In this document: positions 1-64,000 of the stretch, piece by piece
How the letters are laid out: every line of letters starts with the position of its first letter
Numbering within the stretch: the stretch's first letter is position 1
Origin: an uncultured Desulfobacteraceae bacterium
GTDB taxonomy: Bacteria > Desulfobacterota > DSM-4660 > Desulfatiglandales > Desulfatiglandaceae
Direction: 5' to 3'
Assembly (NCBI GenBank): GCA_964407525.1
Contig: CAYOWC010000003.1
Coordinates: 1,588-65,587, forward strand
Length of the DNA: 64,000 nucleotides
Position numbers and translations under genes: made by a program
The notes under the pieces: generated by a model
What the model was told of the DNA's origin: nothing
Databases searched by the model: none
Seen by the model: the letters and a program-made list of their open reading frames with translations, nothing else

Positions 1-219
1 ATCAGAGGTCCCGGTAGCCACATCCAGAAGCCGAAGCGTTTTGAAAAAACGCATCTTTCTCACGGCGGATCTCCGCCAGACAATATCCTGTCTCAGGCTT
101 AAAAAATGGTTCAGGAAATCATATTTCCCGGTGATGGTGGAGAAAATATGCCTGACCAGACGGATTCGTTCAATATCGTCGATTTGGTTTACAGACGGGT
201 AAGTGTTCTCCGAGGCCAT
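1..219 (-). CDS. UbiE/MenG-family (demethylmenaquinone/ubiquinone) C-methyltransferase, N-terminal fragment; the gene runs off the left edge
   Basis: A reverse-strand ATG at 217-219 opens a frame with no stop down to position 1, so it is absent from the ORF track. My translation is MASENTYPSVNQIDDIERIRLVRHIFSTITGKYDFLNHFLSLRQDIVWRRSAVRKM...LLDVATGTSD. It has the UbiE-type Y-D-x-L-N / W-R-R N-terminus followed by the SAM motif I (D-V-A-x-G-T). Confidence 0.6.
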   Translation of the reverse strand, partial: MASENTYPSVNQIDDIERIRLVRHIFSTITGKYDFLNHFLSLRQDIVWRRSAVRKMRFFKTLRLLDVATGTSD

Positions 220-260
220 TTATGTCCCTTTAACCTTTTCTTCAAATCCCCGTAGAGTTT

Positions 261-1022
261 TCAACCTGTACGCCTTAGCCTTGAAGAAGATTTTATGCGA
301 TTTGAGAAAAGTTTTGCGCAGATTGGGCAATAGAGATGATGTTCTTTTACATCGGTATGTTGCGTGGTACTCTTCTGGACGTGTTCAATAAATTTTTGTG
401 AAGCAAAATATTTTCCACAGGCTTCGCACCGCCGGAGGGCATGCACACCGATGACTTCATCACGGATGGAAATGGTTCTTATCCCATCTTTATCGATCAT
501 CCGTATGGCGTCCGTTGGGCAGATGTTCGCACATGTTCCGCAACCTATGCAGTTCCCTTCCACAGGGGTTACATAGCGCAACCCTTCCCGTTTTTCCATT
601 TTCAGGGCTCCTGCCTTCACGATCTCATTGCATACGCGGATGCATAAACGGCATCGTATACATCCGTCCGTGGGCGGCCCGAGATCAATGCCATGCTGAT
701 TTGCCAGGGCTCTGATCGTCTTAGACTGGGGCGCCATGGTAAGGAGGTTTCTGAAAGCTGAAGTGCGAGCCTTGATAACGGATTCGCTTTCCGTGTTTAT
801 CTCAAGCCCGTCCTTGGCCTTAACGATGCAGGAGAGTAGAACCCTCGGTTTCCCGGACGGGTATTTTACTTCGACCGCACACAGCTTACAGGCTCCAATC
901 GGTTTCAGGGCTTCATGGTAACAGAGCGTAGGTATCGAAATGCCGGCAGTTCGGGCAACCTGGAGGACCGACATCCCTTCTTTGGCTTCAAAAATGGAGC
1001 CGTTTATAACGATAGTAGGCAA
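261..1022 (-). CDS. 2Fe-2S plus 4Fe-4S iron-sulfur protein, NuoG/FdhA N-terminal-like electron-transfer subunit
   Basis: The N-terminus has a plant-type 2Fe-2S pattern (CYHEALKPIGACKLCAV). CIRCRLCIRVC and CIGCGTCANICP ferredoxin motifs follow. It is co-directional with the Mo-oxidoreductase operon. Confidence 0.75.
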   Translation of the reverse strand: MPTIVINGSIFEAKEGMSVLQVARTAGISIPTLCYHEALKPIGACKLCAVEVKYPSGKPRVLLSCIVKAKDGLEINTESESVIKARTSAFRNLLTMAPQSKTIRALANQHGIDLGPPTDGCIRCRLCIRVCNEIVKAGALKMEKREGLRYVTPVEGNCIGCGTCANICPTDAIRMIDKDGIRTISIRDEVIGVHALRRCEACGKYFASQKFIEHVQKSTTQHTDVKEHHLYCPICAKLFSNRIKSSSRLRRTG

Positions 1023-1039
1023 GTGAATAGTCTCCTCAA

Positions 1040-1489
1040 TCAGTCTCGGCCGGCTTCCTGAAGGTCATCCAGGTATTCTTCAAGGTAATGGAGTTCGCTC
1101 GATAACGTGCCGACCTGATGCTGGACAAGGTCGCAGAAATTAAGGATACCGACAATTTGGCTGTCTCTTACCACTGGAAGGTGTTTAATGCCTGCCTTGA
1201 TCATTAGGGAAATGGTAGGCTCAATCCCATCTTCAGGTTTGGCTACAATGAGTCTTTTTGTCATCGCGTCTTTCAAAAGGATTTCGGGAAAAGGACTCTG
1301 ATTGTTTTTGGCATAACACAGTACCACATCTTTTTCCGTGAAAATTCCCACGGGATGACCATCTTCTACGACAATCAAGCCGGTGATTTCTTTTCCAACC
1401 ATGAGTTCAATGGCATCTTCTGCCGTAAGGTTGGCTTCTATGGTGAAAACCGCACAGGTTTTCTGGTTGATAATATCCTCGATAATCAT
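1040..1489 (-). CDS. CBS-domain pair (Bateman module) protein
   Basis: A 149 aa stand-alone protein with two CBS-like repeats (GLIVVEDGHPVGIFTEKDV; HLPVVRDSQIVGILNFCDL). Confidence 0.8.
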   Translation of the reverse strand: MIIEDIINQKTCAVFTIEANLTAEDAIELMVGKEITGLIVVEDGHPVGIFTEKDVVLCYAKNNQSPFPEILLKDAMTKRLIVAKPEDGIEPTISLMIKAGIKHLPVVRDSQIVGILNFCDLVQHQVGTLSSELHYLEEYLDDLQEAGRD

Positions 1490-1493
1490 GGTT

Positions 1494-1718
1494 TTATTGC
1501 GCCATGGGTTTTTCTATAGCTCGAAGGCAGTCTTGCGGAAAACGATGGGTTCCTTCTCCATCAAGGGTTACTTCCACCAGTGCGTCCGGATCATTTTTTA
1601 CCGTGTCGGGGTCGGTTATGACTCCATGCACCCCGATGTATCGGTCCATATAATCCTGCCAACTCTCATCGTCTGATTTCTTATACACCTCAACCTTCTG
1701 CCCTCGTCTAAATTCCAT
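1494..1718 (-). CDS. Small hypothetical protein (74 aa)
   Basis: The track ORF 1494-1811 overlaps the upstream gene. The internal ATG at 1718 (MEFRRGQKVEVYKK...) is preceded by GGAGAG at a 5 nt spacing and starts after the upstream stop at 1748. I recognise no family. Confidence 0.4.
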   Translation of the reverse strand: MEFRRGQKVEVYKKSDDESWQDYMDRYIGVHGVITDPDTVKNDPDALVEVTLDGEGTHRFPQDCLRAIEKPMAQ

Positions 1719-1747
1719 TATTTCTCTCCGTTTTCCTGCAATCCCTT

Positions 1748-3916
1748 TCAACTCAAAATCCTGGGCGGCGTAATCTCCACATGGCTTTCCGCAGTAGTTT
1801 TTCGAGCACATTCCAGACAGAGGATTCGGTTTTCCAGGTGCTTGTTTATTCCCTGTATCCTTTTTCGCAAATAATCGTGATATTTGGCAGGTCCCGTGAC
1901 TTTTCCACAGACTTCACAATGTTCCACAACCAGTCGGTTGAGGATGGTACCACAGAGATTTAAAAGCCTTTCGTTCCCTCTGTCTTCTATTCTTATGGCC
2001 CCTGTGGGACAGTTGGATGCACAGGCGCCGCAAAGAATGCAGCGTTCAGCAGTTACCCGAAAATCCGTTGGTCCCGGGTTGTCGAAATCCAGATACCCCA
2101 TCTGTAATGCGTCTATTCCCATTTTATTGCTGCATATGTCAACACACGTTCCACATCGGATACAGATATCGCATCTGAGACAACGCCGAGCCTCTTCTCT
2201 TGCACTGTTTTCTGAGTATCCGAGTTCCGCCTGCTGAAAGGTAACTCGTCTCCTTTCATCATTGAGCATGGGCATTTCAGGCCTTACAAGGGCCATCTTG
2301 GTGGATGCGGGAATTTCTGTGAACTCCACTCTACTGCGACGAACGGGAACGGGGGGCATTTTGGGATGGGGAATCCCTCTCAGATAGCGGTCTATGGCAT
2401 CTGCAGCTTTCTTACCGCCGCCAATAGCTTCAACAACTGTTGCCGGTCCGGAGACTGCATCCCCTGCCGCAAATATGCCTTCCACTGAGGTTTCCATACT
2501 GGCGATGTTCACGCTGAGTGTATTTCTTTTGGTCCACTTCAAATCCTGCAGGTCATCAAGACCTTTTCGGTCAACCGTCTGGCCGATGGCAGGAATTACC
2601 GCGTCTACTTGCAGAAGATAATCGCTTCCTTCCACGGGAACAGGTTTCCTTCGGCCGCTTTCATCCGGGGGGCCCAGTTCTGTCCTGAGACAATGCAGGG
2701 AGGAAAGCTTTTCATTGGCGCCTTTAATTTCTACGGGAATAGTCAGGAAAGAAAATTTCACCCCTTCCTCTTCTGCCTGAAAGACCTCTTCTTCGTTCGC
2801 AGGCATCTCGTTCCGTGTGCGCCGGTAAACCACATATACCTCTTCGCATCCAAGGCGGATCGATGTGCGGGCTGCATCCATGGCCACATTGCCCCCGCCT
2901 ATGACAGCGACCTTCCTGCCTGGAATACGCCTGTTACCCAGAGCCACCCGGCGAAGAAAAGCTATGGCATCAATAACTTGAGGGTATGTATCTTCCCCCG
3001 CGATACCGGCTTTGTAGGATGCGTGGGCGCCTACAGCCATGAAAAAGGCGTCAAATCCTTCTTCCCTGAGTTGATCAAAGGTCACGTCTTTTCCAAAACG
3101 GGTATCGAAACGAAAAACCACACCCAGGTCTTCGATCATGGTTACTTCCTGGTCTATAACCTCCCTCGGAAGGCGATATCTCGGTATGCCCACCATCATC
3201 ATTCCACCTGCCATGGGAAGAGCTTCGATAACTGTCACGGCGTAGCCGTTGAGTGCAAGATAGTAGGCTGCGGTCAGTCCACCGGGACCTGCTCCGATGA
3301 TACATACCTTGTGATTTTTATCGGGTAATTTCGGGGGATTTCTGTAAAGCCTGTCCGACATGGCTTTTTCTGCTGCAAAGCCTTTAAGGTATTTGATGGA
3401 TACCGGTTTATCGATTCTGCCTCTCACGCACATGAATTCGCATGGGTTGGTGCATACGAGGCCGCATACCCATGGGAAGGGGTTATCTCTCCTGATCAGC
3501 TCTATGGCTTCTTCATCCCTTCCCTGGCTTATGAGCGTTACATAGCTGGGCACATCAATTCCAGCCGGACATGCCATCTGGCATGGCGCAGGCGCAAGCC
3601 TGACGCAGGCCGCATCGGGGCAATTCCGGGTTTTCAGATGGCTTAGAAAGGTCTCCTGGTATGTGACTAGTCTATACAGGATTTCTTTGCCTGTATCAAC
3701 ACAGGCCCTGTCCGGACTTTCTTCCACGAGGTTCTTTGAAATGGAGTGGATAGCAGGTAGATGTTCTTTTCCCGCCCTTCCGGAAGAGATGTCCTCTAAA
3801 AGCTTTAGTATTTCTTCCGCCCGTTGTCTACACCTTGCATTTTTCAAATATCCTTCAGAAATGATATCTGAAAGCCAATTGATGGTATCGGCAACCGGGC
3901 AAGCTCTATTGGCCAT
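1748..3916 (-). CDS. NAD(P)H-dependent FAD/Fe-S oxidoreductase, glutamate synthase small-subunit (GltD)-like, with a C-terminal poly-ferredoxin region
   Basis: It has a Cys-rich GltD-type N-domain (CQMACPAGIDVP...CTNPCEFMC). Two Rossmann motifs are present (VCIIGAGPGGLTAA; VAVIGGGNVAMDAA). The C-terminus carries CLRCDICIRCGTCVDIC and CILCGACASNCP clusters. Confidence 0.8.
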   Translation of the reverse strand: MANRACPVADTINWLSDIISEGYLKNARCRQRAEEILKLLEDISSGRAGKEHLPAIHSISKNLVEESPDRACVDTGKEILYRLVTYQETFLSHLKTRNCPDAACVRLAPAPCQMACPAGIDVPSYVTLISQGRDEEAIELIRRDNPFPWVCGLVCTNPCEFMCVRGRIDKPVSIKYLKGFAAEKAMSDRLYRNPPKLPDKNHKVCIIGAGPGGLTAAYYLALNGYAVTVIEALPMAGGMMMVGIPRYRLPREVIDQEVTMIEDLGVVFRFDTRFGKDVTFDQLREEGFDAFFMAVGAHASYKAGIAGEDTYPQVIDAIAFLRRVALGNRRIPGRKVAVIGGGNVAMDAARTSIRLGCEEVYVVYRRTRNEMPANEEEVFQAEEEGVKFSFLTIPVEIKGANEKLSSLHCLRTELGPPDESGRRKPVPVEGSDYLLQVDAVIPAIGQTVDRKGLDDLQDLKWTKRNTLSVNIASMETSVEGIFAAGDAVSGPATVVEAIGGGKKAADAIDRYLRGIPHPKMPPVPVRRSRVEFTEIPASTKMALVRPEMPMLNDERRRVTFQQAELGYSENSAREEARRCLRCDICIRCGTCVDICSNKMGIDALQMGYLDFDNPGPTDFRVTAERCILCGACASNCPTGAIRIEDRGNERLLNLCGTILNRLVVEHCEVCGKVTGPAKYHDYLRKRIQGINKHLENRILCLECARKTTAESHVEITPPRILS

Positions 3917-3959
3917 TATTCAAGGTTCCTGGAGGTGAGTGCAGATTGTCACCAATATT

Positions 3960-4472
3960 TTATATGGTTTCTTCCAAGGATGCCATTGCCTTTGCGTAAC
4001 GCTCTCTTCTTATTTTGGGTGGTGTTTCGGCGGGGCCGAACTGAAGGCAATGGGTCGTGCAAACGGTAACGCAGGCAGGTTGTTTGCCCTGGTCGAGCCG
4101 ATCCATGCAGTAATCGCATTTGACAGCCTTTCCTGTTTCAGGGTTCCATTGTGGGGCGCCCCACGGGCATGCGGACAAGCAGGTTTTGCATCCAACGCAG
4201 AGCAAGGGGTCCACAAACACGATTCCATCCGTTTCCCTCTTCTGCATAGCGCCCGTTGGACATGCTGCTACACACCACGGGTCTTCGCAGTGAAAACAGG
4301 GCATGAACGTATATGCTGCTTTTGGCTGATTCCCGACAAAGACCGGACCGACAGTGACGATTTCGCAGAGTTTTGGCCCGACGGGTAGATTCTTGTTGGC
4401 TTTACAGGCTACTTCACATGTGTGGCAACCGATGCATTTCTTTGTATCCTGAAAAAGGTAGTATTTGCTCAT
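3960..4472 (-). CDS. 4Fe-4S poly-cluster electron-transfer subunit (DmsB/PsrB/HybA-like)
   Basis: The Cys motifs CIGCHTCEVAC, CFHCEDPWCVAACP, CVGCKTCLSACP and CDYC...C match the beta subunits of DMSO-reductase-family enzymes. It lies immediately downstream of the catalytic subunit. Confidence 0.85.
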   Translation of the reverse strand: MSKYYLFQDTKKCIGCHTCEVACKANKNLPVGPKLCEIVTVGPVFVGNQPKAAYTFMPCFHCEDPWCVAACPTGAMQKRETDGIVFVDPLLCVGCKTCLSACPWGAPQWNPETGKAVKCDYCMDRLDQGKQPACVTVCTTHCLQFGPAETPPKIRRERYAKAMASLEETI

Positions 4473-4505
4473 TGTATCACTCCAACTCCAAGTATGCTGA
4501 GGCCC

Positions 4506-6590
4506 TTAATCTGGCTTGACCGTTACAAAAGTATTGTGAAAGGCGGGGCTTCCTCCGATCATATCGGATACGTTTTCCATCAGTGACGCATCATTCAGGC
4601 CTTTACTGAATGAACGGGTGGCCCCTTTGGACTCGTGGCCGAAACCATGGAGCATGAACACCATTTCCGGATGGATGAGGGGTGTCACGAAGGCCTTTAT
4701 TTTTCCGGAACCGCAACTCGATGATACTTTCACCCAATCTCCGTTATTTATTCCCATTTTTCCAGCTTTTTCTGCGTTGATCCAGAGGGTGTTTTCAGGG
4801 GTGATTTCATTCAGGTAGGGATTGTTTTGAGTGGAAACATGGGTATGGACAGCGCAACGTCCTGTTACCAACCTGAACTGGTCATCCGGGGGTGAAATTA
4901 CGGAAGCATAAGGGGGAAATGAGCGGTAACCGGCGTCCTTTAATAATGTTGATTCTAATTCAATCTTTCCGGAAGGCGTCTTAAAGGGTATACCGTCTTT
5001 TCTGTCCCACAAAATCTGCTTATCGCCGTATGCGACGAAGCCTTTCGACTGGAAGTCTTCCATGTCAAACCCTGTGCCTTCCAGTTGCCAGGCAACCAGT
5101 TCCTCCATGGTTTCATAGGGAAAATATTCTCCAATTCCCAGCTTTTCCCCAATCTGTTTTAGAATCATGGCGCCCGGTCGCGTGTCATATCGCGGGGTTA
5201 CTGATTGCCGTCTTAAAAACATCTGTGGTTTGAGTCCATTCATCTGTTGAATACAGTCTGTCCTTTCAAGATAGGTGGACTCAGGCAGGATTACATCGGA
5301 ATACCAGGCAATATCGCTGTAGTTGATGTCTATGGTCACGATAAGATCCAGTTTATCCAGCGCCTTTTTTGTCAAATTGGAATCAGGTATGGACATAATT
5401 GGCTCAAAGCGGAAATTAATCAGGGCCTTCAAAGGGTACGGATCTTCTTCGAGTATGGCGTACGGCAGCATCTGGGCTACCCCATGATTGGGATCAGGGA
5501 GAGGGAAATCCGGGGTCCCTACTTTGTCAAAACGTGGAAGATCGATTTTAGGGAAGGTTTGTTCCGTGAGCTTCCTCGCTGCTTTTCCACCGATTTCACC
5601 GGGGCCTTTCTTGAAGAACAGGCCACCTTTTGCTTCGATGCTTCCCATGAGAACATTCAGTATGAAAATCGACCGGCGCATATAGATTTCATCGGTGTGG
5701 CTTGCTCCCCTGTATCCAAAATGAAAGATAACGGAAGGACTGTCTTTGGCCACTTCCCTTGCCAGATTTTCTATCTCAATGGCAGAAATTCCGGTTTCTC
5801 CCTCAGCCCATTGAGGAGTATGGGGTTGTACAAAGTCCTGGAGTTCCTGAAGACCCGTCACCCAACGGTCTACGAACGCGGCATCGTAAAGCCTGTCTCG
5901 AAGAATTACATGGATCAGAGCATAATTCAGGGCCAGGTCTGTGCCGGGCCTGATCATCCAGTAGCGTGAAGATTTTGTGGCGGTGACCGTGACTCTCGGA
6001 TCGATACAGGTAACTTTGGCGCCATTTTCCATGGCATCCGTCAGGGCGTTGACACCTTTCACTTCGATGGCTTCAAAAATATTTCGACCGTACAGAACAA
6101 TGTGTTTGGTATTTTTATAATCTATTCCGATCTGGGCATCCGTATATCCGAAAAGGGACCTTGCTGCCGTATTCACCGAGCCTTTGCACAGGGCATCATG
6201 TGTGAAATGATTGGGCGAACCGATCGCTTTCATGAAGGTCTTGCTGACATGGGTTGCTAACTGTGTACGCTCGCCTAAAGCTACGCTGTGTCCCCCGTGA
6301 TTATCAATGATGTTCCTGAGTTTGTCGCCGACCATGGTGAGAGCTTCCTCCCATGAAGCCTTTCTCCATTGGCCGGACCCTCTGGCCCCGGTCCTTATCA
6401 TGGGCGACTGAACCCGATCATGATCGTACAGAAGGGCTGTCCCGGCGGCGCCTTTCGGGCAAAGGCTACCCTCGATGCCAGGTACATGAGGATTGCCCTC
6501 AATCCATTTTACCTGGTCATTTTCTACGGTGACCTTTATGGGACAGCGAACCGAACACATAAAACAGAGGCTGTATACTTCCTTCTCCAT
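4506..6590 (-). CDS. Molybdopterin (Mo/W-bisPGD) oxidoreductase catalytic subunit, DMSO-reductase superfamily, predicted cytoplasmic
   Basis: A 694 aa protein. The N-terminus goes straight into the 4Fe-4S motif CFMCSVRCP...CPKG, with no twin-arginine leader. The remainder has MopB-like architecture. No in-frame TGA is present. Confidence 0.85.
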   Translation of the reverse strand: MEKEVYSLCFMCSVRCPIKVTVENDQVKWIEGNPHVPGIEGSLCPKGAAGTALLYDHDRVQSPMIRTGARGSGQWRKASWEEALTMVGDKLRNIIDNHGGHSVALGERTQLATHVSKTFMKAIGSPNHFTHDALCKGSVNTAARSLFGYTDAQIGIDYKNTKHIVLYGRNIFEAIEVKGVNALTDAMENGAKVTCIDPRVTVTATKSSRYWMIRPGTDLALNYALIHVILRDRLYDAAFVDRWVTGLQELQDFVQPHTPQWAEGETGISAIEIENLAREVAKDSPSVIFHFGYRGASHTDEIYMRRSIFILNVLMGSIEAKGGLFFKKGPGEIGGKAARKLTEQTFPKIDLPRFDKVGTPDFPLPDPNHGVAQMLPYAILEEDPYPLKALINFRFEPIMSIPDSNLTKKALDKLDLIVTIDINYSDIAWYSDVILPESTYLERTDCIQQMNGLKPQMFLRRQSVTPRYDTRPGAMILKQIGEKLGIGEYFPYETMEELVAWQLEGTGFDMEDFQSKGFVAYGDKQILWDRKDGIPFKTPSGKIELESTLLKDAGYRSFPPYASVISPPDDQFRLVTGRCAVHTHVSTQNNPYLNEITPENTLWINAEKAGKMGINNGDWVKVSSSCGSGKIKAFVTPLIHPEMVFMLHGFGHESKGATRSFSKGLNDASLMENVSDMIGGSPAFHNTFVTVKPD

Positions 6591-6688
6591 GCATCTTTCT
6601 CCTCGATCAGAATGCGATGGTTTTGCATCAAATCGTTGTTTCTATTTAATTCCTGGCATATGTAAAATGTCTTTTGTTTTTCTGAGCA

Positions 6689-6716
6689 TAAAAAAAGCCC
6701 GCCATGGGGACGGGCT
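6689..6716 (-). terminator. Rho-independent terminator ending the Fe-S/NifX-like locus
   Basis: The minus-strand RNA reads aaagcccg-tccccatgg-cgggcttt followed by a U7 tract. It lies 60 nt after the stop at 6777. Confidence 0.6.
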
Positions 6717-6776
6717 TTACTATTCCATTTTTTCCTTTTTGTGTCAATAATGGAAATTGCTAATTGGAAACCGCTG

Positions 6777-7643
6777 CTAAATTTCTATCGCCTCCGTTAC
6801 TTTTTGCCAGAGTTCTTTCACCGAGAGTGCCGCTTCTGATTTTGGATCATATTCAAAAATCGTCTTCGCCTGGACCATGGACTTTGTGAATACGGGATCA
6901 AATGGGACTCTCCCTATTACGCGCATGCCCCTTTCATTCGAAAAATCTTCAATGGCCTGGGTCTGTTCAAGATTCAGATCAAATTTATTCACACAAACCA
7001 GCGCCGGCACCTTGAAATGCGCGGCTAATTGGGAAACCCTCTCCATGTCGTGTCTGCCCGATACGGTGGGTTCGGCGATGATGAGAAGTGCGGCTGCGCC
7101 TCCGATGGAAGCGATAACCGGGCAACCTATCCCTGGAGGGCCATCGGTCAATATCAGGTCCATGCCCTGCTTTTCTGCAAGGGACTTTGCTTCAGTCCGC
7201 ACAATGGTCACAAGTTTGCCTGAATTTTCCTCTGCGATACCCAGCCTGGCATGGATCATGGGGCCGAACCGTGAGTCGGAGCGAAACCACTGTCCGCAGG
7301 TGTTTACAGGGAAATCGATAGCCTTTTCAGGGCAGAAATAGACGCAAACTCCGCATCCTTCACATTCCAGAGGGTCTACCTCGTAGTTTTCATCGATGGC
7401 GTTCCACCTGCAGAGATCTGTACAGCGTCCGCATTCAGTACATTTGTCATGGTTGATGACGGCAGTACTCCCACCCTGAAAATCGTGTTCTTCCTTCACG
7501 TCCGGATTCATGATCAGGTGAAGATCCGCTGCATCCACATCCGCATCACAGAGGACTTTGTTTTGGGCCAATGAAGCAAAAGAGGCCACGATACTTGTTT
7601 TGCCTGTTCCGCCTTTGCCGCTTATGATAACCAACTCTTTCAT
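6777..7643 (-). CDS. MinD/ParA-type P-loop ATPase with an inserted 2x[4Fe-4S] ferredoxin domain
   Basis: It has a deviant Walker A (GKGGTGKTS). An internal CTECGRCTDLC ... CEGCGVCVYFCP insert follows. I chose the ATG at 7643 because GAAGGTG sits 6 nt upstream; the track start at 7652 is a GTG. Confidence 0.85.
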   Translation of the reverse strand: MKELVIISGKGGTGKTSIVASFASLAQNKVLCDADVDAADLHLIMNPDVKEEHDFQGGSTAVINHDKCTECGRCTDLCRWNAIDENYEVDPLECEGCGVCVYFCPEKAIDFPVNTCGQWFRSDSRFGPMIHARLGIAEENSGKLVTIVRTEAKSLAEKQGMDLILTDGPPGIGCPVIASIGGAAALLIIAEPTVSGRHDMERVSQLAAHFKVPALVCVNKFDLNLEQTQAIEDFSNERGMRVIGRVPFDPVFTKSMVQAKTIFEYDPKSEAALSVKELWQKVTEAIEI

Positions 7644-7667
7644 ACAATTCACCTTCTGATATTGGTC

Positions 7668-8516
7668 TTATTCGCTGTTCTTGTTGACAATGTCTTTGAT
7701 GCGATCGTGGAGATTGCGAAATTGCTCCCTGTATTCAGGCAGGGCATCCACGAGAAGTTCTCCCTTTGAGTAGGCCACGGCTATGTCTCGGTCGAACGGG
7801 ATTTCCATCAGGATGGGCAACTCTTCTTCCCCCGCATACTCCCTTACTCGATCATCACCCATATCGGAGCGGTTAATGACAAGACCTGAAGGGATACCTA
7901 AAATCTTGACTGCTTCCACGGCCAATTTGAGATCGTGCAAACCAAATGGCGTGGGTTCAGTGACCAGCAAGACAAAATCTACGCCCTTCATGGCTGCAAT
8001 GACCGGGCAGGAGGTGCCCGGAGGCGCATCAATGATGGTGAGCCCGTCCATTTTTGTGTGAGATCGTACTGCCCGAATCAATGGAGGAGACATGGCCTCT
8101 CCTATCCTTAATTTGCCATGGACGAATTCAAGTCCGTTCTTGGTAGCCATTTCAATGACACCAAGTTCGCGCCCCGTTTCAGTGATGGCATTCTCAGGAC
8201 AGACTTCCATGCAGCCGCCGCAACTGTGGCACATTTCGTGGAATGGGAGCACCGTTTCACCGATTACCACGATTGCCTTGAACTGGCATATATCACTGCA
8301 TTTTTTACACAAAGTGCACTTTTCTTCGTCTACTTCCGGAACAGGGGTCGATATTGTTTCAGATTTGTGAAAAGAAGGGTGTATGAACAGATGAGCGTTC
8401 GGCTCTTCTACGTCACAATCCAGCAATTGGACTTGCTGATCGACAGCCACAGCCAGATTGGTGGCTACGGTTGTTTTCCCTGTCCCCCCTTTTCCACTCG
8501 CGATACTTATTATCAT
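7668..8516 (-). CDS. MinD/ParA-type P-loop ATPase with an inserted 2x[4Fe-4S] ferredoxin domain (paralog)
   Basis: GKGGTGKTT Walker A with a CTLCKKCSDIC ... CHSCGGCMEVCP insert. The architecture matches the neighbouring gene. Confidence 0.85.
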   Translation of the reverse strand: MIISIASGKGGTGKTTVATNLAVAVDQQVQLLDCDVEEPNAHLFIHPSFHKSETISTPVPEVDEEKCTLCKKCSDICQFKAIVVIGETVLPFHEMCHSCGGCMEVCPENAITETGRELGVIEMATKNGLEFVHGKLRIGEAMSPPLIRAVRSHTKMDGLTIIDAPPGTSCPVIAAMKGVDFVLLVTEPTPFGLHDLKLAVEAVKILGIPSGLVINRSDMGDDRVREYAGEEELPILMEIPFDRDIAVAYSKGELLVDALPEYREQFRNLHDRIKDIVNKNSE

Positions 8517-8593
8517 GATTGTATTCGGAAACCGAAATCATGGATTCAAAAAAGTCAAAGACCCTGCAAACCCAAACTTCTGTTTTCCGCCTT

Positions 8594-9031
8594 TCATTTC
8601 TGCCGTTGTTTGACCATGTAATTATTCAATGCTTCCTGCAGGGTTTCCCCTGCAAGAAAAGCACAATGCTCCTCTTCTCCGGGAAGGCCTCCCAGTCTTT
8701 CAAGGATATCCTTTCCCGTAACATAAAGCAGCTCATCCGGAGTCTTATTCAGAGCCATTTCCGCCGCGAAAGAACCGCACACCGCGCTTGACCCACACCC
8801 ATCTGTTTTAAAGGATGCTTCTTTCACCTGGTTGTTTTCAAACTTCAGGAAAATTTCCATGGTGTCGCTACATGGCCCTGTGACTCGTGCGTATCCGTCG
8901 GGATCTTTGATTTCCCCCTGATAGAGCGGATTCTGCCATCTTTCGAAAGCTGCAACGCCATAGGCGTTTTTTGTATCGTCAAAGATTTCTGCCTGGAGAT
9001 TCTTTACAAAATTGTCGAAATCCTCACCCAT
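8594..9031 (-). CDS. IscU/NifU N-terminal-like Fe-S cluster scaffold protein
   Basis: The three scaffold cysteines are in the canonical context: GPCSDTM, DGCGSS and EEHCAFLA. Length is 145 aa. Confidence 0.8.
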   Translation of the reverse strand: MGEDFDNFVKNLQAEIFDDTKNAYGVAAFERWQNPLYQGEIKDPDGYARVTGPCSDTMEIFLKFENNQVKEASFKTDGCGSSAVCGSFAAEMALNKTPDELLYVTGKDILERLGGLPGEEEHCAFLAGETLQEALNNYMVKQRQK

Positions 9032-9057
9032 CTTTTTTCCCTCTGATTACCGTTTTG

Positions 9058-9270
9058 TCAGCTCCTCGACATGCGCTCACCACATTTTGGGCATTTCTGC
9101 TCAAAACAGGGAATACCTCGTTCATGTGGAGCTTTCGTTCCGCATTTCGGGCATAAACAGTCTCCTCCGGGTCCCAGGCCTTTACCTCCGCCCCATCCTC
9201 GGCCCCTGCCTGACTCTTCCTGCCCCTGGCCTTTTGCCACACCCTGCCGACCTTGTCCTCTTGTCGCCAT
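9058..9270 (-). CDS. Small Gly/Arg-rich protein with a C-terminal Cys-rich zinc-ribbon
   Basis: The ATG at 9270 is preceded by GGGAGG at an 8 nt spacing. The sequence is [36 protein letters not shown] followed by DCLCPKCG...[11 protein letters not shown]. The product is 70 aa. Confidence 0.6.
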
Positions 9271-9298
9271 AGTCCACACCTCCCATAGATTGGAAATG

Positions 9299-10165
9299 TC
9301 AGTGAAGACCTTTGTCTCCTTCCATCAATGTTACCACGTCATCCGCGATTTTATTGAAGGCCTTCGAGAAAGGAATTTCCTCATTTTCAAGAATTGACAT
9401 GTTCCCGTCATCACCCCCTGCAACCACCTGCGGTTCGATGGGAAGAGTGCCCAGGAGCCTGAGGTTTTCCTTCTTGGCGGTCAACATCCCGCCATTGGAT
9501 TTGAACAGGTCGATTGTTTTTCCGCAATGGGGGCAGGACAATCCACTCATGTTTTCCACAAGACCTAATATTTCCATATTAACCTGTCTGCAGAAATTAA
9601 TAGATTTTCTTACATCTGCAAGGGATATTTCCTGGGGCGTCGTGACGATGAGCGCTTTGGCTCCGGGAATGGTCTGGGCTACGGTTAATGGCTCGTCTCC
9701 TGTTCCCGGAGGTGAGTCAATGATGAGGTAATCAAGGTCGTTCCACTCGATATCTGAGATGAATTGCCTGATAACACCGATTTTGAGAGGTCCTCTCCAG
9801 ATGGTCGCGGCATCCTTGTCTTCACCCATAAGAGATTCCACGGAAATAACCTGCATATTTGGCAGGTATTGCACCGGTGTTGCTTTGCTGCCCTGGGTAC
9901 CCGGTCCTACATTCCCTTTTAATCCTAACATTCGAGGAATACTGGGGCCGTGAAGATCCACGTCCATAAGCCCTACTTTTTTATTTCTTTTTGCAAGTGC
10001 AACCGAGAGATAGGCTGCTACGCTGCTTTTTCCAACGCCCCCTTTGCCGCTCATTACCAGAATCTTGTTCTTTATGCGGCTCAGGCTTGTCTCAATTTCC
10101 TTGTCCTGCATCTGATGTTGGTCTTTCTGGTTTTGAGAACTACAACTTTGCCCTTGATTGTTCAT
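9299..10165 (-). CDS. Mrp/NBP35/ApbC-family Fe-S cluster carrier ATPase
   Basis: [14 protein letters not shown] Walker A, a DSPPGTGDE switch region and the conserved C-terminal CPHCG cluster-ligand motif. Confidence 0.85.
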
Positions 10166-10281
10166 GGAATTTTAAACCTCCTAAGTGTCTGCTGATTCGG
10201 CAGGAAAATGTTTCTGCCGGGTTGTTTCTGCTGCTGCGTGAAATTAACTTTTTAAAACAATCTGTCAAGAGAAGAATCTCT

Positions 10282-10644
10282 TTATTTGTGCAATCCAACG
10301 CTGCTGCAACCGGGCATCAGAAAGCTTGAGTCAAGGCAAATGCCGTTCGGCTCTTTTGTGAAAGCCTCAAGCACCTGGTTTGCGGATCCGCATACCCAGG
10401 GGATGACTTGAATGCCGGAGGTTTGCAGCATGTCCAGAAAGTTTCTTGAAATGGCGCCGCATATCAGGACATCGATGCCGAGAACCCGAATCCGCGCGCA
10501 TCTGCGAATCACGGCCTGTTCCTCAAAATGGGTTTTGAAACGGGAGAGTTCCTTCTTCCCCTCTATTTCAAGTACCAGTAATGTGGCAGCAGTATCGAAA
10601 ACAGGGGATATTTTCCCTTCCCAGACGGAGATGGCAACTTTCAT
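10282..10644 (-). CDS. NifX/NifB-C-terminal-like (dinitrogenase FeMo-cofactor-binding fold family) protein
   Basis: MKVAISVWEGKISPVFDTA...VLICGAISRNFLDMLQTSGIQV is typical of the stand-alone NifB/X/Y-like domain. The ATG at 10644 has an upstream GAAGG; the track start at 10683 overlaps the preceding gene. Confidence 0.75.
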   Translation of the reverse strand: MKVAISVWEGKISPVFDTAATLLVLEIEGKKELSRFKTHFEEQAVIRRCARIRVLGIDVLICGAISRNFLDMLQTSGIQVIPWVCGSANQVLEAFTKEPNGICLDSSFLMPGCSSVGLHK

Positions 10645-10663
10645 GGAAAACCTTCTGTTTCTA

Positions 10664-11317
10664 TTAGTTTCCCAGACTTTCAATTCTGGTCGTGATACTG
10701 TTTAATTGGTCTTTCAAGGCTTTGATTTGTTCCATCAGTTCTTTCTTCTCGTTGTTTTCCAGGGTGGCAGGATTATCATTCGAACTGGCGGCCCTTGGAA
10801 TTGTTCCTCCTGCTCGGCCCATCCCTCTCCCCATGCCTCCTCCGCATCGGCTTCCCCTGCCCATTCCACCTCCGCCCCCTCTGCCCACGGAGAAATTTTG
10901 CTCCATGGCGACGTTTGTATCCGGGCTTGGGCTTTTTCCTCCGTTGCTTTCTCCTCCCATTCCGTGATGATCCGCAACGTTGGCCTCGGTTGTCGTTTTT
11001 AGATGTCCGGCCTTATATCTTTCAACAGCCTCTTCTATGCTTCCTGCTTGACCCACAACAAGTTCCACACCGGCAGCTTGAAGTGTTCGTACCGCATTGG
11101 GCCCGCAATTCCCCGTAATGACGGCATGGGCATCCTTTGAGGCTATAAACTGGGCCGATTGTATTCCAGCTCCTCCCCCCAGCGCTATGCTTTCATTGTC
11201 AAAAACCTGAAATTCCATATTGTCAATATCTATAATCAAGAAGTACGCGCATCTGCCAAATCGCGGGTCTATCTGATCGCTTAGATTCTTTCCCGTTGAA
11301 CTTACTGCCACTAACAT
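10664..11317 (-). CDS. Fusion protein: NifX/NifB-C-like domain, Gly/Arg-rich linker and a DUF5320-like C-terminal coiled coil
   Basis: The N-terminus is NifX-like (DPRFGRCAYFLIID...VITGNCGPNAVRTLQAAGVEL). The middle is GGGGGMGRGSRCGGGMGRGMGRAGG. The C-terminal heptad segment (KKELMEQIKALKDQLNSITTRIESL) resembles the tail of the protein at 13731-14099. Confidence 0.75.
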   Translation of the reverse strand: MLVAVSSTGKNLSDQIDPRFGRCAYFLIIDIDNMEFQVFDNESIALGGGAGIQSAQFIASKDAHAVITGNCGPNAVRTLQAAGVELVVGQAGSIEEAVERYKAGHLKTTTEANVADHHGMGGESNGGKSPSPDTNVAMEQNFSVGRGGGGGMGRGSRCGGGMGRGMGRAGGTIPRAASSNDNPATLENNEKKELMEQIKALKDQLNSITTRIESLGN

Positions 11318-11376
11318 GGTGCCAACCCCCTATCTCTTGCAGGTTTATAACTGGTGCTCGCTTCACTGTGCTCATA

Positions 11377-11392
11377 AGCATATTTCGTGCCA
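11377..11392 (-). promoter_or_regulatory. Candidate sigma-54 (-24/-12) promoter
   Basis: The minus strand reads TGGCAC-GAAAT-ATGCT, against the consensus TGGCAC-N5-TTGCW. It lies 60 nt upstream of the ATG at 11317. Confidence 0.5.
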
Positions 11393-11556
11393 GACGAATG
11401 AAATCGTATCTTTCCATGACCTCGCTTTCATATGAAAAATTCGGCATCCTTCATTTTCCAGTTTACACTTTTGTCGTCACATCTACCTGCTTTCCATACT
11501 CCTGCGTTGGTGTTGAAACCCCTGTGTACGCACTCTCACCCAACCATCGTCAGGAA

Positions 11557-11640
11557 CCTCCAGGAACTTCGTCCGTTTCCGGAGTCTCGCAGGCTCGCTT
11601 ACCCGGAGTCCCGCGCGGGAATGACGAGACGGATGGATTT
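11557..11640. repeat. Short intergenic repeat, related to the element at 51330-51425
   Basis: It shares CCAGGAACTTCG (11560-11571 vs 51361-51372) and GGGAATGAC (11617-11625 vs 51401-51409) in the same order. It also contains GCTCGCTTACC, the reverse complement of the GGTAAGCGAGC motif seen at 62603. Confidence 0.4.
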
Positions 11641-11969
11641 TGACTTTTTACGAATTTATCAGATATTGACTTGAGGAATATTTGTTGTTGCAGATATGCA
11701 GATCTTTCGTCGATTAAGTTGCAGGTATGCAATTTTGTGATATGGAAGGTGTGTATGGATGAGGCGGGGGCATTACAGGGATCAGCCCCCGCCGAAGAGA
11801 TAAAATTCTGAAAGAAGAATATCCTGCCCTATCCGAAAAAAACTTCATCGCCATTGCCGATATAAAGGTCGCTTTTTCACCCGTATTGCGCACTTCCTTT
11901 CACCATGGGATATCCAAGGTCTTCCATTTTCTTCACAGCGGCCAGACCTGTGCAGTGATTGTTCAATCC

Positions 11970-12215
11970 TTACGCGTGGCCGCAACAACTCCCGGGACCT
12001 GCACAGGTGGAAGGCGGGCCACCGGTTCCGCAACACCGATCGGCGGCATCTTTAGGGAAACTCCCAGTGGGGTTTACGGCGGCATGGGCTGAAACCAATT
12101 TCTTCAGGTTACGACTACCGCAATTCCCACATGCCGCAAGGTCGATTTCATTAGCTGAAAGCAGCATTTCGATAGATTGGCCGCAGTCAAGACATTCGAA
12201 TTCATAAATAGGCAT
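11970..12215 (-). CDS. FmdB-family (CxxC_CxxC_SSSS) zinc-ribbon protein with a Cys/Gly-rich tail
   Basis: The hallmark MPIYEFECLDCG...CGNCGS is present. The C-terminal tail is CCGTGGPPSTCAGPGSCCGHA. Confidence 0.8.
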   Translation of the reverse strand: MPIYEFECLDCGQSIEMLLSANEIDLAACGNCGSRNLKKLVSAHAAVNPTGSFPKDAADRCCGTGGPPSTCAGPGSCCGHA

Positions 12216-12231
12216 CGTTGCTCCTTTTTTC

Positions 12232-12591
12232 CTACCACTGTCCTTCTACATTTGCTTCATCCGCAAGAGGCAATGATCCATCCATGTACGCTTTTACGGC
12301 TTCCTTTATTGTTCCTGAAGCATTGTTGGCGACCCCAATATTCGCGGCTTTCATGCCTTTGAACGCGTTGGGACCGCAAAAGCCGGTGAGCAGGACTTCC
12401 GCCCCTTTTTCGCTGACCATTTGGGCAGCCTGAATGCCGGCGCCCTTGAGTGCATTTAAATTTTCTTTGTTATCAAGGACTTCAAAGTCTAATGTGTCGG
12501 AGTCTACCAGAAGAATATACTGGGCTCTTCCGAAACGAGGATCCACTTCAGAGTCAAGATTTGTTCCCTGGGATGTTACTGCGATTTTCAT
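12232..12591 (-). CDS. NifX/NifB-C-like domain protein
   Basis: The internal ATG at 12591 has GGAGG upstream and begins after the upstream stop at 12608. MKIAVTSQGTNLDSEVDPRFGRAQYILLVD...LLTGFCGPNAFKGMKAANI matches the NifB/X/Y-like family. Confidence 0.8.
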   Translation of the reverse strand: MKIAVTSQGTNLDSEVDPRFGRAQYILLVDSDTLDFEVLDNKENLNALKGAGIQAAQMVSEKGAEVLLTGFCGPNAFKGMKAANIGVANNASGTIKEAVKAYMDGSLPLADEANVEGQW

Positions 12592-12607
12592 TGTTCCTCC
12601 TTTAAAA

Positions 12608-13045
12608 CTATGTTTCGTTCGCTGCAGTTTCCACATTCTGGTTTTGATACTCATCAATGGCCTTGTGCAGAGCTTTGATCGCCAGGCGTGCGCAATGCAC
12701 TTTCTGGTCGGGAAGCTTTTCAAGCTCCTTGTAAAGAGTATCCAGGTTTATGCTTTTCGCTTCATCAAGGCTCTTTCCTTTTGCCATGCCTATGACAGCA
12801 CAGCCTGAAGCTACAGCCCCGGGACAGCCAAGTATCTGGATTTTAGCATCTTTAATCTTACTGGCATCAATATTCAGCGAAACTTTCATTGTATCGCCGC
12901 AGGGCCCTGTAATATCCGTGACCTGATTTGCTCCTTCAAGAATTCCAAGATTCTCTTTTGACTGAAAATATTCAATTGCCTTGTCTGAATACCCTGATTC
13001 AGAAAGCATTTTGTAAACATCTTCATTCGTTTTTTGGTCAGTCAT
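12608..13045 (-). CDS. IscU/NifU N-terminal-like Fe-S scaffold protein (second copy)
   Basis: GPCGDTM, LGCPGA and KVHCARLA cysteine contexts. At 145 aa it is the same length as the copy at 8594-9031. Confidence 0.8.
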   Translation of the reverse strand: MTDQKTNEDVYKMLSESGYSDKAIEYFQSKENLGILEGANQVTDITGPCGDTMKVSLNIDASKIKDAKIQILGCPGAVASGCAVIGMAKGKSLDEAKSINLDTLYKELEKLPDQKVHCARLAIKALHKAIDEYQNQNVETAANET

Positions 13046-13085
13046 TCAAAAAAACCTCTTTTCTGATAAAGTCCTGGCGCTGTTG

Positions 13086-13472
13086 TTACTGAGCGCCGCC
13101 TCCGCCACCACATACCTGATCATCCCCAATCTCTGACAATTTTCCTTCTATGAGATCATCTACTACAGGTCTTATCTGAGATCTGGTGTCATCATGAAAC
13201 ACGTTTACACCAGCCTGTTTAAAACCCATCAGCGGTCGCATTCCTATTCCGCCTACAATCAAGGCGTTGACATTATGGCTTGCCAGCAGATTTACCGGTA
13301 CCATGCATCCCCCCTGGACGTGGCTCTGGTTGGGGATGGTTGTTACCTGTTTGATCTCTCCGCCTTCCACATCTACAAAGGTGAAAACGTCACAGTGTCC
13401 AAAATGTCCTGATCGTTCACCATCAAGGCCGCCTGTTCCCATACTTGGTATGGCAATTCTTCCATCCTGCAT
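13086..13472 (-). CDS. NifX/NifB-C-like domain protein
   Basis: HFGHCDVFTFVDVEGGEI...ALIVGGIGMRPLMGFKQAGVNV matches the NifB/X/Y-like fold family. Confidence 0.75.
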   Translation of the reverse strand: MQDGRIAIPSMGTGGLDGERSGHFGHCDVFTFVDVEGGEIKQVTTIPNQSHVQGGCMVPVNLLASHNVNALIVGGIGMRPLMGFKQAGVNVFHDDTRSQIRPVVDDLIEGKLSEIGDDQVCGGGGGAQ

Positions 13473-13563
13473 TTTAAAAACCTCCCTTTAATAAAAAAAT
13501 TGATAAAAATGATGTAACCCGGTGTTGGGTTGTTTCCTTTTGAAGACCATTCCGAAATTCACA

Positions 13564-13579
13564 TGCATATTGTGTGCCA
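13564..13579 (-). promoter_or_regulatory. Candidate sigma-54 (-24/-12) promoter
   Basis: The minus strand reads TGGCAC-ACAAT-ATGCA. It lies 92 nt upstream of the ATG at 13472 and just downstream of the terminator at 13673-13710. Confidence 0.5.
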
Positions 13580-13672
13580 TGATTTTCGGAGTTGGGTTCG
13601 GTAAGGAAAGGTGCTTTTATCTTCATTGTACTAAACCCACTTGTTTCAGGCTTCCAAAATTGATGACCCTGC

Positions 13673-13710
13673 TAAAAAAATGTGCCTGAACAAGTTTTCA
13701 GTCCAGGCAC
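13673..13710 (-). terminator. Rho-independent terminator after the DUF134-DUF5320 pair
   Basis: The minus-strand RNA reads gugccugga-(11 nt loop)-uucaggcac, a 9 bp stem including one G-U pair, followed by U7. It starts 20 nt after the stop at 13731. Confidence 0.6.
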
Positions 13711-13730
13711 AAATGACTCAACGTGATTGT

Positions 13731-14099
13731 TCAGGAAGACTTTCTTTGCAAATCTGCAATAGATTTTCGAACGCCTTCCAGGGTGTTTTTTAACCCTTCG
13801 ATCTCCATTCGGAGAGACTCGGCTTCATTGGAAATATTCCCTGCATGAATGGATCTCTGATTTTGAAGCTCGTTGTCGTTTCCCGGTCCAGCGAAACCGT
13901 CTAAACGATCGGGCCTCCATTCCGCCATGCTTCTCTTTCGGCCAAATCCCTGTCCAAAACCTCTTCCAAGACCACGGCCACCTAGGTTTCCTCTGTTGGC
14001 GACCTGTTCACTCCCACGGCCTGATGGAGTGCAATATCCTCTGCCTCCCCCCGTCATGGGACCTCTACCCATGGGTCCTGTTCCATTAAATCCCGGCAT
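13731..14099 (-). CDS. DUF5320-family protein (Gly/Arg-rich N-terminal part, C-terminal coiled coil)
   Basis: MPGFNGTGPMGRGPMTGGGRGYC is the characteristic DUF5320 N-terminus. A C-terminal heptad segment follows (EAESLRMEIEGLKNTLEGVRKSIADLQ). The ATG at 14099 has GGAGG 8 nt upstream. Confidence 0.7.
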   Translation of the reverse strand: MPGFNGTGPMGRGPMTGGGRGYCTPSGRGSEQVANRGNLGGRGLGRGFGQGFGRKRSMAEWRPDRLDGFAGPGNDNELQNQRSIHAGNISNEAESLRMEIEGLKNTLEGVRKSIADLQRKSS

Positions 14100-14114
14100 A
14101 TCAATCACCTCCTT

Positions 14115-14450
14115 TCAAAGTGGTCCGCACGGACCGCGTCGTTGTTTTCTTCGGCAATGCGGCATTTCAAAGTTCCCACCCTCGATTCGAAGTTCTTTCC
14201 CCATCACCAGCGCTTCCGCTACTTTGGTTCTGGCGTGGCGCAGGATCCTTCCGAAAGTCTGTCGAGAAATTCCCATTCTCTGGGAAGAAGTCTCCTGATC
14301 AAGACCTTCAAAATCATTTAATCGAATGGACTCCAAACCTTCAATGGGAAGAAAAACAGTCTTCACTTCAGTTTCCGAAGTCCTGTTTGGTTGAAACCGG
14401 TTTGCCGTCGGCTGACCCTGAACGAATCTCCTTTTCCGCGGTCTGGGCAT
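14115..14450 (-). CDS. DUF134 (UPF0251) family putative DNA-binding protein
   Basis: MPRPRKRRFV... is the family-typical start. A sigma-70 region-4-like HTH follows (ETSSQRMGISRQTFGRILRHARTKVAEAL). I chose the start at 14450 because GGAGG lies 5 nt upstream; the track start at 14513 is a TTG. Confidence 0.75.
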   Translation of the reverse strand: MPRPRKRRFVQGQPTANRFQPNRTSETEVKTVFLPIEGLESIRLNDFEGLDQETSSQRMGISRQTFGRILRHARTKVAEALVMGKELRIEGGNFEMPHCRRKQRRGPCGPL

Positions 14451-14823
14451 CATCTCCTCCTGATCGTTATGATCATACGACCATAAGGTAGTGTGTGGAA
14501 GCGGCATTGTCAAGGGTAATTATGAGCATTTGACCAAAAAGGTTTCCCGTGAAGTGGAAATTTTTGGGGAATTTTTCATACGAAGGGGTGAAGATCAGAT
14601 GTTTTTGCTGTAATTTATCAATAAGTTGGGGCGGAATTTATCCGTAAGATTTTTATAAAAGGCTTACGCCTGAACTCCAAGAAGACAATGGCTTTTCAAG
14701 CGGTTTTGAGGAGTGTCCAACGTGAAAAGGTCGTTCCAGGAGGCGGGCAGGGCCAGAGTTTTCATCTCCCGTTCTGGTCAGTGTTTACTCTGAAAGGGGT
14801 GGTGTTCTTAGAACGCTATTGGA

Positions 14824-17046
14824 TTATCGTTTCAGAAGCCTGCCTACTCTGGCCAGGAGTCTTTTCGGGACAACCGGTTTTGTAAGATAGTCATCTGCCC
14901 CCGCATCTATTACCTCCACCTCAGATTCCACCTCATCTTTTGCTGTGAGCATGATTATGGGGATGAAACGTGTAGCCATTTGCGATTTGAGTTTTTTTAT
15001 CAGGGTGACGCCGTCCATCTTAGGCATCAGGAAATCAGTTACAATAAGATCGGGCCTTTCCATGGAAGCCATTTTCAGGGCTTCCAGACCATTTTCCGCC
15101 GAAACAACCAGGAACCCCTCAGACTCCAGCAAATGACGGAGCAGTTTGAGAATAATGGCGTTATCGTCAACCACAAGAATTTTTTTCGGACTCACGCTTC
15201 TTATGGTAGTGGAAACATCAGGGGCTTGGTCTTCTTCTTGAAAGGTCCCGTCCTGAATGGGGTCCTGGGAAATACCGGGTTCAGCAGGCTGTCCTCGTGA
15301 CGGTTGTTTCGCCTCCGGTGGGGCTACCCGAAACACTTCGTCGATTGAGGTCCGGCCTTCCAGGGCCTTCATGATGCCATCGACAGCCATGGTGTTGAAA
15401 CCTTCCTTTTCTGCCGTTTCTTTTAGTTCCACTCCAGGTATGTCAGGGGAAATAATGCGTCTGAGAGAAGGAGTTACCATGAAGACTTCGAAAAGGCCCA
15501 AACGCCCGGAGTACCCAGTAAAATTACATGATTCGCAACCTGCTCCCTTCCAGAATATGGCGTTGGGATCATGTTTAATGTATGGACCGATAAGTTCCAT
15601 CTGTTCGGGCAGCAAAGTCTCCGGCACCTTGCATTCCTGGCATACCCCCCGAACAAGCCTCTGCCCGACAACGGCAATGAGGGACGCGGATACCAGAAAA
15701 GGATCGATCCCCAGATCCATTAGCCTTGTAACAGCGGAAGGCGCATCGTTTGTATGGAGAGTTGAGAGGACAAGATGCCCTGTCTGTGCGGCCTGAAACG
15801 CAGTAACGGCTGTTTCACTGTCCCGGATTTCGCCAACCATGACAATATCAGGATCCTGTCTGAGAATGGATCTGAGCCCCGCCGCGAATGTAATACCGGC
15901 GGCAGGGTTTATCTGTACCTGGTTAATTCCTGCCACGTCAAACTCAACAGGATCTTCAACCGTTACGATGTTTACTTCAGGAGAGTTCAATTTATTCAGG
16001 CAGGCATAAAGGGTGGAGGATTTTCCACTCCCAGTTGGCCCGGTCACAAGAATCATCCCCTGGGGCTTACTTATGGCGCCAAGGATATTTTTCAGGTCTT
16101 CTTTGGAAAAACCGAGATCTTCAGGATTCATTTCCGCCGTGGCCGGATTCAAGATACGGATGGTCACTTTTTCTCCGTAGGAGGTGGGAAGCGTAGATAC
16201 CCTGAGATCAAATACTTTGTCGCCGCTTTTGACTTGGGCCTTTCCATCCTGAGGTTTTCTCTTAATAGAAATATCCAGGTTTGAAATAATCTTGATTCTG
16301 GAAACGACCCCCGCATGGATTTGCTTATCGGCACGCATGATCTCCCGCATGATTCCATCTACGCGATAACGAATAATGATGGACTTATCCTGTGGTTCAA
16401 TATGTATATCGCTTGCCTTGAGTTTGATGGCATCTGCCAAAACCGAATTTGTGAAGCGAACAATAGGTGGAAGTTCCGTGAGTACGAGAAGTTCATGGGC
16501 ATTTTCTTCCTTCTCCTCTTTCTCCCGAATGATTTCTATGTCTTCTCCAAAATCCGGCCCTGAATCCAGATTTCTTTTGAGATCCCCCTTGGGGTAATGT
16601 CTTTGAATGGCATCTAATATATCTCCTTCTGGAACAACAGCCACATCAATCGGCAACTGGGTGAAAAAACGCAAATCATCCATTGCGTAAAGATCTAAAG
16701 GATTTGCCATGGCAACAAGAAGGCTTTTTTCTTTTTTCTTAAGGGGAATAACCAGATGGTTTTCAGCGAGTTCGGCAGGTACCAGAGCAATGACTTCTTT
16801 CGCTATGTTTACATTATTAAGTCGGCCGTATGGAATCTTGAGCTGCACGGCAAGGGTTTTGGCGATGACCACTTCGTCTGCAACGCCCATGTCTACGAGA
16901 ACCTGCCCAAGTCTCTTTTTTTGCTGCTTTTGAAGGTCAAGGGCTTTGGTCAGAGTTTCTTCATCTATAAGGCCGGTCTTTACCAGGTATTCCCCCATTC
17001 TCATTTTTTTTGGAGGGGAAGCTGTAGGTTGTTTTGGGGTAGTCAT
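14824..17046 (-). CDS. GspE/PilB-family secretion ATPase with an N-terminal tandem MshEN motif and a C-terminal response-regulator receiver domain
   Basis: Walker A (GPTGSGKSS) is present. It also has the tetracysteine motif CQECK...CESCNFTGYSGR. The N-terminus reads RMGEYLVKTGLIDEETLTKALDLQ-KQQKK-RLGQVLVDMGVADEVVIAKTLAVQ. The C-terminal REC has VVDDN, VTDFLMPKMDG, MLTAK and DYLTKP. Confidence 0.85.
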   Translation of the reverse strand: MTTPKQPTASPPKKMRMGEYLVKTGLIDEETLTKALDLQKQQKKRLGQVLVDMGVADEVVIAKTLAVQLKIPYGRLNNVNIAKEVIALVPAELAENHLVIPLKKKEKSLLVAMANPLDLYAMDDLRFFTQLPIDVAVVPEGDILDAIQRHYPKGDLKRNLDSGPDFGEDIEIIREKEEKEENAHELLVLTELPPIVRFTNSVLADAIKLKASDIHIEPQDKSIIIRYRVDGIMREIMRADKQIHAGVVSRIKIISNLDISIKRKPQDGKAQVKSGDKVFDLRVSTLPTSYGEKVTIRILNPATAEMNPEDLGFSKEDLKNILGAISKPQGMILVTGPTGSGKSSTLYACLNKLNSPEVNIVTVEDPVEFDVAGINQVQINPAAGITFAAGLRSILRQDPDIVMVGEIRDSETAVTAFQAAQTGHLVLSTLHTNDAPSAVTRLMDLGIDPFLVSASLIAVVGQRLVRGVCQECKVPETLLPEQMELIGPYIKHDPNAIFWKGAGCESCNFTGYSGRLGLFEVFMVTPSLRRIISPDIPGVELKETAEKEGFNTMAVDGIMKALEGRTSIDEVFRVAPPEAKQPSRGQPAEPGISQDPIQDGTFQEEDQAPDVSTTIRSVSPKKILVVDDNAIILKLLRHLLESEGFLVVSAENGLEALKMASMERPDLIVTDFLMPKMDGVTLIKKLKSQMATRFIPIIMLTAKDEVESEVEVIDAGADDYLTKPVVPKRLLARVGRLLKR

Positions 17047-17292
17047 GAATGTTGCCCTTTTCTAATTAAGTGATTTCTGCTCAATAAATCATTTTCAGGC
17101 GGTTGCAAGGCTATGCCTATACAGCAAATTCTTTCATAAGTTTAACACTTTTGATGGAAGGATGCAATTATTAGTGAAAGGCTTTCCATCGGTTGAATCC
17201 TACTTTGACAAGATACGAACCTGCGAAAGACACAGGACTTGGAGAAAGAGGGGATGAGCCGAAGGCAACGGATTTCAAGCCGAATGAAGATA

Positions 17293-18585
17293 CTACTGCC
17301 TCTCGGATTCCCTGGCAACCGCGCGGTAACCTATATCGGTTCGGTAGTAGGCATTTTCCCATTTGATTCTGTCGACCATTTCATAGGCTCTGGTTTGGGC
17401 TTCGCTGACTGTATCCCCAAGAGCTGTTACACACAGGACCCTCCCACCGTTTGTCGCAACACGACCATCTTTCATTGTGGTGCCGGCATGAAACACTTTC
17501 ATATCGCCGCTTTCTGAATCTTGAAGTCCCGAAATCGGGTCCCCTTTTTTATATTGCAAAGGATATCCCCCTGCAGCCATGACTACACCGAGGGCAGATC
17601 TTTCATCCCATGTTATCTCTACCTGATCCAATTTTTCGTCTAAGGCGGCCTCGCATATCTTTACAAGGTCCGATTTCAGGCGAAGGATGATAGGCTGCGT
17701 TTCAGGATCCCCGAAACGACAATTATACTCTAGAACCATGGGTGTTTCATCGGCCGTTACCATGATGCCCGCGTATAGGAATCCTGTGTAGGGATTGCCT
17801 TCAGAGGCCATCCCTTCTACCGTTGGAATGATCACTTCCTGCATGACGCGGTCACTGAGTTCCGGAGTAATGACCGGAGCAGGTGAGTAGGCACCCATGC
17901 CCCCTGTATTGGGGCCCTCATCTCCATTATCCCTGGCCTTATGATCTTGAGACGTGGCAAGAGGAAGAATGTTTTTGCCGTCGACTATTACGATGAAACT
18001 GGCTTCTTCTCCTTTAAGGCATTTTTCAATAATTACCCGTTTGCCCGCATCTCCAAAGGCTTTTCCGGACAACATTTCTTTTACGGCCACCATCGCTTCA
18101 GATTCAGACTGGGCGATGATAACTCCTTTCCCGGCAGCGAGGCCATCCGCCTTGATAACCACGGGAAGCCCCATTTTCCGGATGAATTCCTTTGCTCCAT
18201 GTAGTTCCGTGAAAGTTCTGTATTCAGCGGTGGGGATTTGGTGACGGGCGAGAAAGTCTTTGCAGAAAACTTTAGAACCTTCAAGTTGCGCTGCTCCCTT
18301 TGTAGGGCCGAAACATCTGAGACCGGCGTTAACAAACGCATCGGTAATTCCATTCACCAGTGGAACTTCCGGCCCTATGATGGTCATGTGCACATCTTTT
18401 TCCCTCGCAAAATTTACAAGAGCGTCGATTTCATCCGAGCCAATCTCAATATTTTCCAGCTTTGAATCGATGGCGGTTCCCGCGTTTCCCGGTGCTACAA
18501 AAACCTTTTCGATATCTTTTGCCTGGGCTATTTTCCATGCGATAGCGTGCTCGCGCCCGCCGCTGCCAACGACAAGTATTTTCAT
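17293..18585 (-). CDS. purD: Phosphoribosylamine-glycine ligase
   Basis: MKILVVGSGGREHAIAWKIAQ... with full-length ATP-grasp PurD architecture, 430 aa. Confidence 0.95.
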   Translation of the reverse strand: MKILVVGSGGREHAIAWKIAQAKDIEKVFVAPGNAGTAIDSKLENIEIGSDEIDALVNFAREKDVHMTIIGPEVPLVNGITDAFVNAGLRCFGPTKGAAQLEGSKVFCKDFLARHQIPTAEYRTFTELHGAKEFIRKMGLPVVIKADGLAAGKGVIIAQSESEAMVAVKEMLSGKAFGDAGKRVIIEKCLKGEEASFIVIVDGKNILPLATSQDHKARDNGDEGPNTGGMGAYSPAPVITPELSDRVMQEVIIPTVEGMASEGNPYTGFLYAGIMVTADETPMVLEYNCRFGDPETQPIILRLKSDLVKICEAALDEKLDQVEITWDERSALGVVMAAGGYPLQYKKGDPISGLQDSESGDMKVFHAGTTMKDGRVATNGGRVLCVTALGDTVSEAQTRAYEMVDRIKWENAYYRTDIGYRAVARESERQ

Positions 18586-18935
18586 GTTTTTATCTTCCTT
18601 ATCTTATAATTTAAAATAGAGGTACGCGAGGGGTACGCCAAAAAGTAAAATTGTCCTCAAAACCATGCAATAATTATGAAGCGTCTCCCTGGAATCTAAA
18701 TAAGCCTGAGCTGTAAGTCAAGGGAAATGAAAGTGCATTCATCCACCCTTCATTTAACCGGACGATGCTTCTTATCGGTCTTCTATATCGTTCTTCACGA
18801 TCATCGACCATGAGAATGTCCCTGTGCATCCTAATTTATCGCTAAAGCATCAAAATACCTCTTGCTACAAAAAAATAAATAGGTTTAAATGTCTCTAAAC
18901 GATAATTTATCACTTACATTATGGGGAGGTAGATC

Positions 18936-19505
18936 ATGAAAAGAACAATCGCAATTTTAGCACCTTTGTTTCTTCTGGCACTCGCAGGCTTCGCCTCTGC
19001 TGAATTTTTTGACAATGGGGATGGGACTATAATCGATAATAATACCGGTATGGTATGGCAAAAAGCATTTGTTAAAGGTGACCACGATGCCTCCAATAGA
19101 TATTGTGAGCAATCAGATACTGGGGGATATTATGATTGGAGAATCCCTACCCTGGCTGAATTACAGGTTATTATAGACCCGACCAGAAATGATCCATCTA
19201 TTTACCCTGAATTTTCCTGTGCAAGTGAAAAATTTTGGAGTTGTACACTTAGCTCGAATGGCAATTCGTTCTGGGTAATAAATTTTGCTAACGGTGAGAA
19301 CTCTAAAGGCTCAGGTAAATATGTACGATGTATAAGAAATGGCAAATTTGTAAGCGATTGTGCCACTCTTGAAAGCAACCTGGATATCAGTATCCCATGT
19401 CTTGATTACAATGGTGCTCAATTTATTTTGAAACTAAAGTATTACACAGACTCCTCACTTCCAGAAGGGTTCTATTGGGAATTAGACTCTATTCAAGAAA
19501 AATAA
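18936..19505 (+). CDS. Secreted DUF1566 (Lcl C-terminal-like) domain protein
   Basis: It has a signal peptide (MKRTIAILAPLFLLALAGFASA). DUF1566-type motifs are present (DNNTGMVWQK; YYDWRIPTLAELQ). GGGGAGG lies upstream of the ATG. Confidence 0.7.
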   Translation: MKRTIAILAPLFLLALAGFASAEFFDNGDGTIIDNNTGMVWQKAFVKGDHDASNRYCEQSDTGGYYDWRIPTLAELQVIIDPTRNDPSIYPEFSCASEKFWSCTLSSNGNSFWVINFANGENSKGSGKYVRCIRNGKFVSDCATLESNLDISIPCLDYNGAQFILKLKYYTDSSLPEGFYWELDSIQEK

Positions 19506-19689
19506 GCCACCAAGTAAAAAATATCCGCTCGGTTGTCAATGGTTTTGGCAGGTTGTGGGGGATGCGATACCTCTTGTTGTTGACTACTTGAAGAGTCATG
19601 GGTAACAATATTTATTAAGATTTATTGGAACACAAATCCTAGCGGATGGAAGCAGTTTGCTTTTTTGGGGAATAAATCGAAAAAAGTGC

Positions 19690-19718
19690 TTGACACAAGA
19701 AATTGATTGAATTATTAT
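19690..19718 (+). promoter_or_regulatory. Sigma-70 promoter of the ilv/leu operon
   Basis: TTGACA (19690-19695), a 17 nt spacer, then TATTAT (19713-19718). Confidence 0.55.
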
Positions 19719-19742
19719 TATTCTTTTGGAACGAAACTATTA

Positions 19743-19880
19743 ATGAGTGATTTGAGCGTTTTCATGAGTCCTATTGTAAATAGCATTATCGTCATTATCT
19801 GCGCAACGGGGGTCCTTGTATCCTTGTTGCTTAGCCTTTTGGTGGTCAAACCAAAATTCCCGGACCTGATAATGAGATAG
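19743..19880 (+). CDS. Ile/Leu/Val-rich leader peptide (45 codons) of a putative transcription attenuator
   Basis: My translation is MSDLSVFMSPIVNSIIVIICATGVLVSLLLSLLVVKPKFPDLIMR*. Of 45 residues, 21 are I, L or V. The ORF sits between the promoter and a strong terminator directly upstream of cimA. It is below the 60 aa cutoff of the ORF track. Confidence 0.5.
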   Translation: MSDLSVFMSPIVNSIIVIICATGVLVSLLLSLLVVKPKFPDLIMR

Positions 19881-19900
19881 TGAAACCAAGTAAGATTACA

Positions 19901-19939
19901 AAAACCGTTATCAGGCCCTCCTGATAACGGTTTTTTTTT
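19901..19939 (+). terminator. Intrinsic terminator (attenuator) upstream of cimA
   Basis: ccgttatcagg (19905-19915), loop ccct, then cctgataacgg (19920-19930), followed by T9. The octamer CCTGATAA also occurs at 19865-19872, inside the last leader codons. There it can pair with TTATCAGG (19908-19915) as an alternative antiterminator. Confidence 0.8.
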
Positions 19940-19967
19940 GCCTTAATGATAGAGATGGAGAATACCG

Positions 19968-21536
19968 ATGAATAAGAACGTTACTCTGTACGATACGACC
20001 CTTCGCGATGGGACCCAGGGGGAACAAGTGAATTTGTCTGCAGAGGACAAATTGAAAATTGCAAAAAAGCTCGATTCTTTCGGTATTCATTACATAGAAG
20101 GCGGGTGGCCCGGGTCCAACCCGAAGGACGCACGATTTTTTGAGATGGCGCGAAAAATTCCCTTCCAGACAGCAAGGCTTACGGCTTTTGGCAGCACACG
20201 AAGGGCGAATGTCTCGTCTGAAAAGGATGAAAACCTCAAAGCCCTCCTCATGACCGAAGTGGAAGTGGTTACCGTGTTCGGGAAGAGTTGGGATATTCAT
20301 GCCTCACACATCCTTCGAGTTTCGTTGGATGAAAATCTGGAGATGATTGAAGATACCGTTTCGTATATGAAACGAATGGGCCGTGAAGTAATCTATGATG
20401 CGGAGCATTTTTTTGATGGATACAGAAAAAATGAGGAATACGCTCTCCAATCGCTCAAGGCTGCGGAAGAAGGGGGGGCTGATGTTCTGGTGCTGTGTGA
20501 TACCAATGGCGGAACCATGCCGGATGATATCCGAAAAATCATAACAGATGTCCGATCAAAAGTGAGTCTTCCCCTTGGAATTCACGTTCATAATGATTGT
20601 GGGCTCGCTGTCGCTAATTCTCTTGTGGCAGTTCAGTGCGGCGTCAGTATGGTTCAGGGGACCATTAATGGGTATGGAGAACGGTGCGGAAATGTAGATC
20701 TCACATCCGTGATCGGCAATCTTCAGTTAAAGATGGGATATTCGTGTATTGCGAAAGAAAAGATGAATCAGCTCACTGACTTGTCACGTTTTGTAAGCGA
20801 TGTGGCCAATGTTCCTCCGTTGAACCATCGACCTTTTGTGGGGAAAAGCGCATTTGCCCACAAAGGAGGCGTTCATGTGAGTGCGGTCATGAAACTGCCG
20901 GAAGCCTACGAACATATCCCTCCCGGTCGTACCGGGAATCGACGCCGTATCCTGGTTTCGGATCTTTCAGGAAAAAGCAATATCGATTTTAAGGCTGGCG
21001 AAATGGGCATCAGCCTCGGTGGCAATGGTTATGACAGTGGGAAAATTGTTCAGGAAGTCAAGAAACTGGAGGATCAGGGGTATGAGTTCGATGCGGCTGA
21101 GGGTTCCCTGGAACTCTTAATCAAAAAAGTGACAGGGCAGTTTCTCGAACCTTTTTCTCTCGAATCTTTCAGGGTGACCACGGAAAAGGATCTTTCCAAT
21201 GAAAGCCTTTCTCAGGCCACTATCAAGATCCGTGTCGGAAATGATTATGAGATTACTGCTGCGGAAGGGGATGGTCCTGTGAGCGCCTTGGATAATGCCT
21301 TAAGAAAGGCTCTCATCAAGTTCTATCCTCGAATTGAAGAAATGGGTCTGGTGGACTTTAAAGTGCGCGTGATTGATGGAAACAAAGGTTCTTCTTCACG
21401 GGTGAGGGTTCAAATTGAATCGAGAGATAGTCGTGAGATCTGGTCGACTATCGGGGTATCGGAAAACATTATCGAGGCCAGTTGGCAGGCACTGGTAGAC
21501 AGTGTGCAGTATAAATTGTTAAAGGATATTGGATGA
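19968..21536 (+). CDS. cimA: (R)-citramalate synthase (LeuA-family, CimA type)
   Basis: The N-terminus is [54 protein letters not shown]. This is the form seen in Geobacter-type citramalate synthases rather than LeuA. It has a C-terminal LeuA-dimer-type regulatory domain. Confidence 0.8.
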
Positions 21537-21704
21537 AAACAAGCATGGAAATAAATGAACCACTGATTCAAAGGGAGAGCAGCGCCGCAGATGCCGGGTT
21601 TAACGGAAATCTGCGGTGTATCCTTATGACTGCAGTTTGAAAAAGTGACTACAGCGAAAGACTTTTGAACTGAATAGACACCAAATTCATAAGGAGATAC
21701 TTTA

Positions 21705-23261
21705 ATGGAAGACCGAATTATTATTTTTGATACGACTCTCAGGGATGGCGAGCAGTCTCCCGGAGCCAGCATGAACAGCGCGGAAAAGATGCGTCTTGCC
21801 GTACAGTTGGAGAAACTGGGGGTGGATGTGATGGAAGCCGGATTTCCGGCATCCTCGCCCGGCGATTTTGAATCAGTCCAGATGATTGCTGAAAAAATTC
21901 GGAATGTGGAGGTTACAGCCCTTGCCAGGACTGCGAAGGGAGATATCGACAAGGCATGGGGCGCAGTGCAAAACGCGGCAAAACCAAGGATTCACACGTT
22001 TATTGCCACATCGGACATTCATATGAAGTATAAATTGAAAATGTCCCGTGATCAGGTTGTCAGGGAGGCCGTGGAGGCGGTAAAATATGCGAGGACATTT
22101 ACGGACAACATCGAATTCTCAACAGAGGACGGGACTCGAAGCGACCGGGATTTTCTGTGCAGAATATTTGAGGCGGCCATTGAGGCGGGGGCTTCTACCA
22201 TAAATTTACCCGATACAGTGGGATACACTGTCCCTGAAGAGTTTTTCGAACTGGTTTCTTATGTGAGGGCCCACACACCCAATATCCACAAAGCGGTTAT
22301 GAGCATCCACTGCCATAACGATCTGGGACTGGCTACCGCGAATACTCTTGCGGGAATCAGGGCAGGGGCGAGGCAGGCGGAAGTTACGGTAAACGGCATT
22401 GGTGAGAGGGCAGGCAATACTTCTCTTGAAGAGATCGTTATGGCCCTTTACACCAGGATGAATGTGATGCATCTCAGTTCGTCCGTCAATGCCAAGGAGA
22501 TCTATCCGGCCAGCAGGCTTGTGTCTATGATTACCGGTATTGTCGTCCAGCCGAATAAGGCCATTGTTGGTGCCAATGCCTTTGCCCATGAGGCCGGTAT
22601 TCACCAGGACGGTGTATTAAAAAACCCCATGACGTACGAAATCATGAATCCCGAAACAGTCGGCCTTTCCAGCAATAAACTGGTGATCGGGAAACATTCC
22701 GGGAGACACGCTTTCAAGGAAAAACTGGCTGATCTGGGTTATGATCTGTCAAAAGATGAAATGAACATGCTTTTTGGGAAATTTAAGGATTTGGCGGATA
22801 AGAGAAAAGAGATTCTTGATGAGGATATTGAGGTTCTGGTAGCCGAGGAAATATTAAGGGTATCTGATATTTTTAAACTCGAATATCTGAATGTGGTAAG
22901 CGGCACTGTTGCAGTCCCCACGGCCACAGTGAAACTGATGATCAGGGATGAAGAAGCCCAGGGAGCTGGATTTGGTGTGGGTCCCATTGACGCGGCCTTC
23001 AATACCATTGCCAAGATGACCGGCAGTGAATCGAAACTGGTCCGTTTTTCCGTCAATGCCATCAGCGGTGGTATGGACGCACAGGGGGAAGTGACCGTTC
23101 GTTTGAAGGAGAATGGATTCGTGGCCCTGGGAAAAGGGGCCGATTCCGATATTATCACGGCCAGTGCCAAGGCCTTTGTAAACGGTCTGAACAGGCTTGA
23201 ATATATGAAAAATAACCCCACGCTTTCTCCTTACCAGAGAAGCCCGGCGACAGAGAGTTGA
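21705..23261 (+). CDS. leuA: 2-isopropylmalate synthase
   Basis: [19 protein letters not shown]... and [14 protein letters not shown] are present. It has a C-terminal LeuA allosteric domain. Length is 518 aa. Confidence 0.9.
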
Positions 23262-23269
23262 AAATTCAT

Positions 23270-23300
23270 GGTCTCGCGCAGAGACGCAGAGGCGCAGAGA
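23270..23300. repeat. Short GC-rich intergenic repeat (GGTCTCGCGCAGAG... family)
   Basis: The sequence is ggtctcgcgcagagacgcagaggcgcagaga. Its 14-mer GGTCTCGCGCAGAG recurs in inverted orientation at 41706-41719. Confidence 0.4.
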
Positions 23301-23362
23301 ATTGAATGACTTTTTTTGGTCTTGACGTTGGACAAACGGAGTTCTTACGAGGACATTAACTT

Positions 23363-24619
23363 ATGAATGCAATGACTATTACAGAAAAGATCCTGGCTTC
23401 CCATGCGGGAGTTGAATCGGTTAGTCCCGGGGAAATGGTGCAGGTGAAAGTGGATCTTGCCCTGGCCAATGATATTACAGCGCCCCTTTCCATCAATGTT
23501 TTTAACGAATTGGGGACGGACACGGTTTTTGATTGCGACAAGGTTGCTCTTGTCCAAGATCATTTTGTTCCCAACAAAGATATCCCTTCGGCCGAACAGG
23601 CTATGATCATGAAGAAATTTGCCTTGGAACACCAGGTTACTCACTATTACGATCTTGGTGAGGCAGGAATCGAGCATGTTATCTTGCCCGAGAAAGGGCT
23701 GGTGGTTCCGGGAGATGTGGTGATAGGGGCAGACAGCCATACCTGTACCTACGGGGCGCTTGGGGCTTTTTCGGCAGGTGTTGGCAGTACCGATCTGGGT
23801 GTTATTCTTGCCACAGGGTCTGTCTGGCTGAAGGTCCCCAAGACCATTAAGTTGGTGTACGACGGCAGTTTGGGGCCATGGGTGGGCGGAAAGGATCTGA
23901 TTCTCTTTACCCTGGGTCTGATCGGGAACCAGGTTTATAAAACCCTTGAGTTTTCAGGCCCGTTGATGTCTAACTTGCCCATGTCGGACAGATTGACTAT
24001 GGCTAACATGGCGGTGGAAGCCGGTGCTAAAAGTGGTATATTCGAGCCTGATGAGATTACAAGAGGATATCTCCAAAACCGGACAGACAGGGAGGGCGTG
24101 TATCTTTCCAGCGATCTCGATGCCGAATATGATCGAATCGTAGCCATCAATGTGGATGATATGGAACCCCAGATCGCCTGTCCTTCCACTCCGGATAATG
24201 TATATCCCGTATCCCAGGTCGAAAAGGTGGCTCTAGATCAGGTCTTTATCGGGTCATGTACGAACGGGCGTTTGGAAGATCTTCAAATAGCGGCGGATCT
24301 ATTGAAAGGGAAATCGGTGTGCCGTGGAGTAAGATTGATTGTTATCCCCGGATCTCCTGCCGTTTATAAGGAAGCGATCAAGAGGGGAATCGTTGAAACT
24401 CTTCTTGATTCCGGGGCTGTGATAGGACCTCCAACCTGTGGTCCATGTCTCGGAGGGCATATGGGGGTTCTGGCCAAGGGTGAAAAGGCTGTTTCGACCA
24501 CCAACAGAAACTTTGTGGGCCGGATGGGGCATGCGGAAAGCGAAGTGTACCTTGCCAGTCCTGCCGTTGCGGCGGCGTCGGCCGTTTTCGGAAGAATTGC
24601 CGGGCCGTCGGAATTGTGA
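23363..24619 (+). CDS. leuC: 3-isopropylmalate (and citramalate-pathway) dehydratase large subunit
   Basis: It belongs to the aconitase family (GADSHTCTYGALGAF; GSCTNGR; CGPCLG). Length is 418 aa. Confidence 0.9.
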   Translation: MNAMTITEKILASHAGVESVSPGEMVQVKVDLALANDITAPLSINVFNELGTDTVFDCDKVALVQDHFVPNKDIPSAEQAMIMKKFALEHQVTHYYDLGEAGIEHVILPEKGLVVPGDVVIGADSHTCTYGALGAFSAGVGSTDLGVILATGSVWLKVPKTIKLVYDGSLGPWVGGKDLILFTLGLIGNQVYKTLEFSGPLMSNLPMSDRLTMANMAVEAGAKSGIFEPDEITRGYLQNRTDREGVYLSSDLDAEYDRIVAINVDDMEPQIACPSTPDNVYPVSQVEKVALDQVFIGSCTNGRLEDLQIAADLLKGKSVCRGVRLIVIPGSPAVYKEAIKRGIVETLLDSGAVIGPPTCGPCLGGHMGVLAKGEKAVSTTNRNFVGRMGHAESEVYLASPAVAAASAVFGRIAGPSEL

Positions 24620-24650
24620 TTTGTAAGCCTATTCAGGAGGATAATTGGTT

Positions 24651-25148
24651 ATGAAATTTGAAGGTAGGGTATGGAAATTTGGCGATAATGTGGATACGGA
24701 TGTGATTATCCCGGCCAGGTTTCTCAATGTTTCAGACAAGGATGAACTGGCAAAAAACTGTTTTGCCGACGCGAGTCCCGGGTTTTCTGAAAAGGTTCAT
24801 CCGGGGGATATTATTGTAGCGGGGGATAATTTTGGTTCAGGGTCTTCGAGAGAACATGCGCCCCTGGCGATCAAGTTTGCAGGTATCGGGGTCGTTATTG
24901 CCAAGAGTTTTGCACGCATTTTTTATAGAAACGCTTTCAATATAGGCCTGCCTATTCTCGAAGCGCCTGAGGCGGATGACCTTTTCGAACAAGACGATCC
25001 CATTCGTGTGGATATTTCTTCCGGAAAGATCATGGGAGCGAAGGATGGAGAGGTTCTTTTTGCGAAACCTATTCCTGATTTTATGAGGAATATTATCAAT
25101 GCGGGCGGCCTGGTGGCCTATACAAAGAAGGCCCGTGAAACAAAGTGA
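24651..25148 (+). CDS. leuD: 3-isopropylmalate dehydratase small subunit
   Basis: [25 protein letters not shown]... and [10 protein letters not shown] are present. I prefer the ATG at 24651 over the track's TTG at 24645. Confidence 0.9.
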
Positions 25149-25155
25149 GGTAAGA

Positions 25156-26826
25156 ATGAAAAGTGACGCTATTAAAAAAGGGATCGACCGAGCACCACAC
25201 AGGTCTCTTCTCAAGGCAATGGGATATACGGACGAAGAAATCCGGAAACCGATTATTGGTATTGCCAGTTCCAGGAACGAGATTATTCCGGGACATATTC
25301 ACTTAGACAAAATCGTGGAAGCTGTCAAGGCGGGCGTGTACATGGCGGGCGGTACTCCCATGGTTTTCGGAACCATAGGGGTTTGCGACGGCATTGCCAT
25401 GAATCATGAAGGAATGAAGTATTCGCTGGCGAGTCGTGAACTGATCGCCGATTCCATTGAGGTAACGGCCATGGCCCACGCCTTTGACGGATTGGTTCTG
25501 GTACCAAACTGCGACAAAATTGTTCCGGGTATGCTTATGGCGGCAGCGAGATTGAATCTGCCTTCTATTTTTGTGAGCGGCGGTCCCATGTTAGCCGGTC
25601 GCCATCCGGATAAATCGAGCGACAAGAGGATTGATCTGGCCACGGTATTCGAAGCTGTCGGAGCGGTCCATGCCGGAAAGATGTCTCCCGAGATGTTGTC
25701 TGAGATAGAAGATGTTGCCTGTCCCACATGTGGTTCCTGCGCGGGGATGTTTACAGCCAATTCCATGAACTGCCTTACGGAAGCCCTGGGTATGGCCCTT
25801 CCGGGAAATGGTACGATTCCCGCCGTAATGGCTGCCCGTATCAGGCTGGCAAAGAAGACCGGAATGAGAATTATGGACCTTTTTAAAGAAGGTTTGACGC
25901 CGGACCAAATTATGACGGAAGATGCTTTCACCAATGCCCTTACAGTCGATATGTCGCTGGGATGTTCAACCAATACTGTTCTACATCTCTGGGCAATCGC
26001 TCTTGAGGCTGGTGTTACCCTGGATCTTGAGAAGTTAAATGATATCAGTTCAAAAACTCCTCATCTTTGCAAATTGAGCCCTGCAGGGACTGATCATGTG
26101 GAAGACCTTGATCGTGCGGGAGGCGTCAGTGCCGTCATGGGTGAACTGGCCGCCGCCGGCTTATTGAAAGGCACCGTCCTTACCGTCTCCGGAGAAAGTG
26201 TCGGAGATATGGCCGCCGCTGCCATGAATCTGAATAAAGAGGTCATTCGGCCCATTTCGGATCCCCACAGCAAGGAAGGAGGGCTTGCGGTTTTATTCGG
26301 AAATCTGGCCCCGGATGGATGCGTGGTGAAACAAGGTGCTGTTTCGAAAGAGATGATGGTCCACAAAGGGCCGGCAAGAGTCTTTGAATCGGAAGAGGAA
26401 GCGACTGAAGAGATCATGGCTGGCCGCATTAATAAGGGAGATGTGGTGGTGATTAGATACGAAGGGCCAAAAGGGGGACCGGGGATGCGCGAGATGTTGA
26501 CTCCCACTTCCGCCTTATCGGGCATGGGTATTGACAGCCATGTGGCTCTGATCACCGATGGGCGTTTTTCAGGTGCTACCAGGGGGGCGGCCATAGGCCA
26601 TATCTCTCCAGAGGCCATGGAGGGCGGTCCCATTGCGATCATTCAACCGGGAGATACCGTTATCATAGATATCCCAAACAGGACCATCACCCTGGACGTT
26701 CCCAGTGACGAAATCAAGGCACGTCTTGATGCCTGGAAGGCCCCTGCCCCCAGGATTACTACCGGCTATATGGCTAGGTACGCCCGGCACGTCTCTTCGG
26801 CCAGTAAAGGTGCGGTCTTTCGATAA
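25156..26826 (+). CDS. ilvD: Dihydroxy-acid dehydratase
   Basis: [24 protein letters not shown]... and [12 protein letters not shown] are present. The internal ATG at 25156 follows the leuD stop; the track start at 25099 overlaps leuD. Confidence 0.95.
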
Positions 26827-26841
26827 AACATAAGGAAGGAG

Positions 26842-28536
26842 GTGTTTGTCATCAAACAGAAAGGTTCCATAATACTACTGAACGCGCTAGCTGAAGAAGG
26901 CGTGAAAACCATTTTCGGTTATCCCGGCGCGGCCATTATTGACTTGAGCGATGAACTGGTCAAAACAGATATTAACCATATTCTGGTGAGGCATGAACAA
27001 GGCGCTGTCCATGCAGCAGACGGGTACGCCCGCGCATCGGGTGGAGTAGGGGTTTGTCTTGTCACATCGGGCCCCGGGGCTACCAATACCGTTACAGGAA
27101 TTGCATCGGCCTATTGCGATTCGATTCCCATTGTTGTAATCACCGGGCAGGTCCCCACAGGGCTGATCGGCAATGATGCATTCCAGGAGGTTGACATTGT
27201 TGGGATAACGCGGCCCTGCACCAAGCACAATTATCTTGTCACCAAGATAGAAGATCTAGGGAAAACCATAAAAGAGGCTTTTTATCTTGCGAGATCCGGT
27301 CGCCCGGGACCCGTCCTTGTGGATATTCCGAAAGATCTGTTTACCATGGAATTTGATTGTAAGTCTCAAGATTGCGTAAAGCTCCGATCATATAGTCCCA
27401 CATATGACCCGAATATAAGGCAGCTTAAAAAAGTTGCACGTTTGATCGAAAAAGCAAAACAACCATTGATTCTGGCGGGAGGGGGCGTCATTTTATCCAA
27501 GGGCTCCGATTCTCTGAAAAAATTTGCGGAAGCCATTGCTTCTCCTGTTACGTCCACGCTCATGGGCCTGGGGTGTTTCCCTACGCAGACTCCTTACTGG
27601 CTTGGTATGATCGGTATGCACGGGACGTACAGGGCGAATATGGCTTCCGCCAATTGTGATTTGCTTATCGCCGTCGGTGTTCGTTTTGATGATCGGGTGA
27701 CCGGAAAAATTGATGGATTTGCTCCCAAGGCAACCATTGTGCATATCGATATCGACCCCACATCGATAAGGAAAAATGTGTCGGTAAGTGTCCCTGTGGT
27801 GGGTGACTGCAAATTGACTCTGGATCTCTTAAACGAACTTTTGGAGGAGAAACCCCTTGGGGATCTTTCGGAATCCCGTGCTCCGTGGCTGGATCAGATT
27901 GAGGAGTGGAAGAGTACCAAGAAATTGAGCTATTCTCAAGATCAAGTGATCAAACCCCAGTACGTCATAGAGAAGTTGTACGAATTGACGAAAGGGGAGG
28001 CTATTATCACCACGGAAGTGGGGCAAAATCAGATGTGGGCTGCCCAGTACTACCATTTTGACAAGCCTAATTGTTTCATTACTTCGGGCGGGCTGGGATG
28101 CATGGGGTTCGGATTGCCGGCAGCCATAGGCGCCCAGATTGCGAGACCAGACAAGCTTGTTGTGGATGTTGCGGGTGATGGAAGTATCCAGATGAACATA
28201 CAGGAGATGGCAACCGCTGTGCAATACGGGCTTCCCGTTAAAGTCGTAATCCTGAACAACAGGTTTTTGGGGATGGTAAGACAGTGGCAGGAGTTGTTTT
28301 ACGACAAACGGTATGCGTGTACGGAAATGGATCATGCTCCCGATTTCATCAAACTGGCAGAGGCCTATGGGGCGGTTGGACTGAGGGCCACCAGCCCGGA
28401 AGAGGTCGAATCCGTTTTGAAAGAGGGTCTTTCTCTGCCAAAAACGGTTATAATGGAGTTCGTTGTTGAACAGGAAGAAAAAGTATACCCTATGGTGCCG
28501 GCGGGCGCGCCGATTACTGAAATGCTATTGGTGTAG
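26842..28536 (+). CDS. ilvB: Acetolactate synthase (AHAS) large subunit
   Basis: A ThDP enzyme (GYPGAAI; GGLGCMGFGLPAAIGA; GDGSIQMNIQE). It uses a GTG start preceded by AAGGAAGGAG. Confidence 0.9.
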   Translation: MFVIKQKGSIILLNALAEEGVKTIFGYPGAAIIDLSDELVKTDINHILVRHEQGAVHAADGYARASGGVGVCLVTSGPGATNTVTGIASAYCDSIPIVVITGQVPTGLIGNDAFQEVDIVGITRPCTKHNYLVTKIEDLGKTIKEAFYLARSGRPGPVLVDIPKDLFTMEFDCKSQDCVKLRSYSPTYDPNIRQLKKVARLIEKAKQPLILAGGGVILSKGSDSLKKFAEAIASPVTSTLMGLGCFPTQTPYWLGMIGMHGTYRANMASANCDLLIAVGVRFDDRVTGKIDGFAPKATIVHIDIDPTSIRKNVSVSVPVVGDCKLTLDLLNELLEEKPLGDLSESRAPWLDQIEEWKSTKKLSYSQDQVIKPQYVIEKLYELTKGEAIITTEVGQNQMWAAQYYHFDKPNCFITSGGLGCMGFGLPAAIGAQIARPDKLVVDVAGDGSIQMNIQEMATAVQYGLPVKVVILNNRFLGMVRQWQELFYDKRYACTEMDHAPDFIKLAEAYGAVGLRATSPEEVESVLKEGLSLPKTVIMEFVVEQEEKVYPMVPAGAPITEMLLV

Positions 28537-28569
28537 TCCGATATGGATGGAAACTAAAGGATAGTATTT

Positions 28570-29094
28570 ATGAACGGAAAAAATGAAGAAAAACATTATC
28601 TTTCTCTCATGGTGGAAAATCGACCGGGGGTATTGTCTCGCATCGTGGGTCTTTTCAGCGGCAGAGGTTTTAATATTGAAAGCCTTTGCGTGGCGGAGAC
28701 CTTAGAAGCGAACATATCAAGGATCACCCTGGTAACCCGTGGAGATATGATGATTATTGAGCAGATAAAAAAACAGCTCAATAAGTTGATCAATGTAATC
28801 AAGGTAACGGACCTTACAAATAGGAAATTTGTCCAGCGGGATATGGCCCTGGTGAAGGTTCGGGCCCGGCCGGAAAATCGTGCTGAAATCCTGCGGATGG
28901 TGGATATTTTCAGGGGCAGGGTTGTGGATGTGGGGAGCGAATTCTTCACCGTGGAGGTTACAGGCGATTTGGGTAAGGTGAAGGCGTTCTTAAAACTTTT
29001 AAAGCCGATGGGCATAAAAGAAATCGCGAGGACCGGCACCATTGCCCTTGCTCGCGAAGATAATAAGGAGAGAAAGCGAAATGGCAGAGATTGA
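28570..29094 (+). CDS. ilvN: Acetolactate synthase small (regulatory) subunit
   Basis: ACT-domain start (HYLSLMVENRPGVLSRIVGLFSGRGFNIESL). Length is 174 aa. Confidence 0.9.
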   Translation: MNGKNEEKHYLSLMVENRPGVLSRIVGLFSGRGFNIESLCVAETLEANISRITLVTRGDMMIIEQIKKQLNKLINVIKVTDLTNRKFVQRDMALVKVRARPENRAEILRMVDIFRGRVVDVGSEFFTVEVTGDLGKVKAFLKLLKPMGIKEIARTGTIALAREDNKERKRNGRD

Positions 29095-30136
29095 TTTTGG
29101 CGGTATTTTGGAAAATGTGGTTACTTCCGAGGAATTCAGCCTGGAAAAGGCAAGAAAAGTCCTTGAAAATGAAACCATAGCGGTTTTGGGCTATGGGGTT
29201 CAGGGGCCGGGGCAGGCTTTGAATCTTAGGGACAATGGGTTTCGTGTTATTGTGGGCCAACGACAGGACAGTCTCTCGTGGGACCTGGCTGTCAAGGATG
29301 GTTTTGTGCCGGGGGAGACCCTTTTTCCCTTGGAAGAAGCTGCCAAAAAGGGGACAATGATTGAGTTTCTGGTTTCGGATGCAGGCCAGGTGGCCGTCTG
29401 GCCCAAGATTAAAAAATATCTTGAGCCTGGAAATGCCCTCTGTTTTTCTCACGGTTTTGCCATTACCTACAAGGACCAGACCCAGGTCATTCCGCCTGAA
29501 GATGTAGACGTCATTCTTGTTGCACCAAAAGGATCAGGCAGAACGGTACGCACCAATTTCCTGCAGGGCAGTGGGATAAATTCCAGCTATGCTATCTTCC
29601 AGGATTATACGGGAAGAGCGGAAGAAAGGACCTTGGCTCTTGGGGTCGGCATCGGTTCGGGGTATCTGTTTCCTACGAATTTCCAGAAGGAAGTCTACAG
29701 CGATCTGACCGGGGAAAGAGGAGTCCTCATGGGTTGTCTTGCAGGAACCATGGAAGCCCAGTATAATCTCTTACGTAAACATGGACATAGTCCCAGTGAG
29801 GCCTTCAATGAAACGGTGGAGGAGCTTACCCAGAGTCTCATTCGCCTGGTAGCGGAAAACGGCATGGACTGGATGTTTGGAAATTGCAGCACCACGGCGC
29901 AGAGGGGAGCCCTCGATTGGTCGCCAAGGTTCAGGGATGCGGTTGCTCCGGTATTTGATGATCTCTATGAGAGTGTCAAATCGGGGAAGGAGACGGAGAT
30001 CGTTCTGGATGCAAACAGCCGACCGGACTATCGTAAGAAGCTTGAAGAGGAACTCAAGGTTATCAGAGAATCCGAAATGTGGAAAGCGGGTTCGGCCGTG
30101 CGCGGTTTGCGCCCGGAGAACAGGAAGAAAGTGTAG
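29081..30136 (+). CDS. ilvC: Ketol-acid reductoisomerase
   Basis: The ATG at 29081 (MAEIDFGG...) lies within the ilvN 3' end, a 14 nt overlap. GYGVQGPGQALNLRDNG Rossmann motif. Confidence 0.9.
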   Translation: MAEIDFGGILENVVTSEEFSLEKARKVLENETIAVLGYGVQGPGQALNLRDNGFRVIVGQRQDSLSWDLAVKDGFVPGETLFPLEEAAKKGTMIEFLVSDAGQVAVWPKIKKYLEPGNALCFSHGFAITYKDQTQVIPPEDVDVILVAPKGSGRTVRTNFLQGSGINSSYAIFQDYTGRAEERTLALGVGIGSGYLFPTNFQKEVYSDLTGERGVLMGCLAGTMEAQYNLLRKHGHSPSEAFNETVEELTQSLIRLVAENGMDWMFGNCSTTAQRGALDWSPRFRDAVAPVFDDLYESVKSGKETEIVLDANSRPDYRKKLEEELKVIRESEMWKAGSAVRGLRPENRKKV

Positions 30137-30161
30137 AGCCTGATGATTTACGGGATATTGC

Positions 30162-30971
30162 ATGGATAATCTGAAAGTCGGTGTGGTCTGCATGGGGGCC
30201 ATTCCCGGTGAGATTGAGAGAAATCTCGACAAGATAGAGGCCCTGGCATCGGATGCTATGGAGAATAGGGCCGATATCGTCTGTTTCCCGGAATTTTCCG
30301 TAACGGGGTATGCTCTGGATAGTCCGGACCTGATCTGCAGTAGGGAGGATCCTGAAAAAATTGCGGATCGTCTGTGCCGGATTTCTGCTGATTTGGGTTT
30401 GATTCTCCTGGCGGGTCTCATTGAGTATTCAGCAAGTTGCAGGCCACACATCGCGCAGATTATCACCGGGCCTGAGGGGGTCATTGGTCGTCACTACAAG
30501 ACTCACCTCGGGCCCACGGAAAGAAATTTTTATGAAGAAGGGCATGAAATCTCTCCATTTACCTATGGGGATCTCTGTTTCGGTGTAGAACTCTGCTATG
30601 AGGCGCACTTTCCTGAAATCAGCAGCACCCTGGCCCTGAAAGGGGCCGATATCCTTTTCATTCCCCATGCATCTCCGAGGGGAAGTCCGGAAGAGAAATT
30701 GAACAGCTGGAAAAGGCATCTTCCTGCTCGGGCTTTCGATAACGGTCTCTTTGTCGTGGCCTGCAACCAGGTTGGGGAAACTCCCCAGGGACTCCATTTT
30801 CCTGGCGTAGCGATGGTATTTGGACCGGATGGTTGTTTATTAGACTGGTATGCGGGGGACGAAGAACGGGTGCTTATCGTGGAATTGAAGGGGGAAGACT
30901 TGGAGAAGGTGAGAGAACACAGAATGAGATATTTTCTTCCCGAAAGAAGGGAAGAACTTTACGGGCCTTGA
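30162..30971 (+). CDS. Carbon-nitrogen hydrolase (nitrilase-superfamily) protein
   Basis: Elements of the Glu-Lys-Cys triad are present (VCFPEFSVTGY; the catalytic-Cys context GVELCYEAHFPE). Length is 269 aa. Confidence 0.75.
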   Translation: MDNLKVGVVCMGAIPGEIERNLDKIEALASDAMENRADIVCFPEFSVTGYALDSPDLICSREDPEKIADRLCRISADLGLILLAGLIEYSASCRPHIAQIITGPEGVIGRHYKTHLGPTERNFYEEGHEISPFTYGDLCFGVELCYEAHFPEISSTLALKGADILFIPHASPRGSPEEKLNSWKRHLPARAFDNGLFVVACNQVGETPQGLHFPGVAMVFGPDGCLLDWYAGDEERVLIVELKGEDLEKVREHRMRYFLPERREELYGP

Positions 30972-30981
30972 TAAATTGCAC

Positions 30982-31020
30982 AAAAAAAGCGTAGAAGATG
31001 CTTTATCTTCTACGCTTTTT
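30982..31020. terminator. Bidirectional intrinsic terminator between the convergent nitrilase-family gene and dsrC
   Basis: A7, then gcgtagaagat (30989-30999), loop gcttt, then atcttctacgc (31005-31015), then T5. The flanking A and T tracts allow termination in both directions. Confidence 0.7.
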
Positions 31021-31063
31021 GGTGTGGCTATAAACTTCATTTCCGTGTTGAACAGAATTGAAA

Positions 31064-31387
31064 TTATACGCACCCTGTAGGTTTCGGCAATCCGGCCATC
31101 TTACAGGCGCCTTTACCCGGTCCTGAGGGAAACAGCTCATAGATATATTTCAGCTTGTAACCTGTCACTTTGGACAGAATCCTGACCATGGGCGCTATTC
31201 CGTTTTTCTTGTAGTAGGCCTGCAGAACCTCTACAACCTTCTTGTGTTCGTCCGTCAATTCATCAATACCTTCCGTTGACTTAACATAGATCATCCAGTC
31301 TTCTGACCAATTGTTGAAGTCGTCGATAAAACCATCTTCATCAACATTGAAGGACTTCCCTTCATATTCGATTGTCGGCATACCCAA
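31064..31387 (-). CDS. dsrC: DsrC (TusE/DsrC family) sulfur-carrier substrate of DsrAB
   Basis: A 107 aa protein ending ...GKGACKMAGLPKPTGCV. Both conserved C-terminal-arm cysteines are present, one penultimate and one 11 residues upstream of it. Confidence 0.9.
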   Translation of the reverse strand: MGMPTIEYEGKSFNVDEDGFIDDFNNWSEDWMIYVKSTEGIDELTDEHKKVVEVLQAYYKKNGIAPMVRILSKVTGYKLKYIYELFPSGPGKGACKMAGLPKPTGCV

Positions 31388-31467
31388 AAACCTCCCTTTT
31401 TGTTAAAATAAAATATTTTGCCCCATCTCTATTATCTATATACGAGACTAAAAACCATAAGTAGCAA

Positions 31468-31496
31468 ACTATAATTCAGGAATTGTTTCTTGTCAA
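31468..31496 (-). promoter_or_regulatory. Sigma-70 promoter for dsrC
   Basis: The minus strand reads TTGACA (31496-31491), a 17 nt spacer, then TATAGT (31473-31468). It lies in the 160 nt dsrN-dsrC spacer. Confidence 0.5.
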
Positions 31497-31546
31497 ATAT
31501 TCTTTTCCAACTTTTCAAAAAAAGTTTCGGCACCCTTCATTTGTCA

Positions 31547-32938
31547 TTATTTCTGGTAGAAATCCTTATGTTTGACGGCCATCCGGATCATGCTTTTTGC
31601 CCAGTCAGGATTGCCGGCTGCGTGTATATGAGTGTAGGTGGCCAGTACATTATTTTTGATAATTCCATCAACGGTTTTGTCAATACCATGCCCTCTCACT
31701 ACTTTGAATGCAAAATCTATTGATGTTGTAGTCATTATCGGTTCCGAATAGTGAAATTCATGCCCTTTCAAAATGGTATTCACAGGGTAATAGGGATTTG
31801 GATTATTAACCTCAAGGACTGTGTAGCCGTGTCCTTTGGGTTTTTTATGCAGTACGAACTCTACCGGGAGGGCTCCTGTCATTGGATAACTTCTATCCTT
31901 TAAAAGGAGCCTTTCTCCGAGGTACATGAATCCACCGCATTCGGCATATACGGGAAGTCCCTGCTCAATATTTTCCTTTAGTGAGTTTCTAAACTCTCTG
32001 TTGTCGGAAAGGGCTTTTGCCTGGGTTTCGGGGAATCCGCCACCTATATATAGTGCATCGATTGCAGGCAGTCTCTTATCTGCGATGGCATCAATGGGTA
32101 CGAGTTCGGCGCCAAGGATCTCTAATTGCTCAAGGTTTTCCGGATAATAAAACCAGAAAGCACTGTCTCTTATGAAGCCTATGCGGGGGTGAACTCTGGT
32201 TTTCTTGAAGACTGAACGGTTTTCCTTTACCTCCGGTACTTTCGGGGCAGGTCCGGCTGCGTTTGCGATTTCGATTATCCGGCTCAGGTCAAGATGTTCT
32301 TTCACCACTTTTCCAGCCCATGAAATGGCTTTTTCAGCGTGTGCTCTTTCCTGATGGGGTACCAGCCCCATGTGTCTTTCGGGAAAAGGGTTATTCCGTA
32401 ATTTTGGGATGGACCCGACAACCGGGAGGCCGCAATATTTTTGAATAGCTCCTCTGATCAGGTTCTCCTGGCGTGGACCCGCCACCCTGTTCAGGATAAC
32501 TCCAGCGATATTCAATTCGGGGTCGAATGCCTGGCATCCCATTACCACGGCAGCGATTGTACGTGTTGTCATGGATACGTCCAGGATGAGTAATACCGGG
32601 GTTCCAAGAAGCCTCGCCAACTCTGCTGTACTGCAGCATCCATCGATATCGAGGCCGTCAAAAAGGCCCCTGTTTCCTTCAATGAGGGAAATTTCCGACC
32701 CGGCGGATCGCGAAACAAACGACTGGAGGATCTGTTCCTGTGTCATCAGGAAGGGGTCCAGGTTGTAGCATTTGCTCCCGGCGGCAAAATCAAGCCACCC
32801 TGCGTCAATGAAATCGGGACCTTTTTTAAATGGAGCTACCCGACGACCATCATTTTTCCATACTGAGGCAAGCCCCAGTGATACGATTGTTTTTCCTGCC
32901 CCACCCTTAAGGGCCGATATGGTAATGCGCGGCTGCAT
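31547..32938 (-). CDS. dsrN: Cobyrinic acid a,c-diamide synthase-family amidotransferase; by context the siroheme amidase DsrN
   Basis: The CbiA-type N-terminus is ISALKGGAGKTIVSLGL. The C-terminal GATase carries the ECGGFMYLG nucleophile motif. The gene is divergent from dsrA. Confidence 0.75.
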   Translation of the reverse strand: MQPRITISALKGGAGKTIVSLGLASVWKNDGRRVAPFKKGPDFIDAGWLDFAAGSKCYNLDPFLMTQEQILQSFVSRSAGSEISLIEGNRGLFDGLDIDGCCSTAELARLLGTPVLLILDVSMTTRTIAAVVMGCQAFDPELNIAGVILNRVAGPRQENLIRGAIQKYCGLPVVGSIPKLRNNPFPERHMGLVPHQERAHAEKAISWAGKVVKEHLDLSRIIEIANAAGPAPKVPEVKENRSVFKKTRVHPRIGFIRDSAFWFYYPENLEQLEILGAELVPIDAIADKRLPAIDALYIGGGFPETQAKALSDNREFRNSLKENIEQGLPVYAECGGFMYLGERLLLKDRSYPMTGALPVEFVLHKKPKGHGYTVLEVNNPNPYYPVNTILKGHEFHYSEPIMTTTSIDFAFKVVRGHGIDKTVDGIIKNNVLATYTHIHAAGNPDWAKSMIRMAVKHKDFYQK

Positions 32939-32993
32939 AAAATTTATTTCCCATTTTCCTGTGTATTGCCAAGTTGAAGATTAGGACCATGGA

Positions 32994-33072
32994 CTCACAG
33001 GTTTGTCAATAAAAAAGTAGTTGTGTCCTCCGGTTTTTTTTATTGACATCCTGTGAGCCTTTTGATTATAAA
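32994..33072. promoter_or_regulatory. Imperfect inverted repeat carrying two opposed TTGACA boxes, plus the putative dsrA sigma-70 promoter
   Basis: The arms are 32994-33016 (ctcacaggtttgtcaataaaaaa) and 33035-33057 (ttttttattgacatcctgtgag). On the plus strand, TTGACA at 33043-33048 is followed after 18 nt by TATAAA at 33067-33072. On the minus strand, a TTGACA at 33009-33004 faces dsrN. Confidence 0.4.
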
Positions 33073-33302
33073 CCGAAGCTTAACTATCTGAAAAAGTAGC
33101 TAATTAAAATTTTCACAAGTGGTTGTTGAAACAGACTGCTTATGATTTCAGTAAATTGGCTAAGAAGTTGAAGCAAAACAACTTTTATGATTTTAAGATA
33201 GGTAGAATCATTTTGAAGAGGAGGTGACGGTAAAGGAGATTTTTTTTGAAGTATCCCTTTTGAAATGCAATTTTTTCATAACAGCTGAAGGAGGCACGTC
33301 TA

Positions 33303-34721
33303 ATGGCTTTTGAACCAAACGAAGAACAAAAAATATTGAAATATGATGAGCTTCGAATCTATTCCGATGAAGAATTGAATAATTATACGGAAGAAGATCT
33401 CAAAGCATTCAAGTGTAAGCACGACACCCCGGACCTGGACGAGTTAGAAAAGGGTCCGTGGCCGAGTTTCGTGGCGGATGCAAAAAGAGAGGCTCTTCAT
33501 CGAAAAAATCTCGGTCAAGATCGCATGATGATCGACGGTGAAGTGGTCGAAGATATGTTGGGACAGCTCCAGGTTTCTTTTGACGAAGGGGAGACCCACT
33601 GGAAACATGGCGGCATCGTTGGTGTTTTCGGATATGGCGGCGGCGTCATCGGTCGGTATTCAGACCTTCCGGACAAATTCCCTTCCATCGCCCATTTTCA
33701 TACCATGCGTATCAACCAGCCGGCCAGCAAGTTTTACACCAGCGATTACCTGCGATGCATTTGCGACCTCTGGGAGTACAGGGGCAGCGGTATGATGAAC
33801 CTGCACGGTTCTACCGGCGATATGGTCTGCATTGGAACCACTACCGAGCAGTTGGAGCCCATCTTTTATGAATTGGGGCACGTGCTTCAGCAGGATCTGG
33901 GTGGATCCGGATCCAACCTCCGTACGCCATCCTGCTGTATCGGAAAAGCCCGTTGCGAATGGTCCTGTATTGATACCCAGGCCATGTGTTACGAATTGAC
34001 CCATTTCTATCAGGACGAACTGCATCGGCCTGCATTCCCTTATAAATTCAAGTTTAAATTTGATGGATGTCCCAACGGCTGTGTGGCTTCCATTGCACGG
34101 TCCGATATGTCTTTCATCGGCACATGGAGAGACAATATCCGCATCGATCAGGAAGCAGTACAGGCCTACGTTGGCGGCGAAGTTGCTCCCAACGCCGGCG
34201 CTCATGCCGGAAAAGACTGGGGCCCATTTGATCTTGACAAAGAAGTTATCAATCTCTGTCCGACCAACTGTATGTGGATGGAAGACGGAAAACTGATGAT
34301 CGATGACAAGGAATGCACCCGTTGCATGCACTGCATCAACGTTATGCCGAGGGCTTTGAGGCCGGGAACGGAAACGGGCGTAAGTATCCTCTTTGGCGCG
34401 AAAGCACCTATCCTTGACGGCGCCCAGATGTCCGTGTTGACCATTCCTTTCATGGAATGTGAGGCTCCCTATGACAATATCAAGGCAGTTGTCGAAAAGA
34501 TCTGGGATTGGTGGCCGGAAGAAGGGAAAAACCGTGAGCGTCTGGGAGAGCTTATCCAACGACAGGGTATTGCCAAATTGCTGCAGGTCCTGGAGATTCC
34601 GCCCATGCCGCAGATGGTGAAGGAGCCGAGGAGTAACCCCTACATCTTCTGGAAAGAGGAAGATGTACCCGGTGGATGGGACCGAGATATCAACGAATAC
34701 CGATCCAGACATGCAAGATAG
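33303..34721 (+). CDS. dsrA: Dissimilatory sulfite reductase alpha subunit
   Basis: LDELEKGPWPSFVADAKREA..., siroheme/Fe-S Cys motifs and a ferredoxin insert (CTRCMHC) are present. GGAGG lies 8 nt upstream of the ATG. At 472 aa it carries an extra acidic N-terminal segment of about 35-40 aa. Confidence 0.9.
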   Translation: MAFEPNEEQKILKYDELRIYSDEELNNYTEEDLKAFKCKHDTPDLDELEKGPWPSFVADAKREALHRKNLGQDRMMIDGEVVEDMLGQLQVSFDEGETHWKHGGIVGVFGYGGGVIGRYSDLPDKFPSIAHFHTMRINQPASKFYTSDYLRCICDLWEYRGSGMMNLHGSTGDMVCIGTTTEQLEPIFYELGHVLQQDLGGSGSNLRTPSCCIGKARCEWSCIDTQAMCYELTHFYQDELHRPAFPYKFKFKFDGCPNGCVASIARSDMSFIGTWRDNIRIDQEAVQAYVGGEVAPNAGAHAGKDWGPFDLDKEVINLCPTNCMWMEDGKLMIDDKECTRCMHCINVMPRALRPGTETGVSILFGAKAPILDGAQMSVLTIPFMECEAPYDNIKAVVEKIWDWWPEEGKNRERLGELIQRQGIAKLLQVLEIPPMPQMVKEPRSNPYIFWKEEDVPGGWDRDINEYRSRHAR

Positions 34722-34733
34722 GAGGCAATCATA

Positions 34734-35921
34734 ATGGCATTATCTACTGAAAGATTAGGACTCTATAATCCTAAAAAACCGATGGAAAACAGACTTACGG
34801 ACCTCGGTCCCAGGCATTTCTGGCAGTATTTCCCTTCCGTTATTCAGAATAACTACGGAAAATGGCTGTATCATGATATCCTCGAGCCCGGTGTACTCGT
34901 CCATGTGGCCGAAAGCGGCGACAAGGTCTTCACCGTAAGATGCGGCGGTTGTCGATTCATGACCGTTGAAAATATCCGCGAAATCTGTGAAATCGCGGAC
35001 AAGCATTGTGACGGGTTTGTACGTTTCACCACCCGAAACAATATTGAATTTATGACGGACGACCAGGGCAAGATGGAGGCGCTCAAGAAAGACCTCGATA
35101 GCCGCAAGCACGTAACCGGGAGTTATAAATTTCCCATCGGTGGAACCGGAGCCGGTGTTACCAATATTATCCATACCCAGGGCTATATCCATTGCCATAC
35201 GCCGGCTACGGATGCCTCCAGTATGGTAAAAGCGGTTATGGATGATCTTTTTGATCATTTCCAGGGCATGACTCTTCCGGCCCAGGTCAGGGTATCCATG
35301 GCCTGTTGTCTCAACATGTGCGGCGCGGTGCACTGTTCCGATATCGCTCTTTTAGGTTATCACCGGAAACCACCCATCGTGGACCATGAAGTGCTTGATA
35401 AGGTCTGTGAGATTCCTCTGGTAATCGCTGCCTGCCCGACGGCTGCTATTTCCCCTACCAAGACTGAGAGTGGCACCAAATCGGTGAAGATTAAGAACGA
35501 ACGTTGCATGTTCTGTGGAAATTGCTACACCATGTGCATGGCGCTGCCCCTGTCCGATTATGAGGGCGACTGTGTGACGGTCATGGCTGGTGGAAAGGTC
35601 TCCAACAGGATCAGCCCACCTAAATTTTCCAAGGTGGTCATTCCGGCCCTGCCGAATAATTTCCCAAGATTTCCCGAGGTCTGTGAGTCTGTAAAGACGA
35701 TCATTGATGCATACGCCGCAGATGCCAATAAATATGAGCGGGTCGGCGACTGGGCCGAAAGGATCGGATGGGAAAAGTTTTTTGAAAAATGCGATCTTCC
35801 CTTTAGCGATCACCTTATTGATGATTACCGTCTGCAGTATGATACCTACAGAACCAGCACACAATTTAAGTATACGGATGCGTCCTGGGCGGTATCAAAA
35901 GCAATAGGCGGCATTAAATAG
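34734..35921 (+). CDS. dsrB: Dissimilatory sulfite reductase beta subunit
   Basis: A 395 aa protein with the motifs [23 protein letters not shown] and [11 protein letters not shown]. It lies immediately after dsrA. Confidence 0.9.
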
Positions 35922-36016
35922 GAAACGACGAATGGTTTTTGGGCCGGGAAGGCTGTTTCCAATTTGCTGGAAAAGGTCCTTCCTGGACCAAAACCTATAG
36001 ATTAAGGAGCAAAACC

Positions 36017-36247
36017 GTGGAAGATTTCAAAGAAACAATTCTTGCATTTGCGGAGAAAAGTAAAAAGTCAAAATTCTATTTCAACGATATTCAGAAAGCC
36101 GTTCAGAAAGTCTATCCTGAAGCCAAAGCCAGGATGATCAAGAAGGCCGCTACCGCGTTGATTAACGAAGAAAAACTGATCTATTTTTCTACCGGCAGCA
36201 GTACGATGTACGGACTTAAAGGAAGAGGCCAGACTGAGGATCATTAG
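36017..36247 (+). CDS. dsrD: DsrD (small winged-helix protein of reductive dsr operons)
   Basis: A GTG at 36017 is preceded by AAGGAG at a 7 nt spacing. The product is 76 aa: VEDFKETILAFAEKSKKSKFYFNDIQKAV...LIYFSTGSSTMYGLKGRG. The track's TTG start at 35939 adds an implausible 26 aa. Confidence 0.8.
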   Translation: MEDFKETILAFAEKSKKSKFYFNDIQKAVQKVYPEAKARMIKKAATALINEEKLIYFSTGSSTMYGLKGRGQTEDH

Positions 36248-36372
36248 ACATTTTCAGGAGATATTGATGGCCCCGTAAAATGTCCCCAAAGCTGTCAGCC
36301 TTGTGTGTTTGTTGAGGTTGGCCGTGATGGGGGGCAGAAATGTTTATTCTGGTTTCGCGGATTTGCGGAAAT

Positions 36373-36400
36373 GCCGGAAATGAATGGTTTCCGGCTTTTT
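36373..36400 (+). terminator. Intrinsic terminator after dsrD
   Basis: gccggaaa, loop tgaatgg, tttccggc, followed by T5. Confidence 0.65.
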
Positions 36401-36501
36401 GCGGGTTTGTCAATATCGAATGGAAAACCTGAATAGATGGCATGGAGGTCGCTGTCCGCGAAGGATTGTGGCCTCTTTGCATTCTGAAAAAGAGGACTAT
36501 T

Positions 36502-37122
36502 ATGAAGACCCCTAAAGGTTCGGAGGAGTTTATTTTCGAACAGAAAAGAATTCGGGATGAAGAAAACGAATGCGCCAATACCAAATATAACCTTGGTGTC
36601 TCTCTTATGGAGAGTGGAAAATTTGATGAGGCGATTGAGGCCTTTAAAGACGCCACCGAGAACAGTGCTAGAATGTTTGAAGCGTATGTCAATCTCGGCT
36701 ATATCTATTTCAAAATGGGCGATCTTGAGATGGTTGTGGATGCCAATAACAAAGCCGTACAGATAGAGCCCAGGTATGCGAGGGGGTATGCAAATCTTGG
36801 GTTTGCCTATCTTCAGATGATGAAAACCGAAGAGGCGATTGAAGCCTTGGAAAAAGCGATTGAACTGAATCCCGATATTGCACAGGCCTGGAGCAATCTG
36901 ACAAATGCCTATCTCCAGAATGATAACGTGGGAAAAGCCATAGAGACCGGGGTGAAAATGGTAGAGGTGGCGCCGGAATTTGCGTTGGGGCATAATAACC
37001 TTGCCTCCGCCTATTATAACAACGAGGAATATCAGAAGGCCATAGAGCATCTGGATAAGGCCATTTCTCTCGGATTCGAGCCCCACCCTGAATTCTCAAA
37101 TGTATTGGAGCCTTACCGTTAA
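36502..37122 (+). CDS. Tetratricopeptide-repeat (TPR) protein
   Basis: It has repeated 34-residue TPR units (..A..Y.NLG..Y...G....A......A....P). AAGAGGA lies upstream of the ATG at 36502. Confidence 0.75.
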   Translation: MKTPKGSEEFIFEQKRIRDEENECANTKYNLGVSLMESGKFDEAIEAFKDATENSARMFEAYVNLGYIYFKMGDLEMVVDANNKAVQIEPRYARGYANLGFAYLQMMKTEEAIEALEKAIELNPDIAQAWSNLTNAYLQNDNVGKAIETGVKMVEVAPEFALGHNNLASAYYNNEEYQKAIEHLDKAISLGFEPHPEFSNVLEPYR

Positions 37123-37123
37123 A

Positions 37124-37786
37124 ATGGACTACAGCTATCTTTTTGAGCCATACGATGAACTTGTTGTGAAGGCAGATGATGCTTTTGACAGGATGACCGG
37201 TGAATTTCCCGCACCCATGAAATGTAAACGTCAGTGCTCCGACTGTTGCCATGCCGTTTTTGGCCTTTTTCTGATAGAAGCAGTTTTCCTGAAGCGCGAT
37301 TTTGATAAACTTGGAGAAGAGGAAAAGGAAGGTGCCTTTCTGAGAGGGATTGAGGCGGATAAGGAGCTTGAGAAACTTGAAAGGACTCTCAAAGAGTTTG
37401 AAAATGATCCGCAGATGAGTTCCTATTCTCTGGCGAGAGCGAGAGTCAGGTGTCCGCTTCTTAACGAAAATGATGACTGCATCTTATATCCTTACCGCCC
37501 GATTACGTGCAGGGTGTACGGGATCCCCACCATGATCCATGGTGTCCCGCGCGTTTGCGGAAAGTCCGGTTTTGAGAAAGAGCAGCCTTATCCTATTTTT
37601 AACCTGGATGCCATGCATGGAGGGCTATATAAGTTGTCCAAAGAACTGGTGAAAGGCTCAGGGGTAGAGGATGGTCTGCAGGCGTCTCTCCTTTTTTCCA
37701 TTTCAAAGATTATCAGGACCCCTGTGGAGGAGCTTATAGCGAAACCTCCTGTAATGTCTGATGAAGCAGAGTCAGGTGGGTCTTGA
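37124..37786 (+). CDS. YkgJ-family Cys-cluster protein (CxxCxxCC putative Zn/Fe-chelating domain)
   Basis: The motifs CKRQCSDCCH and RCPLLNENDDCILYPYRPITCRVYG are present. The ATG at 37124 lies directly after the TPR stop. Confidence 0.7.
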   Translation: MDYSYLFEPYDELVVKADDAFDRMTGEFPAPMKCKRQCSDCCHAVFGLFLIEAVFLKRDFDKLGEEEKEGAFLRGIEADKELEKLERTLKEFENDPQMSSYSLARARVRCPLLNENDDCILYPYRPITCRVYGIPTMIHGVPRVCGKSGFEKEQPYPIFNLDAMHGGLYKLSKELVKGSGVEDGLQASLLFSISKIIRTPVEELIAKPPVMSDEAESGGS

Positions 37787-38885
37787 GATTTATTCGAATT
37801 GCTTCTAAATCCTCCGGGTCCTCCTTCAGGTAAAGAATAAGCAGAGAATCGAAAAGCTTTTTCAGTTCGTCAAGGTCAAAGGATTTAAGAAGGGACTGGA
37901 GGTTCTCAGCGTAGTCTACGGGAACCCTGTTGGTCTTGGCCATGCTGTTGAGGGCATCGAAAAATCCGGCTGTTATAGCGACTACTGAGAAATCATCTGC
38001 CCAGTATATCTCCCCCACCCCGTCCAGCCTGTCCAGGCGAATTCTGATCGTCAGATTCATGAAAAAGTAGATTATGGCGATGACAGGATTTACTGTTTCT
38101 GTTGAAAAAACCCCCATGAAAGATTCATATTTTCTTGCAGTCGTGAGTTTTACGTCTACCACGTTATTTGCGATCTTAACGATGAAGTCACCCGCTGCAT
38201 GATGCCAGGGATAAATCTGCCGGGTTGTTGCGGGCTCATAATAAAGAGTCAATATCCGTGAAATTTGTTTGAGTATGGAGAAGGATTGTTCCTGGGACGC
38301 AAATCGGTTTCCATGGAGTGAATCCCATATGCAGATCTTATGCGTTCCGTCGTCCGAGTCCCTTGCAAAATGCCATTCATGATAGTCTTCGAACCATTCG
38401 GACAGTATCATGGACAGGGTTTCCTTCGAATTCCCGGAATTGCAGTGTACTTCCCCTGAAAAATAGGGCCTGGGTAGATAGGGGAGTTGGAGATGACGAT
38501 ACAGCAGATTAAGCACATCGAACTCGTGGTTCAGCCATTCTTTCCCTTTCTTGGAGATGGCGGTACTTACAGAAAATTTTACCGGTGATCCTTGCGATAA
38601 AATCTCCACGCTGATCAGGTGGTACAACACGCCGTGCTTCTCGCTGCGGATTCTTACCTTTCTGATATCTTCAGAACGGATTGGCAGATCAAAATTTTTC
38701 TTGAGAACATTTTCCAAGGGCTTGCCCTGATCTTTGAAAATAAAGGCTTTGACCGCATCAAAATAGTCTTTCAGGGTCAGGGACGGATGGTTTTGGTTTG
38801 GGGTGATTTTGAAGGGAAGGGCAAGTTCAGCCTGTCCAACGGGAAGATCCCCTTCAGATGTGGAGAACAGATATTCTACAAGCAT
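37734..38885 (-). CDS. Hypothetical protein (383 aa), no family recognised
   Basis: It is a long ORF and the last gene of the minus-strand operon that starts at 40546. Its 3' end overlaps the convergent YkgJ gene by 53 nt. Confidence 0.6.
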   Translation of the reverse strand: MLVEYLFSTSEGDLPVGQAELALPFKITPNQNHPSLTLKDYFDAVKAFIFKDQGKPLENVLKKNFDLPIRSEDIRKVRIRSEKHGVLYHLISVEILSQGSPVKFSVSTAISKKGKEWLNHEFDVLNLLYRHLQLPYLPRPYFSGEVHCNSGNSKETLSMILSEWFEDYHEWHFARDSDDGTHKICIWDSLHGNRFASQEQSFSILKQISRILTLYYEPATTRQIYPWHHAAGDFIVKIANNVVDVKLTTARKYESFMGVFSTETVNPVIAIIYFFMNLTIRIRLDRLDGVGEIYWADDFSVVAITAGFFDALNSMAKTNRVPVDYAENLQSLLKSFDLDELKKLFDSLLILYLKEDPEDLEAIRINLKTHLTLLHQTLQEVSL

Positions 38886-38908
38886 GATGGTCTTATAAGG
38901 GATATGGG

Positions 38909-40018
38909 TTACTTCTTTTCCATGAATGTTTTTAAAGCGTTCGATGCAATCTCAGCTACGGATATTTTTTCCATCTGCCCATTTTCGTATAATTCTATTT
39001 CATGGGGTTCATCCAGCAGTTTCGCGATATCTTGCTTTGCTTCATAGGCGCCGAGATTGCATAGGAGCAAGGCTGTGTATCCACGCACCTGGGGATCGGG
39101 GTCTTCGAGGAAAGAGAAGAAATGAAAGGTATGTTTCCGGAGAATTTCAGGACTTGATTCTGCAATTCTTCCAAGGGCTTCCAGAACCTGTGCCCTTCTG
39201 GAATCATCCCCTAAGAACTGGTAGAGCTGGGGAGTGTACCCACCGAAAAGATCAGGCCTGTGGGCGATAATTTGTCCAATGCTTTCAAGTGCCCCCATGG
39301 GATATGCTGCGGTGTCCGTGAGTGAATAAAACAGGCCCTGAAGAAGCTTGGAAATAACCCCCGGATCTTTTTTCCCAACGACGGCGCATGCCCGGCCCAG
39401 GATTTCTGCTGCCCTGTTTTTGGCCTGGGGGTCTCCTGAATAGATGAGGCGCTGGAGATATCGGATTATCTTCTTATCCTGCCTTGCAGCGTCCAGAATG
39501 GGCTCAAGTTGATACTCCTTGACCAGCTGCTCCACCTGCTTTTTTGTCAAGGTCTTTTGCCGTTTTTGCCTCGGTGAGGATGCAGAGGAAGTGTCCTGGG
39601 CCTCTTTCAGCCTTTGTTTTACGCCATCGGAGGTTACTTCCTGAATATCTTTATGCATTCTAATGAAGTAGAGTGCTCCTCCTATCCTTCTGCCCTCAAA
39701 GGTGCCACTTGGAATAATAAGGTGGCTCTGGAGATCATAGTTCTCCACAATCTCAGTGAGGTAGTCTTCTTCCGGCAGCAATCCCCACGCCAGATCCCAA
39801 TCCATATTGCTTGCGAAAACCAACGCCTCGATCATGGCGGAACCCAGATTATGACCCGTTTCATCACAGGCGTAAACTGCCCCGCACGGGCATGCCCCGA
39901 TCGGCATTTCGCTGGGCCTTCTTGTGGTCAATTCTTTGGGTCTTTCAAGAAGCTGCCCACAGAACGGGCAAGTCGCTTTCTTTACCGGATCTTTTCCGAA
40001 AAATTTGCTTTCAAACAT
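38909..40018 (-). CDS. Protein with an N-terminal Cys-rich zinc-finger-like module and C-terminal HEAT/armadillo-like repeats
   Basis: CPFCGQ...ACPCGAVYAC lies at the N-terminus. HEAT-like helical repeats follow (DPQAKNRAAEILGR..., DPDPQVRGYTALLLCNLG...). Confidence 0.7.
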   Translation of the reverse strand: MFESKFFGKDPVKKATCPFCGQLLERPKELTTRRPSEMPIGACPCGAVYACDETGHNLGSAMIEALVFASNMDWDLAWGLLPEEDYLTEIVENYDLQSHLIIPSGTFEGRRIGGALYFIRMHKDIQEVTSDGVKQRLKEAQDTSSASSPRQKRQKTLTKKQVEQLVKEYQLEPILDAARQDKKIIRYLQRLIYSGDPQAKNRAAEILGRACAVVGKKDPGVISKLLQGLFYSLTDTAAYPMGALESIGQIIAHRPDLFGGYTPQLYQFLGDDSRRAQVLEALGRIAESSPEILRKHTFHFFSFLEDPDPQVRGYTALLLCNLGAYEAKQDIAKLLDEPHEIELYENGQMEKISVAEIASNALKTFMEKK

Positions 40019-40304
40019 TGTCGTCTATTTTTTGTATGAGCGGTTGTGCCGGCAGGGGAATGGTTCGAGAAGTCTCATCGTATTCAAAATCAACAATTTC
40101 AAACCCCGACCGGTTGGTTTTGAATTCTACGACCCAGTTCCTGTATTCTTTTCCGGCGAACGCGCAGTTTAAGTTACCGATTCTTGCATCCATTCTCATG
40201 AGCCGAGGGACCACATCTTCATCAAAGACCTGTAGAATATGCATTCTATCGTCTTCGGCGAGGTGGTATTTAGAGCCCATAGTCGAGGAAGATGGATGGC
40301 TCAT
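40011..40304 (-). CDS. Hypothetical protein (97 aa)
   Basis: The ATG at 40304 forms an ATGA overlap with the FmdB stop at 40301-40303. Its own stop overlaps the next gene's start by 8 nt. I recognise no family. Confidence 0.5.
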   Translation of the reverse strand: MSHPSSSTMGSKYHLAEDDRMHILQVFDEDVVPRLMRMDARIGNLNCAFAGKEYRNWVVEFKTNRSGFEIVDFEYDETSRTIPLPAQPLIQKIDDNV

Positions 40305-40546
40305 TTTGTGTGACCGGGAAGCTCGATGGACATGCATTGATTACCCGATCCACACGATTTGGTTGCGATTTTTGGTTGTTTTCCCCCGGCCCCCACGCTC
40401 ATGGAGTAATTGGTCTCGCTGAGTACCCTCTCCACGGTTTGCGAATTGCATTTCGGGCAGGACAGGTCAACTGTTTCTTCAGAATTCATAAAAAGTTTTT
40501 CAAATGGTTGCCCACACTCCACACATCGAAATTCATATATTGGCAT
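40301..40546 (-). CDS. FmdB-family (CxxC_CxxC_SSSS) zinc-ribbon protein (second copy)
   Basis: MPIYEFRCVECGQPFE...CPKCNS. Confidence 0.8.
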   Translation of the reverse strand: MPIYEFRCVECGQPFEKLFMNSEETVDLSCPKCNSQTVERVLSETNYSMSVGAGGKQPKIATKSCGSGNQCMSIELPGHTK

Positions 40547-40633
40547 TGTTTTTCACCCCCCAAATAAATATAATGGCGAATATAGTCACGTAAGCGAGCA
40601 AAGTCAAACCTCATAGGTAACATCGAATTAATT

Positions 40634-41491
40634 ATGATCCTGTCATTTCATCCTTGTATCGATGCCGATTTCCAGATTATTCTTGGCGACAGACATCTTA
40701 ATGTCAAAGACCTTAAAATGATTTCCTCTGCAGATGCTGTCATTCTGCATCAGGGGATGGTCGGCCCCATTTTTGAAGCCTGCTGTAGCGCAGGTGTTAA
40801 GACTTTTCCCGATTATAAAATGCGCTTCAAATATCCCGGGAAGATGGGGCAAAGCAGGCTTTTCGGGGATTTTGATCTTCCTCATCCGAAGACCTCTTGC
40901 TTGGAAACGGTTGCAGCGTACTTACAGGGCAATCCGGAAATAGACGTGCTTCTTCAACAAGGCCCTTTTGTTATGAAAGCCAATATGAGCCATGAGGGGG
41001 AAGGGGTGTTTCTGGTGAAGGACGAGGATTCATTTCATGAAGCGTTACGCCGGTTTACCCTCAAAGAACGGGCTGGAGTAAAAGGATTTGTTGTCCAGAA
41101 ATTCATTCCCTGTGGAGGAAATGTCCTCCGTTCGGTCATCATGGGGAAAGACATCATTTCGTACTGGAAACGGCCGGGCAGTCAAGGGCAGCAAATTACA
41201 ACCATAAGCAAGGGCGCTTTGATTGACAAAGCCTGGCAACCCGGGCTTCTCAAAATGGGGGAAAAATGTGGCCGTTTTTTGATGGAAAAAACAGGAATCA
41301 ATCTTGCCGCCGTTGACTTTTTGATTCCTTCGTCAGGCAGAGATCGCTCGCCCCTTTTTTTAGAGATCAATTATTATTTCGGGAGAAAGGGCCTTGGAGG
41401 TATGGAGAATTATTACCGCCTTCTTTTTCAGGCGGTCCAGGAATGGCTGATGGATTTGAATCTGGACCCTGATTCGGTGGAGCTCGTGTGA
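40634..41491 (+). CDS. ATP-grasp (RimK-like) ligase-family protein
   Basis: Its size and motifs fit the RimK/GshB-like ATP-grasp fold (PFVMKANMSHEGEGVFLV; FVVQKFIP; AAVDFLIP...LFLEINYY). Confidence 0.7.
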   Translation: MILSFHPCIDADFQIILGDRHLNVKDLKMISSADAVILHQGMVGPIFEACCSAGVKTFPDYKMRFKYPGKMGQSRLFGDFDLPHPKTSCLETVAAYLQGNPEIDVLLQQGPFVMKANMSHEGEGVFLVKDEDSFHEALRRFTLKERAGVKGFVVQKFIPCGGNVLRSVIMGKDIISYWKRPGSQGQQITTISKGALIDKAWQPGLLKMGEKCGRFLMEKTGINLAAVDFLIPSSGRDRSPLFLEINYYFGRKGLGGMENYYRLLFQAVQEWLMDLNLDPDSVELV

Positions 41492-41504
41492 AACGGAAAG
41501 CGAA

Positions 41505-41720
41505 TATCCAGGTAAGCGAAGACTCCGATATGGAACAAGGAATAACGAGGTAAGCGAAGGCTCCGATTTCGAAGGAAGGTGTTCCATCGACCTCTCTAAT
41601 TCTGAAAAATTCAGAGCGAACATCCACACTTCAATATTCTGCAGTTCTTGTCCATAGATCACGGCTTTAGCGTGATTCGATATTCTGCGGTTCGCTTTTT
41701 TCTGCCTCTGCGCGAGACCC
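41505..41720. repeat. Composite intergenic repeat block
   Basis: One direct repeat is ggtaagcgaag[a/g]ctccgat at 41511 and 41549. A second is tc[a/g]atattctgc[a/g]gttc at 41631 and 41677. There is a palindrome tctgaaaaattcaga at 41601-41615. CTCTGCGCGAGACC at 41706-41719 is the inverted copy of the 23270 motif. Confidence 0.5.
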
Positions 41721-41893
41721 CGGTGAAAAGTTTTTTTGTTGCACAGTTATGTCTCTTATGACATATTCGGATCCGAGAATGTTAAGGGTCTGCAATGGAG
41801 CCAGCCGGTTCCTTTTCAGCAAAGATGGGCTGGTTTATTGCTTGATGCTCATTTTTTGTGCTGCAATGATGTCAAAGAGGGTGGGGAGTTTGT

Positions 41894-43144
41894 GTGGAAG
41901 CATTTTTTGAATTGAAGAAGCCGGATGAGGTTTTTGAGCTTATTGACCGGCTTGAGCCCTTGGGGGAAGAAACGATTCCCCTGGAAAAATCCTTGGGGCG
42001 GGTATTGAGGAGAGACCTCGAAGCACCAGAAGATTTGCCTGGATTCCTCAGGTCTACCATGGATGGGTACGCTGTTCAGGCAAAGGATACTTTTGGAGCA
42101 AATGAGAGCCTCCCCGCATTGTTTGAACTGGCAGGCGAGGTTGCCATGGGGCGAAACGACCCCATATCCGTTGGCGAAGGAGAGGCCGTAAAAATTCCCA
42201 CGGGCGGTATGCTTCCAGAAGGGGCTGACGGGGTGGTTATGCTTGAATACACTACTCATCTGGACAGCAAAACCATTGAAATAAGCAGGGCCATTTCCCC
42301 TCTTGAGAACATCATTCAACCGGGGGATGATTTCAAGAAGGAGACGGTGTTTTTGAAAAAGGGACATCGTTTACGCCCGCAGGATCTTGGCGTTGCGGCA
42401 GGCTTGGGATTTCCCCATGTTCCGGTTTTTCGTATCCCCAAAGTGGCTATCATCTCGACCGGAGATGAGATCGTTCCCGTGGAAGAGGGGCCGCTTCCGG
42501 GGCAGGTCAGGGATATAAATCGATATACGCTGGGGGCCTTTTGCAGGGAGCTGGGTGCGGAACCGGTAACCATGGGAATCTGTCGGGATGATTTTCAATC
42601 GCTTAAGGACATGGTGGAAGAGGGCGCTTCCCTAGCAGATTCCGTCTGGATTTCCGGAGGAAGTTCCGTTGGGACGAGAGATTTGACGCTCAAGGTTTTT
42701 GAAACGCTTCCCGGTTTTGAGCTTCTTGTGCATGGCATTTCGATCAGTCCCGGAAAACCTACTATTTTGGGCCAATGTGGTGGAAAGACTCTCGTGGGGT
42801 TGCCGGGGCATGTGGCATCAGCGCTTGTGGTTGCACAGGTTTTTATGTCGAGGGTTATATTCAGATTACGCGGTGAAAATCATTCCTGGTCTGATTCTCT
42901 TTTTGAGGTGGAGGCCGAATTGAGCCAGAATGTGGAATCGGCCAATGGACGTGAAGATTATCTGCGTGTGCTTTTGGTTAGAGACAAAGAACGGATCATT
43001 GCGAAACCCGTTTTCGGGAAATCAGGGCTTATTTCCACGCTGGTTGATTCCGACGGCTTGGTTAAAATAGATATGAATACAGAAGGATTATACCAGGGAC
43101 AGATTGTGAAGGTAATGCTTTTCAGGCAGGGGGGGCTTTTATGA
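41894..43144 (+). CDS. moeA: Molybdopterin molybdenum/tungsten transferase MoeA
   Basis: MoeA N-, MoCF_biosynth- and C-domains are present (STMDGYAV; ISTGDEIV; SGGSSVGTRD; PGKPT). It uses a GTG start with a GGGGAG SD. Confidence 0.85.
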   Translation: MEAFFELKKPDEVFELIDRLEPLGEETIPLEKSLGRVLRRDLEAPEDLPGFLRSTMDGYAVQAKDTFGANESLPALFELAGEVAMGRNDPISVGEGEAVKIPTGGMLPEGADGVVMLEYTTHLDSKTIEISRAISPLENIIQPGDDFKKETVFLKKGHRLRPQDLGVAAGLGFPHVPVFRIPKVAIISTGDEIVPVEEGPLPGQVRDINRYTLGAFCRELGAEPVTMGICRDDFQSLKDMVEEGASLADSVWISGGSSVGTRDLTLKVFETLPGFELLVHGISISPGKPTILGQCGGKTLVGLPGHVASALVVAQVFMSRVIFRLRGENHSWSDSLFEVEAELSQNVESANGREDYLRVLLVRDKERIIAKPVFGKSGLISTLVDSDGLVKIDMNTEGLYQGQIVKVMLFRQGGLL

Positions 43145-45081
43145 AAAGGCAAGTCTACCTGTCTTTGAAATCCCTCGAAGAAGCAAAAAAAATCTTCTTT
43201 GCCCGTTTTCATTCCGGTATGAGAACCGGTGCTGAAATCATAAAGGCTCAGGATGCACAGGGCCGCGTTACAGCAGAAGCTGTTTTTGCAAAGAGGTCAG
43301 CGCCTGCCTATCATTCTTCCGCCATGGATGGTGTTGCCGTAAGGGCTGAGCAGACGTATGGAACAACGGAACGCAATGCAAAAATCCTCCAGTTGGGGGA
43401 AGATGCGTTATGGCTCAATACGGGGCAGCCTATCCCGGAATCTTTCGACGCCGTTATTATGGTAGAGAAGCTCCATCAAATTGACGATACGCATGTGGAA
43501 ATACGCTCTCCGGCGTATCCCTGGCAACATGTTCGCAAAGTTGGTGAGGACATTGTGGCAACGGAACTCCTGTTTCCCGTGAACCACAAAATTCGGCCTT
43601 ACGATATAGGGGCGCTCATCAGCGGAGGGGCTTCTGAATTACGAGTCTGGAAGAAGCCAAGAGTGGCTATTATTCCGACCGGGTCGGAACTTGTGAGTCA
43701 TGAGGATGCGGGGAGAAAGGGTGATCTTGTGCCGGGCCAGATTATTGAATACAACTCTCTTGTGATCGGGGCCCTGGTGCGGGAGTGTGCGGGGATCCCG
43801 ACTATATTTGATATTGTCCCTGATAATAAGGAAAGTATTCTCAAAGCTCTTCACGAAGCCTTTGATTCCGGCGCAGATATGATTATCGTAAATGCAGGAT
43901 CTTCCGCGGGAAGCAAAGACTATACGGTACATGTGGTCGGAGAAATGGGAGAAGTCCTGGTTCATGGTGTGGCCATTATGCCGGGGAAACCGACCTTGCT
44001 GGGGGTGGCGGACGGCAAACCGATTATTGGAAATCCCGGGTATGCAGTTTCCTCCACGATCTCTTTCGATCAATTTGTTCGGCCTCTCCTTTGCACTTTG
44101 CAGGGGCTTTCCTGCCCTGGGCCGGAGACTATTGAGGTGCAACCGACCAGGGATATTCCGTCTAAGGTTGGGACGGAAGAATTTTTGCGGGTAAATATAG
44201 GAAAGGTTGGTTCGAAACATGTGGCGACACCCCTGTCCCGAGCTGCCGGATCCGTTACCACCCTGACCAGGGCTGAAGGAATCATCCGCATACCTGCCAT
44301 GTCCGAAGGGCTGATTCAAGGGCAGAAAGTGGCAGCAGAACTCCTTGTGGAAGAGCAGGCTCTCCTCAATACGGTGGTAGTTATTGGAAGTCATGATATT
44401 ACCATTGATATCTTGGGGGATGAGATACGGGTCGGGGGGCGGAATATTCGAATTTCGTCAGGCAATGTGGGCAGTCTCGGAGGGCTTATGGCCTTGAGAA
44501 AAGGATCTTGTCATATGTCCGGGTCTCATCTCCTTGATGCGAAAACAGGTGAATATAATGTCTCCTTTATCAGGAAATACGTGAAAGGGATTGACGTAAG
44601 TGTCTTTCATCTCGTTTTGAGGGACCAGGGTTTGATTGTTCCCAAAGGGAATCCAAAGGGAATCAAAGGCATCGAAGACCTGTCGAGAGATGATGTCGTT
44701 TTTGTCAATCGCCAGGCAGGTTCCGGAACCAGGGTTCTGCTTGATTATAAGCTGGGGGAAATTGAGATGAGCCCGCAGCTGATCAGAGGATTCGCCCATG
44801 AGGAGTATACCCATATGAATGTTGCCGTGGCGGTCCTCAGTGGAGCTGCCGACTGCGGGATGGGTATTTTTGCGGCTGCAAGGGCACTTGATCTGGGCTT
44901 TGTTCCGATCGTGCAGGAACAATACGATCTGATTATGCCAAACCGGATGTTAGGTGACCACCGTATTCAGGGTGTGTTGGAGACCATTGGTTCAAAACGT
45001 TTCAGAGAGAGGGTCAAGTCTCTTGGTGGTTATGATCCTTCCAGGAGCGGCGAACTTTTTGTGGAAGTGAAGGGAGACTGA
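43141..45081 (+). CDS. MoeA paralog fused to a C-terminal periplasmic-binding-protein-like (molybdate/tungstate-binding-type) domain
   Basis: The N-terminal 400 aa are MoeA-like (SAMDGVAV; IPTGSELV; AGSSAGSKD; PGKPT). The C-terminal 230 aa resemble a PBP-type fold (VVIGSHD...NRQAGSGTR). Its start forms an ATGA overlap with moeA. Confidence 0.8.
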   Translation: MKRQVYLSLKSLEEAKKIFFARFHSGMRTGAEIIKAQDAQGRVTAEAVFAKRSAPAYHSSAMDGVAVRAEQTYGTTERNAKILQLGEDALWLNTGQPIPESFDAVIMVEKLHQIDDTHVEIRSPAYPWQHVRKVGEDIVATELLFPVNHKIRPYDIGALISGGASELRVWKKPRVAIIPTGSELVSHEDAGRKGDLVPGQIIEYNSLVIGALVRECAGIPTIFDIVPDNKESILKALHEAFDSGADMIIVNAGSSAGSKDYTVHVVGEMGEVLVHGVAIMPGKPTLLGVADGKPIIGNPGYAVSSTISFDQFVRPLLCTLQGLSCPGPETIEVQPTRDIPSKVGTEEFLRVNIGKVGSKHVATPLSRAAGSVTTLTRAEGIIRIPAMSEGLIQGQKVAAELLVEEQALLNTVVVIGSHDITIDILGDEIRVGGRNIRISSGNVGSLGGLMALRKGSCHMSGSHLLDAKTGEYNVSFIRKYVKGIDVSVFHLVLRDQGLIVPKGNPKGIKGIEDLSRDDVVFVNRQAGSGTRVLLDYKLGEIEMSPQLIRGFAHEEYTHMNVAVAVLSGAADCGMGIFAAARALDLGFVPIVQEQYDLIMPNRMLGDHRIQGVLETIGSKRFRERVKSLGGYDPSRSGELFVEVKGD

Positions 45082-45082
45082 T

Positions 45083-45436
45083 ATGGTGCAACTCAGGCTA
45101 TTGTCTCGGCAGTGGATCGTTGATGAGCACGGGAATATTATTATGGGTGAAGGTAGGAAGGAAATACTTGAAACTATTGATAAAACCGGCTCTATTAATA
45201 AGACAGCAAAGATTATGAAAATGTCTTACAAAGGCGTTTGGGGTAAAATAAAGGCAACGGAAAAATATCTCAAAGAGGATATTGTTCATGCCGACAGGAA
45301 GAGTGGAACCAGACTTTCAAAAACCGGAAGGGAACTTCTCAAGAAATACACGGTATTGAAGGATCGATGCGTAAGTGAGGACGATCGGTGTTTTGAAATT
45401 GTTTTCGGAAAAAACTACGGGCAGGAAGGAGATTAG
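45083..45436 (+). CDS. ModE N-terminal-like winged-helix (LysR-type HTH) protein
   Basis: GSINKTAKIMKMSYKGVWGKIKATE resembles the ModE HTH. I recognised no Mop/TOBE domain. Confidence 0.65.
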   Translation: MVQLRLLSRQWIVDEHGNIIMGEGRKEILETIDKTGSINKTAKIMKMSYKGVWGKIKATEKYLKEDIVHADRKSGTRLSKTGRELLKKYTVLKDRCVSEDDRCFEIVFGKNYGQEGD

Positions 45437-45440
45437 GGAA

Positions 45441-46010
45441 GTGACGATCTTGCCGGACTTGCCGATTGTATCTATTGTGGGGTTCTCAGGGAGCGGGAAA
45501 ACTACATTTATTGAAAAACTGATTCCACAACTTATCGCTCGCAATATCAGGGTTGGAACGTTAAAACATGATGTGCACGGGTTTGAAATGGACAAACCGG
45601 GCAAAGACAGCTGGAGGCACAAACGTGCTGGTGCTGCTGTTACAGTCATTTCGTCGCCCGGGCAGATCGGAATGGTCAAGGATGTGGACCATGATCATGA
45701 TCCGGACGAATTGAAGCCTCTTTTCAAAGATGTGCAGATAATCCTTGCAGAAGGATACAAGAGTCATAATAAACCCAAACTGGAAATTTTCAGACAGGAA
45801 ATTCGAGAAAAACCTTTCTGTGAGGGAGATGACGCCTTGATCGGTTTGATCAGCGATGTTTCTGTTGATTTGGGGGTTCCCCGATTTTTGCTTGATGATG
45901 TGGAAGGGGTTGCTGAATTTCTGATATCGTATTTTAAACTCCTGCCGGGATGTCGAAGAGATAATCGCTGCAAGACATTGACTCGCAAAGGTCTTAGGGA
46001 TGCTGTCTGA
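45441..46010 (+). CDS. mobB: Molybdopterin-guanine dinucleotide biosynthesis adapter protein MobB
   Basis: The GTG at 45441 follows AGGAAGGAG. The motifs VSIVGFSGSGKTTFIEKLI and GTLKHDVHGFEMDKPGKDSWRH are present. Confidence 0.8.
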   Translation: MTILPDLPIVSIVGFSGSGKTTFIEKLIPQLIARNIRVGTLKHDVHGFEMDKPGKDSWRHKRAGAAVTVISSPGQIGMVKDVDHDHDPDELKPLFKDVQIILAEGYKSHNKPKLEIFRQEIREKPFCEGDDALIGLISDVSVDLGVPRFLLDDVEGVAEFLISYFKLLPGCRRDNRCKTLTRKGLRDAV

Positions 46011-46048
46011 ATCGTAGGGTAGATACTCGTAAAAAGAAAGGAACTCCA

Positions 46049-46846
46049 ATGTTAGAACTCTCTTTTGTCGCTCTCATACCATCAGGCGCGCTTTCAGAAA
46101 GCGCCATCGGAAGCGACATTATCCAAATGATTATTCATGCAGGCCCCATGGTGAAATTCGTCCTGCTTGTCCTTTTTTTGTTCTCATTCATTTCATGGAC
46201 TATTATTTTCATGAAATTCAGGCTTTTAAAGAGAGCCGCCTCCCAGACGGAGGATTTTCTGGAGCTCTTCTGGGAAAATCGAGATATGAAGAGAATCTAT
46301 AAAGAGAGTGAAAGAATGAAGTCGAGTCCGGTGGCGAGCCTTTTCAGGGCCGGCTATGCTGAATTGGGCCGTATCAGGAAGGCCCAGGCGGGTCCTGGTG
46401 TCGCACAGAGCAGGCCGGGAACGGAAGGAGACATGGCAACGAAAGATTCGGGGAGAGAAACCATGGCGGTCCAGAGGGCCCTCATGGAAAATCTTGAAAG
46501 GTCGCTGAGAAAGGCCACGATAAATCAGCATAATAAATTGGAAAGGGCATTGAGCTTTCTTGCCACTACGGGAAATACGACACCCTTCATTGGCCTTTTT
46601 GGGACCGTGTGGGGGATTATGGAATCCTTTCGAAATATAGGCCTGAAAGGTTCTGCCAATCTGGCTGTGGTTGCTCCGGGAATTTCAGAAGCACTTATCG
46701 CTACTGCTGCCGGTCTGGCCGCGGCAATTCCCGCCGTGGTGGCTTATAACTATTTTTCTCAGAGGACAGCGTCTTTGAATTCAGAAATGGATATTTTTAC
46801 TACGGATTTCCTTACTATGGTTGGGCGAAGGGCCTTTGTGAATTAA
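46049..46846 (+). CDS. tolQ: Tol-Pal system protein TolQ (MotA/TolQ/ExbB proton channel)
   Basis: It has three TM segments and the conserved C-terminal motif (TTGNTTPFIGLFGTVWGIM...VVAPGISEALIATAAGL). Confidence 0.85.
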   Translation: MLELSFVALIPSGALSESAIGSDIIQMIIHAGPMVKFVLLVLFLFSFISWTIIFMKFRLLKRAASQTEDFLELFWENRDMKRIYKESERMKSSPVASLFRAGYAELGRIRKAQAGPGVAQSRPGTEGDMATKDSGRETMAVQRALMENLERSLRKATINQHNKLERALSFLATTGNTTPFIGLFGTVWGIMESFRNIGLKGSANLAVVAPGISEALIATAAGLAAAIPAVVAYNYFSQRTASLNSEMDIFTTDFLTMVGRRAFVN

Positions 46847-46850
46847 AAAA

Positions 46851-47261
46851 ATGTATACGAATCAAGGTGGAAATAACAGACGTCTTATGTCTGAAATCAA
46901 CGTTACCCCCCTTGTGGATGTAATGCTCGTTCTGCTTATTATATTCATGGTGGCGGCCCCCATGATGATACAGGGGGTTGATGTCAGCCTTCCCAAGACC
47001 GCTACGAGAAACATCAAGACGCAGGATGAGCCTCTTATGTTGACTGTGAACAAGGAAGGACAGATTTTCCTTGAGAGCCACAAAATTGAGTTGGCAAATC
47101 TGGAAATGAAGGTGAAGAAGATTTTTGAGAACCGACGTGAGAAAGAAGTCCTCTTGCGAGCTGACAAGGACGTCTCTTATGGTTTTGTTATTGAAGTGAT
47201 TGCCAGGGTAAAAAGGGCTGGAATTGACAAGCTGGGGATGGTAACGGAACCTTTGGAATGA
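46851..47261 (+). CDS. tolR: Tol-Pal system protein TolR (ExbD/TolR family)
   Basis: SEINVTPLVDVMLVLLIIFMV is the ExbD/TolR signature with the conserved Asp. Confidence 0.85.
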   Translation: MYTNQGGNNRRLMSEINVTPLVDVMLVLLIIFMVAAPMMIQGVDVSLPKTATRNIKTQDEPLMLTVNKEGQIFLESHKIELANLEMKVKKIFENRREKEVLLRADKDVSYGFVIEVIARVKRAGIDKLGMVTEPLE

Positions 47262-47287
47262 TTGCTGCGTTCGCACTATTGTGATGT

Positions 47288-48145
47288 ATGGGAAACCACA
47301 GGAAAAAATTCATTGATAATGGTCAGACCAAATGGAGAGGCCCTCTTATATTCTCTCTGGTTTTTCATCTAACGGCCTTTTCCATGTTTCTTTTTGTTCC
47401 TGAATCGATGCCCATCCGCAGGATAAATGGCCCAACTGTTTATGAAGTTGATCTTGTACAACTGCCTTCTGAACCTGAGAAAAAAGTTGCAAAGGCAGCC
47501 GTCGTCACCCCCGGAAAAATTATTCCCCACTCCGCAAAAACATCCGTATCAAGGCGAATCAGTCAACCTAAAAAGAAAGAAAAGCCTGTGATTATTGGGA
47601 AAAGGGTTGTCGAGCGAAAAACTCAAGAAAAGAAACCTGTGAAAAAGGTAGAAAAACCAAAAGTAAATGCCTCGAAACTGATAGATCAGGCCATTTCCAA
47701 GATAGAGAGAAAAGTAAAAGCGGAGAAAAAAGTAAAGGTGATGAAGAAGGATCATTTGACTACTGCCCTATCCAAAATCCAATCCCAGGTTGCAGAATCG
47801 GGAAAGGAAAATCCAACAGCGGAACCATCGGAAAGCGGTATTGCCCTGAGGCTTTACCAGATGGAAGTTGCAGAACGGATCAAACAGAACTGGTCCTATC
47901 CTGTGGCCATCAGCAATCCAGGAGAATTGCAGGGTATTGAAGCTGTTGTGGTGGTGACAGTCAGAGAAAACGGAGTAATTGTTCGATCCTCGGTCAAAAA
48001 GAGATCTTTGAACACCCTTTTTGATGCTTCCGTTCTTAAGGCCATTGAGAGATCTGATCCGCTCCCTCCATTTCCGGATGGGTATCGGAAGAGTTCCGAT
48101 GATATCGAGATCAGATTCAACCTGAGCGAAATGGAGAACTCTTGA
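47288..48145 (+). CDS. tolA: TolA-like / TonB C-terminal domain protein
   Basis: It has an N-terminal TM anchor, a Lys/Glu/Pro-rich linker and a TonB_C-like end. The gene lies between tolR and tolB. Confidence 0.7.
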   Translation: MGNHRKKFIDNGQTKWRGPLIFSLVFHLTAFSMFLFVPESMPIRRINGPTVYEVDLVQLPSEPEKKVAKAAVVTPGKIIPHSAKTSVSRRISQPKKKEKPVIIGKRVVERKTQEKKPVKKVEKPKVNASKLIDQAISKIERKVKAEKKVKVMKKDHLTTALSKIQSQVAESGKENPTAEPSESGIALRLYQMEVAERIKQNWSYPVAISNPGELQGIEAVVVVTVRENGVIVRSSVKKRSLNTLFDASVLKAIERSDPLPPFPDGYRKSSDDIEIRFNLSEMENS

Positions 48146-48147
48146 AT

Positions 48148-49479
48148 ATGGTTCGTATAAAACCTGTCGTGTTGGCTTTAGAAAAGAAGGTAGTGTGTTG
48201 CGTGGGAATCTTTCTGGTTTTTTGTTTTCCGGGTCTTTCATCGGGGCGAATTTTTATTGATATCAACGCCCCGTCCATTCCCAAATTCAAGATAGCCATA
48301 CCCGATTTCAAGAGAATCGGAGGAGATGCGGGACACCTTGAATTGGGAGTTGAACTGCCTAAGGTCTTGACCAACGATCTTGAATTGAGTGGGTATTTTT
48401 CCCCGATCGATCAGGGTGCATTTTTGGAAGAGAAGGATGCTCCCTTAACAGGAGATAAAATAAATTTTAAGGACTGGTCCGTGATTGGAGCTGAGCTTCT
48501 GCTGAAAGCCGGGTATTCCTGTATCGGGAGTCGATTACAGGTGGAGCTGAGGCTGTATGACGTATTCTGGGGAAAACAGATTCTCGGAAAAAGGGCGTTG
48601 GGGGATATCTCCGGGTCCCGTCACCTTATACACAGTCTCTCCAATGAGATCGTTTTGAAATTGACCGGATACAATGGTATTTCCCTGACCAAGCTCGCAT
48701 ATGTGGGAGATGGGACCGGGCACAAGGAAGTGTATACCAGTGATTATGATGGGTACAATACCGATGCTGTTACATCAGACAAAAACATTGCGATGCTGCC
48801 GAGATGGTCTCCGGACGGAAAGAAGCTGGCGTATAATTCCTATAAAAAGGGAGGAGCTGAACTCTATCTTAAAGACTTGGGTTCCGGTGTTACGAAAAGG
48901 CTGTCAGGAAGATCCGGACTTAATATTGGGGCAGCCTGGTCTCCAGGCGGAGAAAAATTGGCCTTGACTCTGAGTGATCAAGGGAATTCCGATATTTATA
49001 TGATAAATCTTGAAGGAAAAATTCTCAAACGGTTGACGGACCATTGGGGTATTGATGTGTCTCCTTCCTATTCTCCTGATGGGAAAAGAATTGCCTTTGT
49101 TTCAAATCGTTCCGGTTCTCCTCAAATCTATATCCTGACCATCGAGGACGGGAAAATGGAGAGATTGACTTTTGAGGGGAAATACAATACATCTCCCTCA
49201 TGGTCCAGACTGAACAGGATCGCTTATACGTCCATGAGTGAAAACGGCAGCTTTGATATCTGCACAATTGATCCGAGCGGGGGGGGCGTAAGGGTGCTTA
49301 CGGGGGATGGGTGGAATGACGAAGACCCGTGCTGGTCGCCTGATGGAAGGTACATCGTTTTCAGCTCTGATCGAACCGGCACGTACCATATCTATATTAT
49401 GAATTTCAATGGGCAGAATCAGAGTAGAGTTACTTTTCAGAAAGGGAACCAGACCAGTCCGACTTGGGCCCCCGAATAA
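48148..49479 (+). CDS. tolB: Tol-Pal system beta-propeller protein TolB
   Basis: It has a signal peptide and repeated PD40/WD40-like units (SP[DS]G..[IL]A[FY]). The ATG at 48148 lies just after the tolA stop. Confidence 0.9.
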   Translation: MVRIKPVVLALEKKVVCCVGIFLVFCFPGLSSGRIFIDINAPSIPKFKIAIPDFKRIGGDAGHLELGVELPKVLTNDLELSGYFSPIDQGAFLEEKDAPLTGDKINFKDWSVIGAELLLKAGYSCIGSRLQVELRLYDVFWGKQILGKRALGDISGSRHLIHSLSNEIVLKLTGYNGISLTKLAYVGDGTGHKEVYTSDYDGYNTDAVTSDKNIAMLPRWSPDGKKLAYNSYKKGGAELYLKDLGSGVTKRLSGRSGLNIGAAWSPGGEKLALTLSDQGNSDIYMINLEGKILKRLTDHWGIDVSPSYSPDGKRIAFVSNRSGSPQIYILTIEDGKMERLTFEGKYNTSPSWSRLNRIAYTSMSENGSFDICTIDPSGGGVRVLTGDGWNDEDPCWSPDGRYIVFSSDRTGTYHIYIMNFNGQNQSRVTFQKGNQTSPTWAPE

Positions 49480-49653
49480 CCGAATAACCGAATAAACGAT
49501 GAATCGGTTTTTCAGGAATTTTCTCTAAATACTTGAAATAGAACAGTAGAAATGATAAAAGTTGACAATACACGTTTTTCGGGTGGGAAAAGATTCTCTA
49601 TGCGATTATCCTTTATAGGTGTTTATCCTATGAAACCGGGAGGAAAAAGGGTT

Positions 49654-50238
49654 ATGTGGAAAAAAGTGGCAACAGGAACGATTACGTTAGCCTTTGTGTT
49701 TTCATCGATGTTCTGGTTTGCATCCTGCGCCAAGAAACAGGTCGATACTTATGAATCGAAGCCTAAGACAGAAATGGGCGAGGGGTCGGCCGGCAAAGAG
49801 AGTGCTGCTGGAAAAACAACCTCATCCGAGACGATTACTGAGTTGACCGAGGCGGAACGGTTGGCACAAGTGCAGGAAATTGAACTCGCCAACAAAATGG
49901 AAGTTTTTGAATCTGAAAGTATCTATTTTGAATTTGATCAGTCTGATTTGAGTTCAGAAGCGCAGGCTCTTTTGAAAAAGAAGGCGGTTTTTCTTGAGAA
50001 ATACCCCTCTGTTTCGCTACTGATTGCGGGCAATTGTGATCAGAGAGGTACGATTGAATACAATTTGGCATTAGGTGAGAGAAGAGCAAGTGCCGCGAAG
50101 AGATTTCTCATGGCGTTGGGGATTTCCGAGGACCGGTTAAAGACCATAAGCTATGGCAAAGAGCGTCTTGCTGACCCGGCAAATAATCCGGTGGCCTGGT
50201 CGTTGAACAGACGGGATTCTTTCAAGTTGTTGCGGTAA
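49654..50238 (+). CDS. pal: Peptidoglycan-associated lipoprotein Pal (OmpA-like)
   Basis: A lipobox (FWFASC) follows the ATG at 49654, which has GGGAGG upstream. The OmpA_C motifs are IYFEFDQSDL and NLALGERRA. Confidence 0.85.
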   Translation: MWKKVATGTITLAFVFSSMFWFASCAKKQVDTYESKPKTEMGEGSAGKESAAGKTTSSETITELTEAERLAQVQEIELANKMEVFESESIYFEFDQSDLSSEAQALLKKKAVFLEKYPSVSLLIAGNCDQRGTIEYNLALGERRASAAKRFLMALGISEDRLKTISYGKERLADPANNPVAWSLNRRDSFKLLR

Positions 50239-50354
50239 AGTCTGCGAAAAAATGGGAAACCATTGCTGGTATGGATGGTTTGTTCGCGAAGCGCATAATT
50301 CATGGGGACCGATCTGATATATCAGGTTGGTCCCTCTAATGTGGGGTATTGGGC

Positions 50355-51245
50355 ATGAGAAAGCACCACTCTGTACCATGGCGTGTTTTGGGAACCGGCG
50401 TGGTAATTCTTGCACTACTAAGCTGTTCTTCCTGTGTCACGGATGAAAAACTGGTAAACAGTCAGATCAGGGCCTTGAATCAGAAGATTGACCATCTGAA
50501 AGAAATGACCGAGAGGCGATTTGACAATGAAATGGATACCAAGCTTACCTCTATCCGTGAACAACAGGCCGAGACTGAAATAAGAATCGGAAAATTGATG
50601 TCGGAAGTACAGAAGTTGTCTGGACAATTTGATGAAAACAACCGTTTCATGCAGCTTTCTTCAGAGAGAGACTTCAATAACCAGGATGATCTAAAAATGT
50701 TTCTTGCTGAGATGGACAAGAGGATGGTTGTTGAAGAAGAAAAGTCCAATAGGCTGTACAGTTATTTAGGGCTTGAACCTTCATCCCATCCGTCTCAGAA
50801 AAAGACGGTGAAAGGGGCTACTCCCGTTCAGCAAGCTGAAGAAAAAGTGCAGAAACCCGTGGCGACTGTCCCTCCTGATCAAAAACTTTATGAATTGAAT
50901 CTTTCCCTGTATCAGGGGGGAAAATACGAAGAGGCTATTGCGGGATTTGAAAACTTTCTTTCCAAATATCCCAAATCCAATCTTGCAGATAATGCGCAAT
51001 TCTGGGTTGGGGAATGTTACATGTCATTGGGAAAGTACGAACAGGCGATTCTGGCATACCAGGATGTCATGAAGAAGTACAGCAAAGGAAACAAGGTCCC
51101 CGGTTCCATGCTGAGGCAGGCGATTGCCTTTTACGAAATTAAGGATAAAACGAGTGCAAAGCTCCTGCTCAAGAAGCTTATTAAACGGTACCCCAAGTCC
51201 AAAGAAGCCGCTATTGCAGAAAAGAAACTCAAGACAATCAAGTAA
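50355..51245 (+). CDS. cpoB: Tol-Pal system protein CpoB/YbgF (coiled coil plus TPR)
   Basis: It has a signal/lipobox (LALLSCSSC), an N-terminal coiled coil and a C-terminal YbgF-type TPR region (YEEAIAGFENFLSKYPKS...AQFWVGECY). Confidence 0.8.
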   Translation: MRKHHSVPWRVLGTGVVILALLSCSSCVTDEKLVNSQIRALNQKIDHLKEMTERRFDNEMDTKLTSIREQQAETEIRIGKLMSEVQKLSGQFDENNRFMQLSSERDFNNQDDLKMFLAEMDKRMVVEEEKSNRLYSYLGLEPSSHPSQKKTVKGATPVQQAEEKVQKPVATVPPDQKLYELNLSLYQGGKYEEAIAGFENFLSKYPKSNLADNAQFWVGECYMSLGKYEQAILAYQDVMKKYSKGNKVPGSMLRQAIAFYEIKDKTSAKLLLKKLIKRYPKSKEAAIAEKKLKTIK

Positions 51246-51264
51246 CGGTTTTTGCCGGATAATG

Positions 51265-51425
51265 CTTTTGAGGGACGCAGACTCCCGCAGATAAGCGCAG
51301 ATAATTATAGAAGAATGGCTCTTTGTGAATTTTCCTGTCATTCCGGGCTTGATCCGGAATCCAGGAACTTCGCTTGGAAACCTTGGATGCTTGTTTTCGA
51401 GGGAATGACACGGATGTGATGGCAT
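51265..51425. repeat. Composite intergenic repeat block
   Basis: It contains gacgcagactcccgcagataagcgcagat. A hairpin gtcattccgg-gcttgat-ccggaatcc is present. The CCAGGAACTTCG and GGGAATGAC motifs are shared with 11557-11640. Confidence 0.45.
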
Positions 51426-51478
51426 TCATAAGTGCTTTTATGGGGAAGTGCTTTCTCTGTGTCCTCTGGTCTCTGTGG

Positions 51479-53779
51479 CTATTTTTTCAACAGCACATGA
51501 TGAAATGCTGTTGTTACATCCTTTCTGGTGATAGTCCCAAGCAGTTTGGTGGGGTCGTTTTTATCCACCACAGGCAGAATGGCAAAATCTCCCGCAGTGA
51601 TTTTTGCAAGAGCTGCCAGGAGGTTGTCCTGGTCAGTAACCGTTATCACTTCTTTTGTGGCGATGTCGCCGGCGGTAACTTTGATGTCTCCCTTTTTGGA
51701 GGCCCATTTACAGTCCGAAAGGGACAGAATTCCTTTTAGTCTGCCTGAATCATCGGTCACAGGAAGGCTGTTTAATCCCATTTCATAGATGATTTCTTTG
51801 AGTTCTTCCAGGGGAGTTGCCTCACTGACGGGTGCAACATTCTCGTTCATGGCATCCCTTACGGGTATCGCCCTGAAATCAGCAAGATGAACTTCTGATT
51901 CTTTTTTTGGTGAATTCTTCGGGCCTATCCCTTCCCCGGCCTTTATTTCTTCTATCCTCTGGTTGTAATACTGAATCATCTCCCGTCTATCCAGCATCCC
52001 GACAAGCAGAGTATGGTCTTCTTCACTGACTACGGGAATTCTCTGGAGATTACGAATCGTACATTTTTTAAAAACCTCATTAAGATCTTCGGAAGGGGTT
52101 GTATAGATAATGCTTGTGTTTGCAACGTCCTTCATACGAACAAGGTCCTCTATTTCGTTATCAAAAAGCACGCCTCGTATATCATTTATGGAAAAGATCC
52201 CAATCATTCTTTTTTCTTTGTTCACAACGGGGAAGTAATGCTGGTCGCTTGTACTGAAGATTTTACGGAATTTATTGAGTGTCATATCCTCTGGGATTAA
52301 CTGGGCTTTCCTGAACTGAGATGAAAGTTCTCGAACCCTTATGGCGGCAAGGATATCCACGAAAAAATCTCCGCGATGGGCGTTTGAATCGATCTTTGAA
52401 TTTACCTGACTCTGGTAGATGGTCCATTTTCTTGATAGCATATAAGTCAGAGAACAGACAAGGAGACCTGGCAAAAGAAGGTGATAGGAGTTAGTCATTT
52501 CACTGACAAAAATAATCGTGGAAATGGGGGTGTTGGAGACCCCGGAGAAAAATCCGGCCATACCAACGACAACAAAAGCACCCGGGTGTGTAACGACCGT
52601 AGGCCAGATATTGTGAAAGATTTTCCCTACTACCCCACCCAGCGCTCCTCCAATAACCACGGATGGTCCGAATACGCCGCCACTGCCGCCCGAACCGATT
52701 GAAAAGGAGGTGGTGAAAATTTTCCCTATAGCCAATGTCAGCAGAAAAAGAGTGGGAAGGTTGTTTTCAAGAGCCATCTGCATGAAGCCATAGCCGAAAG
52801 AAAGGGTTTGCGGCAGGAAAAATCCAATGGCGCCGGTGATTAATCCCCCAATGGCAGGTTTGATGTGATTGGGGAGCTTTATCCGTTTGAAGAGGTGTTG
52901 GATGCCGTAAAATGATCGGACATACAGGAAGCCGCCCGCGGTGAGGACGATAGCGAGAACTGTATAGGGGCCAAGTTCAAGGGGGTTTCTGAAGAGAAAA
53001 TCCCTGGTTTCAAACAGGGAACCCCAACCGAAGCAGAGGCAGAAGAGACAATAGGCCACCACGGATGAAATACCTGCTGGAATAATGACTTCCGATTCAA
53101 ATTCCGGGTCGCGGTATAGAATCTCCGCAGCAAACAGTGCGCCGGCAAGGGGCGCACGGAAAATGCTTCCCACGCCGGCGCCCATGCCTGCTGCAAGCAT
53201 GATCCGCCTTTCACGGTCAGATAACCCCAGTTTTGTAGCGAGAAACGAACCGAAACCGGAGCCTATCTGGGCGATGGGGCCTTCACGTCCTCCAGATCCT
53301 CCTGAAGTCAGGGTTATGGCAGAGGCAATGGTCTTAATGATAGGGATTCTGGCTCTGATGAAGCCCCCTTTGTTGTGATAGGAATCTATGGCAGCATCCG
53401 TTCCATGCCCTTCAGCTTCAGGGGCAAAGGTATACACGAGCCATCCACTGAAGATGCCTCCTACGGCGGGAAGGAACAGGAGCACCCATCGATTAAAGGG
53501 GGTCTTTGTGGGCGTAAAAAGTCCTCCCTCTCCTGCGGGTTCAGGTGGACGGTAACCTGCCAACTGATCCAGAAGAAAATGGGTTCCTATCTGGCAGAGC
53601 CAATGAAATACGATAGATCCTGCGCCGGCAATGAGACCGATCAGGACAAAATATATCATCCACTTTCCTGCGGTGGTGATGGTGCTGTGCGTTGTTTTTA
53701 TCGTCTGGGAGTCAGGCCAGAATCTGATTTTCAGTTTTCGTTTCATTTTGATTTTGTGGAGTATATAATGTCTTTGCAA
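51479..53779 (-). CDS. ClC-family voltage-gated chloride channel / H+-Cl- antiporter with four C-terminal CBS motifs
   Basis: The ClC selectivity motifs are GSGGREGP, GVGSIFRAP and GSGGSGGVFGPS. The C-terminal ~300 aa carry four CBS repeats. Confidence 0.85.
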   Translation of the reverse strand: MQRHYILHKIKMKRKLKIRFWPDSQTIKTTHSTITTAGKWMIYFVLIGLIAGAGSIVFHWLCQIGTHFLLDQLAGYRPPEPAGEGGLFTPTKTPFNRWVLLFLPAVGGIFSGWLVYTFAPEAEGHGTDAAIDSYHNKGGFIRARIPIIKTIASAITLTSGGSGGREGPIAQIGSGFGSFLATKLGLSDRERRIMLAAGMGAGVGSIFRAPLAGALFAAEILYRDPEFESEVIIPAGISSVVAYCLFCLCFGWGSLFETRDFLFRNPLELGPYTVLAIVLTAGGFLYVRSFYGIQHLFKRIKLPNHIKPAIGGLITGAIGFFLPQTLSFGYGFMQMALENNLPTLFLLTLAIGKIFTTSFSIGSGGSGGVFGPSVVIGGALGGVVGKIFHNIWPTVVTHPGAFVVVGMAGFFSGVSNTPISTIIFVSEMTNSYHLLLPGLLVCSLTYMLSRKWTIYQSQVNSKIDSNAHRGDFFVDILAAIRVRELSSQFRKAQLIPEDMTLNKFRKIFSTSDQHYFPVVNKEKRMIGIFSINDIRGVLFDNEIEDLVRMKDVANTSIIYTTPSEDLNEVFKKCTIRNLQRIPVVSEEDHTLLVGMLDRREMIQYYNQRIEEIKAGEGIGPKNSPKKESEVHLADFRAIPVRDAMNENVAPVSEATPLEELKEIIYEMGLNSLPVTDDSGRLKGILSLSDCKWASKKGDIKVTAGDIATKEVITVTDQDNLLAALAKITAGDFAILPVVDKNDPTKLLGTITRKDVTTAFHHVLLKK

Positions 53780-53830
53780 CTGCTCGTCAAGGTGCCCTTA
53801 AAAGTTTCGCTCTATTTTTGAGAAGAAAGA

Positions 53831-54619
53831 TCATTTTCTTCGTCCCCAACTTCGGGGTATATATGCAGAGGGCACCTTGGGCTTGTCTTCCTGTTTTTTC
53901 CGTGGGGGGGTGTTTGGGGTAAACTCGACATTTGCGGGTTTTTCAAACCACCTTGGCAGGCACCTGTGACAAGGGCTATACCCTTCCCAGAAGGCATTGT
54001 ACATGGATGAAAATTGGACACGGTGATTTATTGGTATCTGCCTACCGGATGGACAATTTTTTCTATGAAAGCGAAAAGACTTTTTATTGCCCCTGTATTC
54101 TGTTTTTTCCTCTTTTGGGAGGTTTTTCCAGATTCCCAATTTTTCTTCCATCGCCTGCCTTTGGATGTGGATCAGATAGCCCCTGTATCTTAGATTGGGC
54201 TTGTGCGATGCGACATACGCAAGTCCGTTCTTGACCATGAGCGCATTAATCATTTCCCCGTTTTCAATGAAAACATAGGCCAGTGTTCGTTTGTATCTAT
54301 CCTTGGTTTGACGATCATATTCAAGTGAGACGGCTTTCAGATTGACCAATTCCGTGTTTAGATCCTTTGCTTCCCTTGAAAAAAGTTCATCATTGCCATC
54401 TTCATGATCAATTTCAGGGGTATTGATCCCCGTATATCGAACCTTTGTTCCGTTCTGAAGAAGAATGGTATCCCCATCATACACGAATACCACTTGGTGG
54501 GTATCCCCACATGCCAGGGACAGGAAGAGCAAAGTCATGAAAAACGCCGGAACTATGCAAATTATTTTTGTTGTGGGATGCATTTTTTTTTGACCGGATT
54601 TTTGAAATAGGATACTCAA
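53831..54619 (-). CDS. Secreted thermonuclease (SNase-like) family protein with a C-terminal Cys/His-rich extension
   Basis: It has an N-terminal TM/signal. The SNase motifs are VFVYDGDTILL and VRYTGINTPE. The tail has FHRKNCPSG...SPCHRC. Confidence 0.75.
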   Translation of the reverse strand: MSILFQKSGQKKMHPTTKIICIVPAFFMTLLFLSLACGDTHQVVFVYDGDTILLQNGTKVRYTGINTPEIDHEDGNDELFSREAKDLNTELVNLKAVSLEYDRQTKDRYKRTLAYVFIENGEMINALMVKNGLAYVASHKPNLRYRGYLIHIQRQAMEEKLGIWKNLPKEEKTEYRGNKKSFRFHRKNCPSGRQIPINHRVQFSSMYNAFWEGYSPCHRCLPRWFEKPANVEFTPNTPPRKKQEDKPKVPSAYIPRSWGRRK

Positions 54620-54914
54620 TCTTTCTGATTATTCATTTATAATATGAATTGTTATTGACTTTAATGCGTTTCGCAATTAGTATTAATTGGTTTAGACAAT
54701 ATTGAATTTCTTTAGGGTTTGCTTAGAAACAACCTCTAGATTGCTGTAGCGAAACTATTCATACAACAGAAAAGCGGCACCCGCAAGTTTCCATTTCGGT
54801 CCTGTGGTCAGGAAGAAGAAAAAATCTTTCTTACCTGTTGAAGATTCCGGAAGTCTATGGAGGAAAGGACGAGTGGTTGCCCGAGAACATCAAATAACAT
54901 ACAGGGAGTATATC

Positions 54915-55085
54915 ATGCCGGACATAATGACGACAAAGGAAGTTGCTAAATATTTAAAGCTGCATGAAATTACCATTTGTAAATATGCTGCGGAAGGAAA
55001 AATACCCGCTATCAGAATAGGCAGAGTTTGGAGGTTCGACAAAGAGGCCATTGATCGGTGGATCAGCGGAGAGCAGAAAAATTAG
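54915..55085 (+). CDS. Excisionase-family (MerR-superfamily) helix-turn-helix DNA-binding protein
   Basis: The ATG at 54915 has AGGGAG upstream. MTTKEVAKYLKLHEITICKYAAEGKIPAIRIGRVWRFDKEAIDRWI is the typical excisionase-type HTH. Confidence 0.7.
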   Translation: MPDIMTTKEVAKYLKLHEITICKYAAEGKIPAIRIGRVWRFDKEAIDRWISGEQKN

Positions 55086-55158
55086 CTTCTTTTTTTGTTG
55101 TGATGCTTTGAAATCCTGTCACAAGGAAAGAAAGCCGGAAAGTTATGAACCATGCCCG

Positions 55159-56334
55159 TTAGGAATACAGGAGGGATGCTTTCCTTTCGTTCAAAAAGGG
55201 TTCGAGTTCCTGGTCCCACTTCCAGGTAAGAGAGGGCGGATTTTTGCCGGATTCTAAATCGTGGCGCAAGTCTGTATTGCCCAGGATCAAGTCGATGGGC
55301 ATTTTTTCGTGTTCATATTCGTATGGGGGCTGTTTCCAACTGAAATCGTTTCTGTGGATTTTCATGATGGCGTAAAGCAGGCAGATGGAGGTGAAATACG
55401 GCTTATAAACAATTGGATCCAGAATATGGATCATGAACCCATGACAGAGTTCTCCCGCCCATTTGCCGAAGGTGGGGCGAAACTGGGTTTTTTGGAGATA
55501 GCAACCCTCGGTTGCAACCTTTCCTATTTCGCTTTTTACCGCGTTTGTGTCTAAAAATGGGGCGCCGAAAATCTCAAAAGGACGGCAGGTGCCTCTCCCT
55601 TCTGAGATATTTGTTCCTTCCCAGAGCACCTGTCCTGGATAAACAAATGCTGTTTCAGGAAGAGGCATGTTAGGGGATGGCATAACCCATCGCAACCCTG
55701 TCTCCTGCCAGAGCATTTCCCGGCGCCACCCCTCCATCGCGATGATTTCCAGGTCGGATTTTAAACCATAGTGGTGATTGAAATAAAGGGCCATCTCCCC
55801 CATTGTAAGGCCGTGGCGCATGGGAATTCTGCATGGCCCGACGAATGAAAAGAGTTCGGGTTCAAGCAGGTTGCCTTCCACAACTTGCCCCCCCAATGGG
55901 TTTGGACGGTCTAAAACAATAACTTTCTTCCCATATTTCGCAGCAGCTCTCATGCAGTTCAGCATGGTACTGCTGAATGTGTAGACCCTTGTTCCCACAT
56001 CCTGGAGGTCAATGATCAGGATATCGATTGTGTCGAGCATTTCCCGTGAAGGTTCTCTGGAGTGGGCATAAAGGCTGAACACCGGTATTTTCATGAAGTT
56101 ATCGGACGCGTGGGGGGTTTCAACCATATTGTCCTGGTCTTCACCCCCGTACCCATGCTGGGGGCCGAAAAGGGCTTTTAACTGTCCCGGAAAAAGCTGG
56201 GCAACGACCTCTTTTGCGCTATTCAAATTGGCATCCACGGAAGCCTGATTGGCAAGGAGACCAAGGCGAAAACCAGACAGTTTTTTAACGTATTCCCCGT
56301 AAAGGCGGTCAAGACCTGTCAAAATATCAGTCAT
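55159..56334 (-). CDS. DUF1343 family protein (YbbC/NamZ-like exo-muramidase family)
   Basis: A 391 aa protein with the motifs GLLANQASV, ALFGPQHG, DILIIDLQDVGTRVYT and VLDRPNP. Confidence 0.75.
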   Translation of the reverse strand: MTDILTGLDRLYGEYVKKLSGFRLGLLANQASVDANLNSAKEVVAQLFPGQLKALFGPQHGYGGEDQDNMVETPHASDNFMKIPVFSLYAHSREPSREMLDTIDILIIDLQDVGTRVYTFSSTMLNCMRAAAKYGKKVIVLDRPNPLGGQVVEGNLLEPELFSFVGPCRIPMRHGLTMGEMALYFNHHYGLKSDLEIIAMEGWRREMLWQETGLRWVMPSPNMPLPETAFVYPGQVLWEGTNISEGRGTCRPFEIFGAPFLDTNAVKSEIGKVATEGCYLQKTQFRPTFGKWAGELCHGFMIHILDPIVYKPYFTSICLLYAIMKIHRNDFSWKQPPYEYEHEKMPIDLILGNTDLRHDLESGKNPPSLTWKWDQELEPFLNERKASLLYS

Positions 56335-56550
56335 TTTTGGATGGGTACTCCCGGGAGTTTTTGTTTGGTTGGTATTTCTCAGGATTCTACGTCATGTATT
56401 ATCCCTTTGCAAGATCTTTTGCCGAGGCATTCAGGCTGTGGATTTCGCATAAAGCAGAAAACCTTCTGATGAGCAGGGCCTCTGACTGGCAAAAAGGTCA
56501 GTCAGATCGAGGAAAAAACTTCTTAAAGAAAGTCATATGAGGATGAAAAC

Positions 56551-58335
56551 ATGTACCTGTCCAAAAAGCTGAAATGGTTTGTGCCTCTATTTGTCTTTTT
56601 TCTCTATCTTTCGGGTACAGATCTCTTTCTGGATGATCTGTACGCTTCTACGGTTCAAGTGAACGTTGTCCAATCGATGGAGCATTATCCAGCGGGAAAG
56701 TCTTTTCCTATACAATTTGAAATACGCATAGATAAAGGCTGGTATATTCATGGGTTGGAAAAAGGCAAGGATTTCTTGGTCCCAACGGTTCTGTCTTTTC
56801 CAACCACAGGGAATGTTCGAATCGAGAAAATCGATTTTCCCGGGCCGGACAAGATTACTTTACCGTATGCGAAAGATCCCATTGAGGTGTTTTCCGGGGA
56901 AATCCGTGTAAAGGCCCTCCTGGTAATGGAAAAAGAGGCCAGTGTAGGAAACCATATGCTCAAAGGGGAACTTTCCTATCAGGCCTGCTCCGAAAATTCG
57001 TGCCTTCCTCCTGAAACGGTCTCTGTCTCTGTTTCCCTGTCTGTTGTTCAGGAAGGTGCTGTTTCGAACCCCATCAACCAGGAAGTGTTTCATCCTGAGA
57101 GTGACGAGAAATCTTTCACGGATTCATCCGAAGATTTTGGTATTGGCGCCGGAATGTTGCTGACGCTCATCGGAATTTTTTTAGGGGGGCTGGCGCTGAA
57201 TCTTACGCCATGTGTTTATCCATTAATTCCCATAACCGTATCTTATTTCGGAGGGAGAAGTGATACAATAAAAGGCAGCACCATTATCCACGGGGTGCTT
57301 TATATCCTTGGTCTTGCCTTCACGAATTCCGTGTTAGGGCTGGCTGCGGCCCTCTCGGGTGGTATGCTGGGGGCTATCCTTCAGAATCCGGTGGTTCTTT
57401 TTATTGTGGCCGGCATTATGGTGGGGTTGGCATTGAGTTTTTTCGGTTTTTATGAAATCAGAATCCCGTCCAAGATTACCCAAGTGGCTTCCCGGAATTT
57501 CGGTGGTTTTTTCGGTACATTTTTCATGGGGCTTACGCTCGGGATTGTGGCTGCGCCATGCCTGGGCCCATTTATTCTGGGATTGTTGACCTATGTGGGG
57601 CAGAAAGGAGATCCCTTCCTGGGGTTCCTGTACTTCTTCGTCCTGAGCATCGGTATGGGTCTCCCTTTAGCGATACTGGCAGTCTTTTCGGGTACTATTG
57701 ACAAGCTTCCCATGTCCGGTACATGGATGGTGTGGATAAGAAAAGCGCTTGGCTGGGTGCTTATTGGGATGGCAGGGTATATGCTGCAGCCGCTTTTCTA
57801 CAGTGAATTGGCAAGGTCAGGCATGTATGCAGGCATATTGTTATTGGCAGGACTTCATCTTGGATGGATCGACAAAAACAAGGGTGCACGTACTTTTCTC
57901 GTGGTCAAAAAGGTTTTCGGGCTGGTTTTGATAGGGGGAGCTGTGACCCTGTTGATTATTGGGGCTGAAAAAGGAGAATCGATTCAATGGGCTTCTTACA
58001 GTGAGTCTGTACTGGTGGAATCAGAAAAGCTGAAAAAACCCGTAATTCTCGATTTTTATGCGGACTGGTGTGGGCCGTGTAAGGCTCTTGAGAAGAAGGT
58101 TTTCAATAATCCTGATATTGTAACATTGAGCAAAGAATTTACCAATGTGAAAGTGGACTTGACAACGCGCCACGAAGCCCAGGATGTGCTACAGAAAAAA
58201 TATGAAATCAGGGGGGTTCCGACTATTATTTTTATAAAAAGAGATGGAATAGAAGAAAGAAAATTGCGGATTGAATCATACGTTGATCCTGATCAAATGT
58301 TGAAAAAAATGCGGGAGCTGTTGAGTGGAAAGTAG
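56551..58335 (+). CDS. dsbD: Thiol:disulfide interchange protein DsbD (N-terminal domain, CcdA-like TM core, C-terminal thioredoxin)
   Basis: The N-domain has YQACSENSCLPP. The TM core has LNLTPCVYPLIP and VAAPCLGPF. The C-terminal thioredoxin carries WCGPC. Confidence 0.85.
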   Translation: MYLSKKLKWFVPLFVFFLYLSGTDLFLDDLYASTVQVNVVQSMEHYPAGKSFPIQFEIRIDKGWYIHGLEKGKDFLVPTVLSFPTTGNVRIEKIDFPGPDKITLPYAKDPIEVFSGEIRVKALLVMEKEASVGNHMLKGELSYQACSENSCLPPETVSVSVSLSVVQEGAVSNPINQEVFHPESDEKSFTDSSEDFGIGAGMLLTLIGIFLGGLALNLTPCVYPLIPITVSYFGGRSDTIKGSTIIHGVLYILGLAFTNSVLGLAAALSGGMLGAILQNPVVLFIVAGIMVGLALSFFGFYEIRIPSKITQVASRNFGGFFGTFFMGLTLGIVAAPCLGPFILGLLTYVGQKGDPFLGFLYFFVLSIGMGLPLAILAVFSGTIDKLPMSGTWMVWIRKALGWVLIGMAGYMLQPLFYSELARSGMYAGILLLAGLHLGWIDKNKGARTFLVVKKVFGLVLIGGAVTLLIIGAEKGESIQWASYSESVLVESEKLKKPVILDFYADWCGPCKALEKKVFNNPDIVTLSKEFTNVKVDLTTRHEAQDVLQKKYEIRGVPTIIFIKRDGIEERKLRIESYVDPDQMLKKMRELLSGK

Positions 58336-58470
58336 AAAATGGTTTAGGAACGGTTGCAGGAATTGCTGGAAATGTACTTATTGTCTTTGAAAAATGGTGA
58401 AAACCATGATAGTACACGTCTTTCTACTTCAAACTTAGGATGAGTACCCAACCTGACAGGGCTTTTAACT

Positions 58471-59193
58471 ATGTTTACGGATACCCCCCCCTCTCTTGAA
58501 AAAAGACTGGGTTTGATGGATACGTTCAGCTTTTCATGCCATAGCGGACTGTCTTGTTTTAACAGATGCTGTCGAAACAAACATCTGCCTTTGACGCCCT
58601 ACGACGTGATCAGGATGAAGAGGGCTCTCCATCTTCTTTCCGATGATTTTTTGTCCCAATATGCGGTTTATCGGCTGGACCCTGGTTCAGGATTCCCCGT
58701 TTTGTCTTTGAAAATGAAAGGCGATGACAACGTGTGCCCATTTGTAGGTCGTGATGGCTGTAAAATCTATGACGACCGTCCAACGGCTTGTCGTCTTTTT
58801 CCCTTGGGAAGGCTTTCGGCCCTTGGGGACGAAGACGGGATCTTCTATCTGCTGAATATTAAGGGGTGTGAGGGTACAAGAGAAAGTAAAGTGCAGAGTG
58901 TACATCAGTGGAGGGCGGATCAAGGATTCCTCCCCTACGATGAAATGAACGACAGAATGCTTGAAATCCTCTTTCACCCCAAGCGCGATCGTTCCCTTCC
59001 CCTTGACGAAGGGCAACAACAGAAAGTCATGGTGGCAGGCTATAATGTGGATGTTTTCAGGGAATTTGTCTTTCATACCAATTTCTTTGAATTGTTCCGC
59101 ATAGACAAGGCTACAAGGGAAAAAGTAAAGAAGGATGATGAAGCGCTGTTGAAAATGGGGTTTTCTTATTTGAAAAATGTTCTTTTTCGTTGA
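58471..59193 (+). CDS. YkgJ-family Cys-cluster protein (second copy)
   Basis: The motifs CHSGLSCFNRCC and VCPFVGRDGCKIYDDRPTACRLFP are present. This is the same family signature as 37124-37786. Confidence 0.7.
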   Translation: MFTDTPPSLEKRLGLMDTFSFSCHSGLSCFNRCCRNKHLPLTPYDVIRMKRALHLLSDDFLSQYAVYRLDPGSGFPVLSLKMKGDDNVCPFVGRDGCKIYDDRPTACRLFPLGRLSALGDEDGIFYLLNIKGCEGTRESKVQSVHQWRADQGFLPYDEMNDRMLEILFHPKRDRSLPLDEGQQQKVMVAGYNVDVFREFVFHTNFFELFRIDKATREKVKKDDEALLKMGFSYLKNVLFR

Positions 59194-59291
59194 AAAAATG
59201 CTTTTTAGAAATATTTTCCGAAGGAGAAAATGGAATTCCGGCGATTCGTTTTTGGCGAATGAAATCCGGTTTTACTAATTGGAGGCATATA

Positions 59292-60212
59292 ATGACAAGG
59301 TCAATTTTGACTGTAGATGATTTAACTTCTGAAGATCTTTTTGCCATATTGGCGAGAGTGAAAGCATTTAAAAGCGCTGTGAAAGAAAAAAAAGATCTTT
59401 GTGTCTTGAAAAACGCGGTGATCGGAATTCTCTTTGAGAAACCATCCACAAGGACGCGAACCAGCTTCGAATCAGCCATTTTGAGGCTCGGTGGAGGGGC
59501 GATCTATCTTTCTTCAGACGATCTTCAGATAAAAAGAGGGGAGCCCATAGAAGATACAGCCCGAATTCTCGGCAGCTATCTTGATGCGGTAATTGCAAGG
59601 GTTAATTCACATAAGACCCTGGAAGTGCTTTCGACCTATTCGGGGATTCCTGTCATTAACGGTTTGAGCGATCTTACCCATCCAACCCAGGCCATATGCG
59701 ATCTCTTTACTATTATGGAAGTAAAAGGAACCCTTAAGGGACTGACCTTGGCCTATATAGGCGATGGGAACAATGTGTGCCATTCTCTACTGCTCGCTTG
59801 TGCATTGGCTGGTATGAACATGCGGGTTGCCAGTCCGGAAGGCTTCTTTCCCAGGAGGGATATTGTGGAAAAGGCCCGTGAAATTGCGGCAAAAACCGGG
59901 GCTGCTCTCAGCGTTATTGAAGATCCGCAAGAGGGGGCGAGAGGGGCTGACGTACTTTATTCAGACGTTTGGGTGAGTATGGGCGAAGAAGAAGAGAAAG
60001 ACAAAAAGCTGGCCGCGTTTCGAGGATACCAGATCAATAAGGAACTTCTCAAAATGGCTGCTCCCGATGCCGTAGTTATGCACTGTTTACCTGCTTACAG
60101 AGGTCTGGAAATTACGGAAGAAGTAATGGAAGGTCCTCAATCCATTATATGGCAACAGGGGGAAAATAAAATGCACGGCGCTGGAGGAATCCTGGACTTT
60201 CTGCTGTCATAA
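59292..60212 (+). CDS. argF: Ornithine carbamoyltransferase
   Basis: The ATG at 59292 has GGAGG upstream. The motifs are FEKPSTRTRTSFE, DVWVSMG and HCLPAYRG. Confidence 0.9.
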   Translation: MTRSILTVDDLTSEDLFAILARVKAFKSAVKEKKDLCVLKNAVIGILFEKPSTRTRTSFESAILRLGGGAIYLSSDDLQIKRGEPIEDTARILGSYLDAVIARVNSHKTLEVLSTYSGIPVINGLSDLTHPTQAICDLFTIMEVKGTLKGLTLAYIGDGNNVCHSLLLACALAGMNMRVASPEGFFPRRDIVEKAREIAAKTGAALSVIEDPQEGARGADVLYSDVWVSMGEEEEKDKKLAAFRGYQINKELLKMAAPDAVVMHCLPAYRGLEITEEVMEGPQSIIWQQGENKMHGAGGILDFLLS

Positions 60213-60263
60213 ATGCACTTGGGTATAACCGGGCATTGGATTTTTTCTTTGTTGAACGATCCC

Positions 60264-61625
60264 TTAATTTACGACCACCTCCACGGAATCATACCAGGTG
60301 GAGTTGGTGGAATCGTCATCAAGTTTATCAATGACAAAGTAGAAGGTGTATGTCCCCGCCGGCAGTGGCACATCAAGGACTTCAAGGGGAGGGGATAGTT
60401 CGAACAGGGGCGTTTGAGCATACAAATGAATGCCTTGCTGCCATCCATCGGAGTAAACATAGGTGATCCAGTCGTTGGGGGCTGGAAAAGACGTATGGAC
60501 GCCAATCCACCAGTTGGCATTCTGCCCTTCCTGATTACCAGGATTCAGGCTTACCGAGACCTGTGCTGAGTCCTTGGAAGACAGGAAAACGGGGCCGTCG
60601 GAATCATTGATCTTCATGTCAGGAAAAACGGTATCATTATTCCAGAGGGTTGGTTTGTACACTGCCACCATTCCATCCATACGCTCCCCCTGCTCGACTG
60701 TAAATTGGTCCATGCACGCATCATCGGAGTAGTCCATGAAGTTGTGGATGGGGTCCTCGCCGGGATCTCTTGGGCAGGAATCCCGCCCCAGGGGGCAGCC
60801 CGACGCGGAGCTTGCTTCATAGGGCGTATCATCGACTTCATCTCCAGGAAGAATGCATCCATTTTCGAACGTATGATACAACCCAAGGTAATGGCCCACT
60901 TCATGGGTTGCGGTATCCCCCTCATCATAGGGATAAGCCGTTCCCCCTGGCAGGGAAGAGTACAGAACGACCACGCCGTGCATAAAACTGTTTTCTGCAA
61001 AGCTGGAAGGAAAATAGGAATATCCGAGTATTCCGCTTGACAGGTCGCATGTGTAAATATTCAAGGTCGAAGCGGGGTTTACGGCAAGGGCTTTTTTCAT
61101 TTCAGATTCAGATCGAGAAGATATTGACCAAAGAGAGTTGTCCACCCTGTTCACGCTCTGAAGGCTGAACTGATAGCCTACATCTCTATAGGCATCGTTG
61201 AGCACATCCATCTGCTCGTTGATCTGCAGATCTGTGACGTCTGCATAGCCGTCGGAATGTCTTACTATGTGAAATGCAACAGGAATGATGACGGAATTCT
61301 CTCTGGTTTCCCTTTTCTGCAGGAATAAGCTGTCTAATGCTTTCCGGGTTTTCTCCGCCTCCTCACGGGTTGGGGAGGGAGTGCCGCATCGGACGCCTGT
61401 TACCCATGTGCCGTCAGACCCAAAAAAAGTCGCGAGGTTTTCAAGGGAACCCGATTGGCTATAGGGGGTTTGCAGTGCGCTGTTTTGAAAAGACCCCTGT
61501 GGCTCGGCCATAGAGAATGTCCTACTGCCTGTAACCAGGAACATTACAAGGAGCAAAATACCTGTCTTGACCAGGATATGGAAGAAGAGTCGAGGGGACT
61601 CTTTGTGTGTATTTTCGTAACCCAC
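60264..61625 (-). CDS. Secreted M43-family (pappalysin/cytophagalysin-like) zinc metalloprotease
   Basis: It has an N-terminal signal/TM. The zinc site is HEVGHYLGLYHTF, with multiple Cys downstream. Confidence 0.8.
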   Translation of the reverse strand: MGYENTHKESPRLFFHILVKTGILLLVMFLVTGSRTFSMAEPQGSFQNSALQTPYSQSGSLENLATFFGSDGTWVTGVRCGTPSPTREEAEKTRKALDSLFLQKRETRENSVIIPVAFHIVRHSDGYADVTDLQINEQMDVLNDAYRDVGYQFSLQSVNRVDNSLWSISSRSESEMKKALAVNPASTLNIYTCDLSSGILGYSYFPSSFAENSFMHGVVVLYSSLPGGTAYPYDEGDTATHEVGHYLGLYHTFENGCILPGDEVDDTPYEASSASGCPLGRDSCPRDPGEDPIHNFMDYSDDACMDQFTVEQGERMDGMVAVYKPTLWNNDTVFPDMKINDSDGPVFLSSKDSAQVSVSLNPGNQEGQNANWWIGVHTSFPAPNDWITYVYSDGWQQGIHLYAQTPLFELSPPLEVLDVPLPAGTYTFYFVIDKLDDDSTNSTWYDSVEVVVN

Positions 61626-61839
61626 CTTAATCTCCTTTAGAAAAGCCGGAATGCCGTACTGCGTATGGAAAATGGATATGACATCGATTGTCCCTTATAA
61701 TAAAGTTCAAAATAAGAACTTGGTTCCTTTTTTCAAGGCTATGGTTCCCGTTTCTGTAATGCGGAGTTTGGAATAGAAGGAGTTGCTTACGTACCCAACG
61801 GGACGGATAAATCCACCATATAACAGAAAAGGAAATGCC

Positions 61840-62523
61840 ATGAAAGACGTAAAACTTTTTGACCAGTGGCCTAATAAATACGATGCCTGGTTCAAGACCC
61901 CGATTGGACGATTGATCCTGAAATACGAGAGCGAGCTGGTCTTTAAAATGCTTTCTCCTTCTCCAGGGGAACGTATTCTGGATGCGGGTTGCGGTTCAGG
62001 GATATTCTCTAAGGGTATGATTTCTGCTGGAGCAGAAATTTTTGGCCTCGATCTTTCGCTTCCCATGCTTACCAAATCGGCTGAAAAACATGCAGGAATG
62101 TCGCTTTTCCTTTCTCAAGGAAGTATGGAAAGTCTTCCATTTTCTAATAATGTTTTTAACAAGACCGTGTCTATAACGGCCGTAGAGTTTATTGAAGATG
62201 CAAAAAGAGCTGTGGCGGAACTTTTCCGTGTTACCAGACCTGGTGGCATCATTGTGGTTGCTACCTTGAACAGTTCAGGGCCGTGGGCCGAACGGAGAAA
62301 GGAATCGGGGAAAAAAGGCCATCCGATTTTTAAAAAAGTGTATTTCAGGTCCCGTGAAGAAATAGCAGCGCTATCGGAAGTAGAGGGTGTTATAGAAAGT
62401 GGGATACATTTTAAGAAGGAAGATAGTCCCGAGAATGCGGAAAGAGCAGAGAAGGTCGGCAGAGAAAAAAGTCTTGAGACGGGCGCCTTCCTGGCAGCGC
62501 GCTGGCAGAAACCTCTGCTGTAA
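61840..62523 (+). CDS. Class I SAM-dependent methyltransferase
   Basis: Motif I (ILDAGCGSGIFS) and post-I/II motifs are present. I prefer the ATG at 61840 (MKDVKLFDQW...) over the track start at 61783. Confidence 0.8.
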   Translation: MKDVKLFDQWPNKYDAWFKTPIGRLILKYESELVFKMLSPSPGERILDAGCGSGIFSKGMISAGAEIFGLDLSLPMLTKSAEKHAGMSLFLSQGSMESLPFSNNVFNKTVSITAVEFIEDAKRAVAELFRVTRPGGIIVVATLNSSGPWAERRKESGKKGHPIFKKVYFRSREEIAALSEVEGVIESGIHFKKEDSPENAERAEKVGREKSLETGAFLAARWQKPLL

Positions 62524-62691
62524 AGTTCGAAAAGTTTGACAGGAAAATCGATCAGCGGTACCATCCAAAGGTATTCTTTTCTGTCTATCCCGGGCCTTTG
62601 AAGGAATCCAGGTAAGCGAGCTGGCGAGACTCTGATGGTGCGGGCTGTCCACTGCCTACTGGAATCACAAATTTTATATGAGGTATTGCCA

Positions 62692-64000
62692 ATGCGTGAA
62701 GCTGTGACCAGACTTCGTCGTGCGTCCATCATTAATTTTGTGCGAACCTGGCGTGGGCTCAAAAGCTCAGCCCGTCATGCCATCAAAGGAAAGGTGCATC
62801 CGGGGCTTCCCAAGGAAGATTTGCCGTATTTGCACAAACGCATGGTAGAATGTGTGGAAGGCAAAGGCGGAGAAGTCAGCGCCCGTGTTCGATCTGCGGA
62901 GTTGGGTAATATCTATCTGAATTTGAACCGGAAGGGCAGGGAAAGCTTTCTGAAAAAACTTTCACGTGACTTCAGTATTGATGATGAGAAAATTTGTGCT
63001 TTCCTGGAGACTTTCAAAGGCGCCATGAATCAAAAGCAGCGTTTTGAGGCAGAAAATGCTTTGCGCGACGCTCTCGATTCACCCAAATTGAAGATCCTCC
63101 GTCAGTTTAATACCTTGGATGATGGTCTTAAATTCCTTGTGGATATGCGATCGGATCTTCTGGAATTGAAAAAAGATGATGTCTATCTGGTAGGTTTGGA
63201 AAAAGATCTGAAATTTCTCCTTAAGAGCTTGTTCGATATTGGCTTGCTTGATATGAAAGAAATCAGTTGGAATTCCCCTGCAGCCCTCCTCGAGAAACTC
63301 ATGGAGTATGAGGCGGTGCATCAGATTTCTTCATGGCGGGATTTGAAAAACCGGCTTGATTCCGACAGACGCTGTTTTGCCTTTTTTCACAATAAGATGC
63401 CCGACGAACCACTTATTTTCATCGAGGTGGCGCTCGTGAAGGGTATGGCGGATAGCGTACAGAACCTGCTGAATGAGGAAAGCCCTGTTGGAGATCAGGA
63501 CGAGGCGGATACGGCTATCTTTTATTCCATAACAAATGCACAGAAAGGACTTGCCGGGGTCAGCCTGGGCAATTTTCTCATAAAGTGGGTAGTTTCAGAA
63601 CTTTCCTCAGAGTTAAAAAACCTCAAGGTCTTTGCGACTTTGTCGCCGATCCCAGGGTTTCGAAGATGGTTGGATCCTCTCCTTGAAAAAGGCGACACTT
63701 CTCTATTTAAGGCCGGCGATATCCTGCTGATAAAAAAAATGGGATCAGGGGATAATGCTGCCAGAAATTTCCTTGAAATTTTGCAAACCGACTGGCATAA
63801 CGACGAGAAAACTTGTGGTGTCCTGGAAAAACCGCTTATGGGACTTGCTGCGCATTATCTCCTGAATGAAAAAAAGAAGAAACGCGCCCTGGATCCCGTA
63901 ACCCATTTCCATATTTCCAATGGTGCTCGACTTGAGCGGATTAACTGGTTAGGAGACGTTTCCACCAAGGGCATACTGGAATCCGCCGGACTTATGGTTA
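62692..64000 (+). CDS. Malonyl-CoA decarboxylase family protein, 5' partial (runs off the right edge)
   Basis: The frame opens at the ATG at 62692 and stays open to the window end, so it is absent from the ORF track. My translation contains FFHNKMPDEPLIFIEVAL, FATLSPIPGF and DPVTHFHISNGA, which are typical of the MCD family. Confidence 0.75.
   Translation, partial: MREAVTRLRRASIINFVRTWRGLKSSARHAIKGKVHPGLPKEDLPYLHKRMVECVEGKGGEVSARVRSAELGNIYLNLNRKGRESFLKKLSRDFSIDDEKICAFLETFKGAMNQKQRFEAENALRDALDSPKLKILRQFNTLDDGLKFLVDMRSDLLELKKDDVYLVGLEKDLKFLLKSLFDIGLLDMKEISWNSPAALLEKLMEYEAVHQISSWRDLKNRLDSDRRCFAFFHNKMPDEPLIFIEVALVKGMADSVQNLLNEESPVGDQDEADTAIFYSITNAQKGLAGVSLGNFLIKWVVSELSSELKNLKVFATLSPIPGFRRWLDPLLEKGDTSLFKAGDILLIKKMGSGDNAARNFLEILQTDWHNDEKTCGVLEKPLMGLAAHYLLNEKKKKRALDPVTHFHISNGARLERINWLGDVSTKGILESAGLMV

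What the first reader, a model, noticed from the sequence alone, without database searches (positions are those of the whole stretch)
6777..14450. 13-gene co-directional NifX-like / IscU / Mrp / MinD-ferredoxin / DUF134 / DUF5320 locus: a metallocluster-handling system with no known client
Thirteen minus-strand genes are packed into about 7.7 kb. In transcription order they are:
- DUF134 (HTH), then DUF5320
- NifX-like, IscU-like, NifX-like, then an FmdB zinc ribbon
- a NifX-like::DUF5320 fusion, NifX-like, then an Mrp/NBP35 ATPase
- an RGG zinc-ribbon peptide, then IscU-like
- two MinD-type ATPases carrying inserted 2x[4Fe-4S] domains

That gives five NifB-C/NifX-fold domains, which in nitrogenase systems hold FeMo-co precursors. 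It also gives two U-type scaffolds and three P-loop cluster-carrier-type ATPases. No nifHDK, nifB radical-SAM core or nifEN is present in the window.

The individual families are widespread in anaerobes. As far as I know, no function or client enzyme has been assigned to the ensemble. The architecture (scaffolds, carriers, cofactor-binding modules and a dedicated putative regulator) looks like an assembly or trafficking line for a complex Fe-S or heterometal cluster. The locus sits beside an unassigned cytoplasmic Mo/W enzyme operon and about 20 kb from dsrAB.
Basis: partly seen in the sequence, partly recalled or inferred. Interest (0 to 1): 0.78.

Follow-up and report, generated by a model that had tools for sequence, protein, structure and literature searches.

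The report
Expanded orange-protein (ORP) iron-sulfur gene cluster
This is a real gene cluster conserved across many anaerobic bacteria and archaea: an enlarged version of the 'orange protein' (ORP) metal-sulfur system known from Desulfovibrio, whose cellular job is still unsettled, so it is a new variant of a known system rather than a new one.

Summary
All 13 minus-strand genes exist and every domain call holds, except that there are four NifX-fold domains, not five.

The ensemble is not unassigned. It is an expanded version of the Desulfovibrio ORP system:
- g5 matches the D. gigas orange protein (PDB 2WFB, E 2e-26).
- g12 and g13 are the paired MinD-type ATPases with a 2x[4Fe-4S] insert (Orp4/Orp3 type).
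- g9 is an MrpORP-type Mrp carrier. Its usually fused NifX domain is here the separate gene g3.

Like the Desulfovibrio orp operons, the locus carries sigma54 promoters, one before g3 and one before g7. Each lies downstream of a TTGCA-N4-TGCAA palindrome, and both elements are conserved in two relatives. With a terminator after g2, this gives three transcription units, not one operon.

In 80 related loci from about a dozen phyla, including Asgard archaea, the ATPase pair plus NifX genes is near-universal. Mrp, FmdB, IscU, DUF134 and Arg/Gly-tailed proteins recur. The neighbouring Mo enzyme does not, and no nif genes are in the window.

The most likely role is low-redox Fe-S or metal-sulfide assembly, carriage and IssA-like storage. 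The extras here are two IscU scaffolds, three RG-tail genes and DUF134.

The parts
14115..14450 (-). g1: DUF134 (UPF0251) small HTH protein, 111 aa, pI 11.2. Putative DNA-binding regulator and first gene of the g1-g2 unit.
   Evidence: Pfam PF02001 at E 3e-23, with a weak sigma-70 region-4-like match. A DUF134 gene lies in about a quarter of related loci and in D. gigas-type ORP loci.
14468..14477 (.). Perfect 10-bp palindrome TATGATCATA overlapping the predicted -10 hexamer of the g1 promoter. Candidate operator.
   Evidence: Read directly from the sequence. Function is not tested.
13731..14099 (-). g2: DUF5320 protein, 122 aa, with an Arg/Gly-rich cationic region followed by a C-terminal coiled coil.
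   Evidence: Pfam PF17253 at E 5e-16. RG-rich window found. Absent from close relative L090 and present in L091.
13673..13711 (-). Intrinsic terminator after g2: an 11-bp stem followed by U7.
   Evidence: RNA fold of -22.3 kcal/mol, z = -3.35 against shuffles. Sequence read.
13746..13759 (.). Palindrome TTGCAAATCTGCAA (TTGCA-N4-TGCAA). Candidate upstream activating site for the g3 sigma54 promoter, about 170 nt upstream of it.
   Evidence: One of only two exact matches in the 64-kb window. Conserved at the same relative position in L090 and L091.
13564..13579 (-). Sigma54-type -24/-12 promoter TGGCACACAATATGCA, 92 nt upstream of the g3 start codon.
   Evidence: One mismatch to TGGCAC-N5-TTGCW. 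Conserved in L090 (TGGCACGCAATCTGCA) and L091 (TGGCACACAATCTGCA).
13086..13472 (-). g3: NifX-fold protein of the type fused to Mrp in MrpORP. Invariant residues are HFGHC27D, GGC56 and C121GGG. Probable Cys-ligated Fe-S binder.
   Evidence: PF02579 at E 3e-19. Best NCBIfam match is the C-terminal Di-Nase part of MrpORP, 49 bits at profile positions 273-364. Conserved Cys/His. The g3 type is the domain fused to Mrp in 8 related loci.
12608..13045 (-). g4: IscU/NifU-N-type scaffold, 145 aa.
   Evidence: PF01592 at E 4e-26. NCBIfam NifU_clost scores 103 bits, below its 187.9 cut-off.
12232..12591 (-). g5: orange protein (Orp8/ORP) orthologue, a NifX fold with no conserved Cys.
   Evidence: Best PDB match is the D. 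gigas ORP 2WFB at E 2.4e-26, 95 bits, full length. It is 47% identical to the ORP genes of loci L087 and L089. Conservation.
11970..12215 (-). g6: FmdB-family zinc-ribbon protein, 81 aa, with an additional C-terminal Cys-rich tail.
   Evidence: PF09723 at E 3e-12 and TIGR02605 at 51 bits, above its cut-off. Present in 16 of 31 complete related loci and in D. gigas-type ORP loci.
11688..11732 (.). Two TTGCA-N4-TGCAA palindromes: 11719-11732 (exact) and 11688-11701 (one mismatch). Candidate upstream activating sites for the g7 promoter, about 300-340 nt upstream of it.
   Evidence: Equivalent palindromes lie upstream of the second sigma54 promoter in L090 and L091.
11377..11392 (-). Sigma54-type -24/-12 promoter TGGCACGAAATATGCT, 60 nt upstream of the g7 start codon.
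   Evidence: Conserved in L090 (TGGCACGAAACATGCT) and, more weakly, in L091.
10664..11317 (-). g7: NifX-fold domain fused to a (G/M/R)-repeat cationic tail and a DUF5320 coiled coil. IssA/'IssX'-like architecture.
   Evidence: PF02579 at E 5e-26 plus PF17253 at E 6e-8. PDB relatives are TM1290, ORP and MTH1175. (GMGR)n-tailed homologues occur in 14 related loci from several phyla. Absent or decayed in L090 and L091.
10282..10644 (-). g8: divergent NifX-fold protein with conserved C62 and C113.
   Evidence: PF02579 at E 3e-8, above the cut-off. No PDB sequence match. In 12 related loci this gene type sits directly behind a sigma54 promoter.
9299..10165 (-). g9: MrpORP-type Mrp/NBP35 Fe-S carrier ATPase, P-loop domain only, with a CxxC motif.
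   Evidence: NCBIfam NF041136 MrpORP scores 381.7 bits over profile positions 1-253 of 365, against 220.8 bits for ApbC. PDB relatives are Cfd1 and ApbC.
9058..9270 (-). g10: 70-aa protein with an Arg/Gly-rich N-terminus and a six-Cys/one-His ribbon. Candidate equivalent of the small Fe-S protein Orp5.
   Evidence: Six Cys are invariant in 21 homologues. It lies immediately upstream of the ATPase pair (or of an IscU gene preceding it) in many loci. It is fused to a NifX domain in L056. Equivalence to Orp5 is inferred from position only.
8594..9031 (-). g11: second IscU/NifU-N-type scaffold, 145 aa.
   Evidence: PF01592 at E 4e-22. C54, D56, C79, H122 and C123 are conserved in 20 homologues.
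7668..8516 (-). g12: MinD/Mrp-class ATPase with an inserted 2x[4Fe-4S] ferredoxin domain (Orp4/Orp3 type).
   Evidence: Pfam. The deviant Walker A, eight ferredoxin Cys, C34 and C170 are invariant in 80 homologues. AlphaFold2 model has pLDDT 81.5. Nearest folds are archaeal MinD, ATPase-type HypB, ApbC and Cfd1. It is 52-74% identical across phyla.
6777..7643 (-). g13: paralogous MinD-ferredoxin ATPase, 28% identical to g12. Presumed heterodimer partner of g12.
   Evidence: Pfam, alignment. A g12-like gene is followed by a g13-like gene in 75 of 80 loci. Eight ferredoxin Cys and C177 are invariant.
6694..6718 (-). Intrinsic terminator after g13: a 10-bp GC-rich stem followed by U7. It separates the cluster from the Mo-enzyme operon.
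   Evidence: Terminator scan. RNA fold of -16.2 kcal/mol, z = -2.7.

Best explanation
The locus is an expanded orange protein (ORP) system of an uncultured Desulfobulbaceae-like sulfate reducer.

Shown or directly supported by the sequence:
- g5 is the orange protein.
- g12 and g13 are the paired MinD-type ATPases, each carrying two [4Fe-4S] motifs.
- g9 plus g3 is a split form of the carrier MrpORP.
- g4 and g11 are U-type scaffolds with intact ligand residues.
- g2, g7 and g10 carry Arg/Gly-rich cationic tails.
- The genes form three transcription units: g1-g2 from a sigma70-like promoter, and g3-g6 and g7-g13 from sigma54 promoters. Each sigma54 promoter lies downstream of a TTGCA-N4-TGCAA palindrome.

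Inferred mechanism:
1. At low redox potential and high sulfide, an enhancer-binding protein encoded outside the window binds the palindromes and switches on both sigma54 operons. In D. vulgaris this role is played by OrpR.
2. The IscU-like scaffolds build Fe-S units, probably from Fe(II) and free sulfide, because no cysteine desulfurase accompanies the cluster.
3. The Mrp carrier passes [4Fe-4S] clusters to the ferredoxin inserts of the g12/g13 heterodimer. This step was shown in vitro for the D. vulgaris proteins.
4. The NifX-fold proteins hold labile Fe-S or thiometallate species, either through Cys (g3, g7, g8) or non-covalently (g5).
5. The RG tails bind anionic metal-sulfide polymer electrostatically, as proposed for IssA and thioferrate.
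6. The ATPase heterodimer uses ATP to drive loading, release or reduction of these species, in the manner of the related metallochaperones HypB, CooC and NifH.
7. DUF134 is a small HTH co-regulator, not the sigma54 activator.
For: Identity with ORP components:
- g5 matches D. gigas ORP 2WFB at E 2.4e-26.
- g9 scores 381.7 bits on the NCBIfam MrpORP model, against 220.8 bits for ApbC.
[quoted passage not shown] The g3 type is the domain fused to Mrp in 8 related loci.
- g12 and g13 have the Orp3/Orp4 architecture.
- Loci around the closest relatives of the D. gigas ORP read DUF134, RG-repeat protein, ORP, ATPase, ATPase, g3-like NifX, FmdB. Their proteins are 47-53% identical to g5, g12, g13 and g3.

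Regulation:
- The only two correct-strand matches to the sigma54 consensus with at most one mismatch in 64 kb lie in the two intergenic gaps. About 0.014 would be expected there by chance.
- The only two exact TTGCA-N4-TGCAA palindromes in the window lie upstream of them.
- Both elements are conserved in two relatives whose spacers have otherwise diverged.
- In 80 related loci, sigma54-like promoters are enriched on the cluster strand (34 against 13). At least 16 sit directly upstream of cluster genes.
- These promoters co-occur with enhancer-binding-protein genes (odds ratio 10, p 2.5e-4).
- Literature: orp operons are sigma54/OrpR/IHF-dependent and are expressed only at low redox potential.

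Conservation across genomes:
- The ATPase pair is adjacent in 75 of 80 loci.
- Among 31 loci with at least 6 kb on both sides: NifX 31, Mrp 19, FmdB 16, IscU 14, g10 10, DUF134 8, DUF5320 8.

Fe-S rather than Mo:
- IscU ligand residues are conserved.
- Recurrent neighbours include Fur, FeoB and DUF364 'metal chelation' proteins.
- MrpORP transfers Fe-S clusters to Orp3-Orp4-Orp8 in vitro.

RG tails:
- 44 RG-rich ORFs lie within 4.5 kb of the ATPase anchor in the 80 loci. None lies more than 5.5 kb away, in 363 kb examined.
- IssA is a NifX fold plus a cationic Gly/Arg tail that stores thioferrate.

ATPase class:
- The AlphaFold2 model of g12 is closest to archaeal MinD, ATPase-type HypB, ApbC and Cfd1. 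NifH also matches, at rank 37.
Against: - No direct sequence comparison with D. vulgaris Orp3, Orp4, Orp5 or Orp7 was possible. Orthology rests on the D. gigas ORP structure, the NCBIfam MrpORP model and D. gigas-like loci.
- The orange protein was purified with a Mo-Cu-S cluster, not an Fe-S cluster.
- The only phenotype reported for the system is a cell-morphology defect, and MrpORP localises to the cell pole.
- No enhancer-binding protein is encoded in the 64-kb window, so the activator is unidentified.
- g7's tail lacks the aromatic residues typical of the P. furiosus IssA tail and ends in a coiled coil.
- The RG-tail genes g2, g7 and g10 are dispensable in close relatives, so storage cannot be the core function.
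- Every step after transcription is inferred from homology, not shown for these proteins.
Confidence: 0.62

Rival explanations
1. Molybdenum/tungsten-copper thiometallate handling. The NifX-fold proteins bind Mo(W)-Cu-S clusters like the one found on the D. gigas orange protein. The system would then buffer, detoxify or deliver thiomolybdate or thiotungstate in sulfidic cells, possibly serving the neighbouring Mo enzyme.
For: - g5 is a close homologue of the protein purified with [S2MoS2CuS2MoS2]3-.
- A cytoplasmic PhsA-like molybdoenzyme operon lies directly downstream.
- MoeA, a MoeA-PBP fusion and MobB lie about 30 kb away.
Against: - A strong terminator separates the cluster from the Mo operon.
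- The Mo enzyme is next to the cluster in essentially none of 80 related loci; the one exception is a weak hit in L032. The gene is missing in close relative L091.
- No Mo-related family is among the recurrent neighbours, whereas Fur, FeoB and IscU recur.
- The other characterised NifX-fold relatives, the MrpORP Di-Nase domain and IssA, bind Fe-S species.
Confidence: 0.14
2. A MinD-like positioning or cell-division device. The two MinD-type ATPases and the polar Mrp would place the septum or a polar structure. The Fe-S domains would make this activity redox-dependent, and the small proteins would be adaptors.
For: - Literature: orpR inactivation gives morphological defects.
- Literature: MrpORP is polar, and Orp3 and Orp4 are reported to have a MinD-like C-terminal amphipathic helix.
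- The nearest folds of g12 are archaeal MinD, FlhG and FleN.
Against: - No MinC, MinE or other division gene is in the window or among the recurrent neighbours.
- Scores on the MinD models are far below their cut-offs, 65-68 bits against 202.
- Gene content is dominated by Fe-S scaffolds, carriers and cluster-binding folds.
- The morphology defect could be an indirect result of failing to mature some Fe-S protein.
Confidence: 0.12
3. Ordinary nitrogenase accessory genes (NifX/NafY/NifU-like) serving a nif regulon located elsewhere in the genome.
For: - Pfam assigns four proteins to the 'dinitrogenase iron-molybdenum cofactor' family and two to NifU_N.
- The rest of the genome could not be examined, because the source is a metagenome contig.
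Against: - None of g3, g5, g7 or g8 reaches any NifX, NafY or NifB model in NCBIfam at E<=1e-3. Only the MrpORP model is hit.
- No nifHDK, nifEN or nifB was found among the window ORFs annotated.
- The same cluster occurs in Dehalococcoidia, Planctomycetota, Omnitrophota, Thorarchaeota and Bathyarchaeia MAGs with no nif genes detected in the flanks. nif-specific profiles were not run on those flanks.
- In D. vulgaris the OrpR regulon is only the two orp operons.
Confidence: 0.03
4. Chance juxtaposition of unrelated small Fe-S genes.
For: - The cluster is split into three transcription units, and one long spacer interrupts it.
- Three of the genes (g2, g7, g10) come and go among close relatives.
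Against: - Cross-phylum co-occurrence of the same families on the same strand within a few kb holds in 80 of 80 loci for the core and in 26-61% for the accessory families.
- Domain fusions link the parts: Mrp with NifX in 8 loci, and NifX with an RG tail and a Zn ribbon in L056.
Confidence: 0.01

Closest known systems
Orange protein (ORP) complex and orp1/orp2 operons of Desulfovibrio vulgaris Hildenborough, DVU2103-DVU2109 (Fievet 2011; Pardoux 2019, PMC6345978; Fievet 2014, PMC3897727; Fievet 2021, PMC8359166)
   Same: - Orange-protein orthologue (g5).
- Pair of MinD-type ATPases, each with two [4Fe-4S] motifs (g12, g13).
- MrpORP-type Mrp carrier (g9) and its Di-Nase-type NifX domain (g3).
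- A small Cys-rich protein just upstream of the ATPases (g10; Orp5 sits in this position).
- Two sigma54-dependent operons, each with an upstream palindrome.
- Restricted to anaerobes.
   Different: - The genes are co-directional rather than in two divergent operons.
- MrpORP is split into two genes in different operons.
- There is no OrpR-like enhancer-binding protein in or near the cluster. The palindrome is TTGCA-N4-TGCAA, not GGGCGYRTTTTGCGCCC.
- Extra genes are two IscU scaffolds, an FmdB zinc ribbon, DUF134, DUF5320 and a NifX::RG-tail::coiled-coil fusion.
IssA, the iron-sulfur storage protein of Pyrococcus furiosus (PF2025; Vaccaro 2017, PMC5524996), and its uncharacterised mesophile 'IssX' relatives
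   Same: - g7 has a NifX/IPR003731 globular domain followed by a long, Gly/Arg-rich cationic tail containing a single Cys.
- Its N-domain is similar to MTH1175, the IssA-type template.
- The same kind of tail occurs alone in g2 and g10.
   Different: - g7's tail has no aromatic residues and ends in a DUF5320 coiled coil.
- Thioferrate binding is untested.
- g7 is dispensable in close relatives.
- The IssA papers read here do not discuss a genomic association with the ORP ATPases (a search of the IssA paper for 'operon' and 'gene neighbo' found nothing).
NifX, NafY and the NifB C-terminal domain (nitrogenase cofactor carriers)
   Same: Same fold family (PF02579). All are small proteins that hold complex metal-sulfur clusters and pass them on.
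   Different: - No match to the NifX, NafY or NifB equivalog models.
- No radical-SAM domain and no nif neighbours.
- Occurs in lineages without nitrogenase (own knowledge; not checked here).
SIMIBI-class metallochaperone and reductase ATPases: ATPase-type HypB, CooC, Mrp/NBP35/Cfd1/ApbC and NifH
   Same: - g12 and g13 have the deviant Walker A with the signature lysine, and a MinD/Mrp fold.
- An invariant Cys lies seven residues after the Walker B aspartate. This is the same spacing as Asp125 to Cys132 in NifH switch II (own knowledge).
   Different: - A complete 2x[4Fe-4S] ferredoxin domain is inserted after switch I.
- There are two diverged paralogues rather than a homodimer.
- No solved structure of this architecture exists.
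ISC/NIF U-type scaffolds (IscU, clostridial NifU)
   Same: g4 and g11 match NifU_N and keep the three Cys plus Asp/His ligand set.
   Different: - They score well below the equivalog cut-offs, 97-103 bits against 188.
- No cysteine desulfurase, HscAB or ferredoxin partner lies in the cluster or among the recurrent neighbours.

Membership tests
ORP (orange protein) system of Desulfovibrio | Orange protein (Orp8): a small NifX-fold protein of the ORP type | tested here: met
   g5 against PDB 2WFB (D. gigas ORP): E 2.4e-26, 95 bits, aligned end to end. It has no conserved Cys, consistent with non-covalent cluster binding.
ORP (orange protein) system of Desulfovibrio | Two paralogous MinD-type ATPases, each with two [4Fe-4S] ferredoxin motifs (Orp3, Orp4), encoded side by side | tested here: met
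   g12 and g13 (Pfam). All eight ferredoxin Cys and the Walker A are invariant. They are adjacent here and in 75 of 80 related loci. They are 49-53% identical to the ATPases flanking ORP in D. gigas-like loci. No direct comparison with DVU2103 or DVU2104 was made.
ORP (orange protein) system of Desulfovibrio | MrpORP: an Mrp/NBP35 P-loop domain fused to a C-terminal Di-Nase (NifX-fold) domain | tested here: not met
   g9 matches only positions 1-253 of the 365-position NF041136 model, at 381.7 bits against a cut-off of 450, and has no NifX domain. The Di-Nase-type domain is the separate gene g3. The fused form occurs in 8 of 40 related loci. The components are therefore present, but the fusion is not.
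ORP (orange protein) system of Desulfovibrio | Sigma54-dependent promoters in front of the orp operons | tested here: met
   -24/-12 elements lie at 13564-13579 and 11377-11392 on the coding strand. They are conserved in L090 and L091. This is sequence evidence only.
ORP (orange protein) system of Desulfovibrio | Adjacent cognate enhancer-binding protein OrpR (PAS-[4Fe-4S]) binding GGGCGYRTTTTGCGCCC | tested here: not met
   No GAFTGA-type enhancer-binding protein is present in any frame of the 64-kb window. The upstream palindromes are TTGCA-N4-TGCAA. Such genes are adjacent in 15-20 of the 80 related loci.
ORP (orange protein) system of Desulfovibrio | Small Cys-rich Fe-S protein (Orp5) upstream of the ATPases | tested here: inconclusive
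   g10 has six invariant Cys plus one His and is found at or near that position in related loci. No Orp5 sequence was available, and the homologue search returned only 15 unnamed proteins.
ORP (orange protein) system of Desulfovibrio | Physical complex of the Orp proteins, and Fe-S transfer from Mrp to the ATPases | not testable with these tools
   Shown for the D. vulgaris and D. alaskensis proteins only.
IssA / IssX iron-sulfur storage proteins | N-terminal IPR003731 (NifX-fold) domain of the IssA/MTH1175 type | tested here: met
   g7 residues 1-110: PF02579 at E 5e-26; MTH1175 (1EO1) at E 2.9e-16. Clade membership by phylogeny was not tested.
IssA / IssX iron-sulfur storage proteins | Long disordered cationic C-terminal tail rich in Gly, Arg and aromatic residues | tested here: inconclusive
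   g7 has a GRGGGGGMGRGSRCGGGMGRGMGR segment. It has no aromatic residues in that segment and an added coiled coil. This fits the description of the uncharacterised 'IssX' group better than IssA proper.
IssA / IssX iron-sulfur storage proteins | Binds thioferrate and forms nanoparticles | not testable with these tools
   Requires anaerobic purification with XAS, EPR and TEM.
Nitrogenase cofactor carriers NifX / NafY / NifB | Match to the curated NifX, NafY or NifB family models | tested here: not met
   An NCBIfam scan of g3, g5, g7 and g8 at E<=1e-3 returns only the MrpORP model.
Nitrogenase cofactor carriers NifX / NafY / NifB | Genomic association with nifHDK, nifEN or nifB | tested here: not met
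   No such genes were found among the window ORFs annotated or among recurrent neighbours in the 80 loci. The rest of the source genome is not available.
IscU / NifU-N U-type scaffold | Three cluster-ligand Cys plus the conserved Asp and His | tested here: met
   For g11: C54, D56, C79, H122 and C123 are conserved in 20 homologues. g4 and g11 match PF01592 at E 4e-26 and 4e-22. Both score below the equivalog cut-offs.
IscU / NifU-N U-type scaffold | Partner cysteine desulfurase (IscS/NifS) encoded alongside | tested here: not met
   None was found in the window ORFs annotated near the cluster, and none is among the neighbour families shared by three or more of the 80 loci.
MinD cell-division ATPase | MinD equivalog-level similarity and MinC/MinE partners | tested here: not met
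   minD_arch scores 65-68 bits against a cut-off of 201.75. No minC or minE is present in the window. Only the fold and the Walker A are shared.

The most novel reading that the evidence does not exclude
The ORP ATPase pair, the NifX-fold carriers, the IscU/Mrp proteins and the Arg/Gly-tailed proteins together form a distinct Fe-S economy in anaerobes that uses free sulfide.
- Fe and S would be parked as an anionic metal-sulfide polymer, thioferrate-like.
- Proteins would be recruited to that polymer through RG tails. These tails are also found on a Fur-family protein and on a DnaJ-like protein encoded in some related loci.
- The MinD-ferredoxin heterodimer would use ATP and low-potential electrons to load or mobilise the store.
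- This would unite the 20-year-old orange-protein puzzle with IssA storage. It would also give DUF134 and DUF5320 their first functions.
Probability: 0.2. Interest if true: 0.8.

Novelty: new variant of a known kind. Interest (0 to 1): 0.5.

Why it matters
The ORP system has been studied in Desulfovibrio for about two decades without a settled function.

What this analysis adds:
- The core (two MinD-ferredoxin ATPases plus NifX-fold proteins) is conserved at 52-74% identity from Desulfobacterota to Chloroflexota, Planctomycetota, Bacillota and Asgard and Bathyarchaeal archaea.
- The core regularly travels with IscU scaffolds, an Mrp carrier, FmdB ribbons, DUF134 and Arg/Gly-tailed proteins of the IssA kind.
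- In some loci it also travels with Fur and FeoB.

This context argues for a role in iron-sulfur or metal-sulfide handling under sulfidic, low-potential conditions. It gives concrete, testable links:
- ORP to IssA.
- DUF134 and DUF5320 to ORP.
- A NifH-like switch-II cysteine in the ATPases.

If confirmed, it would describe a widespread piece of anaerobe metal physiology that the ISC, SUF and NIF models do not cover. The specific locus is not a new kind of system.

Tried and rejected
1. Rfam scan of 6000-15500 at permissive threshold. Only a chance-level sRNA hit appeared (E 0.89), so the 652-bp gap holds no known RNA.
2. Search for a sigma54 enhancer-binding protein in the window, using the GAFTGA motif in six frames and Pfam on the large ORFs. 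None was found.
3. Mo enzyme as client. Rejected because the adjacency is not conserved and a terminator intervenes.
4. Terminator after g6. No convincing hairpin (z +0.8). The g3-g6 unit's end is therefore undefined.
5. DUF134 as an alternative to the enhancer-binding protein. The counts lean that way (both 2, EBP only 13, DUF134 only 17, neither 48) but are not significant (p 0.5).
6. Linking g10 to Orp5 by homologue search. Only 15 hits came back, none named or from Desulfovibrio.
7. Fievet 2011 (PMC3133258) is not held. ORP facts were taken from later papers by the same group.
8. Identifying the source organism or genome. Only metagenome contigs were found. The closest named relatives are Desulfobulbaceae MAG proteins at 89% identity, so a whole-genome nif search was impossible.
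9. Literature on DUF134, UPF0251 and DUF5320. Nothing functional was found.
10. Looking in L087 for the window's palindromes. Different inverted repeats are present there, and no common operator could be defined.

Full report
**1. Observation**

The region 6777-14450 carries 13 co-directional minus-strand genes.
- g1: DUF134.
- g2: DUF5320.
- g3, g5, g8: Nitro_FeMo-Co (NifX fold).
- g4, g11: NifU_N.
- g6: FmdB zinc ribbon.
- g7: a NifX::DUF5320 fusion.
- g9: Mrp/NBP35.
- g12, g13: two MinD/CbiA ATPases with inserted 2x[4Fe-4S] motifs.

g10 has no significant Pfam match. It is nevertheless a conserved 70-aa family with an Arg/Gly-rich N-terminus and six invariant cysteines.

Public gene calls on identical metagenome contigs give the same 13 genes. 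They give slightly shorter starts for g2, g10 and g13.

- There are four NifX-fold domains, not five.
- There are spacers of 258 bp (g2 to g3) and 652 bp (g6 to g7).

Context:
- A molybdopterin oxidoreductase lies downstream.
- dsrAB is at 33.3-35.9 kb.
- No nif gene was found among the large ORFs annotated across the window.

**2. Transcription units**

An 11-bp hairpin followed by U7 sits just after g2 (-22.3 kcal/mol, z -3.35).

A search for the sigma54 consensus TGGCAC-N5-TTGCW with at most one mismatch gives three hits in 64 kb:
- One is on the wrong strand inside g9 and lacks the GG.
- The other two are on the coding strand in the two spacers. One is 92 nt upstream of g3 (13564-13579). 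The other is 60 nt upstream of g7 (11377-11392).
- From the shuffle rate of about 1.9 per 128 kb, roughly 0.014 hits are expected in those 910 nt.

The palindrome TTGCA-N4-TGCAA occurs exactly twice in the window:
- Once about 170 nt upstream of the first promoter.
- Once about 330 nt upstream of the second, next to a one-mismatch copy.

In two relatives whose proteins are roughly 77-92% identical to those of the window (L090, L091), both promoters and both sets of palindromes are kept. The surrounding spacer DNA no longer aligns.

A GC-rich hairpin plus U7 follows g13 and separates the cluster from the Mo-enzyme operon.

The locus is therefore three units: g1-g2, g3-g6 and g7-g13. The last two are sigma54-dependent. 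No enhancer-binding protein is encoded anywhere in the window.

**3. What it is**

The core is the orange protein (ORP) system described in Desulfovibrio.
- g5's best solved relative is the D. gigas orange protein 2WFB (E 2.4e-26, full length).
- g9 scores 381.7 bits on the NCBIfam MrpORP model, against 220.8 bits for ApbC. It covers only the P-loop part of that model.
- The missing Di-Nase domain corresponds to g3. Its best family match is the C-terminal part of MrpORP.
- g3 keeps invariant HFGHCD, GGC and CGGG motifs. These resemble the Cys/His motifs proposed to bind the [3Fe-4S] cluster of MrpORP.
- In 8 of 40 related loci the Mrp gene is fused to exactly this g3-type domain.
- g12 and g13 have the Orp3/Orp4 architecture.
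- Loci encoding the closest database relatives of the D. gigas protein read DUF134, a (GQGR)n protein, ORP, ATPase, ATPase, g3-like NifX and FmdB. DUF134, an RG-repeat protein and FmdB therefore also belong to ORP loci outside this genome.

The published orp operons of D. vulgaris share several features with this locus:
- They are sigma54-, OrpR- and IHF-dependent.
- They are expressed only at very low redox potential.
- They encode a complex in which MrpORP hands Fe-S clusters to Orp3-Orp4-Orp8.
- Their physiological role is still called unclear, with a possible link to cell division.
- No later work on the system was found in the library.

**4. Conservation**

At least 558 confirmed loci were found, and the best 80 were kept.

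These 80 loci come from Desulfobacterota, Chloroflexota, Planctomycetota, Omnitrophota, Bacillota, Acidobacteriota, WOR-3, Zixibacteria, Kiritimatiellia, Ignavibacteria, Armatimonadota, Thorarchaeota and Bathyarchaeia. g12 identity to them is 51-74%.

Searching their ORFs with the window proteins gave these results:
- A g12-like gene is followed by a g13-like gene in 75 of 80 loci.
- In the 31 loci with at least 6 kb on both sides, and counting the same strand within 7 kb:

| Family | Loci (of 31) |
|---|---|
| NifX-fold genes | 31 |
| Mrp | 19 |
| FmdB | 16 |
| IscU | 14 |
| g10 type | 10 |
| DUF134 | 8 |
| DUF5320 | 8 |

- The DUF5320 count is an underestimate. Twelve more such genes surfaced among the unassigned ORFs.
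- The Mo enzyme is essentially never a neighbour.

Other recurrent neighbours, with the number of the 80 loci in which each appears:
- sigma54 enhancer-binding proteins: 20.
- An MBL-fold protein: 17.
- TrmO_N+CGGC proteins: 16.
- A radical-SAM protein: 14.
- ARMT1/DUF89: 13.
- A methyltransferase: 12.
- DUF364/DUF4213 'metal chelation' proteins: 8.
- Fur: 7.
- FeoB: 4.

Sigma54-like promoters in the 80 loci:
- They are enriched on the cluster strand, 34 against 13.
- At least 16 lie directly upstream of cluster genes, mostly a g8-type NifX gene.
- They co-occur with enhancer-binding-protein genes (odds ratio 10, p 2.5e-4).

**5. The Arg/Gly-tail theme**

g2, g7 and g10 each have a cationic Gly/Arg(Met) segment.
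- (GMGR)n-tailed NifX proteins recur in 14 loci from several phyla.
- One Clostridia locus (L056) fuses a NifX domain, an RG tail and a g10-type ribbon.
- Across the 80 loci, 44 RG-rich ORFs lie within 4.5 kb of the ATPase anchor. None lies further than 5.5 kb away, in 363 kb examined.

This is the architecture of IssA, a NifX-fold protein whose cationic tail is proposed to wrap thioferrate. It also fits the uncharacterised 'IssX' group. IssA-clade proteins rise in methanogens that accumulate Fe-S nanoparticles.

Among close relatives these three genes are the variable part:
- L090 has none of them.
- L091 has g2 and a 38-aa remnant of g7.

**6. The ATPases**

- Both keep the deviant Walker A with the signature lysine and all eight ferredoxin cysteines.
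- Both have an invariant Cys seven residues after the Walker B aspartate (C170 in g12, C177 in g13). g12 also has an invariant C34.
- The same Asp-to-Cys spacing links the nucleotide site to the cluster ligand Cys132 in NifH (own knowledge).
- An AlphaFold2 model of g12 (pLDDT 81.5) is closest to archaeal MinD, FlhG/FleN, ATPase-type HypB (TM 0.6-0.7), ApbC and Cfd1. NifH appears further down the list.
- No structure of this fusion has been solved.

**7. Mechanism**

The best-supported reading is a low-redox, sulfide-adapted machine that handles metal-sulfur clusters. Its proposed parts are:
- U-type scaffolds, with no accompanying desulfurase.
- An Mrp carrier.
- NifX-fold holders.
- An ATP-driven MinD-ferredoxin heterodimer.
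- An optional IssA-like RG-tail storage module.

Only the Mrp-to-ATPase cluster transfer, and the redox and sigma54 control, have experimental support, and that support comes from Desulfovibrio.

Rival readings:
- Mo/W-Cu thiometallate handling, which rests on the cluster found on purified ORP.
- A MinD-like positioning role, which rests on the morphology phenotype.
- A nitrogenase accessory role. This is effectively excluded.
- Chance juxtaposition. This is also excluded.

**8. Verdict**

It is an enlarged, rearranged member of a known but functionally unresolved system, not an unrecognised one.

The new points are:
- The systematic association of DUF134, DUF5320/RG-tail proteins, FmdB and IscU with the ORP core.
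- The split MrpORP.
- The sigma54 promoters with a different palindrome and no local activator.
- The link to IssA-type storage.

Noticed in passing
window 261-6590 (minus strand): The operon next to the cluster encodes a PhsA/PsrA-like molybdopterin subunit that has no Tat signal. Its NCBIfam PhsA score is 623.7 bits, just under the 694 cut-off, and the match starts at profile position 41. The operon also encodes a DmsB-like 4x[4Fe-4S] subunit, a 722-aa GltD-like NAD(P)H/FAD subunit, a CBS-domain protein and a Fer2/Fer4 protein. This looks like a cytoplasmic NAD(P)H-linked thiosulfate/polysulfide-type reductase.
   Followed up: partly
window 14824-17046 (minus strand): A 740-aa PilB/GspE-type secretion ATPase (MshEN + T2SSE) carries a C-terminal response-regulator receiver domain. 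It lies directly upstream of the cluster, and this position is conserved in L090 and L091.
   Followed up: no
window 41894-46010 (plus strand): A Moco-insertion gene set: MoeA, a MoeA fused to a periplasmic-binding-protein-like (PBP_like) domain, and MobB.
   Followed up: no
window 31547-35921: dsrAB (two NIR_SIR proteins, 33303-35921) is preceded on the opposite strand by a CobB/CbiA-type amidotransferase, which resembles DsrN.
   Followed up: no
window 37100-37786 and 58471-59193: Two proteins carry the CxxCxxCC 'zinc- or iron-chelating' domain (PF03692), one of them just downstream of the dsr region.
   Followed up: no
L056:9407-9997: In a Clostridia MAG, one ORF combines a NifX domain, an RG-rich tail and a g10-type CxCPxC ribbon. 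This is a fusion linking g7-like and g10-like modules.
   Followed up: partly
L034:3691-4161 and L047:10084-10392: A Fur-family regulator with an N-terminal RG-rich extension, and a DnaJ-like J-domain protein with a GRGRGGGG tail, are encoded inside ORP-type clusters of other phyla. RG tails are therefore not limited to NifX or DUF5320 proteins.
   Followed up: partly
L091 (ENA contig_272), e.g. 1321-2656 and 10854-11745: Several genes in this close relative are split: purD into 256 + 197 aa, and the g13 orthologue into 227 + 84 aa. The Mo-enzyme gene is missing. These could be long-read frameshift errors or real decay, so gene absences in this contig should be read with care.
   Followed up: no
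window 11393-11969: About 580 bp of non-coding DNA lie upstream of the second sigma54 promoter, with no Rfam match and no convincing ORF. Only the palindromes at 11688-11732 are explained. The equivalent spacer is even longer (1137 bp) in L090.
   Followed up: partly
window 14115-14160 (C-terminus of g1) and L087:9230-9355: DUF134 proteins in these loci end in short Arg/Cys/Gly-rich tails: HCRRKQRRGPCGPL here and CRGRGRGCRRR in L087. This echoes the RG tails of the neighbouring genes. The Cys residues are not conserved across the family.
   Followed up: no

Follow-up and report, generated by a model that had tools for sequence, protein, structure and literature searches.

The DNA between positions 19690 and 19967 of the window, a 64,000-nucleotide stretch of contig CAYOWC010000003.1 from an uncultured Desulfobacteraceae bacterium, very probably encodes a ribosome-mediated, four-segment transcription attenuator of the cimA-leuACD-ilvDBNC operon, as judged from the sequence and that of its relatives. 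A first-pass annotation had read the region as a leader-peptide attenuator. This reading is supported by a conserved small open reading frame (ORF), by its run of Ile codons, by the covariation of a terminator and an antiterminator, and by a codon content that matches the genes of the operon. All features described below lie on the + strand.

A sigma-70-type promoter occupies positions 19690–19718, with a −35 box TTGACA (19690–19695), a 17-nt spacer and a −10 box TATTAT (19713–19718), at the coordinates initially reported. It is an 11/12 match and the top-scoring promoter-like site of the + strand between 18.5 and 32 kb. When the sequences were compared by eye, TTGACA-17-TAnnnT was found at the same place in the relatives L001, L003, L006, L010, L015 and L018. 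Transcription would begin at about 19725, some 7 nt past the −10 box. At the other end of the region, an intrinsic terminator (19900–19939) consists of an 11-bp stem formed by CCGTTATCAGG (19905–19915) and CCTGATAACGG (19920–19930), a CCCU loop (CCCT in the DNA) and a U9 tract (T9, 19931–19939). With further A-U pairs, the stem reaches 16 bp. Between the end of the U tract and the cimA ATG lie 28 nt, as first described, and this gap contains no promoter-like site. The ribosome-binding site and start of cimA (19957–19970) comprise GGAG at 19957–19960 and the start codon at 19968–19970. A single copy of the stem sequence is present in the whole window, where 0 are expected by chance. An A run and a T run border the stem.

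Such a hairpin could simply be the end of an upstream unit, that of the small ORF or of the gene that ends at 19505, with constitutive read-through into cimA and no regulatory role. Strong, bidirectional-looking terminators are indeed common between genes, and the flanking A and T runs have that appearance, but the near-consensus promoter sits between the upstream gene and the leader. Moreover, over 100 other genomes repeat the whole arrangement ahead of cimA, leuA or ilvB, whatever gene lies upstream, and a conserved competing helix with compensatory changes would be purposeless for a plain terminator. This explanation is hardly credible.

In the proposed attenuator, the terminator is preceded by a leader ORF. 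The small ORF originally noted, with 45 codons of which 21 are for Ile, Leu or Val, is present from ATG 19743 to TAG 19878–19880 (MSDLSVFMSPIVNSIIVIICATGVLVSLLLSLLVVKPKFPDLIMR). Its frame and its richness in these codons stand, but the leader probably starts at the second in-frame ATG, at 19764. This start was assigned because the first ATG is absent from a close relative (L001, with a cimA 91% identical), where ACA replaces it and the frame opens at the second ATG. The leader peptide would thus be encoded by 38 codons followed by TAG (19764–19880, MSPIVNSIIVIICATGVLVSLLLSLLVVKPKFPDLIMR), and the upstream ATG with its seven extra codons MSDLSVF (19743–19763) is probably not the conserved start. 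A weak Shine-Dalgarno sequence, GAG at 19754–19756, stands 7 nt ahead of ATG 19764, and TTGAG-N7-ATG is also found in L001, L004 and L005. Across the leader family, the enrichment in Shine-Dalgarno sequences is modest (−3.7 versus −2.55 kcal/mol). Most long-type leaders have an ATG 3–8 codons ahead of the Ile run, and an in-frame ATG precedes the codon run in 95 of the 108 related loci among the matches listed.

Segment 1 (19784–19799), the anti-antiterminator arm, carries the main regulatory codons ATT ATC GTC ATT ATC (Ile-Ile-Val-Ile-Ile) and pairs with 19868–19882 in the minimum-energy fold. Segment 2 (19862–19882; GG-A-CCUGAUAAUG-AGAUAGUG) extends over the six final leader codons together with the stop codon, and has either segment 1 or segment 3 as its partner. 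Segment 3 (19905–19917; CCGUUAUCAGGCC) serves two helices, as 5′ arm in the terminator and as 3′ arm in the antiterminator. The repeat that had drawn attention to alternative pairing is in place, with TTATCAGG at 19908–19915, CCTGATAA at 19920–19927 and a second copy of the latter at 19865–19872. The antiterminator is however not limited to these 8 bp, as it has 10 bp plus 2 across a bulge. The switch between terminator and antiterminator had been recognized, but not the pairing of the Ile codons with segment 2. As the Ile codons form segment 1, the predicted pairings make up a full four-segment attenuator.

An internal hairpin of the leader ORF (19803–19830; GCAACGGGGGU / AUCCUUGUUGC) encodes A-T-G...S-L-L-L. 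It may act as a structural spacer or as a pause hairpin, the pausing role being conjectural. Downstream of this hairpin lies a second run of regulatory codons, S-L-L-V-V (19833–19850), which are putative sensor codons.

The minimum-energy fold of the leader has an energy of −66.9 kcal/mol (z = −4.9), and none of 200 shuffled sequences was as stable. It contains 1:2 plus 3:4. Removing segment 4 from the folded sequence led to 2:3 pairing instead. The comparison of alternative structures suggested in the first-pass annotation yielded mutually exclusive folds, with RNA folding energies of −21.4 kcal/mol for the terminator and −14.9 kcal/mol for the antiterminator. Before segment 4 exists, the 2:3 state has an energy of −48.1 kcal/mol versus −43.8 kcal/mol for the 1:2 state.

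The footprint of a ribosome was then masked codon by codon. With the A site up to 19851, the probability of 2:3 pairing was about 1 at most positions. It dropped to 0.07 once the A site reached 19854 and was 0 at the later positions, up to the stop codon; over this range, segment 3 was about half unpaired. A dip was observed with the A site at 19830–19842, that is with the ribosome at L-S-L-L-V, where the 1:2 helix can re-form around the ribosome in this simple model. The modelled geometry is that of an attenuator, with the 5′ arm of the antiterminator masked when the ribosome has reached the stop codon and free when it is at the regulatory codons. In equilibrium folding of an untranslated transcript lacking segment 4, 2:3 was preferred over 1:2, so that default termination without translation would have to rest on co-transcriptional kinetics. 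Because of this preference, and of the re-formation of 1:2 around a ribosome in the Leu run, the kinetics and sterics of the switch are put forward conditionally.

The following mechanism is proposed, in which we infer the translation of the leader, the stalling of the ribosome and the kinetics of the switch. A ribosome would translate the 38-codon leader (19764–19880) and, if the tRNAs for Ile, Leu and Val are well charged, would reach the stop codon and cover segment 2 (19862–19882). Segment 3 would then pair with segment 4, and the terminator of 11–16 bp followed by U9 would free the RNA polymerase 28 nt ahead of cimA. A shortage of charged tRNA-Ile would make the ribosome stall on I-I-V-I-I (19785–19799), which is segment 1, and a shortage of charged tRNA-Leu or tRNA-Val would probably make it stall further along, in the V-L-V-S-L-L-L-S-L-L-V-V stretch. 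Either stall would leave segment 2 uncovered and unpaired, and the emergence of segment 3 would at once allow the two to pair (12 bp, about −15 kcal/mol). The terminator would be blocked and the operon transcribed. Without translation, segment 1 would pair with segment 2, again favouring termination.

The arrangement was searched for in other genomes using segments 3 and 4 alone as the query, which returned at least 120 loci, nearly all in Desulfobacterota metagenome-assembled genomes (MAGs). Among the matches listed, the lineages include Desulfatiglandales and Syntrophales, and the next gene is cimA in 92 cases, leuA in 12 and ilvB in 4. In the 104 distinct loci found by the terminator alone, the complement of segment 3 near the leader stop codon has a mean pairing energy of −17.2 kcal/mol, versus −8.4 and −7.4 kcal/mol in controls. 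Among the matches listed, such an independent complement is present at the leader stop codon in 92% of the loci versus 11% in the control, most of the 104 loci have the end of segment 2 no more than a few bases away from the stop codon, and the stop codon is 23–43 nt ahead of segment 3 in most loci.

The comparison of orthologous leaders, also suggested at first, revealed that the codon runs are conserved in frame. An in-frame Ile run (at least 4 Ile in 8 codons) was found in 84 of 108 loci among the matches listed, as against 4 and 1 in the other two frames and 1 in shuffled sequences. All three Ile codons are used in these runs. The leaders are of two types. Long-type leader peptides are alike across many genomes, and short-type relatives have leaders of 18–28 residues that are not membrane-like and retain both the Ile runs and the RNA switch.

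The element is present in 12 of the 28 closest cimA loci (Desulfatiglandales, Syntrophaceae, Smithella and Syntrophales MAGs). When a covariance model (R1) was run over 80 cimA loci, it matched nothing but its own 13 training loci and no other lineage, which sets a taxonomic limit to the family and brings no further members. In 13 loci, 92.9% of the terminator cells are paired. In 13 unbiased loci, this proportion is 87.7% for the antiterminator, versus 26–45% in slid controls. Both helices contain compensatory changes (4 pairs with changes on both sides in the terminator; 4 pairs in the antiterminator, with 12 cells altered on both sides), a signal for 2:3 and 3:4 much of which comes from one clade (L010, L015 and L018) and which reflects few independent events. 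In the Smithella type, segments 2, 3 and 4 jointly switch from CCUGAUAA/UUAUCAGG to CCUGGCAG/CUGCCAGG, and the Ile runs are retained. Fifty long-type leaders retain the core of the 1:2 helix (UCAUUAUC/GAUAAUGA), and in these leaders 78.6% of the cells of the whole helix are paired versus 24–53% with slid partners. For the short-type leaders, the evidence for this helix is qualitative.

The internal hairpin has 92% of its cells paired over 50 sequences, with five pairs altered on both sides. A contig about 92% identical has A19806G together with T19827C, which converts an A-U pair of this hairpin to G-C. A second hairpin at 19837–19856 was considered and is not claimed, as 65.7% of its cells are paired versus 40–58% with slid partners.

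These comparisons bear on another possibility: the small ORF might be a separate gene, equipped with a terminator of its own and coding for a conserved peptide that crosses the membrane once, with cimA expressed from elsewhere and the pairings incidental. A conserved membrane peptide had been named as an alternative in the first-pass annotation. The product of 38–45 residues is hydrophobic and resembles a transmembrane helix, and the likeness of the long-type peptides across genomes would suit such a gene. However, third codon positions in the helix segments are conserved to 0.81–0.90, equally with positions 1 and 2. The conserved peptide stretches all coincide with RNA helices, and conservation is poor outside them. 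The leader thus appears to be conserved at the RNA level, not at the peptide level. The short-type leaders keep the Ile runs and the switch with peptides that are not membrane-like, the 28-nt gap before cimA offers no promoter-like site, the codon content shifts with the operon regulated, and searches of Pfam and NCBIfam with the leader peptide returned no family. An independent membrane peptide is highly improbable and was set aside in favour of the attenuator.

The operon controlled by the attenuator would extend from 19968 to 30971 and include cimA, leuA, leuC, leuD, ilvD, ilvB, ilvN, ilvC and a nitrilase-family gene (NCBIfam). The first gene is identified as cimA by TIGR00977 (745 bits). 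Neither a strong terminator nor an Rfam element was found within the operon, and the nine genes are presumably transcribed as a single unit. A second, Leu-specific leader was considered between cimA and leuA and rejected, as the 35-residue ORF at 21533–21640 is without a Leu run and is not followed by a terminator.

The codon content of the leaders follows the genes that they precede. Leaders ahead of cimA alone or of cimA-leuCD contain Ile runs only. Those ahead of cimA-ilvD-ilvBN-ilvC combine Ile and Val, and those ahead of cimA-leuA-leuCD-ilvBN combine Ile and Leu, with some Val. In operons led by leuA, the leaders are rich in Leu and Val and poor in Ile (cimA versus leuA leaders: p = 0.0007 for Ile, p = 0.02 for Val). 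The same contrast is found within single MAGs (JASFIT, JAOZOW and CAYTUL). Isoleucine is probably the core signal of the leader family, which is expected as cimA encodes citramalate synthase, the enzyme with which the pyruvate route to Ile begins.

The contribution of the other two amino acids is less straightforward. The S-L-L-V-V region (19833–19850) has the lowest sequence conservation of the leader (0.49–0.66 identity), and its Leu/Val content is higher where the operon includes leuA or ilv genes. Several loci with cimA standing alone still hold 5–7 Leu codons. Part of the Leu run (S-L-L-L) forms the 3′ arm of the conserved internal hairpin, and some Leu codons are therefore not purely sensor codons. 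The fused operon of the window would have a composite Ile, Leu and Val leader, in which the part played by Leu and Val is putative. The initial view of an I/L/V-rich sensor is supported by the way the codon content tracks the operon genes, with the amendment that Ile is the core and part of the Leu codons are structural.

Another sensor could in principle operate the same hairpins. The switch might be set by a metabolite, by an uncharged tRNA in the manner of a T-box, or by an RNA-binding protein, the ORF being incidental. Segments 3 and 4 show unusually strong conservation between orders, and the Shine-Dalgarno sequence of the leader is weak. The terminator 3′ arm CCUGAUAA also contains CUGAUAA, which we take to be the anticodon loop sequence of tRNA-Ile(GAU). 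Related lineages, Geobacter among them, use a T-box for leuA (PMC2700814). Against such a sensor, no T-box (RF00230) or other credible family was matched in an Rfam search of positions 19000–20500, even at E ≤ 10; a match of this kind had been named in the first-pass annotation as evidence against its own proposal. No family reached the gathering score over 19000–31500. The sub-threshold matches to atoC, mir-451 and rli60 cover the terminator hairpin only and were rejected; that to rli60 is on the opposite strand, with 22.8 bits versus a gathering score of 60. In addition, about 100 loci among the matches listed preserve the frame, the ATG, the in-frame Ile runs and the position of the stop codon on segment 2, and the other two frames are devoid of Ile enrichment. 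The Smithella type replaces the sequence of segments 2, 3 and 4 and yet keeps the Ile runs, and the leader region lacks the conserved complex fold expected of a ligand pocket. A switch working without the ribosome is very unlikely, and the ribosome-operated attenuator is retained.

Several Desulfobacterota orders share an almost unchanged terminator stem (CCGUUAUCAGG / CCUGAUAACGG), as do paralogous cimA, leuA and ilvB leaders, and four-segment complementarity may not be the sole reason. The 5′ arm carries a codon context that matches the CUGAUAA of the 3′ arm. It is conceivable, though very unlikely, that a trans-acting tRNA or protein also reads the stem, which would make the element a hybrid sensor and not a purely ribosome-operated switch.

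Among the closest known counterparts are enterobacterial leaders. In E. coli and Salmonella, the ilvL (ilvGMEDA) and ivbL (ilvBN) leaders mediate multivalent attenuation in response to Ile, Leu and Val. They likewise have a short Ile/Leu/Val-rich leader ORF and, just ahead of the operon's first gene, an intrinsic terminator. Their terminator and antiterminator helices exclude each other, the regulatory codons are part of a protector helix, and a single leader senses several end products. Unlike them, the present element belongs to a different phylum and resembles no Rfam leader family (Leu_leader, Thr_leader, leu/phe leader and rli60, for instance) in sequence or by covariance model, so that its likeness to these families is one of mechanism and not of homology; its first gene encodes citramalate synthase, an enzyme that enterobacteria do not have for Ile synthesis; its leader is longer, with a conserved internal hairpin; its terminator stem is almost invariant across orders; and its scaffold is reused ahead of cimA, leuA and ilvB with re-tuned codon content. 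The E. coli trp operon attenuator, an example of the four-segment model, shares the 1:2, 2:3 and 3:4 pairings, the location of the regulatory codons in segment 1, and the position of the stop codon, at which a ribosome that terminates would mask segment 2. In contrast, the present element is proposed to sense Ile, and probably Leu and Val, instead of Trp, and has about 65 nt and an extra hairpin between segments 1 and 2.

Leader-peptide control of branched-chain operons outside enterobacteria is described in Gram-positive and actinobacterial lineages, for the leucine-rich attenuator peptide of S. aureus ilv (PMC5794164), the upstream ORF of Corynebacterium ilvBNC (PMC10272879) and Rli60 in the Listeria ilv leader (PMC5864092). 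The sequences are unrelated to those described here, and the operons begin with ilv genes, not cimA. The remark in the first-pass annotation that a Leu T-box precedes leu genes in some deltaproteobacteria is right for Geobacter leuA, where the T-box is Leu-specific (PMC2700814). The Geobacter leader serves the pathway considered here, in a neighbour formerly classed as ‘deltaproteobacterial’, and also uses a terminator/antiterminator switch in the 5′ leader. It differs in that uncharged tRNA binds the RNA, whereas a translated codon run is the proposed sensor here and no T-box is detectable.

In the searchable full-text literature, outside of which subscription journals lie, leader-peptide attenuators were not found described for Desulfobacterota or ahead of cimA, and the terms in question are absent from a 2004 paper on delta-proteobacterial regulons (PMC545781). 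Since the mechanism is a textbook one, the surprise for specialists is limited; the leader family is large and apparently undescribed in Rfam and in the searchable literature. If the assignment is right, a single 215-nt leader would control the whole branched-chain operon of a sulfate reducer that uses the citramalate route. Leader-peptide attenuation would reach a phylum where only a T-box was found reported for this pathway (PMC2700814). A rule for annotation would also follow for more than 100 Desulfobacterota genomes, in which a hypothetical small ORF before cimA, leuA or ilvB would be a leader peptide. The use of one scaffold with a near-fixed terminator for different operons, even in one genome, with only the leader codons re-tuned, would represent a modular evolution of attenuators.

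Assembled contigs from salt-lake and sediment metagenomes also match the region. A contig from a run uncertainly labelled ‘RNA?’, possibly DNA, spans the terminator unbroken.

The candidate Ile/Leu/Val leader on the + strand upstream of cimA is a real element and, judging from its sequence, almost certainly an attenuator. The parts listed in the first-pass annotation are present: a -35 box TTGACA (19690-95) separated by a 17-nt spacer from a -10 box TATTAT (19713-18); a small ORF from ATG 19743 to TAG 19878-80, with 21 Ile, Leu or Val residues in 45 codons; a terminator, CCGTTATCAGG-CCCT-CCTGATAACGG with a tail of nine T (19905-19939); copies of CCTGATAA at 19920-27 and 19865-72; and 28 nt between the end of the U tract and the cimA start (19968). 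The promoter matches the consensus at 11 of 12 positions and ranked first among promoter-like sites in a scan of the + strand from 18.5 to 32 kb. With the A and U residues on either side, the terminator stem reaches 16 pairs. The possibility that the hairpin is a plain terminator is contradicted by the promoter in front of the leader, by the lack of a fitting promoter in the 28 nt before cimA, and by the conservation of a competing helix.

The reading frame of the leader stands, but the start at 19743 is doubtful and the second ATG, at 19764, is preferred. The start is placed there, which would give a leader of 38 codons, because the nearest relative by cimA (L001, 91% identical) has ACA in place of codon 19743 and its frame begins at the second ATG, because long-type leaders have their ATG a few codons upstream of the Ile run (mode of 7 codons, mostly 3-8, among the family loci listed), and because TTGAG-N7-ATG recurs in L001 and in two other relatives' loci, L004 and L005. 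The Shine-Dalgarno signal of the leader is weak.

Folding of 19725-19945, as the first-pass annotation had proposed, gave -66.9 kcal/mol (z = -4.9) and alternative pairings. In the predicted pair list, the I-I-V-I-I codons ATT ATC GTC ATT ATC (segment 1, 19784-19799) pair with the final leader codons and stop codon (segment 2, 19868-19882), a 1:2 pairing previously missed. When the terminator 3' arm (segment 4) is omitted, 19862-19874 is predicted to pair with the 5' arm (segment 3, 19906-19917). This is the antiterminator suspected earlier; rather than the 8 bp noted, it has 10 bp plus 2 across a one-base bulge. Since the 1:2, 2:3 and 3:4 pairings all form in the folds, the element is modelled as a complete four-segment attenuator. 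The predicted energies are -21.4 kcal/mol for the terminator hairpin and -14.9 kcal/mol for the antiterminator. The full transcript is at -65.0 kcal/mol with 1:2 plus 3:4 and at -50.5 kcal/mol with 2:3; when segment 4 is not yet made, the values are -48.1 kcal/mol with 2:3 and -43.8 kcal/mol with 1:2.

The ribosome was modelled as a masked 28-nt footprint moved codon by codon along the leader. The antiterminator probability was about 1 for most A-site positions as far as 19851, except 19830-19842. The probability of 2:3 was 0.07 at 19854 and 0 beyond, to the stop; from 19854 to the stop, segment 3 was about half unpaired. For A-site positions within L-S-L-L-V (19830-42), this simple model has 1:2 re-forming around the ribosome, which is sterically doubtful. 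A conserved hairpin lies within the leader ORF (19803-19830).

Relatives were sampled through cimA, independently of the element (80 cimA loci). The element is carried by 12 of the 28 closest, all MAGs labelled Desulfatiglandales, Desulfobacteraceae, Syntrophaceae, Smithella or Syntrophales, and every carrier has an Ile-rich small ORF with its stop 23-43 nt upstream of the terminator. Members of Desulfobacterales proper have cimA behind ilvC in an operon, where the element was not found. Searching the 80 loci with a covariance model built on segments 2-4 yielded no matches beyond the known carriers. In an alignment of 13 sequences, 92.9% of cells are paired in the terminator helix (slid controls 24-48%) and 87.7% in the antiterminator helix (slid controls 26-45%), with 4 pairs changed on both sides in each (12 cells in the antiterminator), changes that derive largely from one clade and so represent few independent events. 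Smithella-type loci switch segments 2/3/4 jointly, from CCUGAUAA/UUAUCAGG/CCUGAUAA to CCUGGCAG/CUGCCAGG/CCUGGCAG, and retain Ile runs (IIEIIIRGIII, TIITNIIV). Since these runs persist where the segments are replaced, the Ile codons do not simply follow from the stem sequence.

The small ORF might instead encode a conserved membrane peptide. Against this, the residues that are conserved fall within RNA helices, and there third codon positions are conserved like first and second ones (0.81-0.90); conservation outside the helices is poor (0.49-0.66). Moreover, the shorter, short-type leaders are not hydrophobic helices, and the leader peptide has no Pfam or NCBIfam match.

In two relatives' loci, L002 (343-447, reading CACCCCCACCC...GGGTGGGGGTGGG) and L005 (about 1433-1500), the interval from the terminator to cimA contains GC-rich inverted repeats (40-85 nt). 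These resemble small palindromic repeat elements inserted downstream of the terminator. In cimA loci of other phyla (Paenibacillaceae, Acidobacteriota), Ile-rich runs such as VIIIIKYI and YINIAIII occur at -306 (L038), -131 (L057) and -137 (L049) from the cimA start, without the Desulfobacterota terminator motif; these may be independent Ile leaders.

A scan with segments 3 and 4 alone, in one genome per species, retrieved at least 120 loci. The titles of the matches listed are all Desulfobacterota-type MAGs, except one 'Aminicenantes' and one 'Proteobacteria' only. After orientation, the next gene among them is cimA (92), leuA (12) or ilvB (4). As segment 2 was absent from the search pattern, its complementarity is an independent test. 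Among the loci listed, the segment 3 complement in the last leader codons gives a mean duplex of -17.2 kcal/mol, versus -8.4 (shuffled) and -7.4 kcal/mol (downstream) for controls; a duplex of -10 kcal/mol or stronger is found in 92% of them versus 11% of controls, and in most its end is no more than a few bases away from the stop codon. The proposed comparison of orthologous leaders revealed in-frame Ile runs (at least 4 in 8 codons) in 84 of the 108 loci listed, versus 4 and 1 in the other two frames and 1 after shuffling. A T-box or riboswitch would leave these frame-specific runs and the stop-codon position without explanation, and Rfam searches, one permissive (E <= 10) and one using gathering thresholds, gave no match.

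In an alignment of 50 long-type leaders, the 1:2 helix, with core UCAUUAUC/GAUAAUGA, has 78.6% of cells paired versus 24-53% with slid partners. For the internal hairpin the figure is 92%, and 5 of its pairs differ at both positions; the compensatory change A19806G + T19827C within it is carried by a contig with about 92% identity.

ATA, an Ile codon that is usually rare and has its own tRNA, makes up 30% of Ile codons in the family leaders listed (224/749). The first ORF 3' of the attenuator in locus L187 has 1041 residues and is leuA-like in the first 479 only, as a result of either fusion to the following gene or faulty assembly. MAG JAFDDR01 has two attenuator-cimA loci (L135 and L154; cimA 75% and 71% identical to that of the window), reflecting either genuine duplication or a bin of mixed origin.

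Leader codon content follows the operon. Leaders before cimA alone or cimA-leuCD have Ile only (e.g. MRARNTIISIIAIDGIIIG...), those before cimA-ilvD-ilvBN-ilvC have Ile plus Val (...GIIAVVVGIIISLL...), and those before cimA-leuA-leuCD-ilvBN, the type of the window, have Ile followed by a run of Leu and some Val. Operons led by leuA have Leu/Val-rich leaders with few Ile (MNINTINIISGNAVEVLLVVVSLLVLG..., MERIPITSIMGLRRVELLLVLDLLVV...). The Ile fraction is 0.20 before cimA versus 0.14 before leuA (p = 0.0007) and the Val fraction 0.06 versus 0.12 (p = 0.02), the loci being phylogenetically non-independent. The contrast also holds inside single MAGs with two copies, one before cimA and the other before ilvB (JASFIT) or leuA (JAOZOW and CAYTUL). 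As exceptions, several cimA-alone loci retain 5-7 Leu codons. The S-L-L-L portion of the Leu run forms the 3' arm of the internal hairpin, which means that some of the Leu codons may have no sensing function. Two features of the family stand out: the terminator stem is almost invariant, and the codon content of the leaders is re-tuned to each operon they precede.

By textbook knowledge, the proposed mechanism is like that of the attenuators of the enterobacterial ilvGMEDA, ilvBN and trp operons. It also matches the ilv leaders described in S. aureus (PMC5794164), Corynebacterium (PMC10272879) and Listeria (PMC5864092). An Rfam search found no sequence homology to curated leader families. A Leu T-box, mentioned earlier for leu genes, does control Geobacter leuA (PMC2700814). 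In a 2010 survey, leader peptides were known only in Proteobacteria, Actinobacteria and the authors' new Firmicutes cases (PMC2965389). The full-text literature searched, which excludes subscription sources, contained no description of the present family, a large and apparently undescribed one of Desulfobacterota. The window is of salt-lake metagenomic origin; the available runs consist of assembled contigs, and its sequence is almost absent from the metatranscriptomes.

Downstream, the operon comprises cimA (TIGR00977, 745 bits), leuA, leuC, leuD, ilvD, ilvB, ilvN, ilvC and a nitrilase-family gene. The longest ilvD ORF (25099-26826) shares 50 nt with leuD (24645-25148); its true start is probably further downstream, since the NCBIfam alignment begins at residue 18-33. 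The last gene (30162-30971) belongs to the nitrilase/C-N hydrolase family. Such a gene also lies directly 3' of cimA or leu genes in further Desulfobacterota loci (L106, L143 and others), in the strings 'cimA-nit', 'leuA-nit' and 'cimA-leuA-leuC-leuD-nit'.
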